From contig VMGA01000002.1 of assembly GCA_007376345.1 (NCBI GenBank), positions 8,309 through 72,308 of the forward strand: a stretch of 64,000 bases of DNA, written 5' to 3'. The translations under genes were made by a program, and so were the position numbers. Source of the stretch: Microgenomates group bacterium Gr01-1014_16 (GTDB lineage Bacteria; Patescibacteriota; Microgenomatia; CAZETR01; Amesbacteraceae). Below the pieces are notes generated by a model, which worked only from the letters and a program-made list of their open reading frames with translations, was not told the DNA's origin and made no database searches. This document shows, piece by piece, positions 1 to 64,000 of the stretch (the stretch's first letter is position 1; each line of letters begins with the position of its first letter).

Positions 1-519
1 GATAATAATTGCTTCTTCCGGCACTGCATGACTTAATGCATATTTTTTAAATAAGACCGCTTCTGGATCACGATTGGATTTATAGATTGGTGACCCACCG
101 GTGATTAATATTTTGGGAGCCATTTTTGATTTCCACAGGTCGATGGCTGTTTGAATCCTCAATGTACTCTGGCTGCCAAAAACGAAAATTAAGTCTGAAG
201 TTTTTGGACTATCGTTTTCTCCCAAATAAGCATAAATGTCGTTGGCTACGGTTTCCATATCCTCTAATGCTAATGTTCTTTGAACTACGTCCGTCTCAAG
301 TTCTGTTCCTTCAACGATAACTTCTTGCCAGGTTTTATCTGCAGTAAAAAGACCAGTGTCCAACTTTAATAAATTTAACCAAACGATCACCGAATCGAAT
401 TTGGGAAAGTGGATATTTTCTTTGCCTTTTGCAGGCTGACGCCAGGCCTCTTTCTTCATGATTTCCTCTAACTCTTTGACTGCCGGAAGCTGGGTGTAAG
501 AAGTCCTTTTAGTTGCCAT
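1..519 (-). CDS. DUF218/YdcF-like protein, 3' end truncated by the window edge (start codon at 519)
   Basis: Hand translation of the reverse strand gives MATKRTSYTQLPAVKELEEIMKKEAW...DLIFVFGSQSTLRIQTAIDLWKSKMAPKILITGG. The xVFG..R...A..L...ap.I.tGG pattern is typical of DUF218. The ORF track missed it because there is no stop inside the window. Confidence 0.45.
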   Translation of the reverse strand, partial: MATKRTSYTQLPAVKELEEIMKKEAWRQPAKGKENIHFPKFDSVIVWLNLLKLDTGLFTADKTWQEVIVEGTELETDVVQRTLALEDMETVANDIYAYLGENDSPKTSDLIFVFGSQSTLRIQTAIDLWKSKMAPKILITGGSPIYKSNRDPEAVLFKKYALSHAVPEEAIII

Positions 520-1333
520 GAAACTTGAAATCTGTGGGTGGTTTAATGTAACCAAATTTGGCAAATTTTTGTTTTTTTAAATATGCTGAAAGTTGATCTC
601 CATCGCCAAAGTGCCAGAATTCACCAGGATGAGCTACAAAGTCAAATTCGGGAGCTGTCAGAAGATGGAATAAAATACGTCTCATTTTCATCCTGGCAAT
701 ATTAATTTCATTTAATTGCTGTTTTTGCTCTAACACAAACGAATTAATGATATCCCCCGGATACGAGTAAGATAACGGACAACCCGTTTGTAAAGACCAA
801 AGTTCCAGGTCGCATGCTCCTCCGGTGGAATGGGGACTGACAGAAACAGAGGCAATGGCTTTGTCTACATATTTATTGCCAAATTCTTTGGACATGAGTT
901 TTTTTGAATCCGTTTGAGTTTGGGTGTCTCTCCAACCGCTGTTTATAACCAGAAAGAGGCCGTGAAGACGCAGGAGTAAATCGACTTTTCTCAACTTAGT
1001 AGCTATTGATTTTCTTAGCCAGGCGAATGGATACAGATTTCTATTTTGCAATTGATCTAATAGCTTTTCTTTTTTGGCAGTGATTTCGTCAAGGTAAACA
1101 TTGAGATAATAGTCTTTGCTAACCAACCCGTAGTCCCCGCAATTTACTAACTCCTCACTGTTATCTTTAATAGGAAGTTTTTGATATTCCTGCCTATATG
1201 ATCCGTCATTATTTTCACCAACCTGGGTCTTTTCCCATTCACTAAATATATATGGCTTTTCCATTAGATCAGCAGCCCAGCCATCAAATTTATGATCTGA
1301 AATCCTCTGGAACTGTTTTACACTGTCGTCCAT
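509..1333 (-). CDS. Peptidase M15 family, D-Ala-D-Ala dipeptidase (VanX)-like
   Basis: A 274-aa ORF with the motifs SPHSTGGACDLELW and HPGEFWHFGDGD, which match the VanX/M15D Zn-binding signatures SxHxxGxAxD and EWWH. Confidence 0.5.
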   Translation of the reverse strand: MDDSVKQFQRISDHKFDGWAADLMEKPYIFSEWEKTQVGENNDGSYRQEYQKLPIKDNSEELVNCGDYGLVSKDYYLNVYLDEITAKKEKLLDQLQNRNLYPFAWLRKSIATKLRKVDLLLRLHGLFLVINSGWRDTQTQTDSKKLMSKEFGNKYVDKAIASVSVSPHSTGGACDLELWSLQTGCPLSYSYPGDIINSFVLEQKQQLNEINIARMKMRRILFHLLTAPEFDFVAHPGEFWHFGDGDQLSAYLKKQKFAKFGYIKPPTDFKFHGN

Positions 1334-1362
1334 GCTGCTTGAGTAATTAGTTTACTACTTTC

Positions 1363-1378
1363 AATACTATCTGGTATT
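1363..1378. promoter_or_regulatory. Operator-like near-palindrome AATACTA-tc-TGGTATT followed by TATTAGAAAtaATG (copy of 38199-38224)
   Basis: Read from the sequence. Here the ATG opens only a 12-codon ORF. The site is in the upstream region of the M15 peptidase gene. Confidence 0.45.
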
Positions 1379-1398
1379 AGAAATAATGCGACCTTTTG

Positions 1399-1426
1399 AA
1401 TTACCATACTACAGAGTATGGTAATT
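1399..1426. repeat. 12-bp-stem hairpin aattaccatact-ACAG-agtatggtaatt (copy of the element at 38162-38189)
   Basis: A perfect inverted repeat. The stop codon of the HAD gene lies in its 3' arm. Confidence 0.7.
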
Positions 1427-1976
1427 AGACGAGTGTTAAAAACAAATCCAAAAGTTTTTGGCTGGATTCTTCCGGATGGACGGGGTCGTAGAGGAAGGTT
1501 TGCCAGCCAAATGATTTTGCTGCTTCAATGTGACGCGAGGTGTTCTCGATAAAAAGAATTTCGTTGCCTTTAACTCCTGCTTTTTGTTCTGCAAGTTTGA
1601 ATATTTTGGGATCCGGTTTGGCTAAGCCGACGACACTTGAGTCGATAATCACATTCCAATCCACTTCGGGCACGAGGCCGCTTTTTTTAATAGCATCAAA
1701 CATACCGGGGTACATGTTGGTGAGGAGACCGATGCGGTTTTTTGTGTGAATTTCGTTGATATCTGAATAAATGGACGGATTGGGTTCAAACCGGCTGACA
1801 AAAGCATTGAGAAATTCAGGACTGATTTTTTCTTTTCCCGCGCAGAGCTTCGGCTCAAAATCGTCCCAGTAAGCGTCGGTTATCCCCCACTCTTTTTTGA
1901 CTACTTCCCATTTATCCGTCCCACTAAAATCTAAAATTACTACCCCGCCTACATCAAAATATACAAATGAAATCAT
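1425..1976 (-). CDS. HAD superfamily hydrolase, subfamily IA
   Basis: N-terminal FDVGGVV (motif I), AKPDPKIF (the conserved Lys region) and a FIENTSRHIEAAKSFGW tail. Confidence 0.7.
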   Translation of the reverse strand: MISFVYFDVGGVVILDFSGTDKWEVVKKEWGITDAYWDDFEPKLCAGKEKISPEFLNAFVSRFEPNPSIYSDINEIHTKNRIGLLTNMYPGMFDAIKKSGLVPEVDWNVIIDSSVVGLAKPDPKIFKLAEQKAGVKGNEILFIENTSRHIEAAKSFGWQTFLYDPVHPEESSQKLLDLFLTLV

Positions 1977-2642
1977 TTAAGTGAAAATGTCTTTTTTTAA
2001 CTCTTTGGCTTTTTGAAGAAAAAATTCTTCCATTTCCCCCCGGTGAAATGGTACGAGCATTGTGGTTAGGTCTCCAAGTTCTTTAACTTTCAAAAATTGA
2101 CTGGATAACCCAATTGGGTCGATATGCCAATCAAACTTGGCTTTGGCGTCTAGGATTACCCTGTTTAAATCGTATTTGGCGCTTTTAAAAATAAAGAATA
2201 GATCGATGAAGTCCCTGGATCTGGGTTTCATGAATATAGTGTGCATTTTGTTGGCGGCAATATCCGGTAGGCTGTCCACATCCAGAGTTTTATATTTTTT
2301 GCCTTTTGATATACGAAGAAATGGATAATAATTAAAATCTACTTTTAGTTCTTCCCTGTCACTATAAGCCAGCTTGTAACTGACCAATCCCAGCATTTGG
2401 TTCTTTTTAATCTTACTCACGCCGATTTTTGGAGATATCTTTTTCAAAAAGGCTTCGACAATAACCGGATTCACTTCTTCGTTTTCACTGAATAAATCTA
2501 TGTCTTCAGATTTGCGGTGCTGCAAATGGAACTCAGCCAGTGCCGTGCCGCCAGTAAAATAGTAGTTGGCTACTATGTTTGGCTCTTTGGCGACCAGTTC
2601 CAAAAAGTGAGATTGTTTGGGAGTGAGTAGCGTTTTTCCCAT
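1977..2642 (-). CDS. Nucleotidyltransferase of the AbiEii/AbiGii toxin family (DUF1814)
   Basis: N-terminal YYFTGGTALAEFHLQHRKSEDIDLF matches the DUF1814 GGTAL...R.SEDIDL signature. Length is 221 aa. Confidence 0.5.
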   Translation of the reverse strand: MGKTLLTPKQSHFLELVAKEPNIVANYYFTGGTALAEFHLQHRKSEDIDLFSENEEVNPVIVEAFLKKISPKIGVSKIKKNQMLGLVSYKLAYSDREELKVDFNYYPFLRISKGKKYKTLDVDSLPDIAANKMHTIFMKPRSRDFIDLFFIFKSAKYDLNRVILDAKAKFDWHIDPIGLSSQFLKVKELGDLTTMLVPFHRGEMEEFFLQKAKELKKDIFT

Positions 2643-2839
2643 AATAAATACTCCAAAGCTCTGGCCTTATATGGATCCAGGCGATCTTTTATTTGCGGCC
2701 AGGAGGACTTGACTTCCTGTTCATTAAGTTTTTCTCCTTCGTCCAGGCCATAATTTATGAGTTGGGTCAGACGCCATAAACGATACCCTTCCGGATCGCG
2801 TTTTTTAAAAGCTTTCTCATCAACCGACCAATTCCACAT
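2573..2839 (-). CDS. Small hypothetical protein upstream of the AbiEii-like gene, possible cognate partner
   Basis: An 88-aa charged ORF whose last 70 nt overlap the AbiEii start in another frame. No recognisable domain. Confidence 0.25.
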   Translation of the reverse strand: MWNWSVDEKAFKKRDPEGYRLWRLTQLINYGLDEGEKLNEQEVKSSWPQIKDRLDPYKARALEYLLWEKRYSLPNNLTFWNWSPKSQT

Positions 2840-2846
2840 GGCTAAA

Positions 2847-3326
2847 TTATACTCCAGGAGTTGGAGTGACGCTGGGGGAAGCGGTGGGAGTGATTCTGAT
2901 GGGGATGATGTGGATTAATTTGGCTAAAATACCGGTGTCCTTGAGACTCCCGACTGCGATAATCCTTTGACCAACTGCTAATGCTGCAGATGAGGTGGCA
3001 GCTGACTTGGATTTGATAACGGTATTGGAATCGAAGAAGATTGTGTATGATCTGTCCTTTTGAATCTGATGGGTGAGGGTAATGGTGTTGTCGTTGAGAG
3101 CAGAAATAACACCTATCACAGCCCGGCGCTTGAGTTGGGCAGATACTGAAGCATTGACTTCCCTGATTAAAATCTTTTTGGTTCTAAATTCGGCCTCCCG
3201 GGTAGCTGGCTTGGCAGTTTTCATTTTTAAAACCACATCCCTAATTTTTTCTGAACCCAGCCTGGCACGAATGACCTCTGGTCTGGCTGGAGATAACAGA
3301 GCCAATAATAGAAAAACGGGAATCAT
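2847..3326 (-). CDS. Hypothetical secreted protein
   Basis: A 159-aa ORF with an N-terminal hydrophobic signal-like segment MIPVFLLLALLSPA. No recognisable motif. Confidence 0.4.
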   Translation of the reverse strand: MIPVFLLLALLSPARPEVIRARLGSEKIRDVVLKMKTAKPATREAEFRTKKILIREVNASVSAQLKRRAVIGVISALNDNTITLTHQIQKDRSYTIFFDSNTVIKSKSAATSSAALAVGQRIIAVGSLKDTGILAKLIHIIPIRITPTASPSVTPTPGV

Positions 3327-3814
3327 GGGCTGTAAACTAATTCCAGACTAACACTTTTTTCTTCACCGGTATCGCTATAAGCAGTGACAACAATGGAGTT
3401 GGTACCTTCGGCCAATAGAATCGTGCCTTCAAAGTTACCTGAATCATCGCTCTCGACGGCTACTTCATCGGTTTCGGAAAGAATAACCACATTTATATTT
3501 GGGGCTGTTTGACCTTTGACCAGCACTTCTTCATTTACTGCCAACTCATCGCTTTTGGGACTGGTGAGTGTCAAGAAAAACGTTTCAACGGGTGTTGGAG
3601 AAGGTGACGGACGCACCACTGCTAAAGGCACAGGAGTTGGAGCAGGTTTTGCGGATTGAAGCGCACCTAACTGGGTATAGGCAATGACCGCACCGGATAC
3701 TACAGTGGCCACGCCCAATACAATCAGAAATGGCATTCGGACTTTGGGGCGGGATGGAGGAACTAAAACTACCGGAGGAGGAGTGGGAGCTGGTTCTGGA
3801 GGGACAGGATCCAT
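3323..3814 (-). CDS. Hypothetical membrane-anchored Pro-rich protein
   Basis: A 163-aa ORF with an N-terminal Pro-rich stretch, one TM helix (FLIVLGVATVVSGAVIAY) and an Ig-like-looking C-terminal beta segment. It has an ATGA-type overlap with the downstream gene. Confidence 0.4.
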   Translation of the reverse strand: MDPVPPEPAPTPPPVVLVPPSRPKVRMPFLIVLGVATVVSGAVIAYTQLGALQSAKPAPTPVPLAVVRPSPSPTPVETFFLTLTSPKSDELAVNEEVLVKGQTAPNINVVILSETDEVAVESDDSGNFEGTILLAEGTNSIVVTAYSDTGEEKSVSLELVYSP

Positions 3815-3838
3815 GATTGTATTAGTATAACATTGAAA

Positions 3839-4906
3839 CTACAGAAAATAATTATCAATTGCGAATTGTAATTGTTTCATATAAAGACTCTTGAAATTGT
3901 ACAAATTATTGATTTCGTAAAAGACAATCATCGCGCTCCGATATTCATTAACATCAATGCTTCGATATGATAACGGAAAATAGTCGTAAGCTAAAAGTAT
4001 CGCATTTGAAAGCATGCGAGATGTTCTTTTATTTCCGTCGGAAAACGGTTGAAGGTAAGCAATCATAATCGAAAGTATTAGTGCTTTTTCCGGAGGAAAT
4101 TCAGTTTTGTTTACGATCTCAATTAACTGCCTTAATACGCTTTCGATTTGATGTTTATCAGACAAGGGCTCATAGCGTGTTCCGGAAATTCTTACTTTTT
4201 GAGATCTAATCCCGGAAGTTACCAGACCATTCGTCAAAACCTGATGCAATTGAATAATATCGGAGAAGTCAAGTTTTTTGAATGAATCTTTTTTGTGCAA
4301 AATAACATCAAATGCTTTTTTATGGTTCAAAATCATCACAGCCTCTTCGTCAGAATGACCTTGGGCCTTGATATTTTGTTTAATCAAAGTTTCTGTTTCA
4401 ATCAAGGTGTACGTATTTCCTTCAATTTGAGACGATTTCCAAGAAAGTTCAATAATAAATCTTTCAAGTTCCCTTCTGTAAATGGAGGGGTCTAATTTAT
4501 CCCCCGCTTCCTTGAAAATATTTTTGCTTCTTTCCCATAATTTGATTTCGTCCGGAGAATATAAACTATTCAGGCGAGAAAATACGACATTATTGAAATT
4601 TTTGTTAACAACCCGACTTTCTGCTTCAGTTTTAAAATAACTGTCTAAATCGAGATAAGTAAGCAAGGGATTTGTCTCGGCCAATCCATAAGTGGTGTTC
4701 TTTCCCTTCTCCGATACCTTGACAATCTTCAGATCAATAAGACGATTTAGATCCCGTATAAAAGTGATTCTCGAAATACTTGCGTCTGGCGAGACAATGT
4801 CTGCTAAAGCAAGGCGGGAAACGCTCCCCATCTGTTTCAAAACATCGATGATTTTCTTTTGACGGCCATTGAGATTCGTATCATTCATATTCGTCAATCG
4901 TATCAT
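3839..4906 (-). CDS. Fic/Doc family protein with N-terminal HTH and a degenerate Doc-like active-site motif
   Basis: A 355-aa ORF with a DeoR-like wHTH at the N-terminus and an SSQIEGN (SxxxEG) inhibitory-helix motif. The Fic motif position reads QPFSDGNKRTSR (nt 4025-4051). The canonical form is HPFx[DE]GN[GK]RxxR, so the catalytic His is Gln and the NKR matches Doc. Confidence 0.7.
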   Translation of the reverse strand: MIRLTNMNDTNLNGRQKKIIDVLKQMGSVSRLALADIVSPDASISRITFIRDLNRLIDLKIVKVSEKGKNTTYGLAETNPLLTYLDLDSYFKTEAESRVVNKNFNNVVFSRLNSLYSPDEIKLWERSKNIFKEAGDKLDPSIYRRELERFIIELSWKSSQIEGNTYTLIETETLIKQNIKAQGHSDEEAVMILNHKKAFDVILHKKDSFKKLDFSDIIQLHQVLTNGLVTSGIRSQKVRISGTRYEPLSDKHQIESVLRQLIEIVNKTEFPPEKALILSIMIAYLQPFSDGNKRTSRMLSNAILLAYDYFPLSYRSIDVNEYRSAMIVFYEINNLYNFKSLYMKQLQFAIDNYFL

Positions 4907-4929
4907 AAATGATACGAATAAAAATTAAC

Positions 4930-5490
4930 TTATTGATTAATTTCAAAAACTTTAAATTTATAGTTTGGTAAGAGCAATGATTCAATATCAGAAGTGATGT
5001 CTCTGAAAACAGTCTCCATTCCTTTTGTATAGTGGGGTATAGTTTTTACTGTAACTAAACCAAGGCCTTGAATTACACCTCCACCAGATTTGCTGTAACA
5101 ATACGTTGACAAGCTATTTGCTCCCGCAGATTCTCCTGCTACAATTTTTCCACTGAAAAGATCACCAAGATTCTTGTATTCTTTTAACTTATCCATCAAT
5201 CGTATAGTTGTCCCTCCACCAAAATAAATAACGTCGGATTTTTTTACTTGTTCTATGAAATCAAGTTCTGTGGCAACTCTAAAAATTAACTCTTTATCCC
5301 CCGCAACTCTCTCAAATTGAGATTTATCAGTTTGATAATTGAGATCTATTTTTTCGTTTCTACCAGCAAATTCTACCAATAATATTTTAACTCTGTCCTT
5401 AGCGTCCTTCAAAATTTCAGCAAAAAACTTGTCATTCTCTGAATTTATGTGTTGCGCGTTACCTCCGTGGAGGATATATTTGGTTTTCAT
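4930..5490 (-). CDS. Peptidase S51 (dipeptidase E / cyanophycinase-like) family protein
   Basis: VIYFGGGTTIRLMDKL...GKIVAGESAGANS is the S51 GGG...G.SAG pattern. The start is placed at the internal MKTKYILHGG (5490), which avoids a 62-nt overlap with the upstream Fic gene. The longest ORF would reach 5559. Confidence 0.5.
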   Translation of the reverse strand: MKTKYILHGGNAQHINSENDKFFAEILKDAKDRVKILLVEFAGRNEKIDLNYQTDKSQFERVAGDKELIFRVATELDFIEQVKKSDVIYFGGGTTIRLMDKLKEYKNLGDLFSGKIVAGESAGANSLSTYCYSKSGGGVIQGLGLVTVKTIPHYTKGMETVFRDITSDIESLLLPNYKFKVFEINQ

Positions 5491-5497
5491 CTTTAAG

Positions 5498-6520
5498 TCA
5501 TTTGAGCGAATAATAGCTATTTTTGGTGCCACCTTTTTTTTTGACATATCCTTTATCAACTAAGCCCGCTAGCAGTTTGTGCGCTTGTTGGCGAGAAACC
5601 TTGAACTCGTTTACCAGATCTTGAGAAGTCACTTCGGCATGAGATTGGAGATATATGAGAATTTCTTGCTCTTTGGGGGTAGGTCTATCTATCACCTTTT
5701 CGCTCAACATGGTCGTTTCGATTCGTGAAAGAGCACTTTGGAGTGAATATTTCACGCCATCTGTAAAGTACGTGAGCCACTCACTTTTATCGCCTTCGTC
5801 GGCGGTACTCAATTTGTCGGAATACTCAAAACGATCCAAATCATAGTAATCATCTAAAACAAAATATTTATTGATTTGATACCCGTACTTGAGAAATATA
5901 AGGGCGGTGAGAAGACGGCAGGTACGACCGTTGCCGTCGACAAAAGGGTGAATATAGACGTATTGATGATGGAAAATACCAATTTTGAGTAAAGGAGAAG
6001 TGTCCGTATCTTGCTCAACCCAATTTAGTAACTCGGTTGATACTCTTTCAATTTCTAACTTATTGTGAAAAGGGGGTTCGTGTTTGACGCGTAATTTAGA
6101 GATACCATTCTTAGTTTCGTACCCCCCCACAACAACTCGAGTATTCCTGATCTGACCTGCGATGTCATTATCAACTGACTTAAGCAATTTAGTATGAAGA
6201 TCAGTCACCATTGAAAGAGTAAGAGGTTGGTTTACATGTTGATCTAGCGACTTGAGCAAGTCAAAATAATTTTTAACCTCCCGCTCATCACGGTTTGCAG
6301 GAATTCGATCACCTAGCAAAAGATTGGTTACTTCCGGGAAAGATAAAGGATTACCCTCGATACTATTACTGATGTAAGTGGATTTGATGAGATGGTCGCG
6401 CTGGAGATTAAGTTCGAGTTTTTTGGGGATGCGCAAACCCTCAAGTTGACCATATAGCCGCTCTATTTGGGTAAGATTGGCAATAATCCTAGGAGAAAGA
6501 GTAAATATGGGCTGGAACAT
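5498..6520 (-). CDS. Fic family protein with the canonical motif and an N-terminal inhibitory SxxxEG, plus a C-terminal wHTH
   Basis: HPFVDGNGRTCRLL (nt 5924-5950) is a perfect HPFx[DE]GNGRxxR. SNSIEGN sits near the N-terminus. A C-terminal wHTH-like tail is present. Confidence 0.8.
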   Translation of the reverse strand: MFQPIFTLSPRIIANLTQIERLYGQLEGLRIPKKLELNLQRDHLIKSTYISNSIEGNPLSFPEVTNLLLGDRIPANRDEREVKNYFDLLKSLDQHVNQPLTLSMVTDLHTKLLKSVDNDIAGQIRNTRVVVGGYETKNGISKLRVKHEPPFHNKLEIERVSTELLNWVEQDTDTSPLLKIGIFHHQYVYIHPFVDGNGRTCRLLTALIFLKYGYQINKYFVLDDYYDLDRFEYSDKLSTADEGDKSEWLTYFTDGVKYSLQSALSRIETTMLSEKVIDRPTPKEQEILIYLQSHAEVTSQDLVNEFKVSRQQAHKLLAGLVDKGYVKKKGGTKNSYYSLK

Positions 6521-6528
6521 ATGTATTC

Positions 6529-6568
6529 AGTATACAAATTTCCAATCAATTGTCAACTTATTTGTCAA
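6529..6568 (-). promoter_or_regulatory. Sigma70-like promoter for the canonical fic gene. The -10 box lies 8 nt before the ATG, so the mRNA is likely leaderless
   Basis: The minus strand reads TTGACA (6551-6556), a 16-nt spacer, TATACT (6529-6534), then gaatacat and ATG (6520). A second TTGACA lies at 6563-6568 within the direct repeats TTGTCAACTTA x2. Confidence 0.5.
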
Positions 6569-6569
6569 C

Positions 6570-9278
6570 TTAATTGTAAGCTATGCAACCGTCACCGAGC
6601 CTAATTCGGGTAGTGGCATTTTTTGTATTTCTTGCCCGAGTTGCACCAACAAGGATCGTTGCGACCGAGGGATTTGTGATCGTTTTTGATGGCGGTTTTT
6701 TGGAGACCGGGGTGGGTTGGGGGTGGTGGGTAGTGAGATTGGTAGTGGGGGTGGGGGCAAGGGGCTGGGGGCCTATTTGGATTCTAAATAAGCGCTTAGA
6801 AAATTCCGAGTCGATTTGGGCGTGAAGGCGTTCGAACATGGAAAAGGCTTCGCCTTTATACTCGACTAAGGGGTCCCTTTGGCCGTAACCCCGCAGGCCG
6901 ATGCCGGAGCGCAGATCATCGACGGCGTCAAGATGATCTATCCAGAGATTGTCGATAGATGAGAGGTAAGCGAACTTAACGATATTTTTCCAATCCGACT
7001 CTCCCACTTGGGATTTTCGTTGAGAAATAGTGTCTATGACAATTTGATTAATTAAAGTGGTAATTTCTTTGGCCGTTCCCAGGCGTTTGAACTCGGAGGC
7101 CATATTGGCTTGAGAAGCGTCGTCGAATGGGACGACTTCGACCAGAGCCATAACAATAGGAGCCACTTCAGATTCGATGATGCCGTGCGGGGCGTAAGCA
7201 TTAACAATGTTAGTTAGTCTAGTAGTTAGAAGGTTCGTTAGTTCAGAGTCAGTGATTTCGTTGTTGAGGACACGATGGCGCAGGCCATAGATAATTTCAC
7301 GCTGTTTATTCATGACGTCGTCGTAATCAACGACATGTTTTCTGGCGTCAAAGTTGAAACCCTCTACTTTGACCTGGGCCTGCTCGATAGCCTTGCTAAC
7401 CATAGAGTGTTCGATAGGTTCGTTTTCGGGAATTTTGAGAAAACCCATAATTTTGGCGACCTGGTCGCCACCAAAAATACGCATAATGTCGTCGTCTAAA
7501 GCCAGATAAAACCGGGAAGCGCCGGGATCGCCCTGGCGGCCCGAACGGCCACGCAGCTGATTGTCGATGCGGCGGGATTCGTGGCGCTCGGTGCCGATGA
7601 CATATAAGCCTCCGGAAGCGACAACTTCGTCATGGGCCTCCTGCCACTGCTTACGGGCTTTTTCGTATTGTTTGTCGGTGAGTTTGTCAATGCCTAGAAC
7701 AAATTTAGGGTTGGGGGGGGGAGTGCCGCCCAAGACAATATCCACGCCGCGACCGGCAATATTAGTAGCTATGGTCACCGCGCCACTTCGACCGGCTTCG
7801 GAGATAATAGTGGCTTCTTTTTCGTGATTTTTGGCATTTAAAATCTGGTGGGGAACGCCTTTGTGTTTAAGAAGCTCTGATACTGTTTCATTTTTTTCGA
7901 TTGAAGTGGTGCCCACCAAGACTGGCTGGCCGGCGGCGTGTAGCTTGGCAATTTCATCAGCCAACGCCGTGTACTTGGCCCGGGTGGTTTTGTAAATTAT
8001 ATCTGCATTGTCCTGCCTGATCATGGGGCGGTGGGTGGGGATAATCAGAACGTCGAGATTGTAAATTTTTCTGAATTCTTCGGCTTCAGTAGAAGCAGTT
8101 CCGGTCATACCGGCTAACTTTTCGTACATGCGGAAGTAGTTTTGGAAAGAAATGGTGGCCAGGGTCCGGGATTCCTGCTGGATCACGACGCCTTCTTTGG
8201 CCTCGACAGCCTGGTGCATACCTTCAGACCAGCGGCGGCCGGGCATAAGACGGCCGGTAAATTCATCGACAATAACCACTTCATTGCCGCGGACGATATA
8301 GTCCTTGTCCTTGTGAAACAAAGCTCTGGATTTGAGGGCGTTTTCCAGGTGATGAATGGTATCAAAATCTTTTTCGTAGAGGTTGTCAAGGCCGAGCATT
8401 TTTTCTGTTTTTTGTAACCCGTGTTCAGTGAGAGTGGCAGTCCGGTGTTTTTCATCAATAATATAGTCGGTATCCGGAGAAAGTCGGTCGACTAATTTGG
8501 CAAATTCGTAATATTTCTGAGTGGGCTCTGAGTCCGGAGCGGAAATAATCAGCGGAGTGCGGGCCTCGTCGATTAAAATTGAGTCGACCTCATCGACGAT
8601 GGCAAAGTGGTGTCCGCGCTGGACCATTTCGGAAGTATCACCGACCATATTGTCCCGCAGATAGTCAAAACCAAATTCGTTGTTGGTGCCATAAGTAATA
8701 TCGGCGGTGTAAGCCTCTTTCCTGGACACGGGACGTAAATGAGCCAAGCGGTCGTCCCCATGCACGGGATCGAAGTACTTGGGATCATACAACAATGATT
8801 GGTCGTGGATAATAACTCCCACGGACAGGCCTAAAAGGTGGAAAGTGGGACCGTTCCAGCCGGCGTCACGGCGGGCAAGATAATCGTTGACAGTGACCAA
8901 GTGAGAGCCCTGACCGGAGAGAGAATTGAGATAGAGAGCGGGGATGGCAGACAGGGTTTTGCCCTCGCCCGTCTTTTGCTCGGCAACATTGCCTTCGTGA
9001 AATGCCGTGGCTGCAATGAGCTGAACATCAAAAGGGCGCAGGCCGATAGCCTGATCAGACGCTTCGCGGACGAGAGCAAAAGCTTCCGGGAGAAGCTGGT
9101 CTAAAGTTTCGCCTGAGGAGAGACGGTTTTTAAATTCGGCCGTGGAGGCGATAAAATCTTCAGGTTTTTTTAATTTCTTATATTGATCCGTGAAAGTATT
9201 CACCTGGGCGACCTTGATTTTTATCCTGTCTACTTCTTTTTGATTTAGGTCTAAGAATTTGGAAAGAAACTTGAACAT
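6570..9278 (-). CDS. secA: Preprotein translocase ATPase SecA
   Basis: A 902-aa ORF with DEAD-like motor motifs ([20 protein letters not shown]) and SecA preprotein cross-linking and scaffold regions. The C-terminus is a Pro/Thr-rich tail without the CxCxSGx8CH zinc finger. Confidence 0.95.
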
Positions 9279-9303
9279 ATGGCTTGCGGGTTATTATATC
9301 TGT

Positions 9304-9966
9304 TTACTCGCAAATTATCATGAGATTGGCGAAGCTGCGGACGAGTTCTGTTTTGGAAAAATGATTTCCGACTAATTTTACAAACTCCTGGGCGCTGGTT
9401 TTGTTTGCAGAATTATAAAATAGCCGGTTAAAAATTACTAATTGACCTAATTGTTCTAATTGATCTAAAAATTCGGGTTGCGAAGTAAACGCCGGAATTT
9501 TGTCGCCAATATATAAATCGACCAGAATATAGTCAAAGTGATCTTTAGCGTTTAGCGTATAGCGTTTAGCGTCCAGCTGAATTATTTCTAAATTTGGGAT
9601 TTTGTCCAAATCAAAATATTTTTTTCCGATGTCGATCATGACGGGGTCGATTTCCACGCCGACCAATCGGGACGGAGTAAATTTTTGGGAAATTTGGCGA
9701 ACTACAGTTCCACCTGCCAGTCCTAAAACAAGCCAAGATTTGCCGGGGGAGGGTTTGATTTTTTTGAAAACAGGGAGCCAAAGCTTGTTGACAATGCCAC
9801 CGCTTTGGGTAACTTCGGCCACGTCGGTGTGGATATAGCGGGAACCAAAACCGTCTTTGACAATTATCCTGCCATTGAACCGGGAAGGGATTGTCGCCAA
9901 AATTTGGGGAACAAAATACTTTTTAAATTTGGCCTGAAGTTGGGATATGATTGGCACATATGGCAT
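9304..9966 (-). CDS. Spermidine-synthase-like class I SAM-dependent methyltransferase-fold protein
   Basis: WLVLGLAGGTVVRQI...VGVEIDPVMIDIGKKYF...FDYILVDLY matches the spermidine synthase fold. The start is placed at MPYVPIIS (9966). The longer ORF extending to 10161 has a low-complexity N-terminus and overlaps the divergent gene. Confidence 0.45.
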   Translation of the reverse strand: MPYVPIISQLQAKFKKYFVPQILATIPSRFNGRIIVKDGFGSRYIHTDVAEVTQSGGIVNKLWLPVFKKIKPSPGKSWLVLGLAGGTVVRQISQKFTPSRLVGVEIDPVMIDIGKKYFDLDKIPNLEIIQLDAKRYTLNAKDHFDYILVDLYIGDKIPAFTSQPEFLDQLEQLGQLVIFNRLFYNSANKTSAQEFVKLVGNHFSKTELVRSFANLMIICE

Positions 9967-10853
9967 TTTGGAGTGGATGGGGCAAACAGTCAAGCTGGCC
10001 GGATGGGTCGGCGCCGGTAAAACTGGAAATCGGGCTGGATATCCGGCATTGTCAGGAGTGGGCGGAATATACGAGAAAAATCGGATGGATCGTGGAAAAG
10101 ATTTCAGGGACTGAGTTTCAAATTTTTGTGAGAAAGTTCGGAATTTTCGGATCTGTAGCAAAGATTCAGAGAGTCCGACTGCCGTTGCCTTGGGGAGAAT
10201 TAAATAAAATGTTAAAAAAATACCGGGTGTTCTTTACGATAATTGAGCCAATGAATGGGAATTTTGACGAATTAAAGAACGCGGGTTTTAAAAAAGAAAA
10301 AGACGCGTTTCGAGCGACAAAGACTACCAGAATTGATTTAAGCGGAGATGTGTTGGCAAAATTTAAACGGGCCAGGTCTTGGATTAATAAATTGGCTGGA
10401 GAAAAGCATAAAATCGAAATCGGGAAAGCGGACAAATTCTTTGAGATTTGGAAAAAGGCGACAAAAATCCAACATCTTTGGTCGTCAAATAAAGCCCACT
10501 ATGACGCGCTGGTAAATAGTTTTGGGAAGTCAGCGTTTACAGTAACGGTCGATGACATGTGCGGGTGTCTGGTTTTGACGTACGACGGTGTGGCTTATTA
10601 CTATTACGGAGCGGCGCTACCGGATGCTAAGAGGAAAAGTTTACCGTATTTATATGTTTGGGAGGCCATGAAGGAGGCCAAAAAAAGAGGGGCAAAAATC
10701 TGGGACTGGGAAGGAGTGTATGATCCTAGATATCCGAATAGAGGCTGGAAAGGCTTTACGCAATTTAAAAAAACATTCGGGGGGGAAGAGGTATGGTTCC
10801 CGGGGACTTTCGGCAAAAGAACTATCGGTAACTTTTGGCCTGGAGGTTTTTGA
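9960..10853 (+). CDS. FemAB-family protein (peptidoglycan interpeptide-bridge aminoacyltransferase-like)
   Basis: C-terminal VAYYYYGAALPDAKRKSLPYLYVWEAMKEAKKRGAKIWDWEGV...FKKTFGG resembles the FemAB C-terminus yY.ygga...k...ylL.weai..a...G...yDfgG...FK..FG. The ATG is at 9960; the track extends to a TTG at 9951. The exact start is uncertain because it overlaps the divergent upstream gene by 7 nt. Confidence 0.45.
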   Translation: MAFWSGWGKQSSWPDGSAPVKLEIGLDIRHCQEWAEYTRKIGWIVEKISGTEFQIFVRKFGIFGSVAKIQRVRLPLPWGELNKMLKKYRVFFTIIEPMNGNFDELKNAGFKKEKDAFRATKTTRIDLSGDVLAKFKRARSWINKLAGEKHKIEIGKADKFFEIWKKATKIQHLWSSNKAHYDALVNSFGKSAFTVTVDDMCGCLVLTYDGVAYYYYGAALPDAKRKSLPYLYVWEAMKEAKKRGAKIWDWEGVYDPRYPNRGWKGFTQFKKTFGGEEVWFPGTFGKRTIGNFWPGGF

Positions 10854-11451
10854 AACTTTCTTGAAGAGCAAGGAGTATTAATTTTTCCAGCTTAGAATTA
10901 TCTCCAGAGTCCGCCTGCTGCATGGCGTGGATATATTTTCGCCGGTCATTACTTGTTCCTGCTTTAATTTCGATAGGTGGTAGGTTCATTGTTAAACAAA
11001 TGAAGGAGGTAAGCATTCTCGCTGTTCGGCCGTTGTAGTCGTTGAAGGGATGGGTATAAACGAAACGGTGTTGAAACCAGGTCAATAAATTGGTTAGTTC
11101 TTCCAGAAAACTTTCTTCGTCTAAGCTAGGTAAATGTTTTATTCTCTCCTGAAGGTCTAGACATAGGTCAGCTACCAATTGGGGAACTTGATAATGTGGC
11201 GGGGCTTCTTTGCCGGAATATTCAACCTGGATAGTCCTGAACTTCCCTGCCCATTTCGGAAATATCCAACCAAAGGCTTCTTTATGGAGAGATAAAATAA
11301 GAACTGAGGTAATTTTTGCTTTTTTTGTTTTTGAAATTGAATATAGAAACTTAATTCCCTTTTTGATTCCCTTTATTTCAAGTTTTACTAACTGGGAGCG
11401 GGGAATTATTCCAAAAGATGTTTCTTTGTATGAAGTTTCGCCAGTTTTCAT
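10822..11451 (-). CDS. Fic family protein, short form without an SxxxEG inhibitory motif
   Basis: HPFNDYNGRTARML (nt 11026-11052) matches the Fic core. The protein is 209 aa. The C-terminal LQAKSYR is encoded by a 22-nt sequence that is repeated at the ABC transporter 3' end. Confidence 0.7.
   Translation of the reverse strand: MKTGETSYKETSFGIIPRSQLVKLEIKGIKKGIKFLYSISKTKKAKITSVLILSLHKEAFGWIFPKWAGKFRTIQVEYSGKEAPPHYQVPQLVADLCLDLQERIKHLPSLDEESFLEELTNLLTWFQHRFVYTHPFNDYNGRTARMLTSFICLTMNLPPIEIKAGTSNDRRKYIHAMQQADSGDNSKLEKLILLALQESFKNLQAKSYR
10825..10846. repeat. Direct repeat copy 1, tcggtaacttttggcctggagg. Its partner is at 11610-11631
   Basis: 21 of 22 nt are identical between the copies. Copy 1 encodes the FemAB-like C-terminus (GNFWPGGF) on plus and the Fic C-terminus (LQAKSYR) on minus. 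Copy 2 encodes the ABC transporter C-terminus (LQAKSYQ) on minus. Confidence 0.8.
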
Positions 11452-11606
11452 TTAATCAGAGTTGTTACCATTTTCCTAGTCACTGGTTCGTTCTCCAACC
11501 TCATAGTCCGATAAATCATTTCCGGTAAAAAACCTTTAAAATACCCTGCTATATCTGATTTTTTAAATTTAATATTTATTTTTTTACGTTTCATAAATTT
11601 ATTATA

Positions 11607-13400
11607 TCATTGGTAACTTTTGGCCTGGAGGGTGAAGAGTTCAGAATAAGTGCCTTTTTGCTTCATCAACTGTTCGTGCGAGCCGGATTCTGAAACCGTT
11701 CCATTTTCTAATACCAAAATCCGATCGGCCTTGCGAACGGTGGAGAAACGGTGGGAGACGAGCATTAATATTTGGTCACGAGTAATTTTGAGGACGTTTT
11801 CAAATATTTCCTCTTCGGCCTTAGGGTCAACATTACTGGTGGGTTCGTCCAGTATCATTATGTTGGACTTTCTGAACATTGTCCGAGCCAACCCAATGCG
11901 TTGTTTTTGTCCCCCCGAAGGGTCAACGCCATGTTCCAGCTCTTTATTTAAAGGCGTTTCGTACTTTAAGGGCAAGGTTTCGATGTAAGCATCAATTTCA
12001 GCAAGTTTAGCTGCCTGTTTGACTTCACTTAAATTATTGACTCGAGAGAGATCTGAAAAAGCTATACTTTCGCGAGCTGAAAGGGGAAAGAGATGAAAAT
12101 CTTGTTGCAAGACTGAAATTTTGTGCCAGAGTTTTTGTAAATTATATTCGTGGACGGGGAGTCCGTTGATCAATATTTGTCCCTTTTGTGGAGAATGGAG
12201 ACCTAATAACAGTTTGAGCAGAGTGGTTTTTCCAGCGCCGTTTTCCCCGACTATAGCGACGTTGTCTGTGGGATTTATCGATAAAGAGACATCCTTCAAA
12301 ACCCAGTCGGTACTGGTGGGATATTTGAAAAATACATGATCGAAAACTATACCGGTGTGTAATTTGTCCGGGAGAATCTTTGTACCGGAGGATAATTTGG
12401 GGACGAGATCCATAAACCAGGTGAAGTCTTGGACAAACAGATAGTTTTCATAAACTACAGCTATGTTTTGGACAACCATATTGAATCCATTTGTTAAAGT
12501 GTTGGCAGCTTGATACAGCATCTGTGCACTACCTAAAGTGATCCTCCCAATTAGAGCAAGAATAAAGAAATAAGAATTAAGACCAATTACCAACAAAGTC
12601 AGAGGAACATCAGTAAATGTGCGCCACTTGACACGGCGGAAACGCAAAGCACGATTGATTTCTTCGACTTTCTCCTGAAGAGCATTCAATTTGGCGGTGA
12701 CATAATTTGCCGTATCATATAATTTGTTTTCATATATTTGCCGCGTGTCGGTGATAAGCCAACTGATCCAACCCCAAATGCGATATTCTTTATTGAGTGA
12801 ATCGCGATCACGATATTCGAGCTTGGCAAGCCGACCACTTACAAACGCCTCTGGAAGACTCGCTGCAATAATCACAAGAGTGATGAGCGGATTGAATGTA
12901 AAAAGAGGAATCGCACCAGAAATAATTGTAAAGATAGCGTTGGGGAAATCGGATAAAGGCGAGAGCATTCCCCAGACGCGCTGATTAGACTCGCGGGAAA
13001 CTTTTTTGTATTTGTCCTGAAAGACCGGTGATTCGATTGTGGGTATGTCTAGAGTGTTGAGTTTTACCCCCAACATGATTTCGATTTTGTTACTAATTTG
13101 ACTGGTCAGAAGATTGGTAACTGCATTTTGATAACGACTTAAAAAACTGCGGGCAAATTCAATTCCGGCTCGAAGGATTGCAATCCAAATGATCGTTCTG
13201 GCCACAACTTCCCAGTTTGGATGACCGATTGAAGATATAACCAAATCAAGCAGAATTTTATTGATGTATAAGATCGGCAGATTGGTAAGTCCCCAAAACG
13301 CGCTGATTATAGTAAGAAGAACCAGATATGACGGGTTGACTCGGTAAGCTAAAGCTAAAATACGGCGATATGTGAGAAAAAATCTCTTAAATGAATCCAT
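11607..13400 (-). CDS. ABC transporter, fused permease and ATP-binding protein (MsbA-like type I exporter)
   Basis: A 597-aa ORF with an N-terminal 6-TM domain, Walker A GENGAGKTTL, signature LSGGQKQRIGLAR and Walker B ILDEPTS. Confidence 0.85.
   Translation of the reverse strand: MDSFKRFFLTYRRILALAYRVNPSYLVLLTIISAFWGLTNLPILYINKILLDLVISSIGHPNWEVVARTIIWIAILRAGIEFARSFLSRYQNAVTNLLTSQISNKIEIMLGVKLNTLDIPTIESPVFQDKYKKVSRESNQRVWGMLSPLSDFPNAIFTIISGAIPLFTFNPLITLVIIAASLPEAFVSGRLAKLEYRDRDSLNKEYRIWGWISWLITDTRQIYENKLYDTANYVTAKLNALQEKVEEINRALRFRRVKWRTFTDVPLTLLVIGLNSYFFILALIGRITLGSAQMLYQAANTLTNGFNMVVQNIAVVYENYLFVQDFTWFMDLVPKLSSGTKILPDKLHTGIVFDHVFFKYPTSTDWVLKDVSLSINPTDNVAIVGENGAGKTTLLKLLLGLHSPQKGQILINGLPVHEYNLQKLWHKISVLQQDFHLFPLSARESIAFSDLSRVNNLSEVKQAAKLAEIDAYIETLPLKYETPLNKELEHGVDPSGGQKQRIGLARTMFRKSNIMILDEPTSNVDPKAEEEIFENVLKITRDQILMLVSHRFSTVRKADRILVLENGTVSESGSHEQLMKQKGTYSELFTLQAKSYQ
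11610..11631. repeat. Direct repeat copy 2, ttggtaacttttggcctggagg
   Basis: See copy 1. The two copies flank the Fic gene and its 155-bp AT-rich upstream region. Confidence 0.8.
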
Positions 13401-13402
13401 GA

Positions 13403-14584
13403 TTATATTCTAGACTCTGGGGGTGATTTTGTCTTTGCCCATGTAGGGGCGGTTCTGGAAGTGGCAACGGCGGTGCCGTTTAACATGTGTATAAACTCGA
13501 TTTCGCCGGTTTTGCGCTTGAATTTAATGTTTAAATTTCTAGCCTGATAATCGGTACAATTGGAAGTAGATGTGACCTCGCCGTAATCATCTCTCGTTGG
13601 CATCCAGGCCTCGATATCAAATTTGCGGGCGGCCATGGCGCCCAAATCCCCGGTACACATTTCCAAAACTCTGTACGGCAGGCCAAGATTTTGATAGATT
13701 TTTTCTTCCATGTCCAAAATGTGGAGATGCATTTTTTCGGACTCTTCCGGCAGGCAGTAGATAAACATTTCGGCCTTGGTAAATTCGTGGACGCGATAAA
13801 GACCTTTGGAATATTTGCCATAAGCCCCGGCTTCCTGGCGGAAACAGTGTGAATAACCGATGTATTTAATAGGAAGTTTATCTTGCGGAATTATTTCATC
13901 GGCGTGTTTGCCGGCCAGAGTCACTTCGGCTGTGGCAATTAGTCCTAAATCTTCGTCTTGAATAGTGTATGTCTGGGCTTCGCTGCCCTTGGGTGCGTAG
14001 CCGGTGCCAAGATAATATCTGGCTTTGGCAAGATCAGGAGTAATAACCGGAAGAAAGCCTTCTTTGGATAAGAGGTCAAACGCATAGCGAACCAGAGCTA
14101 ATTCTAATAAAGCCCCGTCGCCATAAAGAAAATAAAATTGCGACCCAGAAACTTTAGCGCCGGTGGGAAAATCTAATATTTTTAATTTTTCGCCCAGCTC
14201 TAAATGATCAAGTGGCTTGAAATCAAATTTTCTGGGTTCACCCCATTTACGAACTTCGACGTTATCTTTTTCAGATTTGCCCGTGGGCGCTAGGGGGGAT
14301 GGCATGTTTGGTATTTGCAAGAGGAGCGCTTGCGAAGCTAATTCGGCAGCTGATAGCTGGGGTTCTAGTTCTTTGAGCTGGATCTTTATTTTTTTGCCTT
14401 CGTCAATTTGATCTTTGGTTAGCTTGTTGCGGGCTGCATGGAGCGCTTCCACAAGACCAATTAACTCGCGGTGTTTCTTGTCCAGTACGACAACTTCATC
14501 GACTAATTTGGGATCGAGACCTTTGGCGGTAATGCCGGCTTTGACTTTGTCGGGATTGTCTCGAATGAGTTTGATGTCGATCAT
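13403..14584 (-). CDS. serS: Seryl-tRNA synthetase
   Basis: An N-terminal coiled-coil arm (MIDIKLIRDNPDKV) and a class II core (FRQEAGAYGKYSKGLYRVHEFTKAEMF, GTAVATSRT). The start is at the internal MIDIK (14584), which gives an ATGA overlap with the upstream gene. Confidence 0.9.
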   Translation of the reverse strand: MIDIKLIRDNPDKVKAGITAKGLDPKLVDEVVVLDKKHRELIGLVEALHAARNKLTKDQIDEGKKIKIQLKELEPQLSAAELASQALLLQIPNMPSPLAPTGKSEKDNVEVRKWGEPRKFDFKPLDHLELGEKLKILDFPTGAKVSGSQFYFLYGDGALLELALVRYAFDLLSKEGFLPVITPDLAKARYYLGTGYAPKGSEAQTYTIQDEDLGLIATAEVTLAGKHADEIIPQDKLPIKYIGYSHCFRQEAGAYGKYSKGLYRVHEFTKAEMFIYCLPEESEKMHLHILDMEEKIYQNLGLPYRVLEMCTGDLGAMAARKFDIEAWMPTRDDYGEVTSTSNCTDYQARNLNIKFKRKTGEIEFIHMLNGTAVATSRTAPTWAKTKSPPESRI

Positions 14585-15132
14585 AATGAATATTCTATCA
14601 CCGAACAGTTGTCTAGGCGGTGAGACCAAATGTGATCTAAATCCTGACCGGCTAAATAAGTAGCAATTATCTGAATAACGTTTTCGTGGGTAACTACGAC
14701 TGTATTTTTGGCCTTGTCTAAATCAGTCCACCATGAAATGACCCGGGGAGCAGTCTGGCCAGCAAAGTTTTCTCCATTGGGAAATTGGGTTTGAGAGGGA
14801 TGTATTTTCCAGAGAGCGTATTCTTCCGGCCAACGGGCATTTATTTCGGCGTCATTTAGACTGCTCCAATCACCATGATCGGTTTCTTTTAATCTGTCAT
14901 CTTTAGATACGGGGATATTTAATGTACCGCTTATTATTTCAGCAGTTTGGATTGCCCGTTTCAGAGGGCTGGAGAAAATGGCGGATATATTTTCAGTCAG
15001 AAAAGTGGCGGCGATTTTTTGAGCCGAAAGGCGACCCTGATTTGTTAAATCGGTGTCGTACCGTTGGCCTTGAAACTTGCCGGTTAGATTGGCAACTGAT
15101 TGGCCGTGTCTGATTAAATATATTTTTGTCAT
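14581..15132 (-). CDS. Histidine phosphatase family protein (phosphoglycerate-mutase-like)
   Basis: IYLIRHGQSVANL is the RHG motif. The start is placed at MTKIYLIRHG (15132). The longest ORF extends to 15249. Confidence 0.6.
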   Translation of the reverse strand: MTKIYLIRHGQSVANLTGKFQGQRYDTDLTNQGRLSAQKIAATFLTENISAIFSSPLKRAIQTAEIISGTLNIPVSKDDRLKETDHGDWSSLNDAEINARWPEEYALWKIHPSQTQFPNGENFAGQTAPRVISWWTDLDKAKNTVVVTHENVIQIIATYLAGQDLDHIWSHRLDNCSVIEYSL

Positions 15133-15180
15133 ACGATGGTCATACGTGGTCATTCGTGGGCATACAATTGTTTTGGATTT

Positions 15181-15207
15181 AAAAAAAACTCGCCGTTTAT
15201 TGGCGAG
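15181..15207 (-). terminator. Rho-independent terminator, read on the minus strand
   Basis: The stem ctcgcc / ggcgag (15189-15194 and 15202-15207) has a 7-nt loop. On the minus strand it is followed by T8 (A8 at 15181-15188 on plus). Confidence 0.55.
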
Positions 15208-15365
15208 TTGCGGTTTCCCCTTCGACAAGCTCAGGGTAAAAGATGCCACCTCAACTAATACTCAATTTGAAAGCTATTACGGGCTAACCCGGACTGGTTT
15301 TTGACCCCAATCGGCATTGTCCGATGGAATTCGAACTAAAGCGCTTTGGATTATTGTAACATTTC

Positions 15366-15416
15366 GGAAAAAATAAGCAAATTTACAAGTTGATGCGACC
15401 GCATAAACTTGTAAAT
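15366..15416 (-). terminator. AT-rich hairpin immediately after the CYTH gene stop, with a downstream T-run on the minus strand
   Basis: An 11-bp stem atttacaagtt / aacttgtaaat (15381-15391 and 15406-15416) with a 14-nt loop. A T6 lies 9 nt downstream on the minus strand. Confidence 0.35.
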
Positions 15417-15418
15417 GT

Positions 15419-16039
15419 TTATAGGCCTATGGATTTGGATTTAACTCTGCCTTTCTTTGGCAAGTTGGCAAAGGGGTTGTTTTCAAAGGTTAAATTCGAA
15501 GCCAAGGCTAATGTTTTCTTCACCGATAATTGGTAAGTATCAATAAGCATATCCATAGAATTGGAAATTAGATGTTGCGTCCAGTCGAACCCTAATTTTT
15601 CAGATAGTGATTTTATTTTGATTTCTGAATCTGATTCAATCTCACAATAGGTGTCTAAACCCGGCCAGGTATCAATATCTATGTGACAACTGTCAAGTTC
15701 CCAGGATTCTCTCAAGGTTTCTTGATATTTATCAGGTTCTAAATTCACTAGCTTTAATATTTCTACAGCTTTGTCGTAATTACTGATTACAATTTCTATT
15801 TCCTTTTCGTCTTCAATCTTTCCGGTTTTTGAGTGTGATTTGGTGCTCATGGTAATTTTACTACCTTCATCACGAATTCTGAGAAAGCCGCATTTGAATT
15901 CGGGATGAATTACTTGATCGTAAATTACTCTGCGCATTTTTCTTTCCGGCGAGACTAATTTTGCCCCAAGTGAGACTAATTTTCTTTGAAGAGCTAATTT
16001 ATCTACGGGGTAAAATTTGACTTCGAACTCTGTGTCCAT
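15419..16039 (-). CDS. CYTH domain protein (CyaB / thiamine-triphosphatase-like)
   Basis: The N-terminal MDTEFEVKF is the ExExK hallmark of the CYTH domain. The start is placed at the internal MDTEF, directly after the upstream stop. Confidence 0.55.
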   Translation of the reverse strand: MDTEFEVKFYPVDKLALQRKLVSLGAKLVSPERKMRRVIYDQVIHPEFKCGFLRIRDEGSKITMSTKSHSKTGKIEDEKEIEIVISNYDKAVEILKLVNLEPDKYQETLRESWELDSCHIDIDTWPGLDTYCEIESDSEIKIKSLSEKLGFDWTQHLISNSMDMLIDTYQLSVKKTLALASNLTFENNPFANLPKKGRVKSKSIGL

Positions 16040-16040
16040 G

Positions 16041-16604
16041 CTATAAACCGATATCAAGTGCAATTTGTTGCATGGCGGATAAAGAGGTTTGGACGAAGTC
16101 GGAGAGATTGATGCCTAATTCTTTTTCACAATGCATGATGTCTTCGCGCTTGGCGCCGGCGGCAAAACTCTTCTGCGGAAACTTTTTCAGAACTGATTCG
16201 ACGGATAGGTCGGATAAATGTTTGGAAGGAAGAACCAGGGCACAGGCGACGATGAGACCGGTCAGCTCGTCGCAGCAGAACAGCGACCACTGCATTTGGG
16301 TTTTTGGCAGTTTTCCTTCGTGGAACCAGCCATGAGACTCTATGCCTTCTAATAATTCTGTGTCAGTCTCCCCTAGTTCTCGAACCCAATTGGCCATCAT
16401 TTTGGCATGGTTCCTGGAATCGTCTTTGGTAAATTCGTAATCGCCGTCATGCAAAAGCCCGACTATGGCCCATTTATCTTCGTCGGCTTTAAAACATTTC
16501 GCTAAAGCTCGCATGACAACCTCGACGGACAGGCAATGACGAACTAAATTTTTGTTCGTCATCTTGGAATTGAGTAGATCAAAAGCCTGAAGTCTGGTGA
16601 TCAT
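16041..16604 (-). CDS. HD domain phosphohydrolase
   Basis: RHCLSVEVVMRALAK...IVGLLHDGDYE contains the H...HD motif. Confidence 0.6.
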   Translation of the reverse strand: MITRLQAFDLLNSKMTNKNLVRHCLSVEVVMRALAKCFKADEDKWAIVGLLHDGDYEFTKDDSRNHAKMMANWVRELGETDTELLEGIESHGWFHEGKLPKTQMQWSLFCCDELTGLIVACALVLPSKHLSDLSVESVLKKFPQKSFAAGAKREDIMHCEKELGINLSDFVQTSLSAMQQIALDIGL

Positions 16605-18049
16605 AGTCCGTAGATTTCTTTAGTCGTTTCTTCTAATTCAAAGCGGAGCTGGGGGAAAGGGACACCTTCGCGGGCGGTGACGTCTTCCAAAAACCAGAAA
16701 ACGCGCTCGGAGTGACCGTAACCAAAAGTCGGGGGCATGCCGTACTCCAGCATTTCCACATAATCAATGTCCAACCATTGGGCTTCCGCGTCACCGGCGT
16801 CGCGCATGGCTTGCTGTTTTTGGAACCGCTCCAGCTGATCCAGAGCGTCGTTGACCTCGGACCACCCGTTACCCAATTCTGAACCGGCAATAATAGGTTG
16901 GAAACGTTCTACTATATTGGGGTTATCAACGCTGGGTTTTTGTAAAGGAGACAGATATTTGGGATGGTTGATGAGAAAAGCCGGACCGGCAATATCTTTT
17001 CTTAGCTGTTTCCAGAGGGCATCGATGGCTCGGGGAAGATTGGGGACTTTTTCTTTTACTAAGGGCTGAATATCCTTGAGACTGGCCGTATAAATATCGA
17101 CATTAAATTTGTCTTTAAATAGCTTGCCGAAATCAATAATTTCCCATTCTTTGCCAAAATCGACGTCAAAACCGCGGATCTTAAAAAGAGCCTTGTCCCC
17201 ATAAACCGATTTGATGACATGAGCAAATAGATCCTTGATGATTTGCATGCCGTCCTGCCAGTCAGCATAGGCCCAGTAAAATTCCATGGCAATGTGTTCG
17301 GGTAGATGCTCGTCCGAGAGTCCTTCGTTTCTAAACCTGGGGCCGATTTCGTACACTTTTTCATAACCGCCACCAATAAGTCTTTTGAGATAAAGTTCCT
17401 GGGAAATGCGTAAATAAAAATCCTGATCAATGGCATCCATGTGAGTAACAAACGGGTTGGCATCCCCGCCTCCGGGAATGTGTTCTAAAACGGGGATATT
17501 TATTTCCACAAAACCTTTTTTCTTAAAGAATTCACGATGCGCTTCCCAAAATTTGGACCGGCGAAGAAAACGAGAGTAAACGTCAGGGTTGATATTGGTA
17601 TCTAAATAACGGCGGCGAAGCCGGGTTTCTTTGTCCTTTAGCCCGTCCCATTGATCCGGCAGGGGGCGGAGAGCTTTGGCCAGAAGGCGCAGGGAAATAG
17701 ATTCGACGGTAACTTCACCGGACTGAGTTTTCATAACATTGCCGGAAACTTCAATAAAATCACTTGAATCGATAAAACTTAGGTAGTGTTCGTCTTTTAA
17801 TAAAACCTGGATTTTTCCGGATGCGTCTTTGAGATCTAAAAAGGCGATTTGGCCATGAATTCTCATTGCCAAAACGCGTCCAGCGACAACGACCCGTTTG
17901 TTGTGATAGCCGGAATAATCTGAAAGAATGTCGCCGATTTGGGTATCGCGCAGAGATTTGGCCGGATATGGATCGATCCCTAGTTTTTTGATCTGTGCCA
18001 GTTTGGCGATCCGGTTTTGGCGAATTTCGGCGAGACGGGAAGAAGACAT
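16601..18049 (-). CDS. lysS: Lysyl-tRNA synthetase, class II
   Basis: An OB-fold anticodon-binding N-terminus and a class II core (FRNEGLSDEHLPEHIAMEFYWAYAD, GGGYEKVYEIGPRFRNE). It has an ATGA overlap with the downstream gene. Confidence 0.9.
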   Translation of the reverse strand: MSSSRLAEIRQNRIAKLAQIKKLGIDPYPAKSLRDTQIGDILSDYSGYHNKRVVVAGRVLAMRIHGQIAFLDLKDASGKIQVLLKDEHYLSFIDSSDFIEVSGNVMKTQSGEVTVESISLRLLAKALRPLPDQWDGLKDKETRLRRRYLDTNINPDVYSRFLRRSKFWEAHREFFKKKGFVEINIPVLEHIPGGGDANPFVTHMDAIDQDFYLRISQELYLKRLIGGGYEKVYEIGPRFRNEGLSDEHLPEHIAMEFYWAYADWQDGMQIIKDLFAHVIKSVYGDKALFKIRGFDVDFGKEWEIIDFGKLFKDKFNVDIYTASLKDIQPLVKEKVPNLPRAIDALWKQLRKDIAGPAFLINHPKYLSPLQKPSVDNPNIVERFQPIIAGSELGNGWSEVNDALDQLERFQKQQAMRDAGDAEAQWLDIDYVEMLEYGMPPTFGYGHSERVFWFLEDVTAREGVPFPQLRFELEETTKEIYGL

Positions 18050-18058
18050 GGGATTATT

Positions 18059-18517
18059 TTATTCTATTGCGACTATGGTGTACAGGATTTTGCCGGCGGG
18101 AGCGCTGACTTCCACTTTGTCGCCGACTTTTTTGCCCATTAAGGCTTGACCGAGAGGAGAAGAGGGGGAAATTTTCTTTTGGGCGGGGTTGGCTTCCCAC
18201 TCGCCGACGATATGAAAGATCGCCTGGGAAGTGTTGACATGAACGGTGACTTTGTGGCCGACGTCGATAGCATCACTGCCTGACGGCTGGGCTATCTGGG
18301 CGTTTTGGACCAGATTTTCCAGCTCGGAAATGCGGCCGTCGGTAAAGGCCAGCTCTTCTTTGGCGTCCTGGTAATCGTTGTTTTCCGACAAATCACCCAT
18401 GGAACGGGCGACTGACAGACGGTCGACCAAATGGGGACGTTTGACATCCACCAGCTCGGCCAGCTCTTTTTTGAGCTCTTCGAGGCCGATTGCAGTGATT
18501 AACATGGGATTATTCAT
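18059..18517 (-). CDS. greA: Transcription elongation factor GreA
   Basis: LITAIGLEELKKELAELVDVKRP...SMGDLSENNDYQDAKEE matches GreA. The start is at MNNPML (18517) or MLITAIG (18505). Confidence 0.85.
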   Translation of the reverse strand: MNNPMLITAIGLEELKKELAELVDVKRPHLVDRLSVARSMGDLSENNDYQDAKEELAFTDGRISELENLVQNAQIAQPSGSDAIDVGHKVTVHVNTSQAIFHIVGEWEANPAQKKISPSSPLGQALMGKKVGDKVEVSAPAGKILYTIVAIE

Positions 18518-18600
18518 AAGTATCCATGAACAAAAAATGCCTCGCTGGCGCGGGGCGAGAAGAAGCAAAGCTGGGGGTATTTTAGAACTCTAAACCTGGT

Positions 18601-18629
18601 TTGTCAAACGAGGCTAAAACAGGTAAAAT
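18601..18629 (+). promoter_or_regulatory. Sigma70-like promoter for tRNA-Glu
   Basis: TTGTCA (18601-18606), a 17-nt spacer, TAAAAT (18624-18629), then 12 nt to the tRNA 5' end. Confidence 0.5.
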
Positions 18630-18641
18630 GAACCCCATCAA

Positions 18642-18714
18642 GGCTCCATCGTCTAGTGGCCTAGGACATCAGATTCTCATTCTGATAACCCCGGTTCAAA
18701 TCCGGGTGGAGTCA
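18642..18714 (+). tRNA. tRNA-Glu (anticodon CTC)
   Basis: Hand-folded cloverleaf. The acceptor is GGCTCCA / TGGAGTC (one G-U pair). The D-stem is GTCT / GGAC. The anticodon stem is TCAGA / TCTGA with loop TTCTCAT. The T-stem is CCCGG / CCGGG with loop TTCAAAT. The discriminator is A. Length 73 nt; CCA is not encoded. Confidence 0.8.
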
Positions 18715-18744
18715 CATCACTTAACCATGGTATATTAGAAAGGT

Positions 18745-20421
18745 ATGGTCCTGCCCGATGAACAGCTGGCCGATTTGGTGATCAAAGCCAATCTTGCCGA
18801 CGCCAAAAAATTGGTCGAAGCCTACACCTACGTCAAGCACTCCAATGTTTCTTTGGAAGACGCCCTTCTGGAGCTTAAAATTACGACTGACGACCAGCTC
18901 GGCCAGGCAGTGGCCGCCCATCTCAAACTCCCCTTTGTCAGCCTCTCCAAAGTTTCCATCCCCGAGGAGGTCTTCGATCTTATCCCGCCTGTTGTCGCCC
19001 GCAAACAAAAAGCCGTTGCCTTCGCCCGGGATGCTACTGGCGTCAAAGTCGCCCTGGCCAATCCACAAAACGCCCAATTAATTGATCTTTTGGCCAAAAA
19101 GACTGGTCAAAAAGTCATTGTCCACTACGCTACATTCCGGGATATCCAAAACACCCTGCATCTCTTCAAAAAAGACTTGCAGGTCGAAGTGGACAATTTA
19201 CTCAAAGAAGATATAGGCCGGCCTACCGGCACGGATGACCCACCCGTTGCCAAAATTGTTGATTTATTAATTGACACTGCCTACGAAGAAAAAGCCTCCG
19301 ATATCCATATCGAACCCCAGGAAGCCACTTCTTCCATCCGCTTCCGTATCGACGGCATGCTCCAGGACGTTCTGTCCATCTCCAAGTTTTTGCACGAGCG
19401 CGTCATCACCCGTATCAAAGTCCTGTCAAACTTGCGGACAGACGAACATTTAGCCGCCCAGGACGGTAAAATGCGCGTCCCCTTAGAGGAAGAAAATCTG
19501 GATATTCGCGTTTCTATTCTTCCCATTGTCGACGGTGAGAAATCGGTCCTGCGGCTGCTATCTTCCCGTTCCCGCCAGTACACCCTGCAAAACTTGGGCA
19601 TGAACGACAAGGATCTGCAAAAAGTCTACAACGCCTATTCCAAGTCCTACGGCATGATCTTGTCTACTGGTCCCACCGGCTCCGGCAAAACTACTTCCAT
19701 TTATTCCATACTAAAGATCCTAAATACCCGCGAGAAAAATATTACTACCGTCGAAGACCCCGTCGAATACCGCATCCAGGGCGCCAACCAAATTCAGGTC
19801 AACCCCAAAACAAATCTCACCTTTGCATCCGGCCTGCGGAGTATTCTCCGCCAGGACCCCAATATAATTTTTGTGGGCGAAATCCGCGATTTCGAAACCG
19901 CCGGAATTGCCGTCAACGCTGCTCTGACCGGCCATTTGGTCGTGTCCACACTGCATACCAATGATGCGGCTACAGCAATTCCTAGGCTTACGGACATGAA
20001 AGTCGAACCGTTTTTGGTCGCTTCCACAGTCACGGTTGTCGTCGCCCAGCGTTTGGTCCGCCGCACCTGCCCCTCGTGCAAAATAGAGATGGCGCTTACC
20101 TTCGAAGAACTGGCCAAAAATTTCCCCTCCGACGTACTTAAAAGAAACGACATCAAAAAATCCGTTACCGTCTTCAAAGGCAAGGGCTGCAAAATCTGCC
20201 GCAATTCCGGCTACGCCGGCCGCGTTGGCCTGTTTGAAGTTCTGGAAATTACCCCCCAAATCCGCAAGCTGATTACCGCCAAAAGCGACGCCGACGTCAT
20301 AGCCAAAGCCGCTATCACAGAAGGCATGAAAACCATGCTCGATGACGGCATAGCCAAGATCCTTTCCGGGGAAACCACCGTTGAAGAAGTTCTTCGTGTT
20401 ACTAAGGCGGAATTTTTGTAA
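18745..20421 (+). CDS. pilB: Type IV pilus assembly ATPase PilB (GspE family)
   Basis: An N-terminal GSPII_E_N-like domain, Walker A GPTGSGKTTS, Asp and His boxes and a C-terminal CxxC...CxxC zinc motif (CPSCK...CKICRNSG). Confidence 0.9.
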   Translation: MVLPDEQLADLVIKANLADAKKLVEAYTYVKHSNVSLEDALLELKITTDDQLGQAVAAHLKLPFVSLSKVSIPEEVFDLIPPVVARKQKAVAFARDATGVKVALANPQNAQLIDLLAKKTGQKVIVHYATFRDIQNTLHLFKKDLQVEVDNLLKEDIGRPTGTDDPPVAKIVDLLIDTAYEEKASDIHIEPQEATSSIRFRIDGMLQDVLSISKFLHERVITRIKVLSNLRTDEHLAAQDGKMRVPLEEENLDIRVSILPIVDGEKSVLRLLSSRSRQYTLQNLGMNDKDLQKVYNAYSKSYGMILSTGPTGSGKTTSIYSILKILNTREKNITTVEDPVEYRIQGANQIQVNPKTNLTFASGLRSILRQDPNIIFVGEIRDFETAGIAVNAALTGHLVVSTLHTNDAATAIPRLTDMKVEPFLVASTVTVVVAQRLVRRTCPSCKIEMALTFEELAKNFPSDVLKRNDIKKSVTVFKGKGCKICRNSGYAGRVGLFEVLEITPQIRKLITAKSDADVIAKAAITEGMKTMLDDGIAKILSGETTVEEVLRVTKAEFL

Positions 20422-20422
20422 C

Positions 20423-21472
20423 ATGAACTCCCGTGTTTCCCTTTCCGCTTCCGAAAAGATCGGCCTTTTGTCCAATTTATCTACCATGCTTTCGGCCGGT
20501 ATCCCGCTTTTGGAAGCTATCAACTCTTCCCTGGAAGACACCAAAGGGCCCACCAAAAAGGTTCTCGAAACCCTCAAAGCCGACCTCATGCAGGGAAAAT
20601 CCCTTTATGACTCTTTCGGTCAATTCCCCCGTGTATTCGACAAAGTTACCCTCAATTTGATCAAAGCCGCCGAAGAAGCCGGAACCCTGGAAACCACACT
20701 ACGCGACCTGCGCGAACACATCCAAAAAGAAACGGAGTTTATCGACAAAATCAAATTTGCCATGATTTATCCCATGCTTATTCTTTGTCTTTTTGCCGGT
20801 GTCTTATTAGTCATTCTTGTGGTTGTCATCCCCAAAATCTCCACGGTTTTTTCCAGACTCAAAGTTACCCTGCCCCTGCCCACCAGAATATTAATTTTTG
20901 CCTCCGATATTCTTCTCAAGCAAACCTGGTACTTTTTGGGCGGGGCGTTCGCCGTCATGGTAATACTATTCATTTTTTTCAAAACCAACCGCCGTCTGGT
21001 TTTAGAAGTCCTTTACCGTCTCCCGCTCATTTCCCACCTCATAAAACAAATCGATTTGACCCGCTTTTCCCGGAATATGTTTCTCCTGCTTTCCTCCGGG
21101 CTGCCGATTGTCACCGCCCTGGAACTTTCCCAGGAAGTTGTCTTGCGCGCCAAAACCGCCAAAATCATCACTCTTTCCAAAAACATGATCAGTTCAGGCA
21201 AAAAGTTGTCCGAGGGCTTGCGGACCGGCAAGGGTTATATTCCTTCTCTTATGATCAAGCTTATCGAGTCCGGTGAAAAAAGCGGCTCGCTGGATAAATC
21301 CATGGGCGAAATTGCCAACTATCTGGATTACCAGGTTTCCAATTCCCTAAAAACTATTACCGCGGTCATGGAACCGGTTCTTCTTGTCGTCGTCGGGATA
21401 TCTGTCGGAGCCATGATGATTTCCATAATTTCACCCATTTACGGCCTGATCGGTCAAGTAGGTAACCGATGA
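20423..21472 (+). CDS. pilC: Type IV pilus inner-membrane platform protein PilC (GspF family)
   Basis: Two T2SSF-like repeats (LSTMLSAGIPLLEAI...; LLSSGLPIVTALEL...). The start ATG is 2 nt after the pilB stop. Confidence 0.85.
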   Translation: MNSRVSLSASEKIGLLSNLSTMLSAGIPLLEAINSSLEDTKGPTKKVLETLKADLMQGKSLYDSFGQFPRVFDKVTLNLIKAAEEAGTLETTLRDLREHIQKETEFIDKIKFAMIYPMLILCLFAGVLLVILVVVIPKISTVFSRLKVTLPLPTRILIFASDILLKQTWYFLGGAFAVMVILFIFFKTNRRLVLEVLYRLPLISHLIKQIDLTRFSRNMFLLLSSGLPIVTALELSQEVVLRAKTAKIITLSKNMISSGKKLSEGLRTGKGYIPSLMIKLIESGEKSGSLDKSMGEIANYLDYQVSNSLKTITAVMEPVLLVVVGISVGAMMISIISPIYGLIGQVGNR

Positions 21473-21933
21473 AACCACGCCGCGGATTTACTTTACCCGA
21501 ACTTATTATCGTCATGGGCATACTGGCGGTTTTGTTTGGTTTAGTCAGCCTTGGCCTCTTGGGCGGCCAACACCAGCTTTCCGTCGCCTCTTCCCTCTCC
21601 CAACTGGTTGCGGACGTCAAACTCCAGCAATCCAAAGCTATGTGGGGCGATACCGAAGGACGCGACTCCGCGGATAGTTACGGGGTTTATTTAAACTCAA
21701 ATCAATATATTCTTTTCCACGGTTCGGCTTATTCCGCCGGCAATCCTGACAACGTCGTGATCGATCTGGATTCCGGCGTCACTCTCTCACCTACCCAATC
21801 GTTCATCTTTGCCAAAGGCAGCGGTGAAATCATCGGCTACGACGCCAATACGGATACTATTACCATTTCATCTCCCTCCGACTCCAAAACCATCGAATTT
21901 AATCAATATGGAGTTATTGTTCGAAATGATTAA
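21469..21933 (+). CDS. Prepilin-type (class III signal) pseudopilin / minor pilin
   Basis: The N-terminus MKPRRG|FTLPELIIVMGILAV is a prepilin cleavage and methylation motif. It has an ATGA overlap with pilC. Confidence 0.7.
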   Translation: MKPRRGFTLPELIIVMGILAVLFGLVSLGLLGGQHQLSVASSLSQLVADVKLQQSKAMWGDTEGRDSADSYGVYLNSNQYILFHGSAYSAGNPDNVVIDLDSGVTLSPTQSFIFAKGSGEIIGYDANTDTITISSPSDSKTIEFNQYGVIVRND

Positions 21934-21951
21934 AAAAAATTCCTTATTGCA

Positions 21952-21976
21952 CCCCTCTCCTAGACTAGGAGAGGGG
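21952..21976 (+). promoter_or_regulatory. Perfect 10-bp-stem hairpin CCCCTCTCCT-agact-AGGAGAGGGG, whose 3' arm is an SD-like AGGAGA, upstream of a pilin-like gene
   Basis: Read directly from the sequence. An in-frame GTG at 21983, within GGGTGAGGT, lies 7 nt after the hairpin. Confidence 0.6.
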
Positions 21977-21982
21977 ACGGGG

Positions 21983-23926
21983 GTGAGGTATTGGGAAAAG
22001 ATGGGGTTGCATAGGGGCCAATCCCTGGTCGAAATCATCCTGGCCATGGGCCTGGCCGCCGTTCTCCTCCCGGCACTTTTGACCGGCCTGGTTACGACCC
22101 GCGAAGGCAAAGCCCAACAAAACCAAAGATTGGAAGCATCTGCCTATCTCAAAGAAGCCCAGGAGGCCGTCCGCTCCGTTCGGGAAAAAGGCTGGGCCAA
22201 CGTCGTCCCTACCGGTACTTACCATCCCGTCCTCTCCGGTTCCTCCTGGTCTCTGGCGGCCGGGACCGATTCTCCGGGCGGGTTTACCCGTTCGCTGGTC
22301 GTCTCCGATGTTTTCCGTGACGCTGCGGGAAATATTGTCTCCTCCGGCGGCAGTCCCGACCCCTCCACCCGCCAGGTAACCACAACCGTCAGTTGGGACA
22401 CCCCTACTGCCTCCTCCGTCACTTCCGCTTTTTATCTCACTCGTTATTTGGACAATTTGACTCACGTTGAAACACTCCAATCTGAATTTGACGCCGGTAC
22501 CAAAACCGGAACCTCTACTTCCAACTCCTCCGGTGGAGAAGTGCTTTTGGGTGCTGGCGGATATGGCAACTGGTGCGAACCCAACCTCAACCTTTCTTCT
22601 CTCGACTTACCTAAAAACGGTGTGGCCAATGCCATTTCGGCAATCGTTGGCCGGGCCTTTGCCGGCACCGGTGAAAACGCTTCCGGTGTCTCTTTTGCCA
22701 ACGTCCAAATTACCAATGCAGACCCTCCCGTTCCTTCGGTTTTGGGGACTTATAACGGCTTCAAAACCAACGGCATTTTCGGCGAAACCGATTACGCTTA
22801 TTTGGCCACCGACAATAACTCCAAAGAAGTCGAAATAATTAATCTCACCACCAACCCCTACTCCGAAGCCGGCTGGTTCAACACTACCATCCTCGGTTTT
22901 CCCGTTAACGCCGATGCCACTGCCGTCTACGTATCCGGCAATCGCGGCTACGTCACCGCCGGCTCCTGGCTCTATGTCTTTGACTTATCCAGCAAATCCG
23001 GTTCCCGCCCTCCGGTAGGTTTCCCCCACCTGTTAGTTGGTACTGGGACCAGCATCGTTGTTTCCGGCAACTACGCCTTCGTCTCCGTCTCCGGTTCCCC
23101 CATCGAAATGCAAATTATCGATGTTTCTAATCCCTGGAGTATTTTCCAGGCCGGCTACGCCGATGTCAACGGCCAGGACGGCAAGCACGTTTTTATCAAC
23201 TCCACCGCCACCAGGGCGTATCTTGTCACCAACGCCTCCGCCTCCCTGGCCGAGTTTTTTATTATTAATACTTCTTCCAAATCCGGCTCCCGCCCCACAA
23301 TTTCTAGCTACGACGCCAACGGCATGAACCCCAAAGACCTGGCGGTAGTCACCGGAAATAAAGCCATCATAGTTGGCTCCGGGGCAGAGGAGTACCAGGT
23401 CATAGATATTGCCGATGAAACACAACCTGTTCGCTGCGGCGGCCTGAATCTGGACACCGGTGTAAATGGGATAGCCTCCGTTTTGGAGCCCGACGGGGAC
23501 GCTTTCTCTTATATTATTACCGGGGATGCCTCTTCCGAGTTCAAGATCATCGAGGGCGGTCCGGGTGGCCAATATTCCACTTCCGGCACTTTCGAGTCAG
23601 CCACTTTTCCTGACGTCGGTTACTCGACCGCTTTTAATTACATGTCTTATACCGCAACCGTTCCGGCCAATACTACTCTCCAGTTGCAAGTCGCCGGCGC
23701 CGACCAAGTTTCCGGCAGTTGTCCCTCTTCCGGTTACGTCTTCCTGGGCCCCGATGGGACCAGTAATAAATTCTTCTCTGCTACCGGCGGTCCGATACCC
23801 CTTAACGACGACGGCACCGGCTACGAAAATCCCGCCCGCTGCCTCCGCTACAAAGCCTATCTATCCACTACCGATACCTTCGCCAGCCCCGTATTAAATG
23901 ATGTAACAGTCAATTATTCACCGTGA
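21983..23926 (+). CDS. Large pilin-like protein with a prepilin N-terminal domain (about 640 aa)
   Basis: Translation from GTG 21983 gives (M)RYWEKMGLHRG|QSLVEIILAMGLAAVLL, and the ATG alternative is at 22001. A class III signal peptide is followed by a long Ser/Thr/Gly-rich beta-rich body. The track ORF from 21809 overlaps the preceding gene. Confidence 0.55.
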   Translation: MRYWEKMGLHRGQSLVEIILAMGLAAVLLPALLTGLVTTREGKAQQNQRLEASAYLKEAQEAVRSVREKGWANVVPTGTYHPVLSGSSWSLAAGTDSPGGFTRSLVVSDVFRDAAGNIVSSGGSPDPSTRQVTTTVSWDTPTASSVTSAFYLTRYLDNLTHVETLQSEFDAGTKTGTSTSNSSGGEVLLGAGGYGNWCEPNLNLSSLDLPKNGVANAISAIVGRAFAGTGENASGVSFANVQITNADPPVPSVLGTYNGFKTNGIFGETDYAYLATDNNSKEVEIINLTTNPYSEAGWFNTTILGFPVNADATAVYVSGNRGYVTAGSWLYVFDLSSKSGSRPPVGFPHLLVGTGTSIVVSGNYAFVSVSGSPIEMQIIDVSNPWSIFQAGYADVNGQDGKHVFINSTATRAYLVTNASASLAEFFIINTSSKSGSRPTISSYDANGMNPKDLAVVTGNKAIIVGSGAEEYQVIDIADETQPVRCGGLNLDTGVNGIASVLEPDGDAFSYIITGDASSEFKIIEGGPGGQYSTSGTFESATFPDVGYSTAFNYMSYTATVPANTTLQLQVAGADQVSGSCPSSGYVFLGPDGTSNKFFSATGGPIPLNDDGTGYENPARCLRYKAYLSTTDTFASPVLNDVTVNYSP

Positions 23927-23946
23927 AAATAAATATTTTCCATTTC

Positions 23947-23969
23947 CCCTCTCCTGAATCAGGAGAGGG
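23947..23969 (+). promoter_or_regulatory. Second copy of the hairpin CCCTCTCCT-gaatc-AGGAGAGGG upstream of the next pilin-like gene
   Basis: A 9-bp stem. An in-frame GTG at 23977, within the same GGGTGAGGT context, lies 7 nt after the stem. Same architecture as 21952-21985. Confidence 0.6.
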
Positions 23970-23976
23970 ATCAAGG

Positions 23977-24456
23977 GTGAGGTTCAGGGCGGGTGAGGTA
24001 TGTCGTGGTTTTACATTAATCGAAATCCTCATCTACATGGGTCTTATGGCCGCTTTGATCACCGTTTTGACCAACGTCTTTGTCACAGTTTTGGAAACCC
24101 AGCTCGAATCCTCCTCCGTTTCGGTCGTGGAAATCGACGGCCGCTACGTTTTATCCCGACTGATCTATGACATTCACCGAGCTACCAGTATTACTACCCC
24201 TGCTGTAGCCGGCCAGACTTCGCCCGGTCTGACTTTAAACATTGGCGGCCCCAATCACACTTACACGGTTACCGACGGAGTTCTGTATTTGGACGGTTCT
24301 TCCCGTCTGACAAGTATTGATACTTCCGTTTCCAACCTGTCGTTTACCCGCGTCGGCAACAGCACAGACAACGATACCCTGCGAATTTCCTTTACCTTAA
24401 CTAGCCTCGCCCAATCACAAAATTATAATTCCACCGTTAGTCTGCGTACCAATTAA
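23977..24456 (+). CDS. Prepilin-type minor pilin / pseudopilin
   Basis: From GTG 23977 the N-terminus reads (M)RFRAGEVCRG|FTLIEILIYMGLMAALI. No in-frame ATG precedes the prepilin motif. Confidence 0.55.
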   Translation: MRFRAGEVCRGFTLIEILIYMGLMAALITVLTNVFVTVLETQLESSSVSVVEIDGRYVLSRLIYDIHRATSITTPAVAGQTSPGLTLNIGGPNHTYTVTDGVLYLDGSSRLTSIDTSVSNLSFTRVGNSTDNDTLRISFTLTSLAQSQNYNSTVSLRTN

Positions 24457-24457
24457 T

Positions 24458-24826
24458 ATGAAACCCGGTCAAACATTAATTTTTTTACTCGTCTTCATAA
24501 CCATGGCCATTACTGTTACCACGGCTGCCACCTTGATCATTATTAGTAACTCCCAGGCCGCTTCCAAATTGGAGCAGAGCCTTACGGCCTACGCCGTGGC
24601 CGAAAGCGGGGCCGAAAACGCCCTGCTTCGTTTACTGCGCGACCCCGCCTACGCCGGAGAAACATTGACAATAGGCGGGGGCATTGCCACAATTAGTGCG
24701 ACGGGGAGTAATCCCAAAGTTATTTTGTCCAAAGGGGCTTATAGAAATTTTCTGCGCCAGGTCCAGGTCACAGCCAATTACGTCAGCGGAATTCTTACAG
24801 TGACCTCCTGGCAGGAAGTCTTTTGA
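24458..24826 (+). CDS. PilX-like minor pilin / pilus assembly protein
   Basis: An N-terminal TM segment followed by SQAASKLEQSLTAYAVAESGAENALL, which is the PilX_N-like pattern. Confidence 0.4.
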   Translation: MKPGQTLIFLLVFITMAITVTTAATLIIISNSQAASKLEQSLTAYAVAESGAENALLRLLRDPAYAGETLTIGGGIATISATGSNPKVILSKGAYRNFLRQVQVTANYVSGILTVTSWQEVF

Positions 24827-24827
24827 T

Positions 24828-25850
24828 ATGACCGCCCATCCTTTTATTGCCACTCTCTATCGGAATCGGATAGCCCTCTGTTCGCCGACAATCGCCCAGC
24901 CTCTGGAACTCAAATTCTCCGATGCTTCTATCAAGGATTTAGAGATAGTCAACCAATCGGAGTTGGAAAACCAGGTCAAGGCTTTCGGGTCCGCCCGCCA
25001 GCTTCACCCCGGGGAACTGATTTTTGTTCTCACCGCCAATGTGGTTTTTGAAAAAGACCTCTCCAAAATTCCCAGATCTGACCGTTCGGCCCAAATCCAG
25101 GCCTTTCTCGACTCCATTCCCTTGTCCAGTATCAGTCACAAAATATTCCGCGTCCAAAACGCCGAAAAGCTCATCGTCCTCAACCGTAATCTTCACGATG
25201 GTCTGAAAAAAGCCTTCGAAGCCGTTGGCTTTTCCGTCTCCGCCGTAATTCCCGGAGTCATGCTGGGGGATATCGGCGTCCAGGAATCAACCACCGCCGA
25301 ATCCTGTCGCGTTATTTCCAAAAAGATCGATTTTATCCGGGCCAATAGTTTCCTGTCCGACGAGGGAAATTTTCACCAGAAAGAAACCAAGTTCCTCAAA
25401 AAATATCAGCTGGCAGTCGTAGTGTTCTTTATCCTGGCTGTTGCCGGCGCCGTCCTCGCCGCCGTTTTTACTCTCCGTCCGGCGCCCCGGTCTAAACCCA
25501 CCCCCACCCTCACTCCCAAACCCACAACCCACAACTCACAACCCACCCCGCTTCCCACTGCTCCGGCCGAAGCCTCGCCCTCTGCCCTGACAGTCCAAAT
25601 TCTCAACTCCTCCGGCACTCCCGGTTTAGCCTCCAAAATCCAAAAACAGCTTACACCATTAGGTTACACCAATATTATCGTGGGCAACTCAACCGTTTTG
25701 TCATCACCATCTTCTGTTCTTTTTTCCTCCCGGGTTTCGCCTGCCCTACGCCAGTCTCTCCTCCAACTGCTTCAGATTTCCTCCGCCCGGGATAACCCCG
25801 CGCCCCAATTCGACATCATAATTACTCTCGGCAAGCAATCTACCCCTTGA
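24828..25850 (+). CDS. Membrane protein with a C-terminal LytR_C (LytR/CpsA/Psr C-terminal) domain, in the pilus operon
   Basis: A central TM segment (LAVVVFFILAVAGAVLAAVF), a Pro/Thr linker and a C-terminal VQILNSSGTPGLASKIQKQLTPLGYTNIIVGNS that is LytR_C-like. It has an ATGA-type overlap with the upstream gene. Confidence 0.4.
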   Translation: MTAHPFIATLYRNRIALCSPTIAQPLELKFSDASIKDLEIVNQSELENQVKAFGSARQLHPGELIFVLTANVVFEKDLSKIPRSDRSAQIQAFLDSIPLSSISHKIFRVQNAEKLIVLNRNLHDGLKKAFEAVGFSVSAVIPGVMLGDIGVQESTTAESCRVISKKIDFIRANSFLSDEGNFHQKETKFLKKYQLAVVVFFILAVAGAVLAAVFTLRPAPRSKPTPTLTPKPTTHNSQPTPLPTAPAEASPSALTVQILNSSGTPGLASKIQKQLTPLGYTNIIVGNSTVLSSPSSVLFSSRVSPALRQSLLQLLQISSARDNPAPQFDIIITLGKQSTP

Positions 25851-25876
25851 CAAATATTTTACCAAGTGGGCACAAT
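25847..25876 (+). promoter_or_regulatory. Candidate promoter of the major pilin gene
   Basis: TTGACA (25847-25852), an 18-nt spacer, CACAAT (25871-25876), then 10 nt to ATG 25887. Confidence 0.35.
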
Positions 25877-25886
25877 AGATACAGAC

Positions 25887-26360
25887 ATGAGAAAAGCCTT
25901 CACGCTAATTGAACTTCTGGTCGTCATCGGAGTCCTTGCTGTTTTACTCGCCATCACTCTTATTGCCATCAACCCCGCCCGCCAATTTTCCCAATCCAAT
26001 GACACCAAACGTTCCAGCGACGTCAACGCCATCTTAAACGCCGTCCACCAGTATGCTGCGGACAATAAAGGTACTCTCCCGGCTGGCATTACAACAACAG
26101 GAAAACTTATTCGACTTAGCAACCCCGCGGATCCGGCTACGGATGCTAATATCTGCGCCGCACTTGTTCCCACCTACTTAGCCGCTCTTCCGGTCGATCC
26201 TCTTACCAATAATGGAACCCCGATTACGGATTGCACGGGCGGAGTACCGCTTACCTACACCACCAATTACACCATTGTCGCTAGTGCCACAAACAACAGA
26301 ATAACAGTCACCGCCACGGCCACCGAAGTCGCGACAACAGATATCTCCGTCACCCGCTAA
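25887..26360 (+). CDS. Type IV pilin (major pilin candidate)
   Basis: MRKA|FTLIELLVVIGVLAVLLAI is a class III signal with Ala at -1, followed by a 140-aa Thr-rich body. The track ORF starts at an upstream GTG (25866). Confidence 0.6.
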   Translation: MRKAFTLIELLVVIGVLAVLLAITLIAINPARQFSQSNDTKRSSDVNAILNAVHQYAADNKGTLPAGITTTGKLIRLSNPADPATDANICAALVPTYLAALPVDPLTNNGTPITDCTGGVPLTYTTNYTIVASATNNRITVTATATEVATTDISVTR

Positions 26361-26405
26361 ATTGCTTCTTGCTAAAGTCCAAAAACTTCTCTACATTTGT
26401 GATTG

Positions 26406-27068
26406 ATGCGCCTGGGTACTTCGCTTCTCCTTGTCATATCCGGAGTAGTAATTAGCGTTTTCATTCTACATCTGACTTTTTCTTCTTACACCCGTTCCCA
26501 GATCCCCGCAGGATGCACATCCATAACCGACTCCGGCGAATTTGATCCCACCCAAACCGTGGCCTTCTGGCAAAACCAGCTCGTTGACCCTCCGTCGAAT
26601 TTATATGCTTCTCTGACCGACACCGACCAACGTGTCCTGGGCCAGTCGACAGCCGGAAAATGGATCGAGATCGATCTTTCCGAGCAAAAAATGACCGCCC
26701 GCGACGGCGACTCGGTTTTTCTGGAAAGCCCCATCAGCTCCGGTCTGTGGAACAAGACTCCAAAAGGAGAGTACCGTATCTGGTACAAAATCCGCTCCAC
26801 CAAAATGGAGGGCGGCATTCCGGGCACCAAATCATATTATTTTCTTCCCAATGTCCCCTACGCCATGTTTTTCAATGGCGATTACGGTATCCATGGTACA
26901 TATTGGCATTCCAATTTCGGCCAACCCATGAGCCACGGCTGCGTCAACTCTCCCACCCCAATTGCCGAAAAACTTTTCTACTGGACCGATCCCCAGTTGC
27001 CCGCGGGCAAAAAAATAGTTAGGGCAACTAGTGACAACCCTGGTACACTAGTAGTAGTTCATGAATAA
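26406..27068 (+). CDS. L,D-transpeptidase (YkuD domain)
   Basis: DYGIHGTYWHSNFGQPMSHGCVN contains the catalytic His and the SHGC(V/I) Cys motif. An N-terminal TM anchor is present. Confidence 0.8.
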   Translation: MRLGTSLLLVISGVVISVFILHLTFSSYTRSQIPAGCTSITDSGEFDPTQTVAFWQNQLVDPPSNLYASLTDTDQRVLGQSTAGKWIEIDLSEQKMTARDGDSVFLESPISSGLWNKTPKGEYRIWYKIRSTKMEGGIPGTKSYYFLPNVPYAMFFNGDYGIHGTYWHSNFGQPMSHGCVNSPTPIAEKLFYWTDPQLPAGKKIVRATSDNPGTLVVVHE

Positions 27069-27507
27069 TCTATTCCTCGACTCGGGCAATTATTTACTGA
27101 TTATTATGTATACGGCTCTTACAGTCTCCTGGTGGAAAAAACGCCGTGAGGCTCTGGTTCACGCTCTTTTGTCTTCCCTTCTTGCCTGGATCATAGCCGG
27201 TTTTATCAAAGATATTTTTCCCACTCCCCGTCCTTTTATTGAAAATGGCCTCATGCCCTTTGGCCGCATCGGCTTGGATAATGGCAGCTTTCCCTCGGCT
27301 CATGCGTCGGCCGCCTTTGCCTTCGGTGTTTCCGCATTTATGCACGACGGCCCAATTGGCATAGCTATGTTAATCGGCAGTTTCTTAATCGGCTTGGCCC
27401 GGGTTGTGGGCAACGTCCATTACCCCATCGACATAATAGGCGGCGCCGTCGTAGGCACACTGGTTGCTTATTTTGTTTTTCGCTCGCATCCGCGATTCCG
27501 TTCTTGA
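27061..27507 (+). CDS. PAP2 family phosphatase (undecaprenyl-diphosphatase / PgpB-like)
   Basis: KDIFPTPRP (KxxxxxxRP), PSAH (PSGH-like) and ARVVGNVHYPIDI (SRxxxxxHxxxD). Confidence 0.8.
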   Translation: MNNLFLDSGNYLLIIMYTALTVSWWKKRREALVHALLSSLLAWIIAGFIKDIFPTPRPFIENGLMPFGRIGLDNGSFPSAHASAAFAFGVSAFMHDGPIGIAMLIGSFLIGLARVVGNVHYPIDIIGGAVVGTLVAYFVFRSHPRFRS

Positions 27508-27551
27508 CATCTTGTCACTCCCAATGATAGAGTGATAAAGCAAAAAAGATT

Positions 27552-29966
27552 ATGGCTTTTTCCATCACCCGTTCAACTTCATCCACGCCTCTTATTAAAA
27601 GTTATCCGGTCGTCGCCCTTAGAGAAGGCGTCGTCTTCCCCAATACCGAAGCCCATCTTACTTTCGGCCGCCCCCAAAGCACTACGGCTGTCGAAGCCGC
27701 TATTAAGGGCGACAAACAAGTGGTTTTTGTGGCCCAGAAAAACCCCGTCGCCAACCCCTCGATTGAGGACTTGTATCAGATCGGTACCCTTTGCGCGGTC
27801 GAGCAAATCGTTCCTTACGGCAATGAGTTTTGGGCTGTAGTTAAAGGTATAAAAAGAGTCACCATTGGTCCATACTTGTCCGTCAATCCTTATTTTTCCG
27901 CTTCTATTTCGCCGCTGTCTGACCACTTCACCCCCAGTGACCAGCTGGAAGCCCTGGCCCGCCAGGTAGTTTCCGAGTTCAAAGTCGCTTTCAATCTGGG
28001 CAAATCAGTCGAGTTTCCTGTTTTTATGCGTCTCATGTCCGGCGTGTCCTTGCCGGAGCTGGCCGACCAGATAGCCAACTGCCTGGATATTAATACTGCC
28101 GAAAAACAAGGCATCTTAGAAATGATCGATATAAACCAGAAATTAGAAAGGATCCTTTCCCATCTCGTTCACGAAATCAAGATCTTGGAGCTGGAACGTT
28201 CTATTTCCAATAAAACCCACGCCAAATTTGAGCGCAACATGAAAGAGCAGGTCTTGCGTGAACGCAAAAAAACCATTACCGAAGAGTTAAAGAAATTGGG
28301 GGCCGACTCGGAAGACGGTGAAGAAGACGCCAGTGGCCTAAGCGATCTCAAAAAACAACTCAAAGCCTCAAGCATGCCGGTTTCCGTCAAAGAAAAAGCG
28401 GACAAGGAACTCAAGCGCTTGTCTCAAATGAGCCCTTACAATCCCGAAAGCAGCTACCTGCGTTCATACCTGGACTGGCTGGCCAGCATGCCCTGGACCA
28501 AGTCCACTTCCACCCGAGTTTCATTAGACCGGGCCCAAAAAATCCTAGACCAGGATCATTTTGGGTTAAAAAAAGCCAAGGAGCGTATTATCGAACACTT
28601 GGCCGTCATGAAGCTCAAAGGCGGCGAAACCTCACCCACCATCCTATGTTTCGTCGGCCCTCCCGGCGTGGGCAAGACTTCCATCGGCAAATCCATTGCC
28701 AAGGCCCTGGGCCGCAAATTCGTCCGGGTTTCTCTGGGGGGCATTCGTGACGAGGCAGAAATCCGGGGTCACCGCCGGACTTACGTCGGTGCCCTTCCCG
28801 GCCGTATCATCCAGGGCATCAAAAATGCCGGCTCCAAAAACCCTATCTTTATGTTGGACGAAATTGACAAAATCGGCTCCGACTTTAGGGGTGATCCCAG
28901 TTCGGCTCTTTTAGAAGCCCTCGATCCCGAGCAAAACAAAGAGTTCTCTGATCATTATTTAGAAGTCCCCTTCGATTTGTCCCAGGTCATGTTTATTATG
29001 ACCGCCAATCTTATGGATCCCATCCCTCCGGCTCTGCGCGACCGCATGGAAGTCATCGAGTTCCCCGGCTATACCTTGGAAGAAAAAACCCACATCGCCC
29101 AGGGTTTTCTCTGGCCAAAGCAGCTTTCCACCACCGGCTTGCCGGGGGGCATCAAGCTGGAGGCTCCCGCTCTCAAAGAGATCATCCACCGTTACACGCG
29201 TGAGGCCGGCGTTCGTGATTTGGAGCGTAATTTAGCCAAAATTTGCCGCAAACTGGCCAAAAACATTGCCGAGAAAAAACCAAATGGCCACTCCGTTTCT
29301 CTGGTTAATATCCACAAGTTTTTAGGCCCCCAGCGTTTCCCTGAAACTCTGGCCGAGAAAAAAGATGAGGTTGGTATGTCAACCGGCCTGGCCTGGACCG
29401 AAGCAGGCGGCGACGTTTTATTTATCGAGGTGGCCCTTATGCCCGGAAAGGGTGAGCTTAAATTAACCGGCAGATTAGGAGACGTTATGAAAGAATCCGC
29501 CCAAGCCGCCCATTCTTATGTCCGCACCCGCTGGCAAAAACTGGGTCTCAAAGAAGATTTTTACAAAAAGATTGATATCCACATCCACGTTCCCGAAGGC
29601 GGAGTTCCCAAAGACGGCCCTTCTGCCGGGATTGCCATGGCCACCGCCCTGGTTTCCGCTCTCACCGGCATTCCCGTCCGCCGGGACACGGCCATGACCG
29701 GGGAAATTACTCTGCGCGGCCGGGCTCTGGAAATTGGCGGGGTCAAAGAAAAAGTCATCGCCGCCCACCAGGCCGGTATCAAACAGGTGATTTTGCCCAA
29801 GGACAACAAAAAAGATTTAGTTGAAGACGTTCCCGCTTCCGTCCGCCGCGACATGAAATTCCAATTTGTTTCCCACCTCGACGACGTCTTAAAATACGCC
29901 CTCCGCGATCCCGCCCCATCTCCCAAACCCTTCCCCGCTCCCCGCTTCCTCACCGCAACTGCCTAA
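27552..29966 (+). CDS. lon: ATP-dependent Lon protease
   Basis: A LON N-terminal domain, AAA+ Walker [10 protein letters not shown], Walker B MLDEIDK, and a protease domain with [13 protein letters not shown] (catalytic Ser) and the K dyad. Confidence 0.95.
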
Positions 29967-30372
29967 GGGTCATTAGATATTGTCCCGGGGAAAAAATTTG
30001 GATATCTTTCATCTTTCTGGCCAACACCAACAGATGCTTTTTGTCCAGGGTTACTAATATCTGACACTTTTCTCTCATAGCGCTGGCCAATACATGCGAG
30101 TCGTCGGGATCTAATACTTTACTCTGGTATTTCTTAACCGCTTCTGCCTCCGGTGCCTCTGAAATCAAAATAAATATTTCTTCTATCTTTCTTTCCATTT
30201 CGGATCTACCGAATCCCGCTTTATCCGCATGTCTAGCCACTTCGTTAACGATTAGCTCCGATATCACGCCTTTTATTTCTCCGGCCTTCACCCTTTTTAG
30301 CAACTCTCCCGAAGCCCCACTTGGAGATCTCACTCCGGCCAATATTACCGAGGCGTTGAAAAATACTTTCAT
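29950..30372 (-). CDS. vapC: PIN domain protein (VapC-like toxin)
   Basis: [13 protein letters not shown]...[12 protein letters not shown]...[10 protein letters not shown] contains the conserved acidic PIN residues. It has an ATGA overlap with the upstream antitoxin-like gene and a convergent 17-nt overlap with the lon 3' end. Confidence 0.6.
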
Positions 30373-30629
30373 TTCAGCAATCCTCTTTTTTTCAGCATGT
30401 TACTTTCCTTCTTATCCAGTTCAAAAAATTCCCCCACCTCGGCATCTGTATATCTACGAACCGAATAACCCAAAACAGTTACCGGTTCCAACATCAACCC
30501 TCTTCCCACCCTCTTCACTTTTACAAAACTGTTTGCCCCGAATTTTTCATCCCTTAACCGCCTGGGAATAGTCAACAATCCTCGTGGCTGCATCTTAACG
30601 ATCTCTTCCCAGTCCTGTATTTGTTGCAT
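30369..30629 (-). CDS. AbrB/MazE/SpoVT-type antitoxin (VapB-like)
   Basis: GLLTIPRRLRDEKFGANSFVKVKRVGRGLMLEP is a SpoVT/AbrB swapped-hairpin motif. The start is placed at the ATG 30629; the track TTG start is at 30665. Confidence 0.5.
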   Translation of the reverse strand: MQQIQDWEEIVKMQPRGLLTIPRRLRDEKFGANSFVKVKRVGRGLMLEPVTVLGYSVRRYTDAEVGEFFELDKKESNMLKKRGLLK

Positions 30630-30665
30630 ACATTCGATAATACAGTATTCCCGTATTTCCGTCAA

Positions 30666-32456
30666 TTAGTTCGACACCTTCCGGTTTTGGCGGATGCGGT
30701 CCAGTTTTGTCAAAAACTTTTTTCGAAACCTCAAGTTCTTTGGCGTAATTTCCAGCAGCTCGTCATCGTTGATAAATTCCAGCGCTTGTTCCAGAGACAT
30801 TTTGACAGCCGGTGTTAGGACAGTTTTAATGTCCGCCGAAGCCGCCCGGGTATTGGTCAAGTGTTTCCCCTTGCACACATTCAGCTCCACATCATTTTCT
30901 CGGGTTCCCATGCCCACAATCATCCCCTCATATACTTCCTCTCCAGGTTCGATAAAAGTTATTCCTCTCAGCTGGGCGTTCTCCAGCGAATAGGCCAGGG
31001 CTTTCCCCCGATCCAGTGCCACCAACGCTCCGGGCCGGATATCTTCTCCCGCCGGCTCGGTTTCTTTGTATTGGGAAAACTGCCTGTTAATCACACTGGT
31101 TCCTTTCGTCGCCGTCAGTAAAATATTTCTTACCCCGATCATATTCCGCTGTGAAATCTCATAAACAATTCTGGTGTTACCTTTGCCGTCAGCTGCCATA
31201 TCCGACATTTTCCCTCGCCTTTTTCCCATTTCCACCGTCGCCACCCCCACGTATTCGTCCGGAATATCAATTATAACTTCTTCAAAAGGCTCGGTGTTGC
31301 CTTTAAAAATTACTTGCGGCCGGGATACCTGCGTCTCAAATCCTTCCCGGCGCAATGTTTCCAAAAGTATTGCCAAATGCAGCTCTCCCCTCCCGGCCAC
31401 TTCAAATTCACCGCCCCCCAAATCATTAAACTTCATTCCCAAATTAGTCGCTATTTCTTTCTCCAACCTCTCGCCAATTTGTCTGCTGGTTACGTACTTG
31501 CCATCCCGTCCGGCAAACGGCGAAGTATTCGCCCCTATTGTCATCTTCAGGGTTGGGTCGGTTACCGTAATCGTCGGCAGCGCCGAGGGCTCTGCCGGGT
31601 CGGCAATCGTCATCCCTATTTCCAGATCCTCAATTCCGGCCACCGCCACAATATCCCCCGCTACAGCTTCTTGTACCTCAATTCTTTGTATTCCCTGGCT
31701 GGTATACAACCTTTCAATATTAAACGACCCGTGGCCTACTAAAGTTACTCTTTGCCCCACTTTCAGCGTGCCTTGACTGATCCTACCTATTCCCATCTTG
31801 CCCAGGTGACTGTCAAAGTCCAGCGTCGATACCAGCATTTTCACTGGTTTATCCAAATCTTTCACGGCATTGGGCACTTCTTTCAAAATTATTTCAAATA
31901 ATGGTTCCAGGTTACCTGCCAGTTTATCCGGGGCCATCCCCGCCCGACCATCTCTTCCGACTGCGTAAACTATCGGAAAATCCAAATGTCCGGAATGCGT
32001 CGCCAGCTTCAAAAACAGCTCCTCGGTATCTTGCAATACTTTGGCCGTATTCGCATCTTTGCGGTCAATTTTATTAATCACAAGGATTATTTTTAGTCCG
32101 GTCACCAGAGCCTTTTCCAATACAAATTTCGTTTGGGGCAGGGGACCCTCCGCCGCGTCAACTACTAAAAGGGCCGCATCCGCCATATTCAATACCCGTT
32201 CTACTTCACCACCAAAATCAGCGTGCCCCGGCGTGTCAATAATGTTAATTTTTACCCCGTGATAATTAACAGCCGTGTTTTTAGACAATATAGTTATCCC
32301 TTTCTCTCTCTCCAAATCGTTGTTATCCAAAATAGTCGTCTGACTCATCTCCGCCTGGTTATCCCGAAATGAGTGAGTCTGTTTCAACATCCCATCCACC
32401 AGGGTTGTCTTTCCATGGTCAACGTGTGCGATAATAGCAATATTGCGTATGTCCAT
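30666..32456 (-). CDS. typA: Translational GTPase TypA/BipA
   Basis: NIAIIAHVDHGKTTLVD (G1), DTPGHADF (G3) and NKID (G4), with BipA-specific C-terminal domains. The start is at MDIRNIAII (32456). Confidence 0.9.
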   Translation of the reverse strand: MDIRNIAIIAHVDHGKTTLVDGMLKQTHSFRDNQAEMSQTTILDNNDLEREKGITILSKNTAVNYHGVKINIIDTPGHADFGGEVERVLNMADAALLVVDAAEGPLPQTKFVLEKALVTGLKIILVINKIDRKDANTAKVLQDTEELFLKLATHSGHLDFPIVYAVGRDGRAGMAPDKLAGNLEPLFEIILKEVPNAVKDLDKPVKMLVSTLDFDSHLGKMGIGRISQGTLKVGQRVTLVGHGSFNIERLYTSQGIQRIEVQEAVAGDIVAVAGIEDLEIGMTIADPAEPSALPTITVTDPTLKMTIGANTSPFAGRDGKYVTSRQIGERLEKEIATNLGMKFNDLGGGEFEVAGRGELHLAILLETLRREGFETQVSRPQVIFKGNTEPFEEVIIDIPDEYVGVATVEMGKRRGKMSDMAADGKGNTRIVYEISQRNMIGVRNILLTATKGTSVINRQFSQYKETEPAGEDIRPGALVALDRGKALAYSLENAQLRGITFIEPGEEVYEGMIVGMGTRENDVELNVCKGKHLTNTRAASADIKTVLTPAVKMSLEQALEFINDDELLEITPKNLRFRKKFLTKLDRIRQNRKVSN

Positions 32457-32925
32457 AAGCAAGCAATTATACAGCAAATTACTGCTTTTTCTTCTCAAAC
32501 GCACCGGAGGTAACTTTGAAGTCGCCCAAGAAGTAGTCCAAAACACATTCTTAGCCGCTATTAAATCTTTTCATACTTTTCACAGCAAGAGTACATTTTT
32601 TACCTGGATATGTAAAATTTCCCTGAATAAGCTTGCGGATTACTATCGGGGACAGGTTAACCCCAAATTTCAACTGCCTTTGGATCTACCCGCGCCCGGC
32701 CTCACTCCCGAAGAGCAAACTTCGCTCAATGATCTGCGCACCCAGGTCAACCGCTGTTTAAACTTACTCCCCCCCCGTTATCGCCAATTACTTCATCTCA
32801 AATACTACCAGGAGCTATCAACCAAAGAAATTTGTCTCAAACTGGATCTCTCGCCCCGCTCATTGGAAGGCAAACTCTACCGGGCCAAAAAACTTCTCGC
32901 CTCCGTGTATGAAAAATCTACGTAA
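32443..32925 (+). CDS. RNA polymerase sigma factor, ECF-like minimal sigma70 with regions 2 and 4
   Basis: Region 2 is VAQEVVQNTFLAAIKSFHTFHSKSTFFTWICKISLNKLADYYR. Region 4 is LPPRYRQLLHLKYYQELSTKEICLKLDLSPRSLEGKLYRAKKLL. The apparent start is TTG; it is divergent from typA. Confidence 0.6.
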   Translation: MRMSISKQLYSKLLLFLLKRTGGNFEVAQEVVQNTFLAAIKSFHTFHSKSTFFTWICKISLNKLADYYRGQVNPKFQLPLDLPAPGLTPEEQTSLNDLRTQVNRCLNLLPPRYRQLLHLKYYQELSTKEICLKLDLSPRSLEGKLYRAKKLLASVYEKST

Positions 32926-33514
32926 AGGCCTCGTTCACCTCCGCCGCGATCCAATTTTAGCTGTCCAAATCGCCAAATTCGGGGTAATTAATTACCAGCA
33001 GCCCAAAGACAGGTTCGAAAACCTGGTCTCGACTATCATCGGCCAGCAGCTCTCCAACAAAGCCGCGGACACGATTTACGAACGGGTTCTTAGTCTTTTC
33101 CCAAATCGAAAAATTGATCCCGATTGGATCTTGAATCTTGAATCTTCAAAATTCCGCGCAGCGGGTACGTCCTGGGCCAAAATCAGATCCCTAAAAGATC
33201 TTTCCCAGAAAATATTAGACAAATCTGTCTTATTAGACCAATTAGACCTAATGACCGATGATCAAGTTATCTCACATCTTACCCAGGTCAAAGGCATCGG
33301 ACCCTGGACTGCCCAGATGAAGCTCATGTTCACTCTCCACCGCCCGGACGTCATGCCCGTAGACGACCGCGGCATCCAAAACGCCATGATAAAACTTTAC
33401 GGTCTCAAAGATGGCAAAAAGCTAACGACTAATATGCTAAAGACTAGTAACTCTTGGCGTCCTTACAGAACGCTGGCCTGCTGGTACTTGTGGAAAAGCC
33501 TGGATAATAAGTAA
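32909..33514 (+). CDS. DNA glycosylase of the HhH-GPD superfamily (AlkA/3-methyladenine glycosylase II-like)
   Basis: LVSTIIGQQLSNKAADTIYERV...LTQVKGIGPWTAQMKLMFTLHRPDVMPVDDRGIQNAM carries the HhH-GPD hallmark with the catalytic Asp. Confidence 0.65.
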   Translation: MKNLRKGLVHLRRDPILAVQIAKFGVINYQQPKDRFENLVSTIIGQQLSNKAADTIYERVLSLFPNRKIDPDWILNLESSKFRAAGTSWAKIRSLKDLSQKILDKSVLLDQLDLMTDDQVISHLTQVKGIGPWTAQMKLMFTLHRPDVMPVDDRGIQNAMIKLYGLKDGKKLTTNMLKTSNSWRPYRTLACWYLWKSLDNK

Positions 33515-33523
33515 AATGCAGTC

Positions 33524-34540
33524 ATGTCCGACCAAATTAAAAAACTCGCCCCCCTCATATGGTCAGAAATCCAAAAAGCCAGCAAAATTCTCATGCATTG
33601 CCACCGAAATCCTGATGGAGATTCAGTGGGGGGGGTCTTAGCCAGTAAATTTGCTCTGGAAAGTTTAGGAAAATCAGTCACGGTCATTTGGGGTGACTCG
33701 CCACCCCCAACCACGTTATCTTCTGTTCCAGGCTACGCTTCGATTCTTCGAAAAAATTGGTTCGAAATAAATCCTACGGATTTCGATTTATTTTTGGCCC
33801 AAGATTCTTCCTCACTAGGCCAAATTTCAAATCTTGGAGAAGTTAAATTTCCCGAAAATCTTACAGTTATAGTTATTGACCATCATGTCACCAATGATAA
33901 TTACGGAAAAATAAACTTAGTCGGGCCTTCCTATCCAGCTGTATGCCAAATACTCTACGATCTATTTAGTCTCTGGGATATCAAACTAACCCCAGATATA
34001 GCTCTTTGTTTATTTACTGGAATATACACAGACACAGGAGGATTTAAATATCCTCTCGTTACCAAAGAAACGTTTCAAATTGCCGCCAAACTGGCAGAAA
34101 CCGGTGCCGATTTCCCAAAATTAATTTTTGAAATGGAAAATAGCCAAGATCCCAAATCAATTGAATATATGGGAATGTTTTTTTCCAGCGTTGAACACTA
34201 CTTCGGAGGAAACGTGGCCGTTTGTTCAATTACCCGTCAACAATTATTAGAAAAACAAATAGACTTGGACATTGATGTTCCCGAATTAGCAAATGCTATC
34301 AAGTCGGCCGTTGGCAATGAGATCGGGATATCTTTAACCGAAAAAGATCAGGATGTGATTCGGGTTAGCATGCGGACCCGAGGAAACAAATATGACTTGT
34401 CGAAAATAGCTGTAGCTACTGGAGCGGGCGGAGGACATCCGGTAGCCGCCGGAGCAACAATAAAAAAACCAATGGCAGAAGCCAAAAAATTTCTTTTGGA
34501 AACTATCCAAAAAGTCTATCCCGACCTCGGCCGGCCGTGA
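33524..34540 (+). CDS. nrnA: DHH/DHHA1 phosphoesterase (NrnA-like oligoribonuclease / pAp phosphatase)
   Basis: HCHRNPDGDSVGG (motif I), VIDHH (motif III) and DHHA1 GGGH. Confidence 0.75.
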   Translation: MSDQIKKLAPLIWSEIQKASKILMHCHRNPDGDSVGGVLASKFALESLGKSVTVIWGDSPPPTTLSSVPGYASILRKNWFEINPTDFDLFLAQDSSSLGQISNLGEVKFPENLTVIVIDHHVTNDNYGKINLVGPSYPAVCQILYDLFSLWDIKLTPDIALCLFTGIYTDTGGFKYPLVTKETFQIAAKLAETGADFPKLIFEMENSQDPKSIEYMGMFFSSVEHYFGGNVAVCSITRQQLLEKQIDLDIDVPELANAIKSAVGNEIGISLTEKDQDVIRVSMRTRGNKYDLSKIAVATGAGGGHPVAAGATIKKPMAEAKKFLLETIQKVYPDLGRP

Positions 34541-34543
34541 TAG

Positions 34544-34572
34544 TTGACAACCGTTTTTTCTGATGTTATGGT
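34544..34572 (+). promoter_or_regulatory. Sigma70-like promoter of the RHH-PIN pair; -10 box 9 nt before the ATG
   Basis: TTGACA (34544-34549), a 17-nt spacer, TATGGT (34567-34572), then 9 nt to ATG 34582. Confidence 0.5.
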
Positions 34573-34581
34573 GTATACACC

Positions 34582-34854
34582 ATGAACGGACAAACGAACC
34601 TCTCCCGCGTCCAAATTTATATGGAACCAGATCGGTTGATGATGCTGGATCTCATTTCAAATCGAATCAAAATCAACCGTTCCCAAATTATTCGTGACTT
34701 GACCAAACCCATAGCCTTGGCATACGGAAAAGTAGTCGATTTTATGACTTCAACTCCAAAAGGGAAAAATCCTCTCTTAAAGCTATCTGGGATAGAAAAA
34801 AGCAAAACCGGTCACATCAGCGAAAACGTGGACGAAATATATCTCCATGACTAA
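34582..34854 (+). CDS. Ribbon-helix-helix (CopG-like) antitoxin candidate
   Basis: RVQIYMEPDRLMMLDLISNRIKINRSQIIRD is an RHH-like N-terminus. It overlaps the downstream PIN gene by 8 nt. Confidence 0.4.
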   Translation: MNGQTNLSRVQIYMEPDRLMMLDLISNRIKINRSQIIRDLTKPIALAYGKVVDFMTSTPKGKNPLLKLSGIEKSKTGHISENVDEIYLHD

Positions 34855-35269
34855 GACAGTTTTTATAGACACCAGCGCTTGGTTGGCTTTTCTGCTCAGC
34901 GGGGAAAAACAGCATCAAGTCATCGACAAGTACGTCAAGCGTCTTATTTCCCAAAAAGCCAGACTGTTCACCTCGGATTATATCTTGGACGAGACCTGGA
35001 CAAGGTTAGTTACTAATCAGAATTTTTCTTCAGCCAGCTCCTTGCGCCAGATTGTCAAAGAGGCTCATAAAAAAGGACATCTGTCGGTTTTCTTTACTCT
35101 GGAAACATTTTTTGAAGAAACATGGCAAATATTCGAGAAATTCTCCAACCTGAAGTTGTCCTTCACTGACGCTACAATAATTTTCTACTCGCGTAAGTTT
35201 AAGATTGACGAAGTTGTCACTTTGGACGAGGGAATAAAAAAAGCCGGACTCAAGGTCTTTCCCAACTAA
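34847..35269 (+). CDS. vapC: PIN domain protein (VapC-like toxin)
   Basis: VFIDTSAWLAFL...FTSDYILDETWTRL...SFTDATIIFYSRKFKIDEVVTLDEG has the conserved D/E/D/D positions. Confidence 0.6.
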   Translation: MTKTVFIDTSAWLAFLLSGEKQHQVIDKYVKRLISQKARLFTSDYILDETWTRLVTNQNFSSASSLRQIVKEAHKKGHLSVFFTLETFFEETWQIFEKFSNLKLSFTDATIIFYSRKFKIDEVVTLDEGIKKAGLKVFPN

Positions 35270-35284
35270 GGTATACTTATATCA

Positions 35285-35629
35285 ATGTTCGGGTTTTTGT
35301 TTAAGGTAATTATCATGGCCGCGATGTTTGCTGGTGGGGGCTACGCTTATATTAACCGGGACAAATTACCCCAACTCTCCCAATTACCCCAATTAGCCCA
35401 ATTTGCCAAATTACCTAATATAGAAATCAACGCCTCCGAAGCCGGCTCGCGCATCAGCGCCGCCCTGGATTCGATAGTTACCCACCCGGACAAAAACTCG
35501 CCCGTAGTTCTGGGCGTCAAAATCACCAACGAAAGCATCGGCAAACTGGTCGACGTCATCCAGGGTCTCCCTCCCGAACAAGTCAAGCAAATCCAGCAAG
35601 TCATTTGTGCGACACCGTCGGCCCGGTAA
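35285..35629 (+). CDS. Hypothetical membrane-anchored protein
   Basis: A 114-aa ORF with an N-terminal TM segment and the low-complexity [17 protein letters not shown]. Confidence 0.35.
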
Positions 35630-35643
35630 CGTATAATCGCTTC

Positions 35644-36711
35644 ATGATCGACGTTAAAAAGCAATTAGACGAGTTGAAGGTTCGTTTGGACCAAATCAAA
35701 GTAAAACTAGACCCAGACCAGAAGACAAAGCAGATTCGCGAACTTGAAGCCAAATCCACTAATCCGAATTTCTGGTCGGATCCGCAATCCGCTCAGGCCG
35801 CCATGAAACTTATGGCTTCGCTCCAGTCCGAAGGCAAACAAATTTCTGATTTAGAAACAGAAATCACCGATGCTTTATCCGTCTTAGAAATTCTGGAAGA
35901 AAAAGATGTTGTCAAAATAGAAAAAAAGCTAGGTAAATTAGAAATCAAGACCTTCTTAAACGGTTCTTATGATCAAAGTAACGCGGTTATTTCTATTCAT
36001 GCCGGCCAGGGCGGAGTAGAAGCCATGGACTGGGTTTCCATGCTCCTGCGCATGTATCTCAAATATTGTGAGAACCGGGGTTGGCAAACGGAAATAATCG
36101 ATCAAATGCCCGGGGAAGAGGCCGGGCTCAAAACAGTTACATTTACAGTTACAGGTTCCTACGCGTACGGTTATTTAATAGGGGAGCGTGGCACCCATCG
36201 CCTGGTCCGCCAGTCGCCCTTCAATGCCGACGCCCTCCGCCAAACCTCGTTCGCCCTCGTCGAAGTTTTGCCGGAACTTCCCGAAACCGATAGCGAAATA
36301 ATTATCCCGGAGGACGACATTTTATTTGAAGCCTCGCATGCTTCCGGCCACGGTGGTCAAAATGTTAATAAAGTTTCCACGGCTGTGAAACTTACCCACA
36401 AACCCACAGGAATTTCTGTCCAATGCCAAACCCAAAGATATCAGGAACAAAACCGCAAAATTGCCCTAAATCTTCTCAAGGCCAAACTTTGGGCCAAAAA
36501 ACAAGCAGAACATGCTTCTTTGGAAAAGAATCTCAAAGGCAAACATGTCGCCGCGTCCTGGGGTACCCAGATCCGCTCCTATGTCCTTCATCCCTACAAA
36601 TTGGTCAAAGATTTAAGGACTGGCGTCGAAACTTCCCAAGCCGAGTCGGTTTTAGACGGCGATCTGGATATGTTCATCGACGCCGAACTCCGCCAACTCC
36701 CGGGTGTATAA
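35644..36711 (+). CDS. prfB: Peptide chain release factor 2, encoded without a programmed frameshift
   Basis: SPF (RQSPFN) and GGQ ([15 protein letters not shown]) are present and the reading frame is continuous from [17 protein letters not shown] at 35631-35636 lies 7 nt upstream of the ATG. Confidence 0.9.
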
Positions 36712-36718
36712 TCGAACT

Positions 36719-37063
36719 ATGACTAACCCCCTCTCCAAACAATTTAAATTCACCCAATTAGTTTACTTTGATGCCAGAGACAAAAAATTCACCGGGGTGT
36801 GTTTGGAACTGAATCTGGTAGTCGAGTCAGACTCTCTTGAATCTACCATCACTCTTCTTAACGACGCGACCGTCTCCCATCTTCTAGCCGCAGCCGAAGT
36901 CGGTTTTCCCTCGGAACTAGTCTTCCGACCAGCCCCTGCTCACTATTGGCAAATGGCCAAATCGGTTTCAGCCAAAGTCGGCCAAGACAGGACCCTTTCG
37001 GCAGAAGAATTCGCCCTTTTCACCCAGAATATAACTCTTCCCGAACTGCATCATGCCGCATAA
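36719..37063 (+). CDS. hicB: HicB-like antitoxin
   Basis: FTGVCLELNLVVESDSLESTITLLNDATVSHL resembles the HicB N-terminal RNase-H-like fold. It is immediately upstream of the HicA-like gene, with an 11-nt overlap. Confidence 0.45.
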   Translation: MTNPLSKQFKFTQLVYFDARDKKFTGVCLELNLVVESDSLESTITLLNDATVSHLLAAAEVGFPSELVFRPAPAHYWQMAKSVSAKVGQDRTLSAEEFALFTQNITLPELHHAA

Positions 37064-37310
37064 CCCGCCGCTTTCTTACCGGGACGTCATCAAAATTCTC
37101 AAAAATCTTGGCTTTACACCTGCTCGCCACGCCAGCGGCAGCCACGAAACTTGGAAACTTCTTCGTAGTAATCGCTGGTATTCCGTCACGGTTTACTTCC
37201 ACGGCGGCCAAAACTTTCAACTTCCACCCAAAACCCTCAAATCCATGATTGAACAATCCGGCTTTTCGCCGGAAGAATTTTATTCAGCCAAAAAGAAAAA
37301 ACTCAAATGA
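37053..37310 (+). CDS. hicA: HicA family toxin (YcfA-like mRNA interferase)
   Basis: YRDVIKILKNLGFTPARHASGSHETWKL...VTVYFHGGQNFQLPPKTLKSMIEQSG is the HicA pattern (GSH...H). Confidence 0.65.
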   Translation: MPHNPPLSYRDVIKILKNLGFTPARHASGSHETWKLLRSNRWYSVTVYFHGGQNFQLPPKTLKSMIEQSGFSPEEFYSAKKKKLK

Positions 37311-38149
37311 CTTGGTTAATTCTCGCCAGTACGGCAGCAGTGCTCTTTTCGCTAAATAGCCTTTTGGGGCGGGTTTTGGCAGTAAAAAGCCAAAATCCCC
37401 GAGCCTTTGCCTTTGTTTACAATTTATTTGGAGCTCTTTTTGCGCTCGGGCTTTGGTTCCTACATCCCCAGCCCATCTCTAACGTTCCGCCACTTGCCTG
37501 GCAGCTGCTTGTTTTGTCAATCATACTTTATGGGGTCTTCAACCGTTTTGAATTCTATGCCCGGAAGCACGTTGAGTCTTCCACCCTTTCTATACTGACC
37601 AAATTTATTCCAGTTATAACTTTTACTCTTTCTATCGTTATCTGGAAGGAAACCGTAACTCTAAATAAACTCCTCGCCGCAGCATTAATTATCGGGGGAA
37701 CTATGGCCGCGGTCTACAAAAAAGGTAGAATAGAGTTTAACCAAGGCCTAAAATACGCCGCAATAATAATCGTTTCTTTAGGCCTTGCCTGGACGGTAGA
37801 TAAAAAAGCCTCGTCATACTTTCCCTTGGCTCTATATGCATTCGCCACATATCTTCCCCCCAACATTTTTTTGTTGCCATTCCCATTTCTTAAGTGGTCG
37901 CAAATCGTCACCGAAATAAAATTGGCCAACTGGAAAATTGCCTTTCTAGCCTTCGTAAACATGACTGCTTACTATACTTTGATCTCCGCCTTCCAATACG
38001 GGGAGGCCTCCAAAGTAGTCTTAATTACCTCAACTTCGACTATTCTCACGGTCATTGCTGGGATAACCTTACTTAAAGAAAGAGAAAATATTTCGCGAAA
38101 AATCGTGGCTGCACTTATAGTTGTTATTGGAGCCCTACTTTTGAAGTAG
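37307..38149 (+). CDS. EamA/DMT family transporter
   Basis: A 280-aa ORF with about 10 predicted TM helices and two EamA-like halves. It has an ATGA overlap with the upstream gene. Confidence 0.65.
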   Translation: MTWLILASTAAVLFSLNSLLGRVLAVKSQNPRAFAFVYNLFGALFALGLWFLHPQPISNVPPLAWQLLVLSIILYGVFNRFEFYARKHVESSTLSILTKFIPVITFTLSIVIWKETVTLNKLLAAALIIGGTMAAVYKKGRIEFNQGLKYAAIIIVSLGLAWTVDKKASSYFPLALYAFATYLPPNIFLLPFPFLKWSQIVTEIKLANWKIAFLAFVNMTAYYTLISAFQYGEASKVVLITSTSTILTVIAGITLLKERENISRKIVAALIVVIGALLLK

Positions 38150-38161
38150 TTACTTTTACAC

Positions 38162-38189
38162 AACTCCCATACTACAGAGTATGGGAGTT
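38162..38189. repeat. 12-bp-stem hairpin aactcccatact-ACAG-agtatgggagtt. A covarying copy lies at 1399-1426
   Basis: A perfect inverted repeat with the same ACAG loop and CCATACT core as at 1399-1426. The two stem differences between the copies are compensatory. Confidence 0.7.
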
Positions 38190-38198
38190 ATTAATTAC

Positions 38199-38214
38199 AA
38201 TACTACCTAGTATT
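38199..38214. promoter_or_regulatory. Operator-like palindrome AATACTA-cc-TAGTATT, 8 nt upstream of the ATG; it is copied at 1363-1378
   Basis: The stretch aatactacctagtattagaaaatATG is 21 of 23 nt identical to aatactatctggtattagaaataATG at 1363-1388. Confidence 0.5.
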
Positions 38215-38221
38215 AGAAAAT

Positions 38222-38731
38222 ATGCATTATGTCTCGAGGGCTGGAGAAAAGTTAGAGTTTGCCCTGGCCACCTGGCACATTAATGTCACGGGTTTAATCT
38301 GTGCCGATTTGGGCTGTAGTGCGGGAGGATTTACGGACTGCTTGTTACAGCGCGGAGCGGCCAAAGTTTATGCCGTTGACACCGGATATGGTGTTTTGGA
38401 TTGGAAATTAAGAAACAATTCGAGAGTAATTGTCATGGAGCGAACCAACGCCTTGCATGTCAAACTACCCGAATTAGTGGATTTTGTATCTATAGACGTC
38501 GGTTGGACTCCACAGCGGCTGATTTTGCCCGTCGCTAAGACATTGTTAAAGCCCGGCGGCCAAATAATTTCATTAATAAAACCCCACTACGAAGCCAAAA
38601 AAGCCCACCTAACGCCCGACGAGGCGAAAAACATAGCCGACCAATTTGCCCAATTAGGCCAATTAGTCCAATCACCCATTACCGGTCAAAAAGCCGGCAA
38701 CGTGGAGTATCTCTTGCGTATGTTATACTAG
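38222..38731 (+). CDS. tlyA: TlyA family rRNA (cytidine-2'-O)-methyltransferase, lacking the N-terminal S4 domain
   Basis: SRAGEKLEFAL...DLGCSAGGFTDCLLQRGAAKVYAVDTGYGVLDWKLRNNSRV closely matches TlyA/FtsJ-like SAM motifs. Confidence 0.75.
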   Translation: MHYVSRAGEKLEFALATWHINVTGLICADLGCSAGGFTDCLLQRGAAKVYAVDTGYGVLDWKLRNNSRVIVMERTNALHVKLPELVDFVSIDVGWTPQRLILPVAKTLLKPGGQIISLIKPHYEAKKAHLTPDEAKNIADQFAQLGQLVQSPITGQKAGNVEYLLRMLY

Positions 38732-38735
38732 CTTC

Positions 38736-39169
38736 ATGCCCGAAGATTTGGTTCAACCCATCACTCCAATATCTACTTCGCCTCCCAAGTCTCTTTTATT
38801 TGGCGGTGCGATTGCAGTGGTAATTTCCGGCGCGGTTGTCGGATTTATTCTCACCAAAATTCCCGGACTTGGTAAAAACGTCAAAGGATCTTCGGCAACC
38901 ATAGTAAATACCGCCACCGAAGTTGGTTCTACCGATACCCAAACTTTCCGTGACTCCGCCCAGGGGACCCTGGAATCCGGCGGCCTAAACGGAGAGGGGA
39001 CTCACAAGTTGATTAGAGACGGTGGTCCCAGTCAGACAGTCTACATCATCTCTTCCATAGTGGATTTGGAACAATATGCCGGCTCCAAGGTCCAGGTCTG
39101 GGGCGAGACTATCAAGGCCCAGCGCGCCCCCTGGCTCATGGACGTCGGCCGGTTAAAGATTTTGGAGTA

Positions 39170-39170
<1 letters not shown>
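38736..39170 (+). CDS. Hypothetical membrane-anchored protein
   Basis: A 144-aa ORF with an N-terminal TM segment (LLFGGAIAVVISGAVVGFIL). No recognisable motif. Confidence 0.35.
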
Positions 39171-39839
<669 letters not shown>

Positions 39840-39847
<8 letters not shown>

Positions 39848-40718
39848 CCATTTTACAACCGCCGCCAATCGTATCCGCCGTTCACCCTACCAAACCCTGG
39901 CCGCCGTTTCTATTATGACCATGACTCTGTTTCTGGCATGCGCCTTCTTTTTGATCGCCGCCGGCTCTCAAGCCGTCCTCAAATATTTCGAGACCCGCCC
40001 CCAGGTCAACGCCTTCTTTGCCACCGATTTTACCCCTTCCGCCAGCCAGGTAGAAATCATCAAGTCTGATCTCGCCGCCACAGGCACGACCGATTCAATC
40101 ACATACATCTCCAAAGAAGACGCTCTGACCATTTACAAGGAGCTCAACAAAAACGACCCCCTGCTTTTAGAAGCTGTCACCGCCCAGATGCTCCCCGCGT
40201 CCATCGAAGTCACCGCTGTTAACCCTTCGGATCTCAAGCCGTTGGCCGACCGGCTCAAAGAAGTGGAGGGCATTTCTGACGTCCGCTATGCCGAAGATGT
40301 GGTGGGTCAACTGTCCAAGTGGACCGCTTCAGTTCGGGCTATCGGAATTGCCCTCGTCGGAGCCCACGTTTTCATTACCTTTACAATTATTATGCTCATC
40401 ATTGGGGTCAAAGTAGCCAATCGTCGCGAAGAAATCTCTCTTCTGCAACTAGTTGGCGCCACACCCGGCTATGTCGCTGCTCCGTTTATCTGGGAAGGGC
40501 TTCTTTATGGTTTGTCCGGGGCCTTTATTGCCTGGGGGGTTTCCTATCTGGTCCTGCTTTATTCCACCGGGTTTTTGATCGGATTTTTGACCGGAGTCCC
40601 CATTCTCCCCGTCCCTGTCATATTTATGCTCGAAGTTCTGGCAGGTACAATCGCTTTGGGAGCGTTAGTTGGCGGCTTGGGGGGATTTTTAGCCGTCCGC
40701 CGCTACCTCAAAGCATGA
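39840..40718 (+). CDS. ftsX: Cell division permease FtsX
   Basis: An N-terminal TM helix, an extracytoplasmic domain and three C-terminal TMs in the FtsX-like arrangement. It overlaps ftsE by 8 nt. Confidence 0.85.
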
Positions 40719-41812
40719 AGAAAAAACTTTTACTCCTCCTCGTTTACACTTTTACACTTTTACACACTTACGCTTTAGTGTCCGCAGACACGTTGTCCGA
40801 CAAACAAAGTCAGATCGATGAATTAGAATCAAAGGTTGCTTCACTTCAATCCCAAGCCAAAACCCTGGCCGGTCAAATCGCCTATTACGACGGCCAGATC
40901 GCTCTGGCCAACCTCAAAATTTCCCAAAGTGAAGATTTGATAACCAGCATTTCTACCAAAATCCGCCTGTTAGAACATTCTCTCCAGACCCGTGGGCAAA
41001 TTTTAGAAAGTCAAGTCAGGGAAACTTACAAACAAGGCCACCAGGATCTTTTGTCCTTATTTTTCTCCTCCCCCAATTTTTCCGCCGCCATCAATCGTTT
41101 CAAATATCTCCAGGTTGTCCAGGACCACAACCGCAAATTTCTCCACGATACCCAGGTCGTCCAAAGCAACTATTCTTCCCAAAAAGATCTCCTAGAGCAA
41201 TCCCGCGTCCGTCTGGAAGCCCAGAAAAAGTCCCTGGCCCTTATCCGCGCCGACCGGGACAATTTACTCACCCAGACCAAAAACGACGAAGCCGTTTACC
41301 AGAAACAACTAGAGCAAGCCCGCCTAGAATATGAAGCTATCCAAAAAGCGCTTATTGCTGGAAAAAAAGAGGGTCCAGTTAAGAAAGGCGATCCGATTGC
41401 GCTAGTTGGTAATTCAGGATATTGGGCACCTGATCCACGACAGGGTTGCTCTACTGGTAAACACTTACATTTTGAAGTCCGGGTGAACAACGATTGGATC
41501 AACGCCGAAACTTACGTCAAATCCATGACTGACAAATGGGGTTTAAATATCGGTTCTGGCAACTGGGATTGGCCCCTCCAGAGCCCAATCGAGATTACTC
41601 AACGCTACGGCAAAACCAATTACTCTTACGTGTATAAATATAGTGGGGGGATTCATACCGGTATAGATATGGTTTCTAATCAAGACGTAATCTATGCCGT
41701 AGCCGACGGAACTCTATATTCTTATACTGGCAAATGTGGTCCGGCCGATCTGAACATCAAATACATCGACCACGGCTCCAATCTCAAAACCTTCTACCTG
41801 CATATCCAATAA
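40715..41812 (+). CDS. EnvC-like coiled-coil protein with a peptidase M23 (LytM) domain whose conserved segments appear in permuted order
   Basis: ATGA overlap with ftsX. It has a signal peptide and about 200 aa of coiled coil. The segment VKKGDPIALVGNSGYWAPDPRQGCSTGKHLHFEV (an HxH block, normally C-terminal) precedes WPLQSPIEITQRYG...GGIHTGIDM...IDHGSNLKTFYLHI (the HxxxD block, normally N-terminal). Confidence 0.7.
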   Translation: MKKKLLLLLVYTFTLLHTYALVSADTLSDKQSQIDELESKVASLQSQAKTLAGQIAYYDGQIALANLKISQSEDLITSISTKIRLLEHSLQTRGQILESQVRETYKQGHQDLLSLFFSSPNFSAAINRFKYLQVVQDHNRKFLHDTQVVQSNYSSQKDLLEQSRVRLEAQKKSLALIRADRDNLLTQTKNDEAVYQKQLEQARLEYEAIQKALIAGKKEGPVKKGDPIALVGNSGYWAPDPRQGCSTGKHLHFEVRVNNDWINAETYVKSMTDKWGLNIGSGNWDWPLQSPIEITQRYGKTNYSYVYKYSGGIHTGIDMVSNQDVIYAVADGTLYSYTGKCGPADLNIKYIDHGSNLKTFYLHIQ

Positions 41813-41875
41813 TAAATCTTATAGTTAGCATAATTTACATTATTACGACGACCGCATAAATATTGTAAAAGTTGT

Positions 41876-42688
41876 GTGTGGTATATTCAGTTTATGATGT
41901 GGTGGAGCCTGATTCTCCTTTTTTTCCTCTCCACCTTCCCCGCTCTTGCCGTCACGATCACCCTCTCCAATGTTCCCTCTTCAATTTCTACAGACCCGTT
42001 TACTCTAAACGTTGATATTTCCGGCCCGAATCCCGGCACAAACTACTTACGCGTAGATCTTTTTAAGGATGGGACAAGTAACTATTTTGGTGAAACTAAC
42101 AATGGCTCAGTTTATTATGGCGGATCTGATGGCCTGCAATACTTTCCGGTCACAATTAACGCCGAAGGAACAGCTTCTGCCCAGCTCACAGCCAGAATAG
42201 GCAATCCTTCTCACACGGATTATCCTGGATCGGGTCAATATAAATTGAAAATCCGACGTTATACCTCGGCTGACAGTAACTCCTCGTCCAATTCGAATGA
42301 TGTTCAAATTACCTTCGACTGGCCTACTCCTACCCCTACCTCCACTCCCCAGCCAACGAGTCCCCCTGCTCCGACCAATACACCCGCCCCCACAACTACC
42401 CCCAAGCTCTCCTCCACCCCCAAGCCGTCAGCCACACCCACGCCGAAACCAACTTCTCCGCCTATTACAGTTACTGTTACTCTTACAACTCCGCAGGTTT
42501 TGGCCGAAGCCACCGAATTCTTCACCAACTCCTCCCCGACCCCAATTCCTGTTCCAGAATCAATAACCGATAACCGAACACCGAACACCGAACACCAATC
42601 TCCCCCCTGGCCGGCCTTTCTCCTTATAGGCCTGGGCGCAGGTGGCCTGGCCGCCTCCGCCTACCTCTTTTTCCGCTCTCGGGGCTAG
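41876..42688 (+). CDS. Cell-surface protein with a signal peptide, a Pro/Thr-rich linker and a C-terminal TM plus basic tail
   Basis: An N-terminal hydrophobic signal, a PTPTPTSTPQPTSPPAPTNTPAPTTTP linker, and a C-terminal LLIGLGAGGLAASAYLFFRSRG. There is a CCGAACA x3 microsatellite at 42571-42591. Confidence 0.4.
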   Translation: MWYIQFMMWWSLILLFFLSTFPALAVTITLSNVPSSISTDPFTLNVDISGPNPGTNYLRVDLFKDGTSNYFGETNNGSVYYGGSDGLQYFPVTINAEGTASAQLTARIGNPSHTDYPGSGQYKLKIRRYTSADSNSSSNSNDVQITFDWPTPTPTSTPQPTSPPAPTNTPAPTTTPKLSSTPKPSATPTPKPTSPPITVTVTLTTPQVLAEATEFFTNSSPTPIPVPESITDNRTPNTEHQSPPWPAFLLIGLGAGGLAASAYLFFRSRG

Positions 42689-42721
42689 ACTTAGGCTCTA
42701 TCTTATAGTACAATACTTATC

Positions 42722-42746
42722 TGCCCTTTCGGGGGTATTTTTTTTG
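42722..42746 (+). terminator. Weak rho-independent terminator after the surface protein gene
   Basis: gccc-tttc-gggg stem-loop followed by T9 (42737-42745). Confidence 0.35.
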
Positions 42747-42753
42747 TATCATT

Positions 42754-45700
42754 ATGGCTCAACCAACCGTCATTTTGCCCCGCCACCGACGGACTATGTT
42801 GGGTGCGGGCGTCTCTCATAATGGCCGGGAGTATATCACCCATTCCACCCTTCCCCACCACCTCTCTGCCCATATTACTCTAGTCCTCTGGCAGAAAATA
42901 TTTCTCCTCTTACTGTTACTGTTACTGCTTACAGGTTTATTCTTTTATCCCTGGGCCACCGCCATCGGATTCATAGCTGTTTTGACCGCCGTCTACTTCG
43001 CCGACGCCGTATTTAACTTCATTTTGATCTTCAAATCCCTCCACTTCCCCCCCGAAATCACCTTCTCGGATATTGAACATCGAACATTGAACATTGGACA
43101 TTTACCCACATATTCTATCTTATGTCCCCTCTACCGCGAAGCCCGCGTCCTTCCCCAGTTCGTCGAGGCCATTTCCGCTCTCGACTGGCCCAAAGCCAAG
43201 CTGGACGTCCTGCTTCTCCTGGAGGAGGATGACACAACCACAATCGAGGTCGCCCATAGCCTTAATCTGCCCTCATATTTCCGGACAATCATCGTTCCGG
43301 TTTCACAACCCAAAACCAAACCCAAAGCCTGCAATTATGGCTTGAGCTACGTCAAAGGTGAATATGTGGTCGTTTACGACGCCGAGGACCGCCCCGAACC
43401 CGACCAGCTCAAAAAGGCCTATCTGGCCTTCCAAAAAGTTCCGGCTTCGGTCACCTGTCTTCAATCCAAGCTCAACTACTACAACCCCCGCCACAATCTG
43501 CTCACCCGCCTCTTCACCGCCGAATATTCTCTCTGGTTCGACGTAGTTTTGCCCGGCCTTCAGTCGATCAACACCACCCTCCCCCTGGGCGGTACCTCCA
43601 ACCACTTCCGCACCAAAATCCTAAAAAAGCTTCATGGCTGGGACGCCTTCAACGTCACCGAGGACTGCGATCTGGGTTCCCGTCTTTTCAAAGCCGGCTA
43701 CACCACGGCTATTATCGACTCCACCACTTACGAAGAAGCCAACAGTCAGTTGGGTAACTGGATCAGGCAGCGCTCGCGTTGGATCAAGGGCTATCTCCAG
43801 ACCTTTCTCGTCCACAACCGCCACCCCCTGAAGTTTTTGCGCGACCACGGTTGGCATGCCCTCATTTTCCAGCTGATAGTCGGCGGCAAGATCGCCTTTA
43901 TGCTCATCAACCCCTTCCTCTGGCTCATGACCTTCGCCTACTTCACTCTTTATAGCTTCGTCGGCCCGGCCATCGAATCTCTTTATCCCGCTCCCGTCTT
44001 CTACATGGCCGCCTTCTCTGCTGTTTTCGGTAACTTTCTCTATCTCTACTACTATATGATCGGCTGCGCCAAACGCGGCCATTGGGATCTCATCAAATAT
44101 GTCTTCTTTATTCCCCTCTACTGGCTTTTTATCAGCATCGCCGGCTTCAAAGCCCTGGCCCAGTTGATCCTGCGCCCCCACTACTGGGAAAAAACCCACC
44201 ACGGCTTCCATCTTGACCGGGCCGAATCTTCCTTCCTGCGCTCCCAAATCATCTCCCGTTTCGGTTGGGTTCGTCCTTTAGCCGGGCATCGCCTCACCGG
44301 CGCCACGCTTTTAGTCGCCTCGGCCGCAGCCGCCAATTTCTTCAATTTTCTCTACAATGCCTATCTGGGCCGGGTTTTGTCCGCATCCGATTTCGGTTTA
44401 GTAGCCCTCATGGGCAGCCTGATATTTATTGTCAATCTTCCGATCGGCGCCCTCTCCGGAACTGTTTCCTATCGGGCTTCCTATCTCATTGGCAAGTTCG
44501 GTAGCACAGCCCAAGCCTTTTGGTCACTCATCCGCCGTCGCTCAATCATGGTCGCTATTTTGTGTGTCCTTGTCTGGCTGGTTCTCTCGCCCTGGCTGGC
44601 CGGTTTTTTCCGCTCCCCCGACATCCTGCCTTTTTGGCTCTTCGCTCCCATTTGGACCATCGCCTTCACTGCTGCCGTCGACCGGGGTTTCTTAACCGCC
44701 AACCTCCGCTTTTTCACTTTGGCGGTGGTCATTCTGGGTGAGGCCTTGTCCAAATTTGGCCTGGCCGTGTTATTTGTTCATCTGGGCTATCCCCAGCTGG
44801 TCTACGCCGCCATTCCTTTGTCCATGGTTTTACCGTTGGGCATTGGCTGGTGGGTAGCTCGCAGAACCACCTCACCCGTCGTTTTGGACCCCTCCCATAT
44901 TACCTATTTCCCCAGGCGTTATTTTGCCACCTCGATTCTTATGGGTCTATCCGCTCTTGGGTTTTTGAGCTTGGACGTGATTTTAGCCAAGCGCTTTTTG
45001 GATCCCGTCTCCGCCGGCAACTACGCCCTGCTTTCCCTGGTTGGCAAAATGATCTATTTCTTCGGCAAGCTGGTTTCCCAATTTACTATCCCCCTGGTCA
45101 GCCGGGCCGAAGGCGAGGGCGCCGATTCCCAAAAAGTCTTTCTGCCCATCTTTCTCCTGTCCGTTTTTGCTACTACTGCCGGCTTTGTAGCCTTAGGCCC
45201 ACTGGGCCATCTCACCGTCCCCCTCTTACTGGGCGCCAAGACTATCCCGATATTGCCATATCTCACTCTCTATTCCCTGGCCCTGGCTCTCTATACCATG
45301 ACGACTACCGTCATTGATTACCACCAGGCCCGCCGCCACTATCTTTTTCCCGTCACCGGTTTCTTTTTAGCCATTGCCCAAGTCGTCGCCCTGTCCTTTT
45401 TTCACGACCACCTATCCATGTTGGTCAACGTCATCTTTGCCTTGAGCCTGTTTTATTTCCTGCTCATTACCGGCCTGCATTTCACCTATGACGCAATAAT
45501 AATTATTTTTCACAACCTCCACGATTTACTGGACCTTTTTTTCTTGAGGCTCAACGGCCGCCGCCCCCTGCCCTCCGACAAACTGCGCATTTTAGCTTTC
45601 AACTGGCGGGATACCAAACACGTCTGGGCCGGTGGGGCGGAAGTATATTTACACGAAGTAGCCAAGCGCTGGGTCACGGCCGGACACACAGTCACTCTTT

Positions 45701-46755
45701 TTTGCGGCAATGACGGCCATGATCCCAGAAATGAAATGATGGACGGAGTCAAAATAATCCGCCGCGGTGGCCTGTTCACCGTCTATATATGGGCGTTTTT
45801 ATACTACGTCCTCAAATTCCGCGGCCGCTTCGACGTTATTATCGATTCCGAAAACGGCATTCCCTTTTTCACACCACTTTTCACTAGGCTTCCGGTCTTT
45901 CTTTTAATACATCACGTCCACCAGGATCTCTTTCGTTCAAATCTTTATTTCCCCATGGACAAAATAGCCATGCTTTTAGAAGGCAAACTTATGCCCCTGG
46001 TCTACCGGAATTCCCGAATCATCACCGTTTCCGATTCCTCCCGCAAAGATATTTTGTCTCTAGGCTTTTTCAAATCCGACAATATTACAGTCGTCAATCC
46101 CGGTATCGATCCTTCTATCTTTTACACCTCTCCCAAAACCCGCTATCCTTCGTTTGTCTATCTCGGCCGCATCCGCGCCCAGAAAAATATCGACGTGGCC
46201 ATCCGGGCTTTTGCCTCTGTTGTCAAAAAATATCCCAAAGCCCGGTTCTCCATTGCTGGCTGGGGTGACAAATTAGACGAATTAGCCAAATTAGCCAAAT
46301 CACTCAGACTGGCCAAATCGGTCAAATTCCTAGGCAAAGTCAGCGATGCCGAACGGGTCAAACTTTTAGGAAAATCCTGGGCCATGCTCCAGCCCAGCTC
46401 TTTTGAAGGGTGGGGGATAACGGTTATCGAGGCCAATGCCTGCGGGACTCCGGTAATAGCTTCGAACGTCCCCGGCCTGCGCGACTCCGTCCTCCACGAT
46501 GAATCCGGTATTTTAGTTTCTCTCAAGAACGAATTTGAATTGGCCGAATGTATGAAATTGTTAATTTCCCTTCCGGACTACCGCTCCCGCCTATCCCAAA
46601 ACGCCCTCGCCTGGTCCACCAACTTCAACTGGGACGTCAAATCAGCCGAATTCATCCGCGCCGTCTCAAATCGTAACCAGAAACAGGAGTTAACTATCCC
46701 GCTCGCCAAACCCGGTTTGGCTTATTCGTATGAATCAACTGATCAACATTCTTAA
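42754..46755 (+). CDS. 1333-aa fusion protein: processive GT2-type glycosyltransferase, Wzx/MOP-flippase-like polytopic domain, GT4 (group 1) glycosyltransferase
   Basis: The GT2 part carries the D,D motif VVYDAEDRP, the Q(R/Q)xRW motif NWIRQRSRWIKG, and flanking TM helices. The middle has about 12 TM helices, with GNYALLSLVGKMIYFFGKLVSQFTIPLVSR in the Polysacc_synt/Wzx style. The C-terminus is GT4, with EGWGITVIEANACGTPVIAS (the EX7E region). The reading frame is uninterrupted. Confidence 0.75.
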   Translation: MAQPTVILPRHRRTMLGAGVSHNGREYITHSTLPHHLSAHITLVLWQKIFLLLLLLLLLTGLFFYPWATAIGFIAVLTAVYFADAVFNFILIFKSLHFPPEITFSDIEHRTLNIGHLPTYSILCPLYREARVLPQFVEAISALDWPKAKLDVLLLLEEDDTTTIEVAHSLNLPSYFRTIIVPVSQPKTKPKACNYGLSYVKGEYVVVYDAEDRPEPDQLKKAYLAFQKVPASVTCLQSKLNYYNPRHNLLTRLFTAEYSLWFDVVLPGLQSINTTLPLGGTSNHFRTKILKKLHGWDAFNVTEDCDLGSRLFKAGYTTAIIDSTTYEEANSQLGNWIRQRSRWIKGYLQTFLVHNRHPLKFLRDHGWHALIFQLIVGGKIAFMLINPFLWLMTFAYFTLYSFVGPAIESLYPAPVFYMAAFSAVFGNFLYLYYYMIGCAKRGHWDLIKYVFFIPLYWLFISIAGFKALAQLILRPHYWEKTHHGFHLDRAESSFLRSQIISRFGWVRPLAGHRLTGATLLVASAAAANFFNFLYNAYLGRVLSASDFGLVALMGSLIFIVNLPIGALSGTVSYRASYLIGKFGSTAQAFWSLIRRRSIMVAILCVLVWLVLSPWLAGFFRSPDILPFWLFAPIWTIAFTAAVDRGFLTANLRFFTLAVVILGEALSKFGLAVLFVHLGYPQLVYAAIPLSMVLPLGIGWWVARRTTSPVVLDPSHITYFPRRYFATSILMGLSALGFLSLDVILAKRFLDPVSAGNYALLSLVGKMIYFFGKLVSQFTIPLVSRAEGEGADSQKVFLPIFLLSVFATTAGFVALGPLGHLTVPLLLGAKTIPILPYLTLYSLALALYTMTTTVIDYHQARRHYLFPVTGFFLAIAQVVALSFFHDHLSMLVNVIFALSLFYFLLITGLHFTYDAIIIIFHNLHDLLDLFFLRLNGRRPLPSDKLRILAFNWRDTKHVWAGGAEVYLHEVAKRWVTAGHTVTLFCGNDGHDPRNEMMDGVKIIRRGGLFTVYIWAFLYYVLKFRGRFDVIIDSENGIPFFTPLFTRLPVFLLIHHVHQDLFRSNLYFPMDKIAMLLEGKLMPLVYRNSRIITVSDSSRKDILSLGFFKSDNITVVNPGIDPSIFYTSPKTRYPSFVYLGRIRAQKNIDVAIRAFASVVKKYPKARFSIAGWGDKLDELAKLAKSLRLAKSVKFLGKVSDAERVKLLGKSWAMLQPSSFEGWGITVIEANACGTPVIASNVPGLRDSVLHDESGILVSLKNEFELAECMKLLISLPDYRSRLSQNALAWSTNFNWDVKSAEFIRAVSNRNQKQELTIPLAKPGLAYSYESTDQHS

Positions 46756-46774
46756 AAGAATTCGCTCCATCATT

Positions 46775-47425
46775 ATGCGGCAGATAAAACCTAGCCGCAA
46801 CTATTGGCTTGCCCATCGAAGTGTCCGACCACTTAGTTCCAAGTTTGGGTTCGACCGTGGCACTCCCATTGATCGATATTGGATAGAATCGTTTCTTTCT
46901 AAGCATCATCAGGACATTCAAGGGAGATGTCTTGAAGTTACAGACAGCAAATACACTACTCAATTCGGTCAACATATCATAAAAAGTGATATCTTGGACA
47001 TTAATCCCAAAAACAAACTAGCCACTATTCACGGCGACCTGCGCCATTTACCCAAAGTCAAAAGCAATACTTATGACTGCATTATTTTAACCCAAGTTCT
47101 GGGATTAATAGATGATTATGAATCAGCCATTGGGGAATGCCGGCGTATTCTCAAGCCTGAGGGAATATTGTTAGTCACCATGGCCAGTCTTTGTCCAACT
47201 TTTTACGAGGAGGGAAGTTTCTGGCGATTAACTACAGCCTCTGCCAAATTTGTTTTCAAAAAATATTTCAAACCCCAAAACCTTCTAATTCAAGGTTACG
47301 GAAATATTTTAACCGGTCAATGTTTTTGGGTTGGCATGTGCCAGGAAGAACTAACCAAGAAAGAACTCGAATATTACGACCCCAGTTATACATGTCTGGT
47401 CTCTATAAGGGCAGTTAAAGATTAA
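46775..47425 (+). CDS. Class I SAM-dependent methyltransferase
   Basis: CLEVTDSKY...KSDILDINP...YDCIILTQVLGLIDDYESAIGECRRILKPEGILLVT contains motifs I, II and post-II. The start is at the internal MRQIKPS, just after the upstream stop. Confidence 0.6.
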   Translation: MRQIKPSRNYWLAHRSVRPLSSKFGFDRGTPIDRYWIESFLSKHHQDIQGRCLEVTDSKYTTQFGQHIIKSDILDINPKNKLATIHGDLRHLPKVKSNTYDCIILTQVLGLIDDYESAIGECRRILKPEGILLVTMASLCPTFYEEGSFWRLTTASAKFVFKKYFKPQNLLIQGYGNILTGQCFWVGMCQEELTKKELEYYDPSYTCLVSIRAVKD

Positions 47426-47426
47426 T

Positions 47427-48320
47427 ATGAAACCCACAGTCAGCATTGGTATTCCCGCCTACAATGAAGAGGCCAATCTCGGACACTTGCTCTCGGACTT
47501 GCAATCTCAAAAACAAACCGGTTTCAAACTCCAGGAAATCATTGTATCCTCTGACGCCAGCACCGACCAAACAGTAAGCATAGCCAAGAAATATTCTGGT
47601 TCTGGGGTCAAAATTTTGGACAACCAAGTTCGTCAAGGTCAAGCCGCCCGCCAGAACCAGATTATCGATCTGGCAAATTCCGACGTTCTTGTTTTGTTAA
47701 ACGCTGATATTTTAATCGAAGGTCGGGATTTTGTCTGGAGGTTAATCCAGCCCATAACAAACAATCATGCCGACCTCACTTCAAGTAATCTCCTGGCCCT
47801 TGCACCCAAGACTTTTATGGGCCAAGTCTTGTTTCATTCCCTAAAGCTTAGAAACGAAGTCTACAAAAAATATCATTTGGGACAAAATATTTATACTTGT
47901 CATGGCGCCGCCAGGGCGTTCTCCAAGAATCTGTACCAGAATTTTAGGTTCCAAAACAGCGTAGCAGAAGATGCTTACTCCTACCTTTACGCTATTTTCA
48001 AAGGATATAAATATCGTTATGTCGCAGATGCCATAGCTTACATTAGATGGCCAGAGTCGTTAATCGATCACGAGCGCCAAAGCTTGCGTTTCTTTCAATC
48101 TCAAAAAGTTCTCTCGTCCCAATTCGATCCCCAATTCGTCAGCGATCAATATAAATTACCGCCACTTGAGGTACTTAAAACCGTCGTCAAATTTTACCTT
48201 CAATATCCTATTCACGCTCTTGCCTATTCATTTATATTTTGGTTTATGTTTTGCAAATCATTTTTCAAACGGCCCATGGACACCTGGCAATCGTCTGTTA
48301 GTTCTAAGATTCTCAAGTAG
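47427..48320 (+). CDS. Glycosyltransferase family 2
   Basis: VSIGIPAYNEEANLGHLL...IIVSSDASTDQT...LLNADIL contains the GT2 DxD-type motifs. Confidence 0.8.
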   Translation: MKPTVSIGIPAYNEEANLGHLLSDLQSQKQTGFKLQEIIVSSDASTDQTVSIAKKYSGSGVKILDNQVRQGQAARQNQIIDLANSDVLVLLNADILIEGRDFVWRLIQPITNNHADLTSSNLLALAPKTFMGQVLFHSLKLRNEVYKKYHLGQNIYTCHGAARAFSKNLYQNFRFQNSVAEDAYSYLYAIFKGYKYRYVADAIAYIRWPESLIDHERQSLRFFQSQKVLSSQFDPQFVSDQYKLPPLEVLKTVVKFYLQYPIHALAYSFIFWFMFCKSFFKRPMDTWQSSVSSKILK

Positions 48321-48321
48321 T

Positions 48322-49122
48322 ATGAACAAACTTATCTTAGCCAGAAAGATTATCTATCCCGGATTGGGGATATTAGACAGCGTCCTTTTAAGACGCCCCG
48401 AAGGTATTACTATTTTTTGCTACCACAGCATCTCTTCAGACTCTTGGCGCTTTAGTGTGACTGCTCAAGAGTTTAAAAATCAGTTGGACTATCTTCTTAG
48501 CCATTTGCACCCAATTTCCCTTTCAGATGTCCATCAATATCTAAATAGAAAAAAAGAAATCTCTTCTCCTTCTTTCGTTTTAACCTTCGATGACGGATTT
48601 AAAGACTTGATGAGCGTAAAAGAACACGTCAAAAAATTAGGTATTAAGCCGACCATATTTGTTTTATCCCATCCGCAAAAAACCAACAAAACGGAATTGG
48701 GAACAAGTCAAGATTTATTAAAAGATAAAGATGTTTTTGCGCTTCATAAATCCGGTTGGGAAATTGGCTGTCACAGCGCTACCCACCCAGACTTTTTTTC
48801 CTTAACAAGTACAGATTTGAAGGAGGAAATAATTGAATCCAAAAAAACTTTGGAATCTAAATTAAATCTTCCTGTCGAGTACTTTGCTTACCCCAAAGGC
48901 CGATATTCACCCGCCGTTCTGGCCGCAGTTCAAAAAGCCGGATACCAGCTAGGTTTGACCATGGACGACGGGATTATTAGCCGAAATACAAACCCGCTCC
49001 TCTTGCCTCGGGTCGGTGTTGATGGTTCTCATTCGTTTGCCGAATTTACCTCATCTTTTTCCCCATCGGTTGTCAAATTGAGGGGAATGTTAAAAAGACG
49101 TAAAATAGGCCTTAATATATGA
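48322..49122 (+). CDS. Polysaccharide deacetylase (NodB homology domain)
   Basis: LTFDDGFKDL (the TFDDG motif) and GCHSATHPDF (the His-His metal site). The start is at MNKLILARK, just after the upstream stop. Confidence 0.75.
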   Translation: MNKLILARKIIYPGLGILDSVLLRRPEGITIFCYHSISSDSWRFSVTAQEFKNQLDYLLSHLHPISLSDVHQYLNRKKEISSPSFVLTFDDGFKDLMSVKEHVKKLGIKPTIFVLSHPQKTNKTELGTSQDLLKDKDVFALHKSGWEIGCHSATHPDFFSLTSTDLKEEIIESKKTLESKLNLPVEYFAYPKGRYSPAVLAAVQKAGYQLGLTMDDGIISRNTNPLLLPRVGVDGSHSFAEFTSSFSPSVVKLRGMLKRRKIGLNI

Positions 49123-50309
49123 CCAAATCGCATCGCGGTTCCATTGCGGTAGTCTCCAAATATTTTTACCCGGTTGCCGCCGGCATCGAAGTTAATGTTT
49201 TGGAAACTTATTCTGTACTCGCCGGTCTAGGTTGGGATGTGACCATATATACTTCTCGCGATACTCTGACCGAAAAAAGTGTCCTTCCACAAACGGATAA
49301 TATTCGGGGATTAAAAGTTATCCGTTACCCGTTTGCCAACGACTATTTTGGATACGTTCCCGAGATCAACTGGAAATCGGTGGACGTCGTATGTCTCCAT
49401 AATTTTAACGTCTTTCATTTCTGGATACTGCTCTATGTTGGTTGGTTCAAACTTCTCGGCCGCAAAAAATTTGCCCTGATTGTCACTCCACACGGCGCTT
49501 TCAACCCGGAATGGTCGATATATCCCAAATGGAGCATGGCTTTTCCCAAACAGCTCTACCACTACATTATCGGGACATTTTTTATGAACACTGTGGCAGA
49601 TAAAATGCGGGCTGTTTCCAATTGGGAAAGACAGGAGATCATCAACAAAGGAGTCCACCCTGACAAGGTCGAGGTTATCAGCAACGGCTTGGAGGATGAG
49701 GCTTATCAGGACATTGACAGTTTGGCTAGTTCACAAATTAAAGATCGAGTTAAAAAAATAGGTCGATACTTAATTCAAATTGGTCGCGTTTATCCCATAA
49801 AGAATTATGAAACCGTCATCAAGGCATTGCCAGACATACCTTCAGACGTTAAGTTTATAATAGCTGGTCCAATAGAGAGCAATTACAACGACACTTATTA
49901 CGCAGCCCTAAAAGATTTAATATCCAATCTCCATCTAGAAAATCGGGTAATTTTTTGGGGAGTAATTCGTGGGGTTGACAAATACTACCTCATTAAACAC
50001 GCCCAAATGATGGTCCACATGGCGCTGTGGGAAAGTTTTTGTAACGTCGTTCACGAAGGCATGAGCCAGGGTCTTGTTTGTATTGTGGCCAACAACACTG
50101 CTCTCCCGTATCTTGTTAAAAACGGTGTTAATGGCTATTTAATTGATACTCATGACTATGTCTCTCTAGCCAGAAAAATAAATTACACATTGGATCCAAA
50201 AAACTCTCGCGAAATTAAATTAATCCAAAGTTATAACACTAAGCACGGTCGGGACAATTCATGGCGTCAGGTGGCGCTTAAAATGGACAAGCTATACAAA
50301 AATTTATGA
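49119..50309 (+). CDS. Glycosyltransferase family 4 (group 1)
   Basis: IQIGRVYPIKNYETVIKAL...MVHMALWESFCNVVHEGMSQGLVCIVAN is the GT4 E...E region. It has an ATGA overlap with the upstream gene. Confidence 0.75.
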   Translation: MTKSHRGSIAVVSKYFYPVAAGIEVNVLETYSVLAGLGWDVTIYTSRDTLTEKSVLPQTDNIRGLKVIRYPFANDYFGYVPEINWKSVDVVCLHNFNVFHFWILLYVGWFKLLGRKKFALIVTPHGAFNPEWSIYPKWSMAFPKQLYHYIIGTFFMNTVADKMRAVSNWERQEIINKGVHPDKVEVISNGLEDEAYQDIDSLASSQIKDRVKKIGRYLIQIGRVYPIKNYETVIKALPDIPSDVKFIIAGPIESNYNDTYYAALKDLISNLHLENRVIFWGVIRGVDKYYLIKHAQMMVHMALWESFCNVVHEGMSQGLVCIVANNTALPYLVKNGVNGYLIDTHDYVSLARKINYTLDPKNSREIKLIQSYNTKHGRDNSWRQVALKMDKLYKNL

Positions 50310-50914
50310 AAAAACTCATCTATTCATTATTCCCCCTATACAGGTTTTTTTACCATCACCTTTCCATGGCCAAAATTAATGTGTACATGATGATTTTGGG
50401 GATGAAGATCAGATACCTTGGTCATCACTGTAGAATATATTTTGCCAATATGACCGAGCCCTACAATGTCTCAATCGGCCACCATGTCCATATAAACAAA
50501 AACTGCGAAATTATTACCACCGGCAGCCCTGTCGAAATCGGAAATTATGTCATGATTGGTCCAGGCGTCACTCTTGTGGCCCAAAACCACGACGTTTCAG
50601 ACTGGTCGATGCCCATGATTTTTAGCAATAAATACATTCGGGGAAAGGTTAAAATTGCTGATGACGTTTGGATAGGCGCTAATGCCACCGTCCTCTCCGG
50701 AGTCACGGTCAACAGGGGCGCAGTCATCGCGGCGGGAGCCGTCGTTACCAAAGATGTGGAGGCTTTTTCAATAGTCGGCGGCGTCCCAGCCCAAAAAATA
50801 AAAAGTCGTTTCCCTGTAGAAGTTATCAAAAAAGCTCATAAGGTAAACTTTAATAGTTTTGAAAACGCCGATATGAACTGGCGTAAATGGGGAGTGGGCA
50901 ATTATGCAAATTAA
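50306..50914 (+). CDS. Hexapeptide-repeat (left-handed beta-helix) sugar O-acetyltransferase
   Basis: Tandem [LIV]GxxxxI hexapeptides are present, for example IGNYVMIGPGVTLVAQNH and VWIGANATVLSGVTVNRGAVIAAGAVVTKDV. The pattern resembles WbbJ or maltose acetyltransferase. Confidence 0.7.
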   Translation: MKKLIYSLFPLYRFFYHHLSMAKINVYMMILGMKIRYLGHHCRIYFANMTEPYNVSIGHHVHINKNCEIITTGSPVEIGNYVMIGPGVTLVAQNHDVSDWSMPMIFSNKYIRGKVKIADDVWIGANATVLSGVTVNRGAVIAAGAVVTKDVEAFSIVGGVPAQKIKSRFPVEVIKKAHKVNFNSFENADMNWRKWGVGNYAN

Positions 50915-50926
50915 AAAAAATCAATT

Positions 50927-52456
50927 ATGAAGTATTTTCTATTGATCTTTTCTTTCATCATTCTCACGTTAAGCATCGCTGGGAGATGGGGGAATCCCTC
51001 CATTTCTATGCTAAACGATTCCGCCTCTCCATATACCAATGTCTTCGAGAACTCCTCACCACGGGCCAGATTTGCCCTAATCTATTCAATTCTTGAAAAC
51101 CGCTCTTTAGTATTTTCTTTACCTTTGGCCAAGTTCTCACTGCCTGACTTGGCAGTTCATGATGGTAATTATGTCTCTTTGTTTGCTCCGGGGACATCTT
51201 TTCTAGCACTACCGGGTTATGTAATAGGTAAAACCTTAGGGGCCTCACAGCTTGGTACTTACTCCATAGTCTCGATTTTTGCCATCCTCAATGTTTTTCT
51301 CATTTACCTTTTTCTACGAAATTTAGAGGTCAGCCCTTTAGCTTCTGCCTTAGCCGGTCTAATATTTCTTTTTGGCTCACCAGCATTTGCCTACTCTGTC
51401 ACTCTCTACCAACACCACTTTTCTACTTTTCTCCTCCTTGCAGCCTTACTCCTGGTCCAGCGCAAAACAAACTTTTTATCCTTATCTGTTGTTTGGTTTT
51501 TATCCTCTCTTTCCATTCTCATAGATTATCCCAATCTTTTTCTTATGGCTCCGGTAGCTTTATTTGCCCTGACTCGTTTGATAGACGTAAGCCATCTTAA
51601 AAGCCGATTAAAAATAAGCCTTCGCCCCTGGCATCTATTAACTTTTGTTGCAGTCATCCCTCCGCTTTTGGCGTTTCTGTGGTATAACAACTCAGCCAAT
51701 GGTGGCCTGTTTCGTCTCTCCGGCTCTTTGCGCCGCGTTGAAGCTATTGACCTCTCGGGTCAGCCCACTACCCCACGCCTTCTTGAACAGGGTCAAATTG
51801 AAAATTTTATCCAGTCTAACCCTGACAAAAAGAACACCGTAAATTTCTTCCGTACCCGCCGCCTCCTTGGTGGCTTTTACACTCATTTTATGAGTCTAGA
51901 CCGAGGTTTGATATTTTTTTCTCCAGTATTAGTTTTGTCAATTATTGGGGTCGGGATTCTAAATCAAAAAAGAAACCAACTATTAAACGTTCTTCTAGGA
52001 GTGTTGGGCGCCAATGTCATCATCTATTCCCTTTGGGGTGATCCCTGGGGGGGGTGGGCATTCGGTTCTCGGTACCTCATACCCAGCTACTCTATCCTGG
52101 CCATATTTTTGGGTATTGGTCTAGGACATTTTCATCGCCGTCTTTTAGTAATTTTACCGTTCCTGGTTCTTTCAGTCTACTCAATTGCTGTTAATACTCT
52201 TGGAGCTATAACGACAACCAACAATCCACCTCAAGTGGAAGTTCTGGCACTTGAAAAGGTCACTGGACGAGAGGAAAAGTACACCTGGGAACGAAATTGG
52301 GATTTTCTGATAACCAACGGCTCCAAGTCATTTGTCTTTCAAACTTATGCCAAAAATTATTTGACTGCCCCGCAATACTTTTACATTATCTCATGGGCGA
52401 TTGTCTCCGCGGTAATTTTACTTACCTATCGGCTTTACAGTTATGATAGTCCTTGA
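50927..52456 (+). CDS. Polytopic membrane protein, GT-C fold glycosyltransferase-like (ArnT / PMT / GT39-83-like)
   Basis: A 509-aa ORF with more than 10 TM helices and a periplasmic loop early. No catalytic motif could be assigned by eye. Confidence 0.4.
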   Translation: MKYFLLIFSFIILTLSIAGRWGNPSISMLNDSASPYTNVFENSSPRARFALIYSILENRSLVFSLPLAKFSLPDLAVHDGNYVSLFAPGTSFLALPGYVIGKTLGASQLGTYSIVSIFAILNVFLIYLFLRNLEVSPLASALAGLIFLFGSPAFAYSVTLYQHHFSTFLLLAALLLVQRKTNFLSLSVVWFLSSLSILIDYPNLFLMAPVALFALTRLIDVSHLKSRLKISLRPWHLLTFVAVIPPLLAFLWYNNSANGGLFRLSGSLRRVEAIDLSGQPTTPRLLEQGQIENFIQSNPDKKNTVNFFRTRRLLGGFYTHFMSLDRGLIFFSPVLVLSIIGVGILNQKRNQLLNVLLGVLGANVIIYSLWGDPWGGWAFGSRYLIPSYSILAIFLGIGLGHFHRRLLVILPFLVLSVYSIAVNTLGAITTTNNPPQVEVLALEKVTGREEKYTWERNWDFLITNGSKSFVFQTYAKNYLTAPQYFYIISWAIVSAVILLTYRLYSYDSP

Positions 52457-54041
52457 TATCCCCATTACTCCCATTCGAAATTTTTTCAACAAGTACGTTT
52501 TTTGGTTGATCACCATAACTCTGACGATTTTCTCGATCTTTTATTTTCTCAATTATTATTTCAACGGTCTGGGTCTGGCCTATAACGACGCCCGGTCGCA
52601 CCTCGATATTGGCAGAAGGGTTGTTGAGAGTCTCAAACCGGGACTGGCCCAACTGGGTTCCGTCTGGTTGCCCCTCACCCACTTGCTCATGGTTCCTACC
52701 GTTTGGAATGACTTTATGTGGCATTCCGGTCTGGCCGGAGCCATCCAGTCTATGGCCGGCTTTGTCGCCGCCGGCCTCCTCATTTATAAAATTCTGGAAA
52801 AACTAAGAGTTGGAACTCTTGGTCGTCTGGTTGGAGTTGCTGTCTTTGTCGCCAACCTCAACGTTTTGTATTTGCAATCTACGGCCATGACCGAACTGCC
52901 GCTTTTGGCCACTATGACCGCCGGCTGTTATTACCTCATCAAATGGCACCAAACCGACAATATTTTAGACGTCATCAAATCCGCCTTCTGGATCATGCTC
53001 TCTTCACTCATCCGTTACGACGGCTGGTTTTTATTTTTAGCCGCCGCCGGTTTGATTTTTGTCCGCCAGCTAAAGAAAAATGGCTACAAAACTGCCGAAG
53101 GCGCCATGATCCTATTCGCCACCCTGGCCGGCTTCGGCATCGCCCTCTGGTTTCTCTGGAACCAGTTAATTTTCAAAGATGCTCTCTACTTTGCCCTTGG
53201 TCCCTTTTCCGCCCGCGCCCAGCAGATCCAGTTAAGCAACGCCGGCAACCTGCCCAGCAAGTACAACCTCTTCCTGTCCACTAAAATTTATCTGTACGCC
53301 CTGTTTTACAACTCCTATACCCTGCCTGTCTTTTTGGCCCTGGCCGGCTTGGCTGTTCTCCTCTGGGACCGCCGCTTGCACTTTGACCTGCGTCTCTCTA
53401 CTTTGTCACTGCTCACGCCGCTTGTTTTCAACATTATTGCCATGTTTTTTGGTTTCTCCGTACTTTTTGTCCAGGGCATTTCCGGAGACACCTGGTTCAA
53501 CATCCGCTACGGCATCATGCTTGCCCCCGCGGTAGCGGTTTTTATAGGTATATTGATCGACCGGGTCAAATCCTTGCGTCCGGTGATTATCGGCCTTTTA
53601 GCCTTCGTTTTATTCTTCGCTTTTGCCAACCAGGACGCGGTCACAATTGACGACGCCCGTGTGGGATCCAGCCAGAAAAACGTTTCCGAAGTCGCTTCAT
53701 ATCTGGCCAAAAACGCCGCAGACCAGCCCGGCTTTATTCTCATCTCCGTCGCCTCTCATGACGCCATTATTTTCTCATCCGGTCTGCCCATATCCCGCTT
53801 TATCCACGAAGGCACCGGCGCCTACTGGACAGCGGCTACAACCGCTCCCGACCGCTGGGCCCGCTGGATCATCATGCGTACATATGACGACAACGATTTA
53901 GCCTGGAAATTCGTCTCCAAATCACCGGGCTTCAGGTTCTATTCTCTAGTGAATCATTATCCCTTTGCGGACGTCTACGAAATAGATCCGTCTCTGGTCG
54001 GCCAACTCCACACCGAACCGGTTTTCAAGAACCAGAAGTAA
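52443..54041 (+). CDS. Second polytopic GT-C-like membrane glycosyltransferase candidate
   Basis: A 532-aa ORF with more than 10 TM helices and the loop motif YNDARSHLDIGRR. The C-terminal PVFKNQK is encoded by a 20-nt stretch that is duplicated at 54729-54748. Confidence 0.4.
   Translation: MIVLDIPITPIRNFFNKYVFWLITITLTIFSIFYFLNYYFNGLGLAYNDARSHLDIGRRVVESLKPGLAQLGSVWLPLTHLLMVPTVWNDFMWHSGLAGAIQSMAGFVAAGLLIYKILEKLRVGTLGRLVGVAVFVANLNVLYLQSTAMTELPLLATMTAGCYYLIKWHQTDNILDVIKSAFWIMLSSLIRYDGWFLFLAAAGLIFVRQLKKNGYKTAEGAMILFATLAGFGIALWFLWNQLIFKDALYFALGPFSARAQQIQLSNAGNLPSKYNLFLSTKIYLYALFYNSYTLPVFLALAGLAVLLWDRRLHFDLRLSTLSLLTPLVFNIIAMFFGFSVLFVQGISGDTWFNIRYGIMLAPAVAVFIGILIDRVKSLRPVIIGLLAFVLFFAFANQDAVTIDDARVGSSQKNVSEVASYLAKNAADQPGFILISVASHDAIIFSSGLPISRFIHEGTGAYWTAATTAPDRWARWIIMRTYDDNDLAWKFVSKSPGFRFYSLVNHYPFADVYEIDPSLVGQLHTEPVFKNQK
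54021..54040. repeat. Direct repeat copy 1, gttttcaagaaccagaagta. Its partner is at 54729-54748
   Basis: 18 of 20 nt are identical between the copies. Each copy encodes a C-terminal PVFKNQK plus stop. The copies flank the HEPN/MNT cassette. Confidence 0.75.
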
Positions 54042-54063
54042 CTGACCGTGGTATACTCAACTC

Positions 54064-54447
54064 ATGAAAGACGAAGCTAAAATCTGGTTGGAGCAAGCAG
54101 AAGACAGTCTAAAAGATGCCGAATATCTTTATACAGGATCCCGCTACTCAATGGCCGTTTACTGCTGCCATCAGGCCCTCGAAAAAATCCTTAAAGCTTG
54201 CATAATCCAGTTTGCTAACCAGCTTCCTCCAAAATCGCACAATCTCGACGCTCTTGCCCGTCAAACCACGCTTGAGTTTCCTGATAGCTGGCTGGAAGAC
54301 CTAGCCGAAATCACTCACCATTTTTGGCGCGTCCGTTATCCGGACTTCCAGAAATTTGTTTACACCTCCAAAGAATCAGTCAAGCCTACCTACGATAAAA
54401 CTAAAGAGGTTTTTATATGGATAAAACAACACTTACCACAGATATAA
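54064..54447 (+). CDS. HEPN domain protein (HepT-like toxin candidate)
   Basis: MAVYCCHQALEKILKACII...PKSHNLDAL is the HEPN pattern (QA.EK.LKA....H.L). An Rx4-6H-type RVRYP...H region is also present. Confidence 0.6.
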   Translation: MKDEAKIWLEQAEDSLKDAEYLYTGSRYSMAVYCCHQALEKILKACIIQFANQLPPKSHNLDALARQTTLEFPDSWLEDLAEITHHFWRVRYPDFQKFVYTSKESVKPTYDKTKEVFIWIKQHLPQI

Positions 54448-54749
54448 AAAAATACTTGGACAAGCTGGGAAAATTTGTTTCTATTGACGAGGCTATTATG
54501 TTCGGTTCTTCGTCAACTGGTACGGCTGGAGGTGACAGCGATATTGACCTACTGATCCTTTCCCGTGATTTTTCCAAATATGACCCGGATACAAGACTTA
54601 AAATTATCTACCGGGCCAGTGTGGGATTTCCTTACGACCTACACGCCTACGGCGTAACTCCGGAGGAATATGCTTCCGCTTCTTCTCTCACAACTTTGGG
54701 GGCCATTAGATCCACAAATCCTACACCCGTCTTCAAAAACCAGAAGTAG
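54417..54749 (+). CDS. Minimal nucleotidyltransferase (MntA-like antitoxin candidate)
   Basis: IMFGSSSTGTAGGDSDIDLLIL is the GS...SDIDL NTase motif. It overlaps the HEPN gene by 31 nt. Confidence 0.6.
   Translation: MDKTTLTTDIKKYLDKLGKFVSIDEAIMFGSSSTGTAGGDSDIDLLILSRDFSKYDPDTRLKIIYRASVGFPYDLHAYGVTPEEYASASSLTTLGAIRSTNPTPVFKNQK
54729..54748. repeat. Direct repeat copy 2, gtcttcaaaaaccagaagta
   Basis: See copy 1. Confidence 0.75.
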
Positions 54750-54758
54750 GTGGAATTC

Positions 54759-56012
54759 ATGAAAAAATTTCTTTCGTCACTGATAATTCTATTTCTTGTT
54801 TCTGTTACTGTTACTGTGCCCGCCGAAGCCGCAGGCGAAGGCCGGGCTGTTTGGTGGCAGTTCCAATCCATCGACACTATGAAATATTCCCGGGACATAG
54901 CCCGTGAAAAACTCAAGGATTCCTCTTTTGACACCTCTATTGATTTGCAGGTCAAAAACATCGCCGCCACCGGCGCCACTCATGTAGCCATTGCCACTCC
55001 ATATGACGAAGAATTTATTCCTTTTTTGACCCGCTGGGTAAACGCCGCCCGCAAACACAAGCTCAACATCTGGTTCCGCGGTAATTTTTCCGGTTGGGAA
55101 AACTGGTTTGACTATCCGGAAATTTCTCGGGAAGAGCATCTGGCCAAAACCAAAACCTTTATTACCAAAAATGCCGGATTATTTCAAAACGGCGACGTTT
55201 TCACAGCCTGCCCGGAGTGTGAAAATGGCGGACCGGGCGATCCCCGCCAGACAGGAGATGTAGAAGGTCATCGTCAATTTCTTATAGACGAATTTGTGAC
55301 CACCCAGCAGCTTTTTCGTAACATGGGGAAAAATGTCCGGTCTAATTATTTCTCTATGAACGGCGACATGGCCAAAGCCATCATGGACAAAGAAACTACC
55401 ACTGCCCTCGGCGGTATCGTGACTATCGATCATTACGTCGCTTCACCCCAAAAATTGGTCAAAGATATCCAAAATCTTGCCCATCAGTCCGGAGGTAAAA
55501 TAATACTAGGTGAATTCGGTGCCCCGATTCCGGATATTCACGGCTCAATGTCCCAGGACCAGCAGGCTAAATGGCTGAATGACGCTTTCAAGCTTTTAGT
55601 TTCCACTCCGGAATTAGTCGGCATTAATTATTGGACCAACGTCGGCGGGTCCACCCAGCTCTGGACAGAAAACTATGAGCCCAAAAAAGCCGTTGATGTC
55701 GTTACTTTCTATTTCTTTCCCAAAACCGCCCGAGGCATCGTGAATGACGTTTTCGGTTCCACCATAAAAAACGCACAAGTTTCTTCATCACATAAGACTG
55801 TTTATGCCAACTCAGCCGGAAATTTTCAACTACCATATATTGACTCCTCCGATCCTCTTTCCGTGTCTGCCAAGAATTATATCTCCAAAGAATACAATAA
55901 TTACTCAAGTGATAAAAACATCGAAGTTTACTTATCTCCTATCCGAAAAGGAATACTTTTTAGACTCAAACTCTTGACTTATAGGCTTCTTGGTCGTAAA
56001 ATACATGGTTAG
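54759..56012 (+). CDS. Secreted TIM-barrel glycoside-hydrolase-like protein (GH5-like, tentative)
   Basis: A signal peptide (MKKFLSSLIILFLVSVTVTVPAEA), and IILGEFGAP (a GExG nucleophile-like region) with CPECENGGP upstream. The assignment is by pattern only. Confidence 0.35.
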   Translation: MKKFLSSLIILFLVSVTVTVPAEAAGEGRAVWWQFQSIDTMKYSRDIAREKLKDSSFDTSIDLQVKNIAATGATHVAIATPYDEEFIPFLTRWVNAARKHKLNIWFRGNFSGWENWFDYPEISREEHLAKTKTFITKNAGLFQNGDVFTACPECENGGPGDPRQTGDVEGHRQFLIDEFVTTQQLFRNMGKNVRSNYFSMNGDMAKAIMDKETTTALGGIVTIDHYVASPQKLVKDIQNLAHQSGGKIILGEFGAPIPDIHGSMSQDQQAKWLNDAFKLLVSTPELVGINYWTNVGGSTQLWTENYEPKKAVDVVTFYFFPKTARGIVNDVFGSTIKNAQVSSSHKTVYANSAGNFQLPYIDSSDPLSVSAKNYISKEYNNYSSDKNIEVYLSPIRKGILFRLKLLTYRLLGRKIHG

Positions 56013-56514
56013 TGAAGCTAAAACTTCTGTTAGCTTCTGCCCTTTTCTTTGTCGCTTCGGCGACTTCTGCTGTACTTCCCCTTCCGGATCCGTCAAAGTC
56101 AGCTACGATTCCGGCATTCATGGCGTTCCCGGCGACTTGGGTGAGTACATCGGCAGTGATATCGTCTACACCGTCTCCGATACCACCCTAGTTCAGTGCT
56201 TTTGTGCCGTTTCGGGTTCCGGTATCCAAACCAACTGGTGGAGGGACAACAGCCTTTCCCAATCTCAAATCGACCAACTAGTTAGTGACGGCTGGATCTA
56301 TATTCCCGATGGTTCTGCCTGGGGCCTGGATTCTGTTCCCTATCTGGCCAAAAACAGTAGCTATAATTGTGACGGTCCGGCAGCTGCCGGGGGCGGACAG
56401 GTGCTTGGTTTAGCTACAACCGGTAATTCAACTCTTCTCTACACCATGCTTGCCCTCGGCGGATTAACTCTTATTCTGGCCATTCTCTCCCGCCGCCGGA
56501 ATCAACGTGCTTAA
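56012..56514 (+). CDS. Sortase-substrate-like surface protein whose signal peptide and body lie in different frames (possible frameshift or pseudogene)
   Basis: A GTG at 56012 opens the frame (M)KLKLLLASALFFVASATSAVLP, a clear signal peptide, which stops at about 56192. The overlapping ORF in the 55990 frame carries the body and the C-terminal sorting signal LATTGNSTLLYTMLALGGLTLILAILSRRRNQRA (LPXTG-like, hydrophobic, basic tail). A CCCC run at 56079-56082 is a candidate slip site. Confidence 0.35.
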
Positions 56515-56959
56515 ACTCCTCTCATTATTCTTCTTTGCTTGTTCGGCCTTTCTTATCTGGCAGCGTAATGTCCCATTACCCCCAGCGCCAGTTCCAACTT
56601 CACTTTCTCAACCTGTTTCACTCTCTTTACCGGAGCTGGGCATTTCTCTTCCGGTTCTGACAGAACCCCTTACACCCAAAGGCGTCACCTACGAACCTCA
56701 CGGTAACAACCTCGTCTTCTACGGCCACAACTGGCCAAATATTTTAAAGCCCTTTCAAAAAGCCCGGGTCGGCCAAACAATCATCATTGGCTACGCCGAC
56801 GGGTCGTCTAAACACTTCGAAATCAAAACTCTCTCCGTCGTCTCCGGCACTGATATTTCTGTCTTACAACCTACAACTTACAACCAACAACTAATTTTAT
56901 ATACCTGCACCGGCTTTCTCGACCGCGACCGCCTCGTCGCCACCGCCACCCCGATTTGA
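56507..56959 (+). CDS. Sortase family transpeptidase (short form)
   Basis: An N-terminal TM anchor, VFYGHNWP (His), LILYTCTG (the TLxTC catalytic Cys) and DRDRLVATA (Arg). It overlaps the substrate-like gene by 8 nt. Confidence 0.6.
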   Translation: MLKLLSLFFFACSAFLIWQRNVPLPPAPVPTSLSQPVSLSLPELGISLPVLTEPLTPKGVTYEPHGNNLVFYGHNWPNILKPFQKARVGQTIIIGYADGSSKHFEIKTLSVVSGTDISVLQPTTYNQQLILYTCTGFLDRDRLVATATPI

Positions 56960-56982
56960 CACCGGTGCCATAATTACTTCAC

Positions 56983-57447
56983 ATGAATATTCTGGTTGTC
57001 CTGGCCCTGACCCTGTTTTTGGCTGGCGGCTTTTTTCGCCAAACAAAAGCCATTTCTTCTCCTTCCGTTCCCACATCCACACCCACACCTTTCAGCTCGC
57101 CGGCCTTGCCTGCCGGCAGGCAGGAGCCAACGGCGGAGGCGGCCACCCCCATTCCCACTACTCCAGTTACAGTTACACCCCCGTCAGTTACATCGGATTG
57201 GCAATACCCGGGCGGCAGTCAAATTTCCGCCGGCGTTTACGAAAGTTCTGACCCCTCGGACAAAATAACCGATTGGTACCAGGACAAAATTAAGCAGCTC
57301 GGGTTAAATACCAAGACTTTTGTCCGCACCAAGACCAACGATCGCGTTCTCAACAAATTAGTCGCGGCAGGCATTTCTACAGAGATCAGGGTGGAAATTT
57401 CCAAAAATCCCTCCGACTCTTTAACCCGGATCACAGTCGACTATTGA
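56983..57447 (+). CDS. Hypothetical secreted protein
   Basis: A signal peptide followed by a Pro/Thr-rich linker. No recognisable motif. Confidence 0.35.
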   Translation: MNILVVLALTLFLAGGFFRQTKAISSPSVPTSTPTPFSSPALPAGRQEPTAEAATPIPTTPVTVTPPSVTSDWQYPGGSQISAGVYESSDPSDKITDWYQDKIKQLGLNTKTFVRTKTNDRVLNKLVAAGISTEIRVEISKNPSDSLTRITVDY

Positions 57448-57498
57448 CAACCCCTGATGCCTTGGATATCATTCGAACAAATATGCTGCCCATCATAA

Positions 57499-58131
57499 AT
57501 GACTACTCGTACCCTCAAACTCACCGAATTTTTTTCCTCTCTCCGTCGGTTGCGCCGGATTCCATTTAAAAAGTATCTTCCCCAATCTATAGTAGTTATT
57601 ACTGTCGCGATAACCCTTGGCCTCGTTGTCAAACTACTTACCCGCCCATCCCGGACCTCGTCTACCTCTTCAGTTCCCGCTTCCGATTCCCGGATTTCCA
57701 TTTTGGGCGCCAGAGCCTCCTCCCAGCTAAACCAAGAATTTTCCTTTCCTCTCAACTCTTCTGCCGGTTCTAAACTCACCGATATTAAATTCATTCTCGA
57801 ATCTGCCGAGCTCCGCGACGAAATCATTGTCAAAGGCAAACGGGCCACGGCTGTCCAAGGTCGGACCTTTCTCATCCTCAATCTCAAAATCTCAAGCGCC
57901 TATTCCCGGGCCTTAAATATCAACACCCAGGATTATTTCCGCCTGACCATGAATGACAAACCCGACCAGCTCTTGGCTCCTGATATTCACAACGATCCGG
58001 TTGTTGTCCAGCCGATTTCAACTAAACTCGCCCGTTTGGGCTTCCCCGTAAACGACACCGACAAAAATCTTACCCTCTGGGTGGGCGAGGTGGCCGGCGA
58101 AAAAACCCAGATCGACCTCAACTTGCAATGA
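57499..58131 (+). CDS. Hypothetical membrane-anchored protein (DUF4352-like beta domain)
   Basis: An N-terminal TM anchor followed by GKRATAVQGRTFLILNLKISS...DYFRLTMNDKPDQLLAP, an Ig-like DUF4352-style pattern. Confidence 0.35.
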   Translation: MTTRTLKLTEFFSSLRRLRRIPFKKYLPQSIVVITVAITLGLVVKLLTRPSRTSSTSSVPASDSRISILGARASSQLNQEFSFPLNSSAGSKLTDIKFILESAELRDEIIVKGKRATAVQGRTFLILNLKISSAYSRALNINTQDYFRLTMNDKPDQLLAPDIHNDPVVVQPISTKLARLGFPVNDTDKNLTLWVGEVAGEKTQIDLNLQ

Positions 58132-58322
58132 AAAAAACCTTAACCAACGAGATCCTTGCCTCTCTGGCTTCTGTGCAGGGTTACGGCAGTGTGGAAATTT
58201 TCGTTCACGACAGCAAAGTTACCCAGATTACCGTTAGAAATATCAAAAAAACCAACTCCCCGGTCCCAACTAACGGCCATCGCGTGAAAATGACTCTTGA
58301 CAAACCTATCTCATTATATTAA
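58128..58322 (+). CDS. Small DUF2292 (YezD)-like protein
   Basis: GYGSVEIFVHDSKVTQITVRNIKK matches the DUF2292 core GfGsvei.v.dgkvv.ie. It has an ATGA overlap with the upstream gene. Confidence 0.35.
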   Translation: MKKTLTNEILASLASVQGYGSVEIFVHDSKVTQITVRNIKKTNSPVPTNGHRVKMTLDKPISLY

Positions 58323-58382
58323 ACAACTACTCAACTAGTACAAAATAAATCTTTCTCTATTGGCCCTGGAGCTGGCCGCAAA

Positions 58383-58452
58383 CGGAGGCTTCTCTGTCCA
58401 AAGCACTTATTAAATTATAGGTGTATTTGGATCGAGGAGCCTCCGCTTTTTT
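58383..58452 (+). terminator. Long-loop hairpin followed by T6 after the DUF2292 gene
   Basis: cggaggcttctc (58383-58394) pairs with gaggagcctccg (58434-58445), followed by ctttttt. Confidence 0.35.
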
Positions 58453-58475
58453 ATAAATTTGGAGGAAGAAGTGCA

Positions 58476-58491
58476 CCCCTAAGCTTAGGGG
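58476..58491. promoter_or_regulatory. Perfect 16-bp palindrome CCCCTAAGCTTAGGGG, 35 bp upstream of the repeat-protein gene
   Basis: Read from the sequence. It is followed by aaagggggtga (SD-like) 12 nt before ATG 58527. Confidence 0.4.
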
Positions 58492-58526
58492 ATATTCCTA
58501 AAAAGAAAGGGGGTGATTATAGATAA

Positions 58527-59798
58527 ATGACTACATTTAGAAAACAAATAGTAGCTGCAGTTTCCGCCTCTGTCATGTTTTTAAGCATGGCCGCCCCGGT
58601 TTTTGCAGAAACTACCATAGTAATTTCCGGCAATGGAGCCAATTCGGATAGCAAAAGTGATGTCCAGTTTACTGGCGACACGACTGTTACCCAAACCAAC
58701 CAGGCTTCCATTTCCAACAACATTGACGCAGACGCTGATACCGGCAAAAACGACGCCAACCAGAATACGGGAGGCTCGGTTTTGGTCAAAACCGGTGACG
58801 CGACAACTGGTGTCAGTGTAGAAAACGTGGTCAACAGCAACCAGGCTTCTGTAGATTGTTGCACCGCTGGCGATACGGATATCGAAATCTCCGGCAACGG
58901 AGCTGATACGAAAAACGATGTCAAGCTCAAAAACGACGCTGACGTCTCTCTGTACCAGACCAACGAGGCTGATATTTACAACCGGGTTGATGCCGACGCC
59001 GATACGGGCAAAAACGATGCCAACCAGAATACGGGTGGCGATGTTGAAGTCAGGACAGGTGACGCCTCTACTTGGGTTGGGGTATCCAATACCGCCAACG
59101 CCAACTGGGCACAAATCGGAGACGGTGGCCAGGGCTCACTTTCCGCAAGGATTTTGGGCAATGGTTTCAATTCGGACAACAAAATAGATTTGGATTTGGA
59201 CAATGACACCACTTTGGTGCAAACCAATTTGGCGGACATCACCAACTACATCTATGCGGACGCTGATACAGGCAAAAACGACGCCAACCAGAATACGGGT
59301 GGCAGCGTTCTAGTCGATACTGGTGATGCCGAAACCGGTGTAGAAGTCGACAATTTGGTCAACTTCAACTGGGCCGATGTTGATTGCGGTGGCTGCGTCT
59401 TGGACCTTTTGGCCAAGGTAGCCGGCAACGGTGCTGATACGAAAAACGAGATCAAGCTCAAGCTTGATAACGATTTGGAAGTTTATCAGACCAACGTATG
59501 CGGTGACGAGGGACGGCCCTGGTTCGAACTTTGGGATTACCAAGGTTATGAAGAGGATTGTTCAACTCGCGTTGACGCAGACGCTGATACCGGCTCTAAC
59601 GACGCCAACCAAAACACTGGCGATCCGGAAGGGGATCCTTCCGTCTTAACCGGCGATTCTGCCTCGTTCGTCGAGGTGAGTAATTCCGGCAACGTCAACT
59701 CTTATGGAGTTGGTGGAGGAGAGTGGCCCGACTTTGATTTTGAGTTCAACCTTTCGTTGAACTTAAATGACTTGTTGAGCTTGCTCGACTTGATCTAA
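58527..59798 (+). CDS. Secreted protein built from four ~70-aa Asp-rich repeats
   Basis: A signal peptide (MTTFRKQIVAAVSASVMFLSMAAPVFA), then four repeats of the form GNGA(N/D)(S/T)..N....QTN.A.I.N..DADADTGKNDANQNTGG.V.V.TGDA.T.V.V.N. Confidence 0.6.
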   Translation: MTTFRKQIVAAVSASVMFLSMAAPVFAETTIVISGNGANSDSKSDVQFTGDTTVTQTNQASISNNIDADADTGKNDANQNTGGSVLVKTGDATTGVSVENVVNSNQASVDCCTAGDTDIEISGNGADTKNDVKLKNDADVSLYQTNEADIYNRVDADADTGKNDANQNTGGDVEVRTGDASTWVGVSNTANANWAQIGDGGQGSLSARILGNGFNSDNKIDLDLDNDTTLVQTNLADITNYIYADADTGKNDANQNTGGSVLVDTGDAETGVEVDNLVNFNWADVDCGGCVLDLLAKVAGNGADTKNEIKLKLDNDLEVYQTNVCGDEGRPWFELWDYQGYEEDCSTRVDADADTGSNDANQNTGDPEGDPSVLTGDSASFVEVSNSGNVNSYGVGGGEWPDFDFEFNLSLNLNDLLSLLDLI

Positions 59799-59864
59799 GG
59801 CTATATCTTGTGGGGTGGATCCGCTAGCACTTCAGCGGGACACCCTGCAAGTATAGAAAAAAAT

Positions 59865-61988
59865 ATGAAACTAAAAAAACTATTATCAATAATTGCCCTG
59901 ACGGCACTGTTTACAGTCCAGATTCTGCCTGTCTCTGCCCAGGAGGCTCCGCCCCAACCGCCTACTGCCCCCACCGCCCCGGTTGCGCCTACAGCCCCGC
60001 CCGCTCCTACTGCTCCTACCGCTCCTACTCCACCCCCGCCGCCCCCGCCACCTTTGCCCGCCGAAGCCTTGGCGGAGGAGGGTCCTTCCCCCACCGAAGT
60101 CCCCACTGCTTCTACCCAGTCAGAAGAGCCAACGAGCCTTCCCGAGGAAACTAGTGGCCAAACCCAGGACGGAAATTCAGGAGACACCAATATTACAACC
60201 GGCGACGCTAACAACTCCGGTGTAGTAGTGAGCGAGGCCAACAATAATTTATTGGCCGACTCCGGCCCCGGCATCCTGGAAGTGGTCAATGAGGGTAACG
60301 GTGCCGAGTCCCAAAATACCGGTTCAGTCACCGTAGCCGAGACGAACACTTCGGTTCAACAAAATGAAGCCGAGGTCCAAAATAATCTCGATTTAGGCAG
60401 CGTTACCGGCCAAAATTCAGCCTCTTACACTACCGGCGGCGACGCCAATATCAAAACCGGCGACGCCAACGTTTCCGGAACTGCCATTACCGCCGTAAAC
60501 ACCAATGTGGACGCCGTTTCCGTCTCCGAATTCAATATCGCCGACAACCACGTCGGAGACTATATTTTGGATTTTGCCGCCAACTGTGTCTCGGGTTGCA
60601 GCTCGGGTGATGCCGTCGCCAAAAATTCCGGCAATGGAGCCAACTCCGTCAACGACGCCGATATTTCCCAAGACGTAAATAACCTCGACTTCCAGTCCAA
60701 CTCGGCCACCGTCGGCAACTCCATGATCCTAAATGCCGACTCCGGCGCCAACCAGGCCAACTACCAAACCGGCGGGGATTCCAATATTACAACCGGTGAC
60801 GCCAACGTTTCCGCGTCCTCGCTGACTTTGGCCAATAACAACTTGAGTGGCAACGTCATTTACGGCGTAGTCAATATTTATGGGGACTTGATAGGGGACA
60901 TTATCTTTCCCGAGGAAGCCCTGGCCGGCTGCTGCGCTTCTTCGGCTACAGCTGCCAATATAGGAAACGGAGCTGATTCGACCAACACCGCCAACATCGA
61001 TTCCACTCTCACCGACTCCACCATCCAGAGTAACGACGTGGTTATCGAAAACACCCTCGTTCTGGACGCCGATACCGGTGCCAATAAGACTTCCGGCAAT
61101 ACCGGCGGCGACTCCGCCATTTCTACGGGCGATTCCAACGTTACCGCCCAGGTCTTAAACGTCGCCAATTCCAACATTTCCGGCGGTACCTGGTGGCTGG
61201 TTTTGGTCAACGAAGCCGGCCAGTGGATAGGCCGCATTTTAGGCGCACCCGTTGGCGCCAATTATGCCGGCTCGGCTGACACCCAATTCACAGTCGGCCA
61301 GTCCGGAGAAATTACCGCCGTCAACTCCGGCAACGGTTCCGGCTCCACCAATGATGCCAATGTCTCCCAAACCACGACTAACACCACGGTCCAGACAAAT
61401 TCCGCTACCGTCCAAAACGACCTGAAATTAACTGCCAACACCGGCGGTAATTCTGCTTCTTACAATACCAACGGCGATTCCAATATCCAAACCGGCGACG
61501 CCACTATCATGGCCAATATCGTCAACTTTGTGAACAACAATGTCACCGGCGGCGGCAAATTATTTGTCACAGTCGTCAACGTCTTTGGCAGCTGGCTAGG
61601 TGACTTTGTCACTCCCGGCAGCCATAAAACACCTCCAGTCGCAGAAGTTCCCGCACCCGCCCCAGAACCAGCTGTTGGCGGGGCCGAAATTCCTGCCGTC
61701 CAATCTTCTACATCTAATCCCTCTGATTCCTCTAATTCATCTAACTCCTCTCCTTCCGTTGCTTCCGTATCAGTTCAATCCCGCGTCATCCGCCGCCGCG
61801 TCGCCGGCCTTTCCACCTCTTTCCCTTCAGTCGAATCTCCAGTCCTCGCGTCCGAATCCGTTGTTTCTCCCGACCCCGGTCCCGCCCGCAATAAAGTTCG
61901 CATCAACCTCGCCTGGCTCCTTTTAGGCCTCCCCTTACTCCTGCCCGTTTACCTCCGCTTCCGCCGTCCCCGCATCGTCCAGGTTTGA
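59865..61988 (+). CDS. Secreted paralogous repeat protein with a Pro-rich linker, four ~75-aa GNGA.S...QTN/QNN...TGG..NI.TGDANV repeats and a C-terminal hydrophobic plus basic tail
   Basis: The start is at MKLKKLLSIIALTALFTV. The linker is QEAPPQPPTAPTAPVAPTAPPAPTAPTAPTPPPPPPPP. The repeats are separated by VVN..G.W.G.I segments. The C-terminus is LAWLLLGLPLLLPVYLRFRRPRIVQV. Confidence 0.6.
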   Translation: MKLKKLLSIIALTALFTVQILPVSAQEAPPQPPTAPTAPVAPTAPPAPTAPTAPTPPPPPPPPLPAEALAEEGPSPTEVPTASTQSEEPTSLPEETSGQTQDGNSGDTNITTGDANNSGVVVSEANNNLLADSGPGILEVVNEGNGAESQNTGSVTVAETNTSVQQNEAEVQNNLDLGSVTGQNSASYTTGGDANIKTGDANVSGTAITAVNTNVDAVSVSEFNIADNHVGDYILDFAANCVSGCSSGDAVAKNSGNGANSVNDADISQDVNNLDFQSNSATVGNSMILNADSGANQANYQTGGDSNITTGDANVSASSLTLANNNLSGNVIYGVVNIYGDLIGDIIFPEEALAGCCASSATAANIGNGADSTNTANIDSTLTDSTIQSNDVVIENTLVLDADTGANKTSGNTGGDSAISTGDSNVTAQVLNVANSNISGGTWWLVLVNEAGQWIGRILGAPVGANYAGSADTQFTVGQSGEITAVNSGNGSGSTNDANVSQTTTNTTVQTNSATVQNDLKLTANTGGNSASYNTNGDSNIQTGDATIMANIVNFVNNNVTGGGKLFVTVVNVFGSWLGDFVTPGSHKTPPVAEVPAPAPEPAVGGAEIPAVQSSTSNPSDSSNSSNSSPSVASVSVQSRVIRRRVAGLSTSFPSVESPVLASESVVSPDPGPARNKVRINLAWLLLGLPLLLPVYLRFRRPRIVQV

Positions 61989-62023
61989 TACATTTTCAAC
62001 TAAAAACATCTATTAAGTGACAG

Positions 62024-62051
62024 TTGACACGTGCTATAAGCTTTCTATAAA
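62024..62051 (+). promoter_or_regulatory. Sigma70-like promoter with the -10 box 10 nt before the ATG (near-leaderless)
   Basis: TTGACA (62024-62029), a 16-nt spacer, TATAAA (62046-62051), then 10 nt to ATG 62062. Confidence 0.55.
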
Positions 62052-62061
62052 ACTATAGGCG

Positions 62062-63426
62062 ATGCGCCGTCCTGCCCTCGGTATTCTGATTATTGTCATC
62101 GGAACTGTCTCGATTCTCCGCCTGACATCGGCCTTTTTCTCCGACACCGAAACCTCCTCCGACAACACTCTCCAAGCCGGCGAACTTGATTTAAAGATCG
62201 ATAATACAAGCTATTACAACGAGGCCTCCAGTTCAGCCACCACCTGGCCATCGGACAATCTTCCCGGCCATCTTTTCTTCGATTTTAATGATCTAAAGCC
62301 CGGCGACCGGGGCGAAGACACTATTAGCCTGTCAGTCCAAAATCCCGCCTGGGCCTGCATGAAAATCAAGATCACCCAAAACACCGACGAAAGTTGTACC
62401 GAACCGGAAATCATCAACGATCCTAGTTGTCCTGACACCGGCGACCTGGCTCAACAACTCAACTTCGTCTTCTGGGCCGACGACGGCGACAACATCCATC
62501 AACTTAATGAACCCGTTATCAAAGAGGGGACTGCATCAGCAATTTTTAATGACGATACCTGGACGTTGGCTGATTCATTGTTCAGTGTCTGGCCCACCCC
62601 TGGGCCTATTCCCGCCAGCGAGACCCGTTACATAGGTAAGTACTGGTGTTTCGGCATACTATCTCCGTCAGCCAATCCTCCAGGCTTCTCTTGTGACGGC
62701 CAAAATCTAAATAACTCCGCCCAGTCGGACAAGGTTATGGCCGATGTGGAATTTACCGCCATCCAATCCCGCCACAACCCCGGTTTTTTATGCAATGGCA
62801 GTATCACTCCCACCCCTCCCATCATCTCTCCCACTATCACCCCCACTCCAACTCCCTTAGCCTGTAACCAAGCCGACGTTATGCTCGTTCTCGATCGCTC
62901 CGGCAGTATCAACTCAACTGAATTGGCTCAGCTCAAAACCGCCTCCAAAGCCTTTGTGGACGACCTCGGCCTGTCTTCGTCCGGCATCCACGCTGGCATG
63001 TCCAGTTTTGCCACCTCCGGCACTCTTAACCACATTCTCTCGTCCAACTCAATCACCATCAAAGCCGCCATCGACCTGCTTGTTTCGGGTGGGTTTACCA
63101 ATCTCAAATCAGGCATTGACATAGCAGCCGGCGAGTTAGCCGGAGTTAACGACCGCCCCGACGGTTCCTCGCCGGATAAAATGATTGTGATAACCGACGG
63201 CCACCCCAACCGTCCCCTGCCCGAATCCACCGCCGATGACGTTGCTGCTACTTCCGCCGATGCGGCCCGCGCCGCCGGCTCCGAAATCTTTGTCGTGGGC
63301 GTCGGCTCCGACGTGGACGCAACATATCTCCAAAACGAAATTGCCGACGACGCCGGCCACTACTTCCCTATTTCAAATTACAGCGACCTGCAAACCGCGT
63401 TACAAAATCTCGACCTATGCGATTAA
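62062..63426 (+). CDS. TasA/camelysin-like (SipW-cognate signal peptide) protein fused to a C-terminal von Willebrand factor A domain
   Basis: The N-terminus LRLTSAFFSDTETSSDNTLQAGELDLK is the SipW-cognate-class signal / peptidase M73-like pattern AFFSDTE...N.f.aG.LdL. The C-terminus DVMLVLDRSGSI is a VWA MIDAS DxSxS motif, with further MIDAS residues downstream (TDG...). Confidence 0.6.
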   Translation: MRRPALGILIIVIGTVSILRLTSAFFSDTETSSDNTLQAGELDLKIDNTSYYNEASSSATTWPSDNLPGHLFFDFNDLKPGDRGEDTISLSVQNPAWACMKIKITQNTDESCTEPEIINDPSCPDTGDLAQQLNFVFWADDGDNIHQLNEPVIKEGTASAIFNDDTWTLADSLFSVWPTPGPIPASETRYIGKYWCFGILSPSANPPGFSCDGQNLNNSAQSDKVMADVEFTAIQSRHNPGFLCNGSITPTPPIISPTITPTPTPLACNQADVMLVLDRSGSINSTELAQLKTASKAFVDDLGLSSSGIHAGMSSFATSGTLNHILSSNSITIKAAIDLLVSGGFTNLKSGIDIAAGELAGVNDRPDGSSPDKMIVITDGHPNRPLPESTADDVAATSADAARAAGSEIFVVGVGSDVDATYLQNEIADDAGHYFPISNYSDLQTALQNLDLCD

Positions 63427-63496
63427 TTAAATTATTAAATTATTGAACATTGATTATTGAACATTGATTATTAAAGAGAGAGGGGGTGAATAACGA

Positions 63497-64000
63497 ATGA
63501 AGAAAATATTACTAGGCTTATTAGTCACCGGAGCTGTCGGCGGAGTGGCATTTTATGCCACCAACGCCTTCTTCTCCGACACCGAAACATCAACGGGAAA
63601 CACCTTGCAAGCTGGTGCAATCGATCTCAAAGTAGATAACACTTGTTACTACAATGGGCAGGCATGTACTCAAGGCCCTGATGATAGATTCTACTGGGGA
63701 GGACTACCCAATCATCCCAGCCCAACACCAGCCACAAATCTCTGTTCATGTACCTGGAAATCTAAAAATCTTGAAGAAGGCGATCTATTTTTTGATATTG
63801 AAGATATCAAACCAGGAGACTGGGAAGAGGACACAATCAGCCTAACAGTTGAAAATAACGAGGCTTGGCTTTGTGCAGACGTTCATTTAACAAGTGATGA
63901 CGACGTAACCTGCACCGAACCCGAATCTGAGACAGGTCTTGCCGACCCCGAGTGTAGCGCTCCAACGCCTTCGCCAGGTACGGGCGAACTTGCCGATAGA
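63497..64000 (+). CDS. Second TasA/camelysin-like protein, 3' end truncated by the window edge
   Basis: Hand translation from ATG 63497 gives MKKILLGLLVTGAVGGVAFYATNAFFSDTETSTGNTLQAGAIDLKVDNTCYYNG.... The SD gagagggggtga lies 8 nt upstream. There is no stop inside the window. Confidence 0.55.
   Translation, partial: MKKILLGLLVTGAVGGVAFYATNAFFSDTETSTGNTLQAGAIDLKVDNTCYYNGQACTQGPDDRFYWGGLPNHPSPTPATNLCSCTWKSKNLEEGDLFFDIEDIKPGDWEEDTISLTVENNEAWLCADVHLTSDDDVTCTEPESETGLADPECSAPTPSPGTGELADR

Follow-up and report, generated by a model that had tools for sequence, protein, structure and literature searches.

The FemAB/ABC junction and its direct repeat

The window, a 64-kb stretch of DNA from an uncultured groundwater bacterium, contains a FemAB-like peptidoglycan bridge-formation gene (9960..10853, + strand; Pfam PF02388, E = 1e-9; orthologues P0121-P0125) facing a gene for a 597-aa ABC exporter with fused permease and ATPase (11607..13400, - strand; PF00005, ABC_tran), and a Fic-domain gene lies between them on the - strand. 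The initial annotation had described a 22-bp direct repeat around this Fic gene, with cores TCGGTAACTTTTGGCCTGGAGG (10825-10846) and TTGGTAACTTTTGGCCTGGAGG (11610-11631). Both cores were verified and the match grows by one base leftward, giving a 23-nt repeat that is identical at 22 of 23 positions, with copy 1 (ATCGGTAACTTTTGGCCTGGAGG) at 10824..10846 and copy 2 (ATTGGTAACTTTTGGCCTGGAGG) at 11609..11631, neither being assigned to a strand. The repeat period is 785 bp and the segment between the copies 762 bp (10847-11608). The proposed search for further copies of the 22-mer returned only these two, as no third copy of the repeat occurs in the 64-kb window at up to three mismatches (expected number 0, from 100 shuffles). 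The region is base-for-base the same in ENA ERZ27284378 and Logan SRR8863434, two assemblies that may both share the reads of the window.

Copy 1 encodes the Fic tail LQAKSYR and the first base of its stop codon on the minus strand, and on the plus strand the last eight sense codons (IGNFWPGG) of the FemAB-like gene, whose final codon (F) and stop (TGA) are supplied by the adjoining module, so that the protein ends in ...GNFWPGGF-stop at 10853. Copy 2 encodes the native C-terminus of the ABC exporter on the minus strand (...TLQAKSYQ-stop) and, when read in the FemAB frame, gives IGNFWPGG followed immediately by TGA. The three C-termini first read from the sequence (LQAKSYQ-stop, LQAKSYR-stop and GNFWPGGF-stop) are thus correct, and Pfam agrees with the family assignments (FemAB, Fic and ABC_tran). 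As the FemAB-like gene terminates within ABC tail sequence, the junction carries the 23-nt tail twice, and it is largely shown that the ABC-side copy completes the ABC gene while the other completes FemAB on the opposite strand.

That copy 2 is the native one is evident from the ABC orthologues, every one of which closes with LQAKSY[QKR]*, down to about 50% identity. The nucleotide identity of the ABC gene to its counterpart at locus L028 is 85-93% and uniform up to the gene end, and homology with the closest relative (L028/L029; 88% identical) ceases exactly at 11609. The module abuts the ABC gene just past its last sense codon, and the present ABC stop (TGA, 11607-11609) is part of a promoter-like element of the module; that this TGA stands in for the ABC stop codon is likewise largely shown.

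A Fic gene with an antitoxin-like partner

The inserted module comprises 762 bp (10847..11608, - strand), as delimited by the limits of homology, by the GC content (36%, against 42-44% in the flanking genes) and by the ends of the related module at L032, with which its own ends agree to 1-2 nt. It consists of an extended -10 promoter, an antitoxin gene and the Fic gene up to codon N202. The Fic-domain protein (10822..11451, - strand; 209 aa) scores above the Pfam gathering threshold (PF02661, E = 3.4e-13), and its closest solved relative in the PDB is FICD/HYPE (2e-17), with VbhT at 9e-5. Its active-site motif, HPFNDYNGRTAR, does not match the canonical HxFx(D/E)GNGRxxR, as Y replaces the first G; the family motif is HPFxDYNGRxxR, with D138, Y139, N140, G141 and R142 invariant among 24 members. 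Deviating Fic motifs may signal other activities (PMC3667792). The module stops within the Fic reading frame with no stop codon of its own, so the frame runs on, in the reading frame of ABC, into the tail copy and gains LQAKSYR-stop: the last seven residues of ...NLQAKSYR and the stop come from copy 1 and the neighbouring FemAB sequence. Since this tail is native in all ABC orthologues and a tail of the LQAKSY type is absent from about 200 Fic relatives, the Fic protein of the window has borrowed it, in keeping with the earlier proposal of a borrowed host 3' end.

Upstream of Fic the initial annotation had placed a 155-bp AT-rich region, which is not non-coding: it contains a conserved 48-aa ORF and a promoter element. 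The ORF (11448..11594, - strand) shares the bases ATGA with the Fic start and is kept 5' of nearly all Fic relatives that have enough flanking sequence. Its motif TMRLEN (T-M-R-L-E-N) fits the pattern (S/T)xxxE(G/N) of the Fic inhibitory helix, and across 45 sequences R29, L33, E34 and E36 are invariant, the inhibitory glutamate being among these positions. An hhalign comparison placed the ORF on the SNSIEGNP helix of a single-chain Fic protein at a non-significant E-value of 0.095, and Pfam, NCBIfam and PADLOC hold no model for this family. Six nucleotides 5' of its ATG lies an extended -10 promoter-like element, TGATATAAT (11601..11609, - strand; TGnTATAAT type). This element was not among the promoters listed by a -35/-10 scan. 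Of 48 unique modules, 22 have a match to TG.TA[TAC]AAT placed precisely at -15 relative to the ATG, and modules from unrelated contexts begin to show homology at -17 to -19.

Judged by its sequence, the unit is thus largely shown to be a self-contained two-gene module of the Fic toxin-antitoxin type, in which a promoter element of its own precedes the 48-aa antitoxin-like and the 209-aa Fic genes. In class I Fic systems the inhibitory helix is supplied by a separate antitoxin (PMC3667792), and the module resembles such pairs (VbhA/VbhT, EcFicA/EcFicT; Engel et al. 2012; PMC3667792) in having a small overlapping ORF directly 5' of Fic, with the (S/T)xxxE(G/N) motif and its conserved glutamate, and in the Fic core fold. 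It differs from them in that the Fic core sequence is nearest to class II FICD/HYPE and not to VbhT, in the invariant Y at the canonical G of the HPFxDYNGRxxR motif, and in an antitoxin family without a model in Pfam, NCBIfam or PADLOC. Toxicity of the Fic protein and its neutralisation by the small protein are putative.

The site in relatives and the repeats of the module family

No Fic gene is present in Amesbacteria relatives that share the synteny (SecA, methyltransferase, convergent FemAB and ABC, SerRS), and at L113 and L114 the methyltransferase directly follows ABC with no module between. Relatives with the same gene order and without the module indicate that the Fic unit is an insertion, as had been suggested. 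Convergent FemAB and ABC genes without Fic do occur, but the predicted empty site, a FemAB/ABC overlap sharing a single 22-mer, was not found among the relatives compared, whose junctions instead have a 44-bp spacer (Amesbacteria), other cassettes (L027, L028, L019 and L112) or no FemAB gene. The junction is a variable hotspot, and the content of the slot between methyltransferase and ABC differs in almost every relative. Homologous small membrane ORFs adjoin the ABC tail at L028 and L112, and at L019 FemAB is followed by a small membrane ORF, again with no Fic gene. The FemAB tail of L019 contains ATCGGTAACTTTTGGCC and so already holds the 17 left-hand bases of the 23-nt repeat, which means that the repeat similarity may partly predate the Fic insertion; the small membrane ORFs of L028, L112 and L019 likewise mean that the module may have taken the place of another cassette instead of entering a FemAB/ABC overlap. 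The closest Fic relative, L032, occupies the same ABC site with no duplication, its Fic tail and stop coming from the start of the methyltransferase gene.

Flanking repeats of at least 15 nt occur at 19 of 62 related module loci (15 distinct loci after near-identical contigs are collapsed), compared with 1 of 238 shifted controls and 2 of 400 mismatched locus pairs. They are locus-specific and measure 15-57 nt or more, with longer, more diverged ones reaching 169 nt; single loci have 56 nt (L044), 78 nt (L059), 83 nt (L070) and 169 nt (L036). Duplication length within the family thus spans 0 nt (L032) to some 170 nt (L036), and the inner repeat boundaries vary. The repeats derive from adjacent host gene ends (SecA 3' ends, YchF 5' ends, ABC and the tails of other host genes), and once the target is a tRNA-Trp 3' end (L054). 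As in the window, Fic takes its tail and stop from local host sequence at L051 (a SecA tail), L042 and L047. Modules at the same site (ABC, SecA or YchF) tend to group together in the tree, and at L039/L047 a module of 91% identity stands in a new context together with an orphan fragment of a host gene that has travelled with it. At L070 the 83-nt repeat consists of sequence from the module itself, the promoter and the 5' end of the antitoxin gene, and L047 has an extra copy of the module's 3' end upstream.

Where the repeats are coding, the copies differ at about 46 synonymous and 8-9 non-synonymous codons, and this mostly synonymous divergence argues that the two copies stem from two functional alleles. 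The same pattern could also result if homologous recombination had later exchanged the host gene for another allele.

No mobility gene accompanies these units. ORFs, Pfam and a motif scan agree with the first impression that no recombinase gene is visible: the insert holds the antitoxin and Fic genes only, with no transposase or integrase gene in or beside it; the repeat-bounded units of other family loci contain no integrase; and a crude scan for the tyrosine-recombinase box II motif found none in the window or in 80 loci. No phage, viral-contig or close plasmid copies of the module were found, and the locus-specific repeats and the repeat-less sister module L032 reveal no shared attachment core. 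Terminal inverted repeats are absent at 10847/11608, the nearest inverted pair (10762-10775 with 11556-11569) not being terminal. The other cassettes in the same slot at L027 and L028 have no significant flanking repeats.

How the module may have entered

The closest parallel is with restriction-modification units that insert with long target duplications (Nobusato et al. 2000 Gene; Furuta, Abe & Kobayashi 2010, PMC2853133), events seen mainly in naturally competent bacteria and of unknown mechanism (PMC2853133). As there, a small selfish or addictive gene unit without a mobility gene is flanked by direct repeats that copy local host sequence, that are long and variable from event to event and that can extend over an adjacent gene at its 3' end, with gene fusions possible at the junction. 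Unlike those units, this one carries a Fic toxin-antitoxin-type pair and lives in CPR (Microgenomates) bacteria; the module regularly breaks off within the toxin ORF and uses a stop of the host; some insertions lack a duplication; and the 23-nt repeat of the window is below the 30-nt cut-off of PMC2853133, which L059, L070, L036 and L044 exceed. Nor is an explanation by restriction-enzyme DNA breakage obviously applicable to a Fic protein. A second parallel comes from T6SS effector-immunity and Rhs/CDI toxin modules, whose displacement through homology-facilitated illegitimate recombination leaves orphan fragments behind (Kirchberger et al. 2017, PMC5361080): a toxin-immunity-type module enters beside a conserved upstream gene, which is a possible homologous anchor, and the old downstream piece stays as an orphan, at times nested (compare L039/L047). 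What is orphaned in the T6SS/Rhs systems, however, is a complete immunity gene or a toxin 3' end, and the anchor is long, whereas the Fic-module orphans are 15-170-nt host gene ends and the possible anchor in the window is about 23 nt. Integrase-borne islands and prophages (e14 and phage 21 at icd; tRNA-targeting islands) share the gene-end direct repeats with mainly synonymous differences, but not the missing integrase, the unit size below 1 kb or the many unrelated repeats, or none, within one family.

Duplications at related cassettes suggest that the family spreads by recombination without a mobility enzyme of its own, and we infer that insertion with long target duplication fits better than a transposase footprint, homology-anchored recombination being favoured. 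Recombination more than transposition is indicated by the variable duplication lengths and inner repeat boundaries, by copies that differ as two functional alleles would, by the orphan fragment of L039/L047, and by the lack of recombinase motifs (window and 80 loci) and of phage, viral-contig or close plasmid copies. The best explanation of the locus, which we consider reasonably probable, is that a Fic toxin-antitoxin-type module inserted after the ABC gene with a long target duplication, by homology-anchored recombination and without a recombinase of its own. The incoming DNA would carry the module and a short stretch from the 3' end of the ABC gene, recombining homologously through this stretch on one side and joining illegitimately at the start of the recipient's own ABC tail on the other, by a variant of homology-facilitated illegitimate recombination or an equivalent single crossover by a circular copy. 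Only products that keep the recipient's tail leave FemAB intact, so selection would be expected to fix the duplication. No divergent donor tract is present at the ABC 3' end of the window, which implies that the anchor was very short (about 23 nt) or the donor near-identical; classical anchors in homology-facilitated illegitimate recombination are longer than about 150 nt. Of the earlier reading, the insertion and the borrowed tail remain; the overlap as its site was not recovered, a transposon-type duplication is unlikely, and the antitoxin and promoter had been overlooked. The module-end repeats of L070 and L047, for their part, are more easily reconciled with a circular or tandem intermediate than with a linear fragment.

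The repeat could instead be older than Fic, the FemAB tail having already resembled ABC antisense as a relic of an earlier overlap or insertion that bracketed a cassette slot. The Fic module would then have been swapped in for a small-membrane-ORF cassette by ordinary homologous exchange between strains, the repeat not being its product. The FemAB tail with ATCGGTAACTTTTGGCC beside a small membrane ORF at L019, the homologous ORFs next to the ABC tail at L028 and L112, and the ever-changing slot would all fit; we nevertheless regard this as unlikely, given that the L027 and L028 cassettes in that slot lack significant repeats, that flanking repeats are statistically tied to the Fic family at many unrelated sites, and that the 22/23 identity suggests a recent event. 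Moreover, L019 has CAGTGG at the place where copy 1, in common with the ABC tail, goes on with TGGAGG; the lineage of the window has thus newly acquired the right-hand third of the repeat, if not more. A circular intermediate, excised between flanking repeats and re-entering by a single (Campbell-type) crossover through the host sequence it carries, would regenerate the repeat and guide the module, in new hosts, to the gene end it had occupied before. It would account for the L070 and L047 repeats, which resemble a circular permutation or partial tandems, for the grouping of same-site modules in the tree and for copies that differ as two alleles would, and RecA recombination in E. coli has a minimal length not far from 23 nt. 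A life cycle of this kind has been put forward by Kobayashi's group for restriction-modification units (PMC2853133). With no circular junction observed, L032 at the same ABC site without any repeat, and the first arrival at a new site left unexplained, we regard this account as unlikely, to the same degree as an older repeat.

Enzymes acting in trans are less probable still. A tyrosine integrase encoded elsewhere might use the repeat as an att core, with the module supplying a substitute for the end of the gene, in the manner of phages e14 and 21 at icd, where the duplicated copy has mainly synonymous differences. The targets (gene 3' or 5' ends and the tRNA-Trp 3' end of L054), the icd-like synonymous differences and repeats of 15-80 nt, typical of att sites, are in line with this, but we think it quite improbable in view of the missing integrase in or near any repeat-bounded unit, the lack of box II matches (window and 80 loci, crude scan) and of phage or viral copies, the many unrelated repeat sequences, sometimes none, of a single module family, and a module with no conserved att-like sequence except its promoter. 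A target-site duplication by staggered cleavage, made by a transposase or casposase-like enzyme in trans on a non-autonomous module, would explain host-sequence direct repeats exactly at the insert boundaries and a 5' module end that is sharp at the promoter in several contexts. IS1634-type elements show that such duplications can be long and of variable length, and PMC2853133 cites a transposon of Mycoplasma whose direct repeats are likewise long and variable. Even so, the target-site duplication of the initial annotation, taken in this transposon sense, is very improbable: terminal inverted repeats are absent and the only nearby inverted pair is not terminal, L032 has no duplication, the 3' boundary and position vary, duplications of 0 to about 170 nt have no characteristic length, and about 85% of copy differences are synonymous, against about 40% estimated for in-place duplication and decay.

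Beyond the proposed homology-anchored insertion at this one junction, a bolder and doubtful possibility is that the family constitutes a mobile cassette of CPR bacteria that lacks a recombinase and spreads in a manner of its own, using duplicated gene ends as homing arms. Its unit would be the extended -10 promoter, the antitoxin gene and a stop-less Fic gene, inserting flush at gene ends so that host sequence completes the toxin ORF. Orphan pieces of former neighbour genes would then steer the module, via host recombination, to the same end (ABC, SecA or YchF) in new lineages, and addiction to the toxin-antitoxin pair would stabilise every insertion. If so, the duplicated gene ends would be a targeting device of the element and not a by-product.

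A host gene end on both sides of the Fic module

The two copies of the direct repeat (ATYGGTAACTTTTGGCCTGGAGG) lie at 10824-10846 (copy 1) and 11609-11631 (copy 2), so that the pair of 22-mers reported in the initial annotation is present, with a true length of 23 nt and 22/23 identity. The search for further copies that had been proposed there returned only these two in the 64-kb window (up to 3 mismatches; 0 expected by chance), which rules out a chance match or a genome-wide repeat. On the minus strand copy 2 encodes the C-terminal end of the 597-aa ABC exporter (...TLQAKSYQ-stop) and copy 1, in the same frame, that of the 209-aa Fic protein (...NLQAKSYR-stop; the Fic module 3' end reads ...GAAAGTTTCAAAAA), and the plus strand of copy 1 encodes the C-terminal end of the FemAB-like protein (...IGNFWPGGF-stop). 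Three genes take C-terminal coding sequence from the 23-mer. All orthologues of the ABC exporter, to as low as ~50% identity, terminate in LQAKSY[QKRH]-stop, and the LQAKSY tail is absent from all ~200 Fic relatives compared, in which a conserved helix (...LExLIxxALxESLxK) is followed by a short variable tail. It follows that the window Fic tail copies that of ABC, in agreement with the earlier proposal of a borrowed host 3' end, and that both 23-mers are ABC-tail sequence of the host. In the FemAB frame copy 2 reads IGNFWPGG and then TGA at once, so a FemAB/ABC overlap there would leave FemAB intact; FemAB orthologue tails are related and aromatic (IGNFWPSGTIKT-stop, WGNLW... and LRNLFPTT-stop). 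Just upstream of copy 2, at 11640-11655 (ABC residues ~583-586), there is a local, two-residue change in the ABC protein (...GTYSELFTLQAKSYQ versus ...YAKLF... in nearly all orthologues).

The 762-bp insert between the repeats (10847-11608) is a promoter, antitoxin and Fic module lying flush after the ABC gene. It had been described as a Fic gene with an AT-rich upstream region, which overlooked an antitoxin-like ORF of 48 aa (11448..11594, minus strand) that is conserved in relatives and meets the Fic start in an ATGA overlap. The ORF carries T-M-R-L-E-N, which fits the inhibitory-helix motif of Fic proteins, (S/T)xxxE(G/N). In our family set of 80 related loci from metagenomes such an ORF precedes almost all Fic genes whose upstream flank is long enough; in relatives it is ~55-60 aa long (consensus ...FLRxFMPEIIFRTTKLEGExVTRKMV...), and the motif glutamate is invariant across 45 sequences. 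A separate small protein that provides the inhibitory helix defines class I Fic toxin-antitoxin modules (PMC3667792). At the sequence level the small ORF shows no significant likeness to known inhibitory helices: the antitoxin-family profile gave no meaningful match in the PDB, hhalign of the family against the window's single-chain Fic aligned the motif correctly at a non-significant E=0.095, and joining the two ORFs did not extend the FICD alignment into the antitoxin. The Fic core is nearest to human FICD/HYPE (2e-17; VbhT match 9e-5), with an invariant Y in place of the canonical G in its active-site motif HPFxDYNGRxxR, and is related to defence candidate PDC-S04 in PADLOC (2e-27) and weakly to 'mobile mystery protein B' in NCBIfam.

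Of 48 unique modules, 22 have an extended -10-like element, TG.TA[TAC]AAT, exactly at -15 relative to the ATG of the antitoxin. The window is one of these (11601-11609, minus strand, TGATATAAT), and the TGA of its element now serves as the ABC stop codon. Since only 6 nt separate the element from the start codon and there is no Shine-Dalgarno sequence (window region 11592-11609, minus strand), this arrangement suggests that the antitoxin transcript may be leaderless or near-leaderless.

The region is base-identical in two further public assemblies from this organism, a Candidate Phyla Radiation (CPR) bacterium under the NCBI name 'Microgenomates group bacterium Gr01-1014_16'. With three assemblies in agreement the repeat is unlikely to be an assembly artefact, although they possibly share reads. 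Exact-protein look-ups of Fic and ABC returned the same strain only, and a scan of the genome contigs with the ABC protein found only distant ABC transporters (24-41% identity).

A slot with mosaic content

In Amesbacteria relatives the order is SecA, methyltransferase, FemAB convergent with ABC, and SerRS, with no Fic gene and a 44-bp spacer; the Fic module is an insertion, as had been proposed. The predicted empty site, an overlapping FemAB/ABC pair sharing one 22-mer, was not found among the relatives examined; on the insertion reading it would join FemAB to ABC through one 23-mer (...AGAACTATYGGTAACTTTTGGCCTGGAGGGTGAAGAGTTC...). In the closest relative (L028/L029; ABC 94% aa and 88% nt identity) homology with the window stops exactly at 11609; FemAB and Fic are replaced there by a 139-aa gene together with three tiny membrane ORFs. 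Among other related loci, a small membrane ORF likewise abuts ABC in L112, FemAB is followed by a small membrane ORF in L019, FemAB and a 145-aa gene fill the interval in L027, and the methyltransferase comes directly after ABC in L113 and L114. This differing content marks the methyltransferase-ABC slot as a hotspot with mosaic content. The 139-145-aa gene (L027, L028) is conserved and has no Pfam match, and the tiny membrane-protein ORFs (~26-65 aa, start and stop codons overlapping) form a cluster that converges on the ABC tail (L028 2272-3139, L019 1445-1649, L112 2824-2907). An L029 ORF that reads into the ABC tail (...DNFWPGG-stop) was discounted as an overlapping convergent gene, as it probably mis-frames small membrane ORFs of the L028 type.

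The module of the closest Fic relative (L032, 66% aa) likewise lies immediately after the stop of an ABC orthologue (...TLQAKSYQ-stop, TAG, A, then TGATATAAT...), and both its boundaries are within 1-2 nt of those of the window module. There is no duplication at L032: the module fills precisely the interval from the ABC stop to the ATG of the methyltransferase, and the Fic gene runs into the methyltransferase start, ending ...AILNV-stop. The matching empty site in L113 consists of TAA, one nucleotide and ATG. ABC, antitoxin and Fic are each ~66% identical between L032 and the window. The L032 ABC gene is nearer to that of L113 (71.6% nt) than to that of the window (67%), and the window ABC is nearer to that of module-free L028, a distribution that calls for independent gains at the one site or for several losses. 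Identity between the window and L028 ABC genes is uniform (85-93%), with no mosaic donor-derived 3' tract in the former.

Duplications across the module family

We surveyed the 62 loci with enough flanking sequence for the longest direct repeat, with at most one mismatch, between -200 to +60 of the antitoxin start and -60 to +150 of the Fic stop. Repeats of at least 15 nt (15-57 nt) were found at 19 of the 62 loci (15 distinct after near-identical contigs were collapsed), as against 1/238 in shifted windows at the same loci and 2/400 in mismatched locus pairs. As a trait of the module family, flanking duplications are statistically robust. Local alignment also recovered repeats of greater length and divergence (L036, 169 nt at 82%; L049, 76 nt; L044, 56 nt; L053/L060, ~62 nt).

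The repeats are locus-specific and copy adjacent host features: the SecA 3' end (L051, L058/63/64, L059), the promoter and 5' end of a YchF-like GTPase gene (L038, L053, L060), the tail of a 252-aa gene (L039) and the tRNA-Trp 3' end (L054), or else the module's own ends (L070, L047). A tRNA gene is overlapped at L054 only, and tRNA genes were dropped as general targets. The downstream copy provides the last Fic residues and stop at L042, L047 and L051, just as it does in the window. L070 carries an 83-nt repeat (3815-3897 and 4672-4754; 82/83) of the module's own promoter and first ~23 antitoxin codons, with the second copy 38 nt after the Fic stop; this resembles an incomplete tandem in head-to-tail order, or else a circularly permuted copy.

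Where the repeats are coding, the great majority of changes between the copies are synonymous (synonymous to non-synonymous 13:0 at L053, 19:5 at L036, 9:3 at L060 and 5:0-1 at L044), whereas we estimate that in-place duplication with a decaying orphan copy would give ~40% synonymous changes; the copies therefore stem from two alleles, both functional. Upstream of the module, the orphan YchF-like 5' fragments of L053 (105-166 versus 1031-1092) and L060 (3691-3755 versus 4700-4765) differ from the intact gene by synonymous changes only, including a TCC/AGT serine switch, and, read off the aligned sequences, from each other almost only synonymously, which one would not expect of non-functional fragments with a single origin.

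Related modules also occur in unrelated contexts (L039/L047, 91%; L059/L079, 80%; L068/L109, 80%; L037/L044, 79%), with homology beginning at -17 to -19, in the promoter, and stopping around the Fic stop. L047 bears the orphan (AVRKFEK-stop) that at L039 makes a repeat with the upstream host gene, and the upstream context of L047 differs. In the Fic tree same-site modules tend to cluster, with several site switches. Phage, viral-contig or close plasmid copies of this module family were not found.

Route of insertion

We infer that the duplication arose by recombination rather than through a dedicated enzyme, and that it was kept because FemAB needs the sequence on the other strand. In the route we favour, incoming DNA would recombine through a homologous anchor and be joined illegitimately where the recipient's tail begins; a circular copy entering by single crossover would yield the same product. 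Next in our preference comes a repeat older than the Fic module. The FemAB tail of L019 already holds the left 17 nt of the repeat beside a different cassette, so part of the similarity may predate the insertion, but the other slot cassettes (145-aa gene of L027; 139-aa gene and small ORFs of L028) are at background level for flanking repeats. We place after it a cycle of circular excision and re-entry, whose circle junction would join the module 3' end, with or without the 23-mer, to TGATATAATAAATTTATG.

Enzymes acting in trans rank below these. An integrase is the first of these; a crude scan found no recombinase motif near any module, in keeping with the earlier remark that none was visible. 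A transposase in trans comes last, and the target-site duplication first proposed is unlikely to be of the transposon type: across the family, duplication length varies from 0 to ~170 nt and inner boundaries differ by tens of nucleotides, and the insert ends have no terminal inverted repeats. Retroelement-style insertion with a poly-A tail was dropped, as the five A's at the window junction have no counterpart at other junctions.

Toxin-antitoxin transfer without a transposon, integron or prophage carrier is poorly understood, and in the CPR, with tiny genomes and overlapping genes, the acquisition of genes is believed to rest on DNA uptake. The nearest published parallel is the 'insertion with long target duplication' described for restriction-modification units in competent bacterial hosts, a process of unknown mechanism (PMC2853133); those units likewise lack a mobility gene and have long repeats of variable length, which can extend over the 3' end of a gene, and fusions can arise at their junctions. 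A conceptually similar route, with homologous anchor, illegitimate joint and retained orphans, has been proposed for T6SS effector-immunity/Rhs modules (PMC5361080). We found no report of such insertion with duplication for toxin-antitoxin modules or in CPR bacteria, and nothing relevant on Fic toxin-antitoxin modules in the CPR; the present family would extend long target duplication to a toxin-antitoxin-type module and to the CPR. Its dozens of natural junctions, with variable host-end duplications, host-completed toxin ORFs and orphans moved from site to site, offer a model, open to testing, of how compact genomes gain genes without a recombinase. Short repeated gene ends beside small accessory genes are a usable marker of recent insertions in metagenome-assembled genomes (MAGs), and the C-terminal tails of such genes may be junction artefacts rather than conserved protein features.

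Elsewhere in the window, compared with the two other assemblies, 62 nt are missing at 13451/13452 inside the SerRS 3' end and 37 nt at 6708-6710 inside the SecA 3' end. Each gap shifts the reading frame, leaving SerRS without its conserved C-terminus and the SecA C-terminal zinc-finger motif out of frame; both are most likely MAG errors rather than real biology. Inside the methyltransferase gene there is a 14-nt tandem duplication at 9546-9573 (TAGCGTTTAGCGTA / TAGCGTTTAGCGTC), and the corresponding place in L028 has a similar 'tagcgtctag' repeat. Two more Fic genes lie just downstream of SecA (3839-4906, 355 aa, and 5498-6520, 340 aa, both minus strand), without flanking repeats. They are of a different type from the cassette Fic, single-chain with an internal SxxxEG(N) motif and a C-terminal DNA-binding-like extension, and bring the count to at least three Fic proteins within 8 kb.

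Follow-up and report, generated by a model that had tools for sequence, protein, structure and literature searches.

A likely TrpR-family operator system in CPR bacteria: two tandem site clusters ahead of tlyA-ftsEX and an M15 peptidase gene in a Microgenomates genome

Introduction

Two clusters of palindromic sites in the genome of Microgenomates group bacterium Gr01-1014_16 are likely to be tandem operators, duplicated from the promoter region of a TrpR-like regulator of CPR bacteria, that control the tlyA-ftsEX gene cluster and the gene of an M15-family peptidase. The sites were analysed in a stretch of 64,000 nucleotides (the window, which here always means this whole 64-kb stretch), where four palindromes of one motif family are found. 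Judged from sequence, the most likely binder of all four is a CPR-wide helix-turn-helix protein of ~185 aa, a TrpR-like member of the YerC/YecD family. A search of largely open-access literature returned no paper on this regulator, on the motif or on any TrpR-like protein in CPR.

Results

Two site clusters in the window

Each cluster combines a hairpin-type site with a shorter-armed palindrome (site 2); cluster B stands before tlyA and cluster A before the M15 peptidase gene. The features to which the text refers are as follows (predicted operators carry no strand).

38222–38731, plus strand: gene of an FtsJ/TlyA-family rRNA methyltransferase (Pfam PF01728, names of homologues, gene order conserved in relatives)
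38153–38158, plus strand: TTACAC, a −35-like hexamer with a counterpart, TTGCAC, in the regulator promoter of locus L041
38159–38192: hairpin-type operator B (predicted), perfect palindrome at 38162–38189, weight-matrix score 35.8 bits
38190–38223: site 2 B, short-arm operator (predicted), core AATACTACCTAGTATT at 38199–38214, weight-matrix score 26.8 bits
36704–38161, plus strand: segment missing from relatives, in the prfB-tlyA interval, with two small ORFs and an EamA gene (37307–38149), ending at the hairpin
509–1333, minus strand: gene of an M15-family peptidase, D-Ala-D-Ala dipeptidase-like (Pfam PF01427)
1396–1429: hairpin-type operator A (predicted), perfect palindrome at 1399–1426, weight-matrix score 36.4 bits
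1354–1387: site 2 A (predicted operator), core AATACTATCTGGTATT at 1363–1378, weight-matrix score 23.0 bits
1387–1425, plus strand: ORF of 12 codons, MRPFELPYYRVW, with a start context that resembles site 2 B

Cluster B lies between the stop codon of an EamA transporter gene (38149) and the ATG of tlyA (38222), which is the first gene of the cluster tlyA-orf-ftsE-ftsX-M23 peptidase, the presumed target. Cluster A lies between the stop codon of a HAD hydrolase gene (1425–1427) and the start of the M15 peptidase gene (1333), both on the minus strand; the latter gene is its presumed target. A preliminary description of this DNA, made from the letters alone, had reported the two hairpins and the two short palindromes with coordinates and sequences that are confirmed here, together with the lead of copy B into a TlyA-like gene and the overlap of hairpin A with the HAD stop codon. 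The inverted order of modules that it saw in copy A disappears once the cluster is read from the minus-strand M15 gene: viewed from the downstream gene, both clusters present the upstream-gene stop, the hairpin-type site, site 2 and the start codon, in that order. The ATG at 1387 does open just 12 codons, as had been noted, and this ORF is probably no gene, its sequence suggesting a relic of a duplicated module of site 2 plus ATG.

Both hairpins have perfect 12-bp arms around an ACAG centre (AACTCCCATACT ACAG AGTATGGGAGTT in B, AATTACCATACT ACAG AGTATGGTAATT in A); in B the inner half-sites are ATACT/AGTAT and the outer arms AACTCcc/ggGAGTT. Site 2 B includes a −10-like TAGTAT/TATTAG, 5–8 nt 5′ of the ATG, and the core of site 2 A lies 30 nt upstream of the minus-strand M15 start. 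The early suggestion that the short palindrome is a dimeric operator overlapping a −10-like sequence gains support as a sequence-level prediction. TTACAC (38153–38158) may be the matching promoter element; a strict sigma-70 consensus scan called no promoter at either window cluster. The paired sites are spaced 31 bp (B) and 42 bp (A) from centre to centre, which corresponds to 3 and 4 helical turns. NrdR boxes, a candidate prompted by this spacing, and LexA boxes were dropped on the strength of the TrpR-like gene linkage described below and of a misfit in sequence.

The recurrence of the motif is beyond chance expectation. Its 18-mer core, CCATACTACAGAGTATGG, occurs twice in the window (0.01 expected), and ATACT-N4-AGTAT with at most one mismatch occurs six times (1.0 expected). 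A weight matrix of 34 nt, for which the training set was 63 sites drawn from other genomes only, returned exactly four sites in the 64-kb window, with the next-best position at 4.4 bits and a top score of 20.7 in 50 simulated windows; a repeat finder placed both hairpins together with site 2 B in a single family (D12). One motif family, ATACT-N4-AGTAT, takes in both the hairpin and the short palindrome as variants, so that both parts of the two-part element first described are real but do not form separate kinds: the hairpin reads as a full site and site 2 as a site with weaker outer arms.

Site architecture and the question of RNA structure

Architecture was compared over 66 unique sites. Mirror complementarity reaches 15–16 nt to either side of the centre, beyond which it is at background level; this indicates a palindrome of fixed size, ~32 bp, with the consensus TAnCTwCC-ATACT-N4-AGTAT-GGwAGnTA. 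A full site consists of an outer half-site, 3 nt, ATACT, the 4-nt centre, AGTAT, 3 nt and a second outer half-site; it carries four nnACT half-sites with an 8-bp period on each side (the half-site pair in Saccharibacteria reads ATACTAcc ATACTAca). The arms are constant around a central tetranucleotide that varies (ACAG, CCAG, ATCT, AGGT, ACGT, CTGT). In many lineages the ACAG centre is conserved asymmetrically, so a simple symmetric operator is insufficient as an explanation. For TrpR the described half-site is GNACT, two of which are separated by a spacer of eight base pairs (PMC9413887); GNACT-like half-sites with 8-bp periodicity, following this rule of the family, are what the CPR sites contain, and these sites thus keep the TrpR-family grammar with a sequence of their own.

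The arms of A and B differ at two positions, 10 and 12 nt from the centre, and each change has its complement in the 3′ arm, exactly as the preliminary description had observed. It took these changes as a signature of selection on RNA structure, a reading that comparison with the family does not support: these positions are highly variable (T/A/C at distance 10, C/T at distance 12) and symmetric in only 65% and 62% of the 66 sites, respectively; in L041 these arm variants recur in combinations that are not symmetric, and asymmetric arms are found in many relatives. More generally, mirrored changes in a palindrome can mimic RNA covariation, since a symmetric protein-binding site yields the same pattern.

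A broader form of the RNA reading, in which the hairpins act as terminators or 3′-end stabilisers of EamA and HAD, the stem changes reflect selection on pairing and the short palindrome alone is an operator, is unlikely. It does account for the position of both hairpins, which begin within 13 nt of the upstream stop codon or overlap it, and for the many intergenic copies in relatives that stand 3′ of stop codons. It is also consistent with the stability of the folds, which was found on either strand when RNA folding was carried out as had been proposed (z-scores −5.8 and −4.9 for region B, −2.6 and −2.9 for region A), with arms whose length and perfection exceed the needs of a protein site (24 bp in L003, 16 bp in L012) and with arm symmetry that, 8, 10 and 13 nt from the centre, is above a shuffle control. 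However, the absence of a T-run and of any called terminator speaks against the terminator function that the preliminary description had considered; the combination of G+C-rich stem and T-run was not found, and the hairpins end in ATTAATTAC (B, plus strand) and CAAAAGG (A, minus strand). The sense strand reads ACAG in B but CUGU in A, and orientation likewise flips between L004 and L011. Self-complementary centres such as ACGT leave no loop, and palindrome length is fixed. About 27% of outer-arm positions are unpaired, mostly by transversion mismatches (41 other, against 25 G:T and 14 A:C), and any G-U bias among them is weak, without clear excess. The commonest place of the motif in relatives is 5′ of a start codon, within the promoter. 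Rfam 15 matched only tRNA in the window at gathering score, the best sub-threshold hit around B reaching 15 bits against cut-offs of 35–98. The sites are therefore probably not RNA structures but double-stranded DNA operators; if the hairpins are transcribed, they may have a secondary effect as RNA.

The motif and a TrpR-like regulator gene in other genomes

The exact 18-mer was found at 27 loci in the genome collection, ~19 of them in CPR genomes, which comprise Levybacteria, Curtissbacteria, Amesbacteria, Saccharibacteria, Doudnabacteria, WWE3 and Parcubacteria. By our own arithmetic ~17 matches are expected by chance in 596 Gb, and the non-CPR matches agree with this figure; they lie inside coding sequence and lack extended arms. 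The CPR copies have arms extended to 8–24 bp, and such extension occurs in CPR matches only. The preliminary description had allowed that no further copies might exist; with many across CPR phyla, this no longer holds. Among the genomes that match the 18-mer, the exact core is present in 2–4 copies per genome. CPR genomes make up a small share of the collection.

The motif is linked to one particular gene. In L004 and L011 two copies of the 18-mer bracket a gene with a product of 174–185 aa, and in L005 and L009 a copy stands at the 3′ end of this gene, which encodes a TrpR-like protein. The ~185-aa protein matches the Trp_repressor family PF01371 with E values of 1e-15 to 1e-19 and scores above the cut-off of TIGR02531 (YerC/YecD, NCBIfam). 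Its first ~100 residues match solved TrpR-like structures in sequence, and its predicted structure (pLDDT 79) has the TrpR fold, with a target-normalised TM-score of 0.84 to 3FRW and further matches to the TrpR-operator complexes 1TRO and 1TRR, the latter a tandem-binding complex. A C-terminal helical extension of ~80 aa follows, whose extra helices at residues 111–178 are without structural match.

A protein-first search gave 63 metagenome loci that were found by the protein alone. At ~25 of the 63, ATACT-N4-AGTAT (at most one mismatch) occurs both 21–29 bp 5′ of the regulator start and ~450–470 nt into the gene; in most other close homologues, both positions are occupied by the variant CCAYRCTACAGTGYRTGG. 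The upstream palindrome has a TTGACA-like hexamer 0–12 nt to its left and a −10-like hexamer (TATGGT, TACAGT or CATACT) inside, with the start codon ~8–30 nt beyond. The predicted site thus lies over the promoter of the regulator's own gene, as autoregulation would have it, and site and boxes together have the layout of an autorepressed promoter.

The regulator gene keeps its order with gyrB and gyrA across lineages, and its neighbours are uvrA, dnaB, gyrB, gyrA and holB. This DNA-metabolism neighbourhood would also suit operators of another regulator, for instance LexA or a second TrpR paralogue, that controls the YerC-like gene among others. CPR genomes do encode a shorter TrpR-like paralogue, and the recognition helix of the ~185-aa protein is essentially identical in lineages with ATACT and CAYRCT cores, so that no co-variation of protein and DNA is available to back the assignment. 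Control by such a second protein is nevertheless distinctly improbable: the nnACT half-sites with their 8-bp period agree with the TrpR family (PMC9413887), sites at fixed distances flank specifically the 185-aa form, and no site was seen adjoining the shorter paralogues in L022 or L099. The TrpR-like protein of ~185 aa accordingly stays the preferred binder. The preliminary description had advised looking for a transcription factor encoded nearby; related genomes now supply a named candidate, but a search for its homologues in the 64-kb window found none. The gene was not located in the Gr01-1014_16 assembly, and it is present beside the sites in related CPR genomes.

Origin of the copies in the window

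The window's sites closely resemble those of regulator loci. In L041, a related genome, the site upstream of the regulator gene matches hairpin A at 29 of 30 positions, and the one that stands at its 3′ end matches hairpin B at 28 of 29. The likeness takes in the −35 flank: window positions 38153–38190 agree with L041 positions 796–833 at 33 of 38 (87%). The 16-mer core of site 2 B is the reverse complement of the site upstream of the regulator gene in L009, L040, L044 and L045. In addition, a degenerate right arm, TAGAAA(A)TA(A)TG, is common to both copies of site 2; it is unexplained by the consensus and points to duplication within this genome. The element's appearance favours the early idea of a remnant of a duplicated promoter or a small regulatory unit.

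At the tlyA locus of relatives (L092–L098, with TlyA proteins 67–76% identical) the prfB stop abuts the tlyA start and no motif was found; it follows that the window has an extra 1.45 kb there, 36704–38161. Similarly, no sites were found at the M15 orthologues of relatives (52–63% identity). Conserved regulation of tlyA or of the M15 gene was rejected as an explanation, relatives being without sites at both loci. A strain variant, L091 (a contig of 960 nt), encodes an identical TlyA protein and has the same sequence from 38162 onward; upstream of this position lies another gene, together with a third site at a distance of 33 bp, the divergence falling exactly at the edge of the hairpin. By these comparisons the window copies appear recent and lineage-specific.

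Exact copies of the motif are also found in frame inside unrelated coding sequences, which is unusual for a small regulon. The copy in RsmI coincides with a 9-aa insertion at the site. In PGK the length is unchanged, which implies that this copy arose by substitution or short-patch conversion; insertion as a general origin of in-gene copies was therefore not retained, the evidence of RsmI and PGK being mixed.

Several of these observations would be expected if the palindromes were small mobile or recombinogenic repeats, REP- or MITE-like, that spread by themselves and mark cassette boundaries, with regulation secondary: sites are missing at orthologous positions, the 1.45-kb insertion ends at a hairpin, the strain with identical TlyA breaks off exactly at the hairpin edge and has a third site, in-frame copies occur in unrelated genes (with the RsmI insertion among them), and the site-2 copies share their degenerate flank. 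Two copies around one gene also recall REP-associated transposase genes. Yet the product of the bracketed gene is a protein with the TrpR fold and no transposase, and the order of this gene with gyrB and gyrA is conserved; copy number is low (4 sites in 64 kb, 2–4 exact cores per matching genome); the PGK copy came without a change in length; and inspection by eye found no terminal repeats or target duplications at 38162 or 1399. Self-spreading repeats are on balance improbable, and duplication of operators from a regulator promoter is preferred.

Discussion

Comparison with known systems

Among described systems the closest are members of the TrpR family, and the element is best filed, as a prediction from sequence, as a further TrpR-family repressor-operator system. 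Escherichia coli TrpR has the same fold in its DNA-binding domain as the predicted structure of the CPR regulator; the trp, aroH and trpR operators of E. coli are palindromic with nnACT half-sites, like the CPR sites, and both systems share apparent control of the regulator's own gene and an operator that lies over the core promoter. The two differ in several respects: the CPR half-sites stand side by side over ~32 bp, whereas they are interleaved in the 18–20-bp E. coli trp operator; the consensus CCATACT-ACAG-AGTATGG is not that of the trp operator; the CPR protein has an extra helical C-terminal region of ~80 aa; no tryptophan genes are involved; and the CPR regulator gene carries a second site, located at its 3′ end or inside it.

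HisR (YerC), the histidine repressor of the TrpR family in Firmicutes, named YerC in Bacillus subtilis, belongs to the same TIGR02531 family and likewise has a palindromic operator and frequent autoregulation (PMC9413887). Its motif, cacTTTAnnnnnnTAAAgtg (cacTTTAn6TAAAgtg; PMC9413887), is different from ATACT-N4-AGTAT; it controls genes of histidine biosynthesis and transport, none of which adjoin CPR sites; and HisR proteins are ~100 aa long, without the C-terminal extension of the CPR form. The sites accordingly do not make up a HisR regulon, the motif being different and the neighbours being tlyA-ftsEX, the M15 peptidase gene, gyrA and others.

REP elements with their REP-associated transposases are likewise short intergenic palindromes, with two copies around one gene, but the gene bracketed here is that of a TrpR-fold regulator in place of a Y1 transposase, there are very few copies, and across phyla the sites keep their positions at the regulator gene. 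In outward form the element also resembles CIRCE, the operator of HrcA, a perfect inverted repeat near-unchanged across distant lineages, located at promoters and able to form a stable RNA hairpin. The protein family, sequence and regulon of CIRCE/HrcA are unrelated to those of the CPR system, and no heat-shock genes are involved in the latter.

A proposed mechanism and its implications

The sequences directly show the motif family with its architecture, the linkage of the motif to the regulator gene and its absence from the orthologous loci. The model that follows is inferred with respect to the binding protein, the direction in which it regulates, the location of the promoters and the ligand. 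At the regulator gene, the upstream copy of the site fills the gap between the TTGACA-like −35 box and the start codon, so that binding would lead to autorepression by occlusion of the promoter. Near-identical copies, with part of the left flank of that promoter, now stand in front of tlyA-ftsEX and the M15 gene and overlap their start regions; binding of the regulator there would repress or otherwise gate the initiation of transcription, and two units related to the cell envelope and the ribosome would thereby join the regulon. Each full site would probably take two dimers, with cooperativity across the paired sites of a cluster; spacings of three and four helical turns would allow this on one and the same face of the DNA.

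A more far-reaching proposal, which is possible but tentative, is that an uncharacterised TrpR-like regulator of Patescibacteria, distinguished by its C-terminal extension and gyrB-gyrA neighbourhood, uses a portable promoter-operator cassette of ~32 bp that is copied to the fronts of genes, marks strain-level insertion breakpoints and is even copied into coding sequences, where it reads [ST]ILQSME. The portable aspect in particular is suggestive. If it is true, the regulon would be rewired by moving a single module, and not through new sites that evolve gradually.

Next to nothing is known of how CPR/Patescibacteria regulate transcription. The analysis provides a testable, predicted pairing of regulator and operator that is conserved from Microgenomates to Saccharibacteria, with candidate targets that include the regulator itself, often gyrA and, in this genome, tlyA-ftsEX and a cell-wall peptidase; the 18-mer may serve as a convenient tag with which to chart the regulon of any CPR genome.

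Copies of the 18-mer within coding sequences

Exact copies of the 18-mer, the operator-like core of the ATACT-N4-AGTAT family, also lie inside coding sequences of unrelated genes, at six loci from other genomes:

L001 376-393, exact 18-mer inside coding sequence
L002 1904-1921, exact 18-mer inside coding sequence
L021 816-833, exact 18-mer inside coding sequence
L023 624-641, exact 18-mer inside coding sequence
L026 2497-2514, exact 18-mer inside coding sequence
L027 4441-4458, exact 18-mer inside coding sequence

Its translation is [ST]ILQSME in three of the genes (RsmI, a GT2 glycosyltransferase and one resembling 6-phosphogluconate dehydrogenase) and PHTTEYG in the AlaRS genes of two genomes; in PGK it lies in reverse orientation. 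Compared with the E. coli protein, RsmI carries a 9-aa insertion at the 18-mer site; no insertion was found at the site in PGK.

Site variants in a related strain and upstream of the regulator

In the strain variant whose TlyA protein is identical to that of the window, three tandem operator-type sites (L091 247-341) are spaced 33 and 32 bp from centre to centre, preceded by a G+C-rich hairpin and a gene that differs from the window's. The strain and window sequences diverge precisely at the left boundary of hairpin B. In the lineage whose arms are TTACCTTCC (L035-L038, L043, L046, and L047), the site upstream of the regulator gene has a right outer arm, GGAGGGTAA, that resembles a Shine-Dalgarno sequence and lies 7-10 nt 5′ of the ATG; its complement, CCCTTCC, forms the left arm.

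Other features of the window

The G+C content of positions 1-16000 is 41-44%, below that of most of the remainder (41-53%, mostly 47-53%). The following features were recorded in the window:

1977-2642 and 2573-2839, AbiEii-type toxin gene (nucleotidyltransferase) and small overlapping ORF, directly upstream of the HAD gene
18642-18715, tRNA-Glu
43071-43096 and 63441-63480, TATTGAACATTGAACATTG-type direct repeat (repeat family D13)
58527-61988, large genes made of tandem coding repeats (families D1-D5; unit length 264 nt or about 333-366 nt), in which the codon pattern GGCGACGCCAA is abundant

Around the tRNA-Glu gene (about 16000-18750), gene strand switches from minus to plus and GC skew changes sign, with a polarity opposite to that usual for diverging genes; this region may be a replication origin whose strand composition is atypical.

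TrpR-like genes and their neighbours

A second TrpR-like paralogue, shorter than the regulator, is also encoded in CPR genomes; neither L022 nor L099 showed an ATACT-N4-AGTAT site beside it:

L022 2402-2761, shorter paralogue
L035 8508-8960, shorter paralogue
L048 9920-10372, shorter paralogue
L099 12120-12564, shorter paralogue

Neighbours of the TrpR-like regulator gene (L004, L009, L028-L033, L040-L045, L053, L055, L060, L064, L077, L081, and L099) include gyrB, dnaB, uvrA, holB, and inorganic pyrophosphatase. Repeatedly, gyrA follows it 3′ on the same strand, often with a gap of ≤20-30 nt; given this recurrent arrangement, the regulator may control gyrA.

What the first reader, a model, noticed from the sequence alone, without database searches (positions are those of the whole stretch)
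41375..41812. EnvC-like FtsEX partner has an M23/LytM domain with its conserved blocks in swapped order (apparent circular permutation)
In canonical M23 domains the order is P..G.iT..fG, then HxxxD, then GyGn.v.i.H.nG..T.Y.HL, then G..V.kGq.IG.vG.TG.stGpHLHFE. In this protein the HLHFE-containing block (aa 221-268, VKKGDPIALVGNSGYWAPDPRQGCSTGKHLHFEVRVNNDW) comes first. It is followed 20 aa later by WPLQSPIEITQRYG...GGIHTGIDM...KYIDHGSNLKTFYLHI, and the protein then ends. Both metal-ligand blocks are retained (HxxxD and HxH). This is a reordered domain rather than a degenerate one, which is unusual for the FtsEX-associated activator.
Basis: partly seen in the sequence, partly recalled or inferred. 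Interest (0 to 1): 0.65.

Follow-up and report, generated by a model that had tools for sequence, protein, structure and literature searches.

The report
Circularly permuted M23 peptidase beside FtsEX
The cell-wall-cutting enzyme encoded next to the division ABC transporter FtsEX in this ultra-small (CPR/Patescibacteria) bacterium has a zinc-peptidase domain whose two halves are in swapped order; hundreds of relatives share this rearrangement, and we found no paper that describes it.

Summary
Window 40715-41812 (+) encodes a 365-aa secreted coiled-coil protein. It follows ftsE and ftsX directly, and its ATG overlaps the ftsX stop codon. In its C-terminal M23/LytM domain the HxH block (H250, H252) comes before the HxxxD block (H314, D318). 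The chain ends two residues after the third catalytic histidine (H363).

A profile of this domain matched 21 of 21 canonical M23 domains as two pieces in swapped order. It matched head-to-tail doubled copies of the same domains as one contiguous piece with about twice the score. That is the standard sequence signature of a circular permutation.

It is not an assembly artefact. The same order occurs in 119 of 120 close homologues and in at least 98 of 148 representative clusters (50% identity). All five catalytic or zinc residues are kept in at least 98% of 242 domains. ftsE-ftsX synteny holds in every coiled-coil member examined.

Named members are all CPR lineages: Microgenomates, Berkelbacteria and Saccharimonadales. 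Non-CPR relatives have the canonical order.

The best reading is an FtsEX-controlled, catalytically active M23 endopeptidase with a permuted fold, not an EnvC-type inactive activator. The 3D equivalence to LytM is inferred, because permutation-aware superposition was not available. It is a new variant of a known kind.

The parts
39170..39847 (+). ftsE, the ABC ATPase (225 aa)
   Evidence: PF00005 ABC_tran, E=3.6e-30. It overlaps the ftsX start by 8 bp.
39840..40718 (+). ftsX, the permease with an extracellular domain (292 aa)
   Evidence: PF18075 FtsX_ECD at aa 55-148 (E=7e-15) and PF02687 FtsX at aa 175-291. Its TGA stop overlaps the ATG of the next gene as ATGA.
40715..41812 (+). Whole gene: a secreted coiled-coil protein with a circularly permuted M23 domain (365 aa plus stop)
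   Evidence: An identical protein is deposited from 'Microgenomates group bacterium Gr01-1014_16' as 'exported protein of unknown function'.
40715..40789 (+). N-terminal signal peptide or anchor (aa 1-25, MKKKLLLLLVYTFTLLHTYALVSAD)
   Evidence: Read directly from the sequence: a basic n-region, a hydrophobic core and a VSA motif. Cleavage is inferred and was not run through a predictor.
40793..41359 (+). Coiled-coil region (aa 27-215): long helices 27-108 and 119-188 plus a last helix 192-215 that runs straight into the M23 domain
   Evidence: AF2 model with pLDDT 86.4 and helices H27-46, H51-108, H119-188 and H192-215. PF24568 CC_PcsB covers aa 84-147. The full-length model's Foldseek hits with probability 0.98 or higher include 8tzl_E (EnvC in the FtsEX complex), 8idc_E (RipC) and 4cgk (PcsB).
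41363..41506 (+). M23 'C-half' placed first (aa 217-264): GPVKKGDPIALVGNSG...CSTGKHLHFEVRVNNDWINA
   Evidence: It matches Pfam M23 profile positions 48-95. It matches residues about 100-145 of canonical domains.
41462..41470 (+). HxH motif (H250-L-H252)
   Evidence: Invariant in A1 and A3. H250 is kept in 238 of 242 permuted domains and H252 in 240 of 242.
41507..41569 (+). Linker joining the old C-terminus to the old N-terminus (aa 265-285, ETYVKSMTDKWGLNIGSGNWD)
   Evidence: Its length varies across the family: the H252-to-W286 spacing is 21-62 residues, median 34. It is only about 5 residues in Berkelbacteria...DYLGGVLSWP....
41570..41809 (+). M23 'N-half' placed last (aa 286-365): WPLQSPIEITQRYG...GGIHTGIDM...KYIDHGSNLKTFYLHIQ
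   Evidence: It aligns to 3slu_A residues 241-295. It matches residues about 3-96 of canonical domains.
41654..41668 (+). HxxxD motif (H314-T-G-I-D318)
   Evidence: H314 is kept in 241 of 242 permuted domains and D318 in 242 of 242.
41801..41803 (+). Third catalytic histidine (H363, the LytM His260 equivalent), two residues from the C-terminus
   Evidence: Kept in 238 of 242 domains. The chain ends exactly 2 aa after it in 176 of 237 proteins and within 4 aa in 222 of 237. The role of LytM His260 is taken from PMC9662197.
41447..41449 (+). Cys245, one of a covarying cysteine pair
   Evidence: It co-occurs with Cys341: 189 domains have both, 48 have neither and 5 are mixed.
41735..41737 (+). 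Cys341, the partner of Cys245 (probable disulfide between the two halves)
   Evidence: The disulfide itself is inferred.

Best explanation
The gene encodes the extracellular partner of the FtsEX division ABC transporter of a CPR (Microgenomates) bacterium. Its parts run in this order: a signal peptide, an antiparallel coiled-coil hairpin of the EnvC/PcsB/RipC type that docks on the FtsX extracellular domain, and a short last helix (aa 192-215). That helix is fused without a linker to a zinc-dependent M23 (lysostaphin/LytM-type) peptidoglycan endopeptidase domain.

The M23 domain is a true circular permutant. The canonical C-terminal half, which carries the HxH motif, comes first. A linker joins the old C-terminus to the old N-terminus. 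The canonical N-terminal half follows, carrying HxxxD and the third catalytic histidine. The chain stops two residues after that histidine.

Both halves are proposed to fold into one M23-like domain with a complete active site. The enzyme would therefore cut peptidoglycan cross-links itself, as PcsB, CwlO and RipC do in monoderms, rather than activate amidases as E. coli EnvC does. FtsE ATP hydrolysis would gate it through the coiled coil.

The permutation most likely arose once, by tandem duplication of an M23 domain followed by loss of the outer halves. This would have happened within or at the base of CPR, after which the domain spread as a module.

What is shown and what is inferred:
- Shown: the permuted order, its conservation, conservation of the catalytic residues, ftsEX synteny, and the coiled-coil fold resemblance.
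- Inferred: the single-domain 3D assembly, catalytic activity, FtsX binding, gating by FtsEX, and the duplication route.
For: - **Swapped order.** It is seen with Pfam and with PDB sequence alignments. In the single-versus-doubled test, all 21 canonical domains matched as two swapped pieces when single and as one contiguous match across the junction when doubled.
- **Conservation.** 119 of 120 homologues are permuted, as are 98 of 148 50%-identity representatives, plus further fragments. H250, H252, H314, D318 and H363 are invariant in a 62-sequence alignment with only 33% mean column identity. Each is kept in 238-242 of 242 domains.
- **Fixed cut point.** 176 of 237 proteins end exactly 2 aa after the catalytic histidine.
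- **Evidence for a single domain.** The Cys245/Cys341 pair, one cysteine in each half, covaries 189 both / 48 neither / 5 mixed. The AF2 domain-only model is one compact unit with pLDDT 88.3 and pTM 0.85.
- **FtsEX link.** ftsE and ftsX lie directly upstream of the gene in the window, with an ATGA overlap. The same is true in L001-L002, L003, L005, L006 and L009, and ftsX plus a truncated, unidentified ORF lie upstream in L004. Together these span about 23-58% identity to the window protein.
- **Coiled-coil fold.** The full-length model matches EnvC in the FtsEX complex (8tzl_E), RipC in FtsEX (8idc_E) and PcsB (4cgk). Pfam CC_PcsB also matches.
- **Natural tandem M23 proteins exist.** P0205, P0212 and P0220 carry two M23 domains, and the query matches across their C1-to-N2 junction in one stretch.
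Against: - **No M23 fold match.** No order-independent structural superposition could be done. Foldseek aligns in sequence order, and with the domain-only model it found no M23 chain in the PDB (best E=0.22). This is expected for a permutant, but it also means the M23-like 3D fold is not demonstrated.
- **No experiments.** Activity, zinc binding and FtsX binding are untested.
- **Mixed pattern within CPR.** Some CPR lineages carry canonical versions: Magasanikbacteria L013, and Berkelbacteria P0498.
Confidence: 0.8

Rival explanations
1. Assembly or local rearrangement artefact: the two halves were swapped by mis-assembly of a canonical M23 gene.
For: None was found. The idea rests only on the unusual order in a single metagenome-assembled genome.
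Against: The same order and the same C-terminal end occur in 119 of 120 close homologues and about 100 representative clusters. These come from independent NCBI, JGI, ENA and Logan assemblies, including contigs of 0.5-1 Mb. The reading frame is uninterrupted.
Confidence: 0.01
2. The two segments are degenerate remnants of two M23 domains that do not form a catalytic site. The protein would then be a non-enzymatic regulator, an EnvC-like amidase activator or a scaffold.
For: The best-known FtsEX partner with an M23 domain, E. coli EnvC, is catalytically dead (PMC7668044; PMC9662197). Foldseek did not recover the M23 fold.
Against: All five catalytic or zinc residues are kept in at least 98% of 242 domains despite about 25-35% overall identity. 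Inactive LytM factors lose these residues. The protein scores far below the EnvC equivalog cutoff, 22.9 bits against 270. AF2 gives one compact domain with pTM 0.85.
Confidence: 0.06
3. The halves complement in trans. The active M23 fold would be formed between two protomers as a domain-swapped dimer, not within one chain.
For: Each chain carries one C-half and one N-half, so a reciprocal swap is topologically possible. PcsB crystallised as a dimer in which the catalytic domain is held by the other protomer's coiled coil (4cgk was hit; the dimer detail is from general knowledge).
Against: The linker can be as short as about 5 residues and still joins motifs that are the canonical C- and N-termini, which favours intramolecular closure. 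The monomeric AF2 model is confident. The Cys pair covariation fits either model.
Confidence: 0.07
4. The enzyme is not used mainly for the cell's own division. It would be a weapon or attachment tool against the host's cell wall, in keeping with the epibiotic CPR lifestyle, and ftsEX adjacency would be incidental.
For: The same permuted module ends giant, probably surface-exposed proteins: P0133 (1256 aa), P0262 (2174 aa) and P0274 (2492 aa, named as an endonuclease/exonuclease/phosphatase-family hydrolase by its source). Many M23 enzymes are bacteriocins (PMC9662197).
Against: For the coiled-coil form, adjacency to ftsX was seen in every locus checked across very divergent members, and ftsE was identified in all of them except L004. 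Start and stop codons overlap where that was checked. The coiled coil matches those of known FtsEX partners.
Confidence: 0.06

Closest known systems
Canonical coiled-coil plus active M23 proteins of Bacillota, Actinomycetota and others (annotated 'peptidoglycan DD-metalloendopeptidase family protein', e.g. P0186, P0210, P0494, L010, L031)
   Same: Length (about 380-440 aa), an N-terminal signal, a long coiled coil, a C-terminal M23 domain with intact HxxxD / H / HxH, and recognisable sequence similarity in both halves.
   Different: Their M23 blocks are in canonical order, with HxxxD about 80 aa before HxH, and the protein ends ...NPxxYL. In the window protein the order is rotated and the chain ends at the catalytic histidine.
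E. coli / V. cholerae EnvC (FtsEX-EnvC-AmiA/B; PDB 6tpi, 8tzl)
   Same: Linkage to ftsEX, a coiled-coil hairpin followed by a helix leading into a LytM/M23-type domain, and the best full-length fold hit (PMC7668044).
   Different: EnvC's LytM domain has canonical order and lacks the catalytic residues; it activates amidases. Here all the catalytic residues are present and the domain is permuted. The NCBIfam EnvC equivalog scores 22.9 bits against a 270-bit cutoff.
PcsB (S. pneumoniae), CwlO (B. subtilis) and RipC (M. tuberculosis): FtsEX-controlled direct hydrolases of monoderms
   Same: The predicted mode of action is the same: a coiled coil bound by FtsX and a C-terminal catalytic domain that cuts peptidoglycan itself. 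Pfam CC_PcsB matches, and Foldseek hits 8idc_E and 4cgk.
   Different: Their catalytic domains are CHAP or NlpC/P60 cysteine peptidases, not M23 metallopeptidases.
LytM / lysostaphin (MEROPS M23B; PDB 4ZYB, 2B44)
   Same: The catalytic residue set is the same. H210/D214/H293 as zinc ligands and H260/H291 as catalytic residues correspond to H314/D318/H252 and H363/H250. The motif definitions come from PMC9662197.
   Different: The linear order of the halves differs, and there is no occluding N-terminal pro-region. The structural equivalence was not tested.
Circularly permuted NlpC/P60 families (YaeF/poxvirus G6R and LRAT-like; Anantharaman & Aravind 2003, cited in PMC6403190)
   Same: They are a precedent for a peptidoglycan-hydrolase superfamily in which the catalytic residues are swapped in sequence by circular permutation.
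   Different: The fold and the catalytic chemistry are unrelated. No equivalent has been reported for M23 in the literature searched.

Membership tests
Peptidase M23 / LytM domain (Pfam PF01551, MEROPS M23B) | Profile score above the curated threshold | tested here: met
   47.1 bits against a 28.7-bit cutoff, but reached only as two separate stretches. In relatives the precomputed hit is often only 'weak' or 'faint'.
Peptidase M23 / LytM domain (Pfam PF01551, MEROPS M23B) | H(x)nD zinc-binding motif | tested here: met
   H314-TGI-D318. It is invariant in A1 and A3 and kept in 241-242 of 242 domains.
Peptidase M23 / LytM domain (Pfam PF01551, MEROPS M23B) | HxH motif | tested here: met
   H250-L-H252. 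It is invariant and kept in 238-240 of 242 domains.
Peptidase M23 / LytM domain (Pfam PF01551, MEROPS M23B) | Additional catalytic histidine located about 30 aa before HxH (LytM His260) | tested here: not met
   The residue is present and conserved (H363, 238 of 242) and aligns to the canonical Y-x-H-L block. However, it lies 113 aa after the first histidine of HxH (H250), at the C-terminus, not 30 aa before it.
Peptidase M23 / LytM domain (Pfam PF01551, MEROPS M23B) | Canonical linear order of the conserved blocks (N-half with HxxxD, then C-half with HxH) | tested here: not met
   The order is swapped in every test. This makes the protein a permuted variant, not a standard member.
Peptidase M23 / LytM domain (Pfam PF01551, MEROPS M23B) | M23 three-dimensional fold with the five residues around one zinc site | tested here: inconclusive
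FtsEX-coupled coiled-coil cell-wall hydrolases/activators (EnvC, PcsB, CwlO, RipC class) | Gene linked to ftsE-ftsX | tested here: met
   In the window the gene overlaps the ftsX stop. ftsE and ftsX lie directly upstream of it in L001-L003, L005, L006 and L009. In L004 ftsX lies upstream and the ORF before it, cut by the locus end, has no Pfam assignment.
FtsEX-coupled coiled-coil cell-wall hydrolases/activators (EnvC, PcsB, CwlO, RipC class) | Signal peptide, antiparallel coiled-coil hairpin and C-terminal effector domain | tested here: met
   The AF2 helices are 27-108, 119-188 and 192-215. PF24568 CC_PcsB matches. Foldseek hits 8tzl_E, 8idc_E and 4cgk.
FtsEX-coupled coiled-coil cell-wall hydrolases/activators (EnvC, PcsB, CwlO, RipC class) | Physical binding of the coiled coil to the FtsX extracellular domain, and ATP-dependent activation | not testable with these tools
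   This needs a complex prediction or biochemistry. FtsX does carry the ECD (PF18075).
EnvC sensu stricto (NCBIfam NF008644, murein hydrolase activator) | Equivalog score at or above the cutoff | tested here: not met
   22.9 bits against a 270-bit cutoff, and the match covers the coiled-coil part only (aa 27-203).
EnvC sensu stricto (NCBIfam NF008644, murein hydrolase activator) | Degenerate LytM domain lacking catalytic residues | tested here: not met
   All five residues are present and conserved. EnvC lacks them (PMC7668044).

The most novel reading that the evidence does not exclude
The permutation is adaptive rather than neutral. It moves both chain ends of the M23 domain to the active-site face: the chain stops 2 residues after the catalytic histidine, and the regulatory helix 192-215 enters at the adjoining strand. 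The FtsEX-driven coiled coil would then be rigidly wired to the catalytic centre itself. ATP-powered movement of that helix would assemble or disassemble, or uncover, the active site directly. That would be a gating mechanism distinct from the detachable 'restraining arm' of EnvC, and it would be characteristic of the Candidate Phyla Radiation.
Probability: 0.2. Interest if true: 0.8.

Novelty: new variant of a known kind. Interest (0 to 1): 0.6.

Why it matters
M23/LytM domains are among the most studied peptidoglycan hydrolase folds, and they are used as enzybiotic scaffolds. The 2022 family review has no occurrence of 'permut', and five full-text searches found no report of a permuted M23.

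A naturally permuted and apparently active M23 would matter in four ways:
- It shows that the fold tolerates new termini right next to a catalytic histidine, which is useful for protein engineering and for studying fold evolution.
- It defines the likely division hydrolase of a large part of the CPR/Patescibacteria, whose cell division is almost unstudied.
- It offers a natural experiment on how FtsEX transmits force to its hydrolase, because the attachment point of the coiled coil has moved.
- It explains why profile-based annotation sees these proteins only weakly, as split or 'faint' Pfam hits, and why sequence-order-dependent structure searches miss them.

Tried and rejected
- **Foldseek, domain-only AF2 model against the PDB.** It found no M23 hit; the best E was 0.22, to phage capsid proteins. 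This says nothing about the fold because the aligner works in sequence order.
- **Foldseek against viral structures.** It gave full-length matches at probability 1.0 and TM about 0.47 to cyanophage proteins: S-TIM5 'virion structural protein and packaging' H6WFX6 and an unnamed entry. A third match, the P60 internal virion protein L0CQF1, had probability 0.91 and TM 0.45. I followed up P60 gp33. It has no HxxxD or HxH motif, no HMM match, and only a sub-threshold Phage_lysozyme2 hit elsewhere in the protein. I rejected it as an M23 relative.
- **tblastn of the domain against 50,697 phage genomes.** It found only canonical C-half matches in Staphylococcus phage tape-measure proteins.
- **Organism names for the divergent subfamily.** A search seeded with the divergent member P0192 returned no useful organism names.
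- **Literature leads.** The 'circular permutation' plus M23 hits turned out to concern HABAS/barrel-sandwich domains and NlpC/P60, not M23.
- **Assembly artefact.** I considered this and rejected it (see rival explanations).
Full report
**1. What is at the coordinates**

The interval 41375-41812 is the 3' part of an ORF. Its biologically sensible start is the ATG at 40715 (MKKKLLLL...), which gives a 365-aa protein ending at the stop codon 41810-41812.

The gene lies directly downstream of ftsE (39170-39847, ABC_tran) and ftsX (39840-40718, FtsX_ECD plus FtsX permease). The ftsX stop and the ATG overlap as ATGA.

**2. Is the order really swapped?**

Yes. Three independent tests agree.

- Pfam PF01551 is significant at 47.1 bits (cutoff 28.7), but only as two stretches. 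The best stretch places aa 205-263 on profile positions 48-95 of 96, the C-terminal half of the model.
- phmmer against PDB sequences aligns aa 309-364 to residues 241-295 of the M23 protein 3slu_A. It aligns aa 232-264 to residues 315-338 of the same chain. 6muk_A and 5j1l_A show the same reversal.
- I built an HMM of the domain from 27 family members and searched 21 canonical M23 domains, once as they are and once duplicated head to tail. All 21 single copies matched as two pieces in swapped order: HMM positions about 52-147 on canonical residues 3-96, and HMM positions about 5-52 on canonical residues 100-145. All 21 doubled copies matched as one contiguous piece across the junction with roughly the summed score; for P0210 this was 37.4 and 33.8 bits against 80.7 bits.

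This is the classical sequence test for circular permutation. The cut lies immediately after the Y-x-H-L block, the LytM His260 equivalent. A variable linker (aa 265-285) joins the old termini.

**3. Artefact or biology?**

Biology. The identical protein is deposited from 'Microgenomates group bacterium Gr01-1014_16'. 119 of the 120 best homologues (43-100% identity, many different assemblies, contigs up to 1 Mb) have the same order and the same C-terminal end.

An exhaustive HMMER scan of 1.84 billion representative proteins, using the domain alone, found 826 hits with E of 1e-3 or better. 148 of the 150 listed hits were new representative clusters. Of these, 98 are full permuted domains and about 15 more are permuted fragments or variants. 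Only 31 are canonical M23 domains, and those match more weakly and in two pieces.

Across 242 permuted domains the five residues that define an active M23 enzyme are almost invariant: H250 in 238, H252 in 240, H314 in 241, D318 in 242 and H363 in 238. They are among only ten invariant columns of a 62-sequence alignment with 33% mean column identity. The residue roles come from PMC9662197: zinc ligands in H(x)nD and HxH, and a further catalytic histidine equivalent to LytM His260.

The cut point is fixed. The chain ends exactly two residues after the catalytic histidine in 176 of 237 proteins and within four residues in 222 of 237.

A cysteine pair, one cysteine in each half (C245 and C341), covaries: 189 domains have both, 48 have neither and 5 are mixed. 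This is what a disulfide between the two halves would give.

**4. Structure**

AlphaFold2 on a 61-sequence alignment gives a confident full-length model with pLDDT 86.4. It has long helices at 27-108 and 119-188 and a last helix at 192-215. That helix runs with only one intervening residue into the first beta-strand of the domain (217-222).

Foldseek of this model against the PDB returns EnvC in the V. cholerae FtsE/FtsX/EnvC complex (8tzl_E) as its best hit. The other hits with probability 0.98 or higher include RipC in the M. tuberculosis FtsEX complex (8idc_E) and PcsB (4cgk). Pfam also detects the PcsB-type coiled coil.

A domain-only model (aa 212-365) is one compact unit with pLDDT 88.3 and pTM 0.85. 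Its strands correspond to the canonical M23 strands in rotated order.

**5. Context and distribution**

ftsE and ftsX were found directly upstream of the permuted M23 gene in every locus examined but one. That gene order holds across members sharing only about 23-58% identity with the window protein:

| Locus | Member |
|---|---|
| L001, L002 | P0091 |
| L003 | P0116 |
| L004 | P0192 (ftsX identified; the truncated ORF before it is unassigned) |
| L005 | P0273 |
| L006 | P0279 |
| L009 | Berkelbacteria chromosome |

A class-I release-factor gene (PCRF/RF-1 domains) often lies a few genes upstream, in L001-L003 and L006. In the window it is further away.

Organism names attached to permuted members are all CPR/Patescibacteria: Amesbacteria, Gottesmanbacteria, 'Microgenomates bacterium 39_6', Yanofskybacteria, Patescibacteria UBA10118, Berkelbacteria and Saccharimonadales.

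Coiled-coil M23 proteins from Bacillota, Actinomycetota, Pseudomonadota and Gemmatimonadota recovered in the same searches all have the canonical order. So do a Magasanikbacteria protein that is not next to ftsEX (L013) and a second Berkelbacteria protein (P0498).

The permuted module also ends giant proteins of 1256, 2174 and 2492 aa, so it behaves as a mobile domain.

**6. Mechanism proposed**

The protein is secreted or anchored by its N-terminal signal. Its coiled-coil hairpin sits on the FtsX extracellular domain, as in EnvC, PcsB and RipC. The two M23 halves close into one zinc site and cleave peptidoglycan peptide cross-links directly.

FtsE ATPase cycles relieve an autoinhibited state, by analogy with the mechanism set out for EnvC and predicted there for the direct hydrolases of monoderms (PMC7668044).

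The permutation puts the coiled-coil attachment point and the free C-terminus next to the catalytic histidine. The regulatory helix may therefore act on the active site more directly than EnvC's restraining arm does. This last point is speculation; I put its probability at about 0.2.

The origin by tandem duplication and loss of the outer halves is inferred. Natural tandem-M23 proteins exist, and the query aligns in one stretch across their C1-to-N2 junction (P0205, P0212, P0220). They are not close relatives, though.

**7. Comparison with what is known, and novelty**

The protein works like the FtsEX-PcsB, FtsEX-CwlO and FtsEX-RipC class and resembles EnvC in architecture. It is not EnvC: the NCBIfam equivalog scores 22.9 bits against a 270-bit cutoff, and the catalytic residues are present.

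It meets the chemical definition of M23, with both motifs and an above-threshold Pfam score. It fails the canonical block order and the canonical position of the third histidine. It is therefore a permuted variant of M23, not a standard member.

Full-text searches combining permutation terms with M23, LytM, EnvC, lysostaphin, Peptidase_M23, FtsEX, CPR and Patescibacteria found no description of a permuted M23. The hits concerned NlpC/P60, HABAS domains or unrelated matters, and the M23 family review never uses the word. The library is limited to open-access papers and preprints, so prior description elsewhere cannot be excluded. Databases label these proteins simply 'Peptidase M23', 'CwlO-like' or 'EnvC'.

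**8. Verdict**

It is a new variant of a known kind. Interest is moderate to high (0.6). It is a clean, deeply conserved, lineage-wide circular permutation of a classic enzyme fold at a mechanistically interesting position, but it lies within a well-understood functional framework and has no experimental data yet.

Noticed in passing
window 41447-41449 (Cys245) and 41735-41737 (Cys341): Two cysteines, one in each permuted half, covary across 242 family members: 189 have both, 48 have neither and 5 are mixed. This suggests a clade-specific disulfide that staples the halves together. I do not recall such a pair in canonical M23 domains, but that was not checked here.
   Followed up: partly
P0133 (1256 aa), P0262 (2174 aa), P0184/P0274 (894/2492 aa); not in the window: The same permuted M23 module, with the same cut point, sits at or near the C-terminus of giant proteins. 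P0274 is named as an endonuclease/exonuclease/phosphatase-family hydrolase by its source. The permuted domain therefore moves as a module beyond the FtsEX partner.
   Followed up: partly
P0305, P0480, P0490 (homologues): Some homologues match over about half to two-thirds of the query. Their only precomputed Pfam domains are cysteine-peptidase families (PF13529 Peptidase_C39_2; P0480 also PF03412), not M23. This hints that the effector domain on the same (presumably coiled-coil) scaffold has been exchanged.
   Followed up: no
L087:22777-25779 (Synechococcus phage P60 gp33) and Cyanophage S-TIM5 H6WFX6: The permuted-domain model aligns over its full length, in sequence order, to a domain of large cyanophage virion proteins. 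For S-TIM5 H6WFX6 the Foldseek probability is 1.0 and TM 0.48; for P60 L0CQF1 it is 0.91 and TM 0.45. P60 gp33 has no HxxxD or HxH motif and no profile match. This may be a non-catalytic domain of the same topology, or a coincidental beta-fold match.
   Followed up: partly
window 42754-46755 (+): A 1333-aa ORF fuses a GT2 glycosyltransferase (aa about 118-425), a long stretch without Pfam hits that reads as hydrophobic (probably membrane-spanning; no topology prediction was run), and a GT4/GT1 glycosyltransferase (aa about 960-1285). It is an unusually large single-chain glycosyltransferase fusion, two genes downstream of the hydrolase.
   Followed up: no
window 41876-42688 (+): The gene immediately downstream encodes a 270-aa protein with an N-terminal hydrophobic segment, a Pro/Thr-rich low-complexity stretch and a C-terminal hydrophobic tail, and it has no Pfam hit. 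In relatives this slot holds an LTD (lamin-tail) domain protein (L003, L006), followed in L001-L003 by VanZ and then CAP-domain genes. In L006 a CAP-domain gene lies further downstream.
   Followed up: no
window 41423-41446 (aa 237-244, WAPDPRQG): There is an 8-residue insertion in the loop just before Cys245 and the HxH motif. Most orthologues have GYPxCSTG there. Among the sequences inspected, only a few close relatives (e.g. P0009) share the insertion, and P0116 has a similar one.
   Followed up: no
L009 versus P0498 (Berkelbacteria); L013 (Magasanikbacteria): Both a permuted and a canonical coiled-coil M23 protein are found in proteins or loci labelled Berkelbacteria, though not shown to come from one genome. 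The permuted one is ftsEX-linked. The Magasanikbacteria canonical copy lies next to a 497-aa ORF that reads like a glutamyl-tRNA synthetase (not verified), and no ftsEX genes are among its neighbouring ORFs. This pair could date the permutation event.
   Followed up: partly
L001, L003, L006: Precomputed Pfam annotation flags the M23 hit in these family members only as 'weak' or 'faint', because the domain is split. Automated annotation could therefore under-call this family.
   Followed up: no
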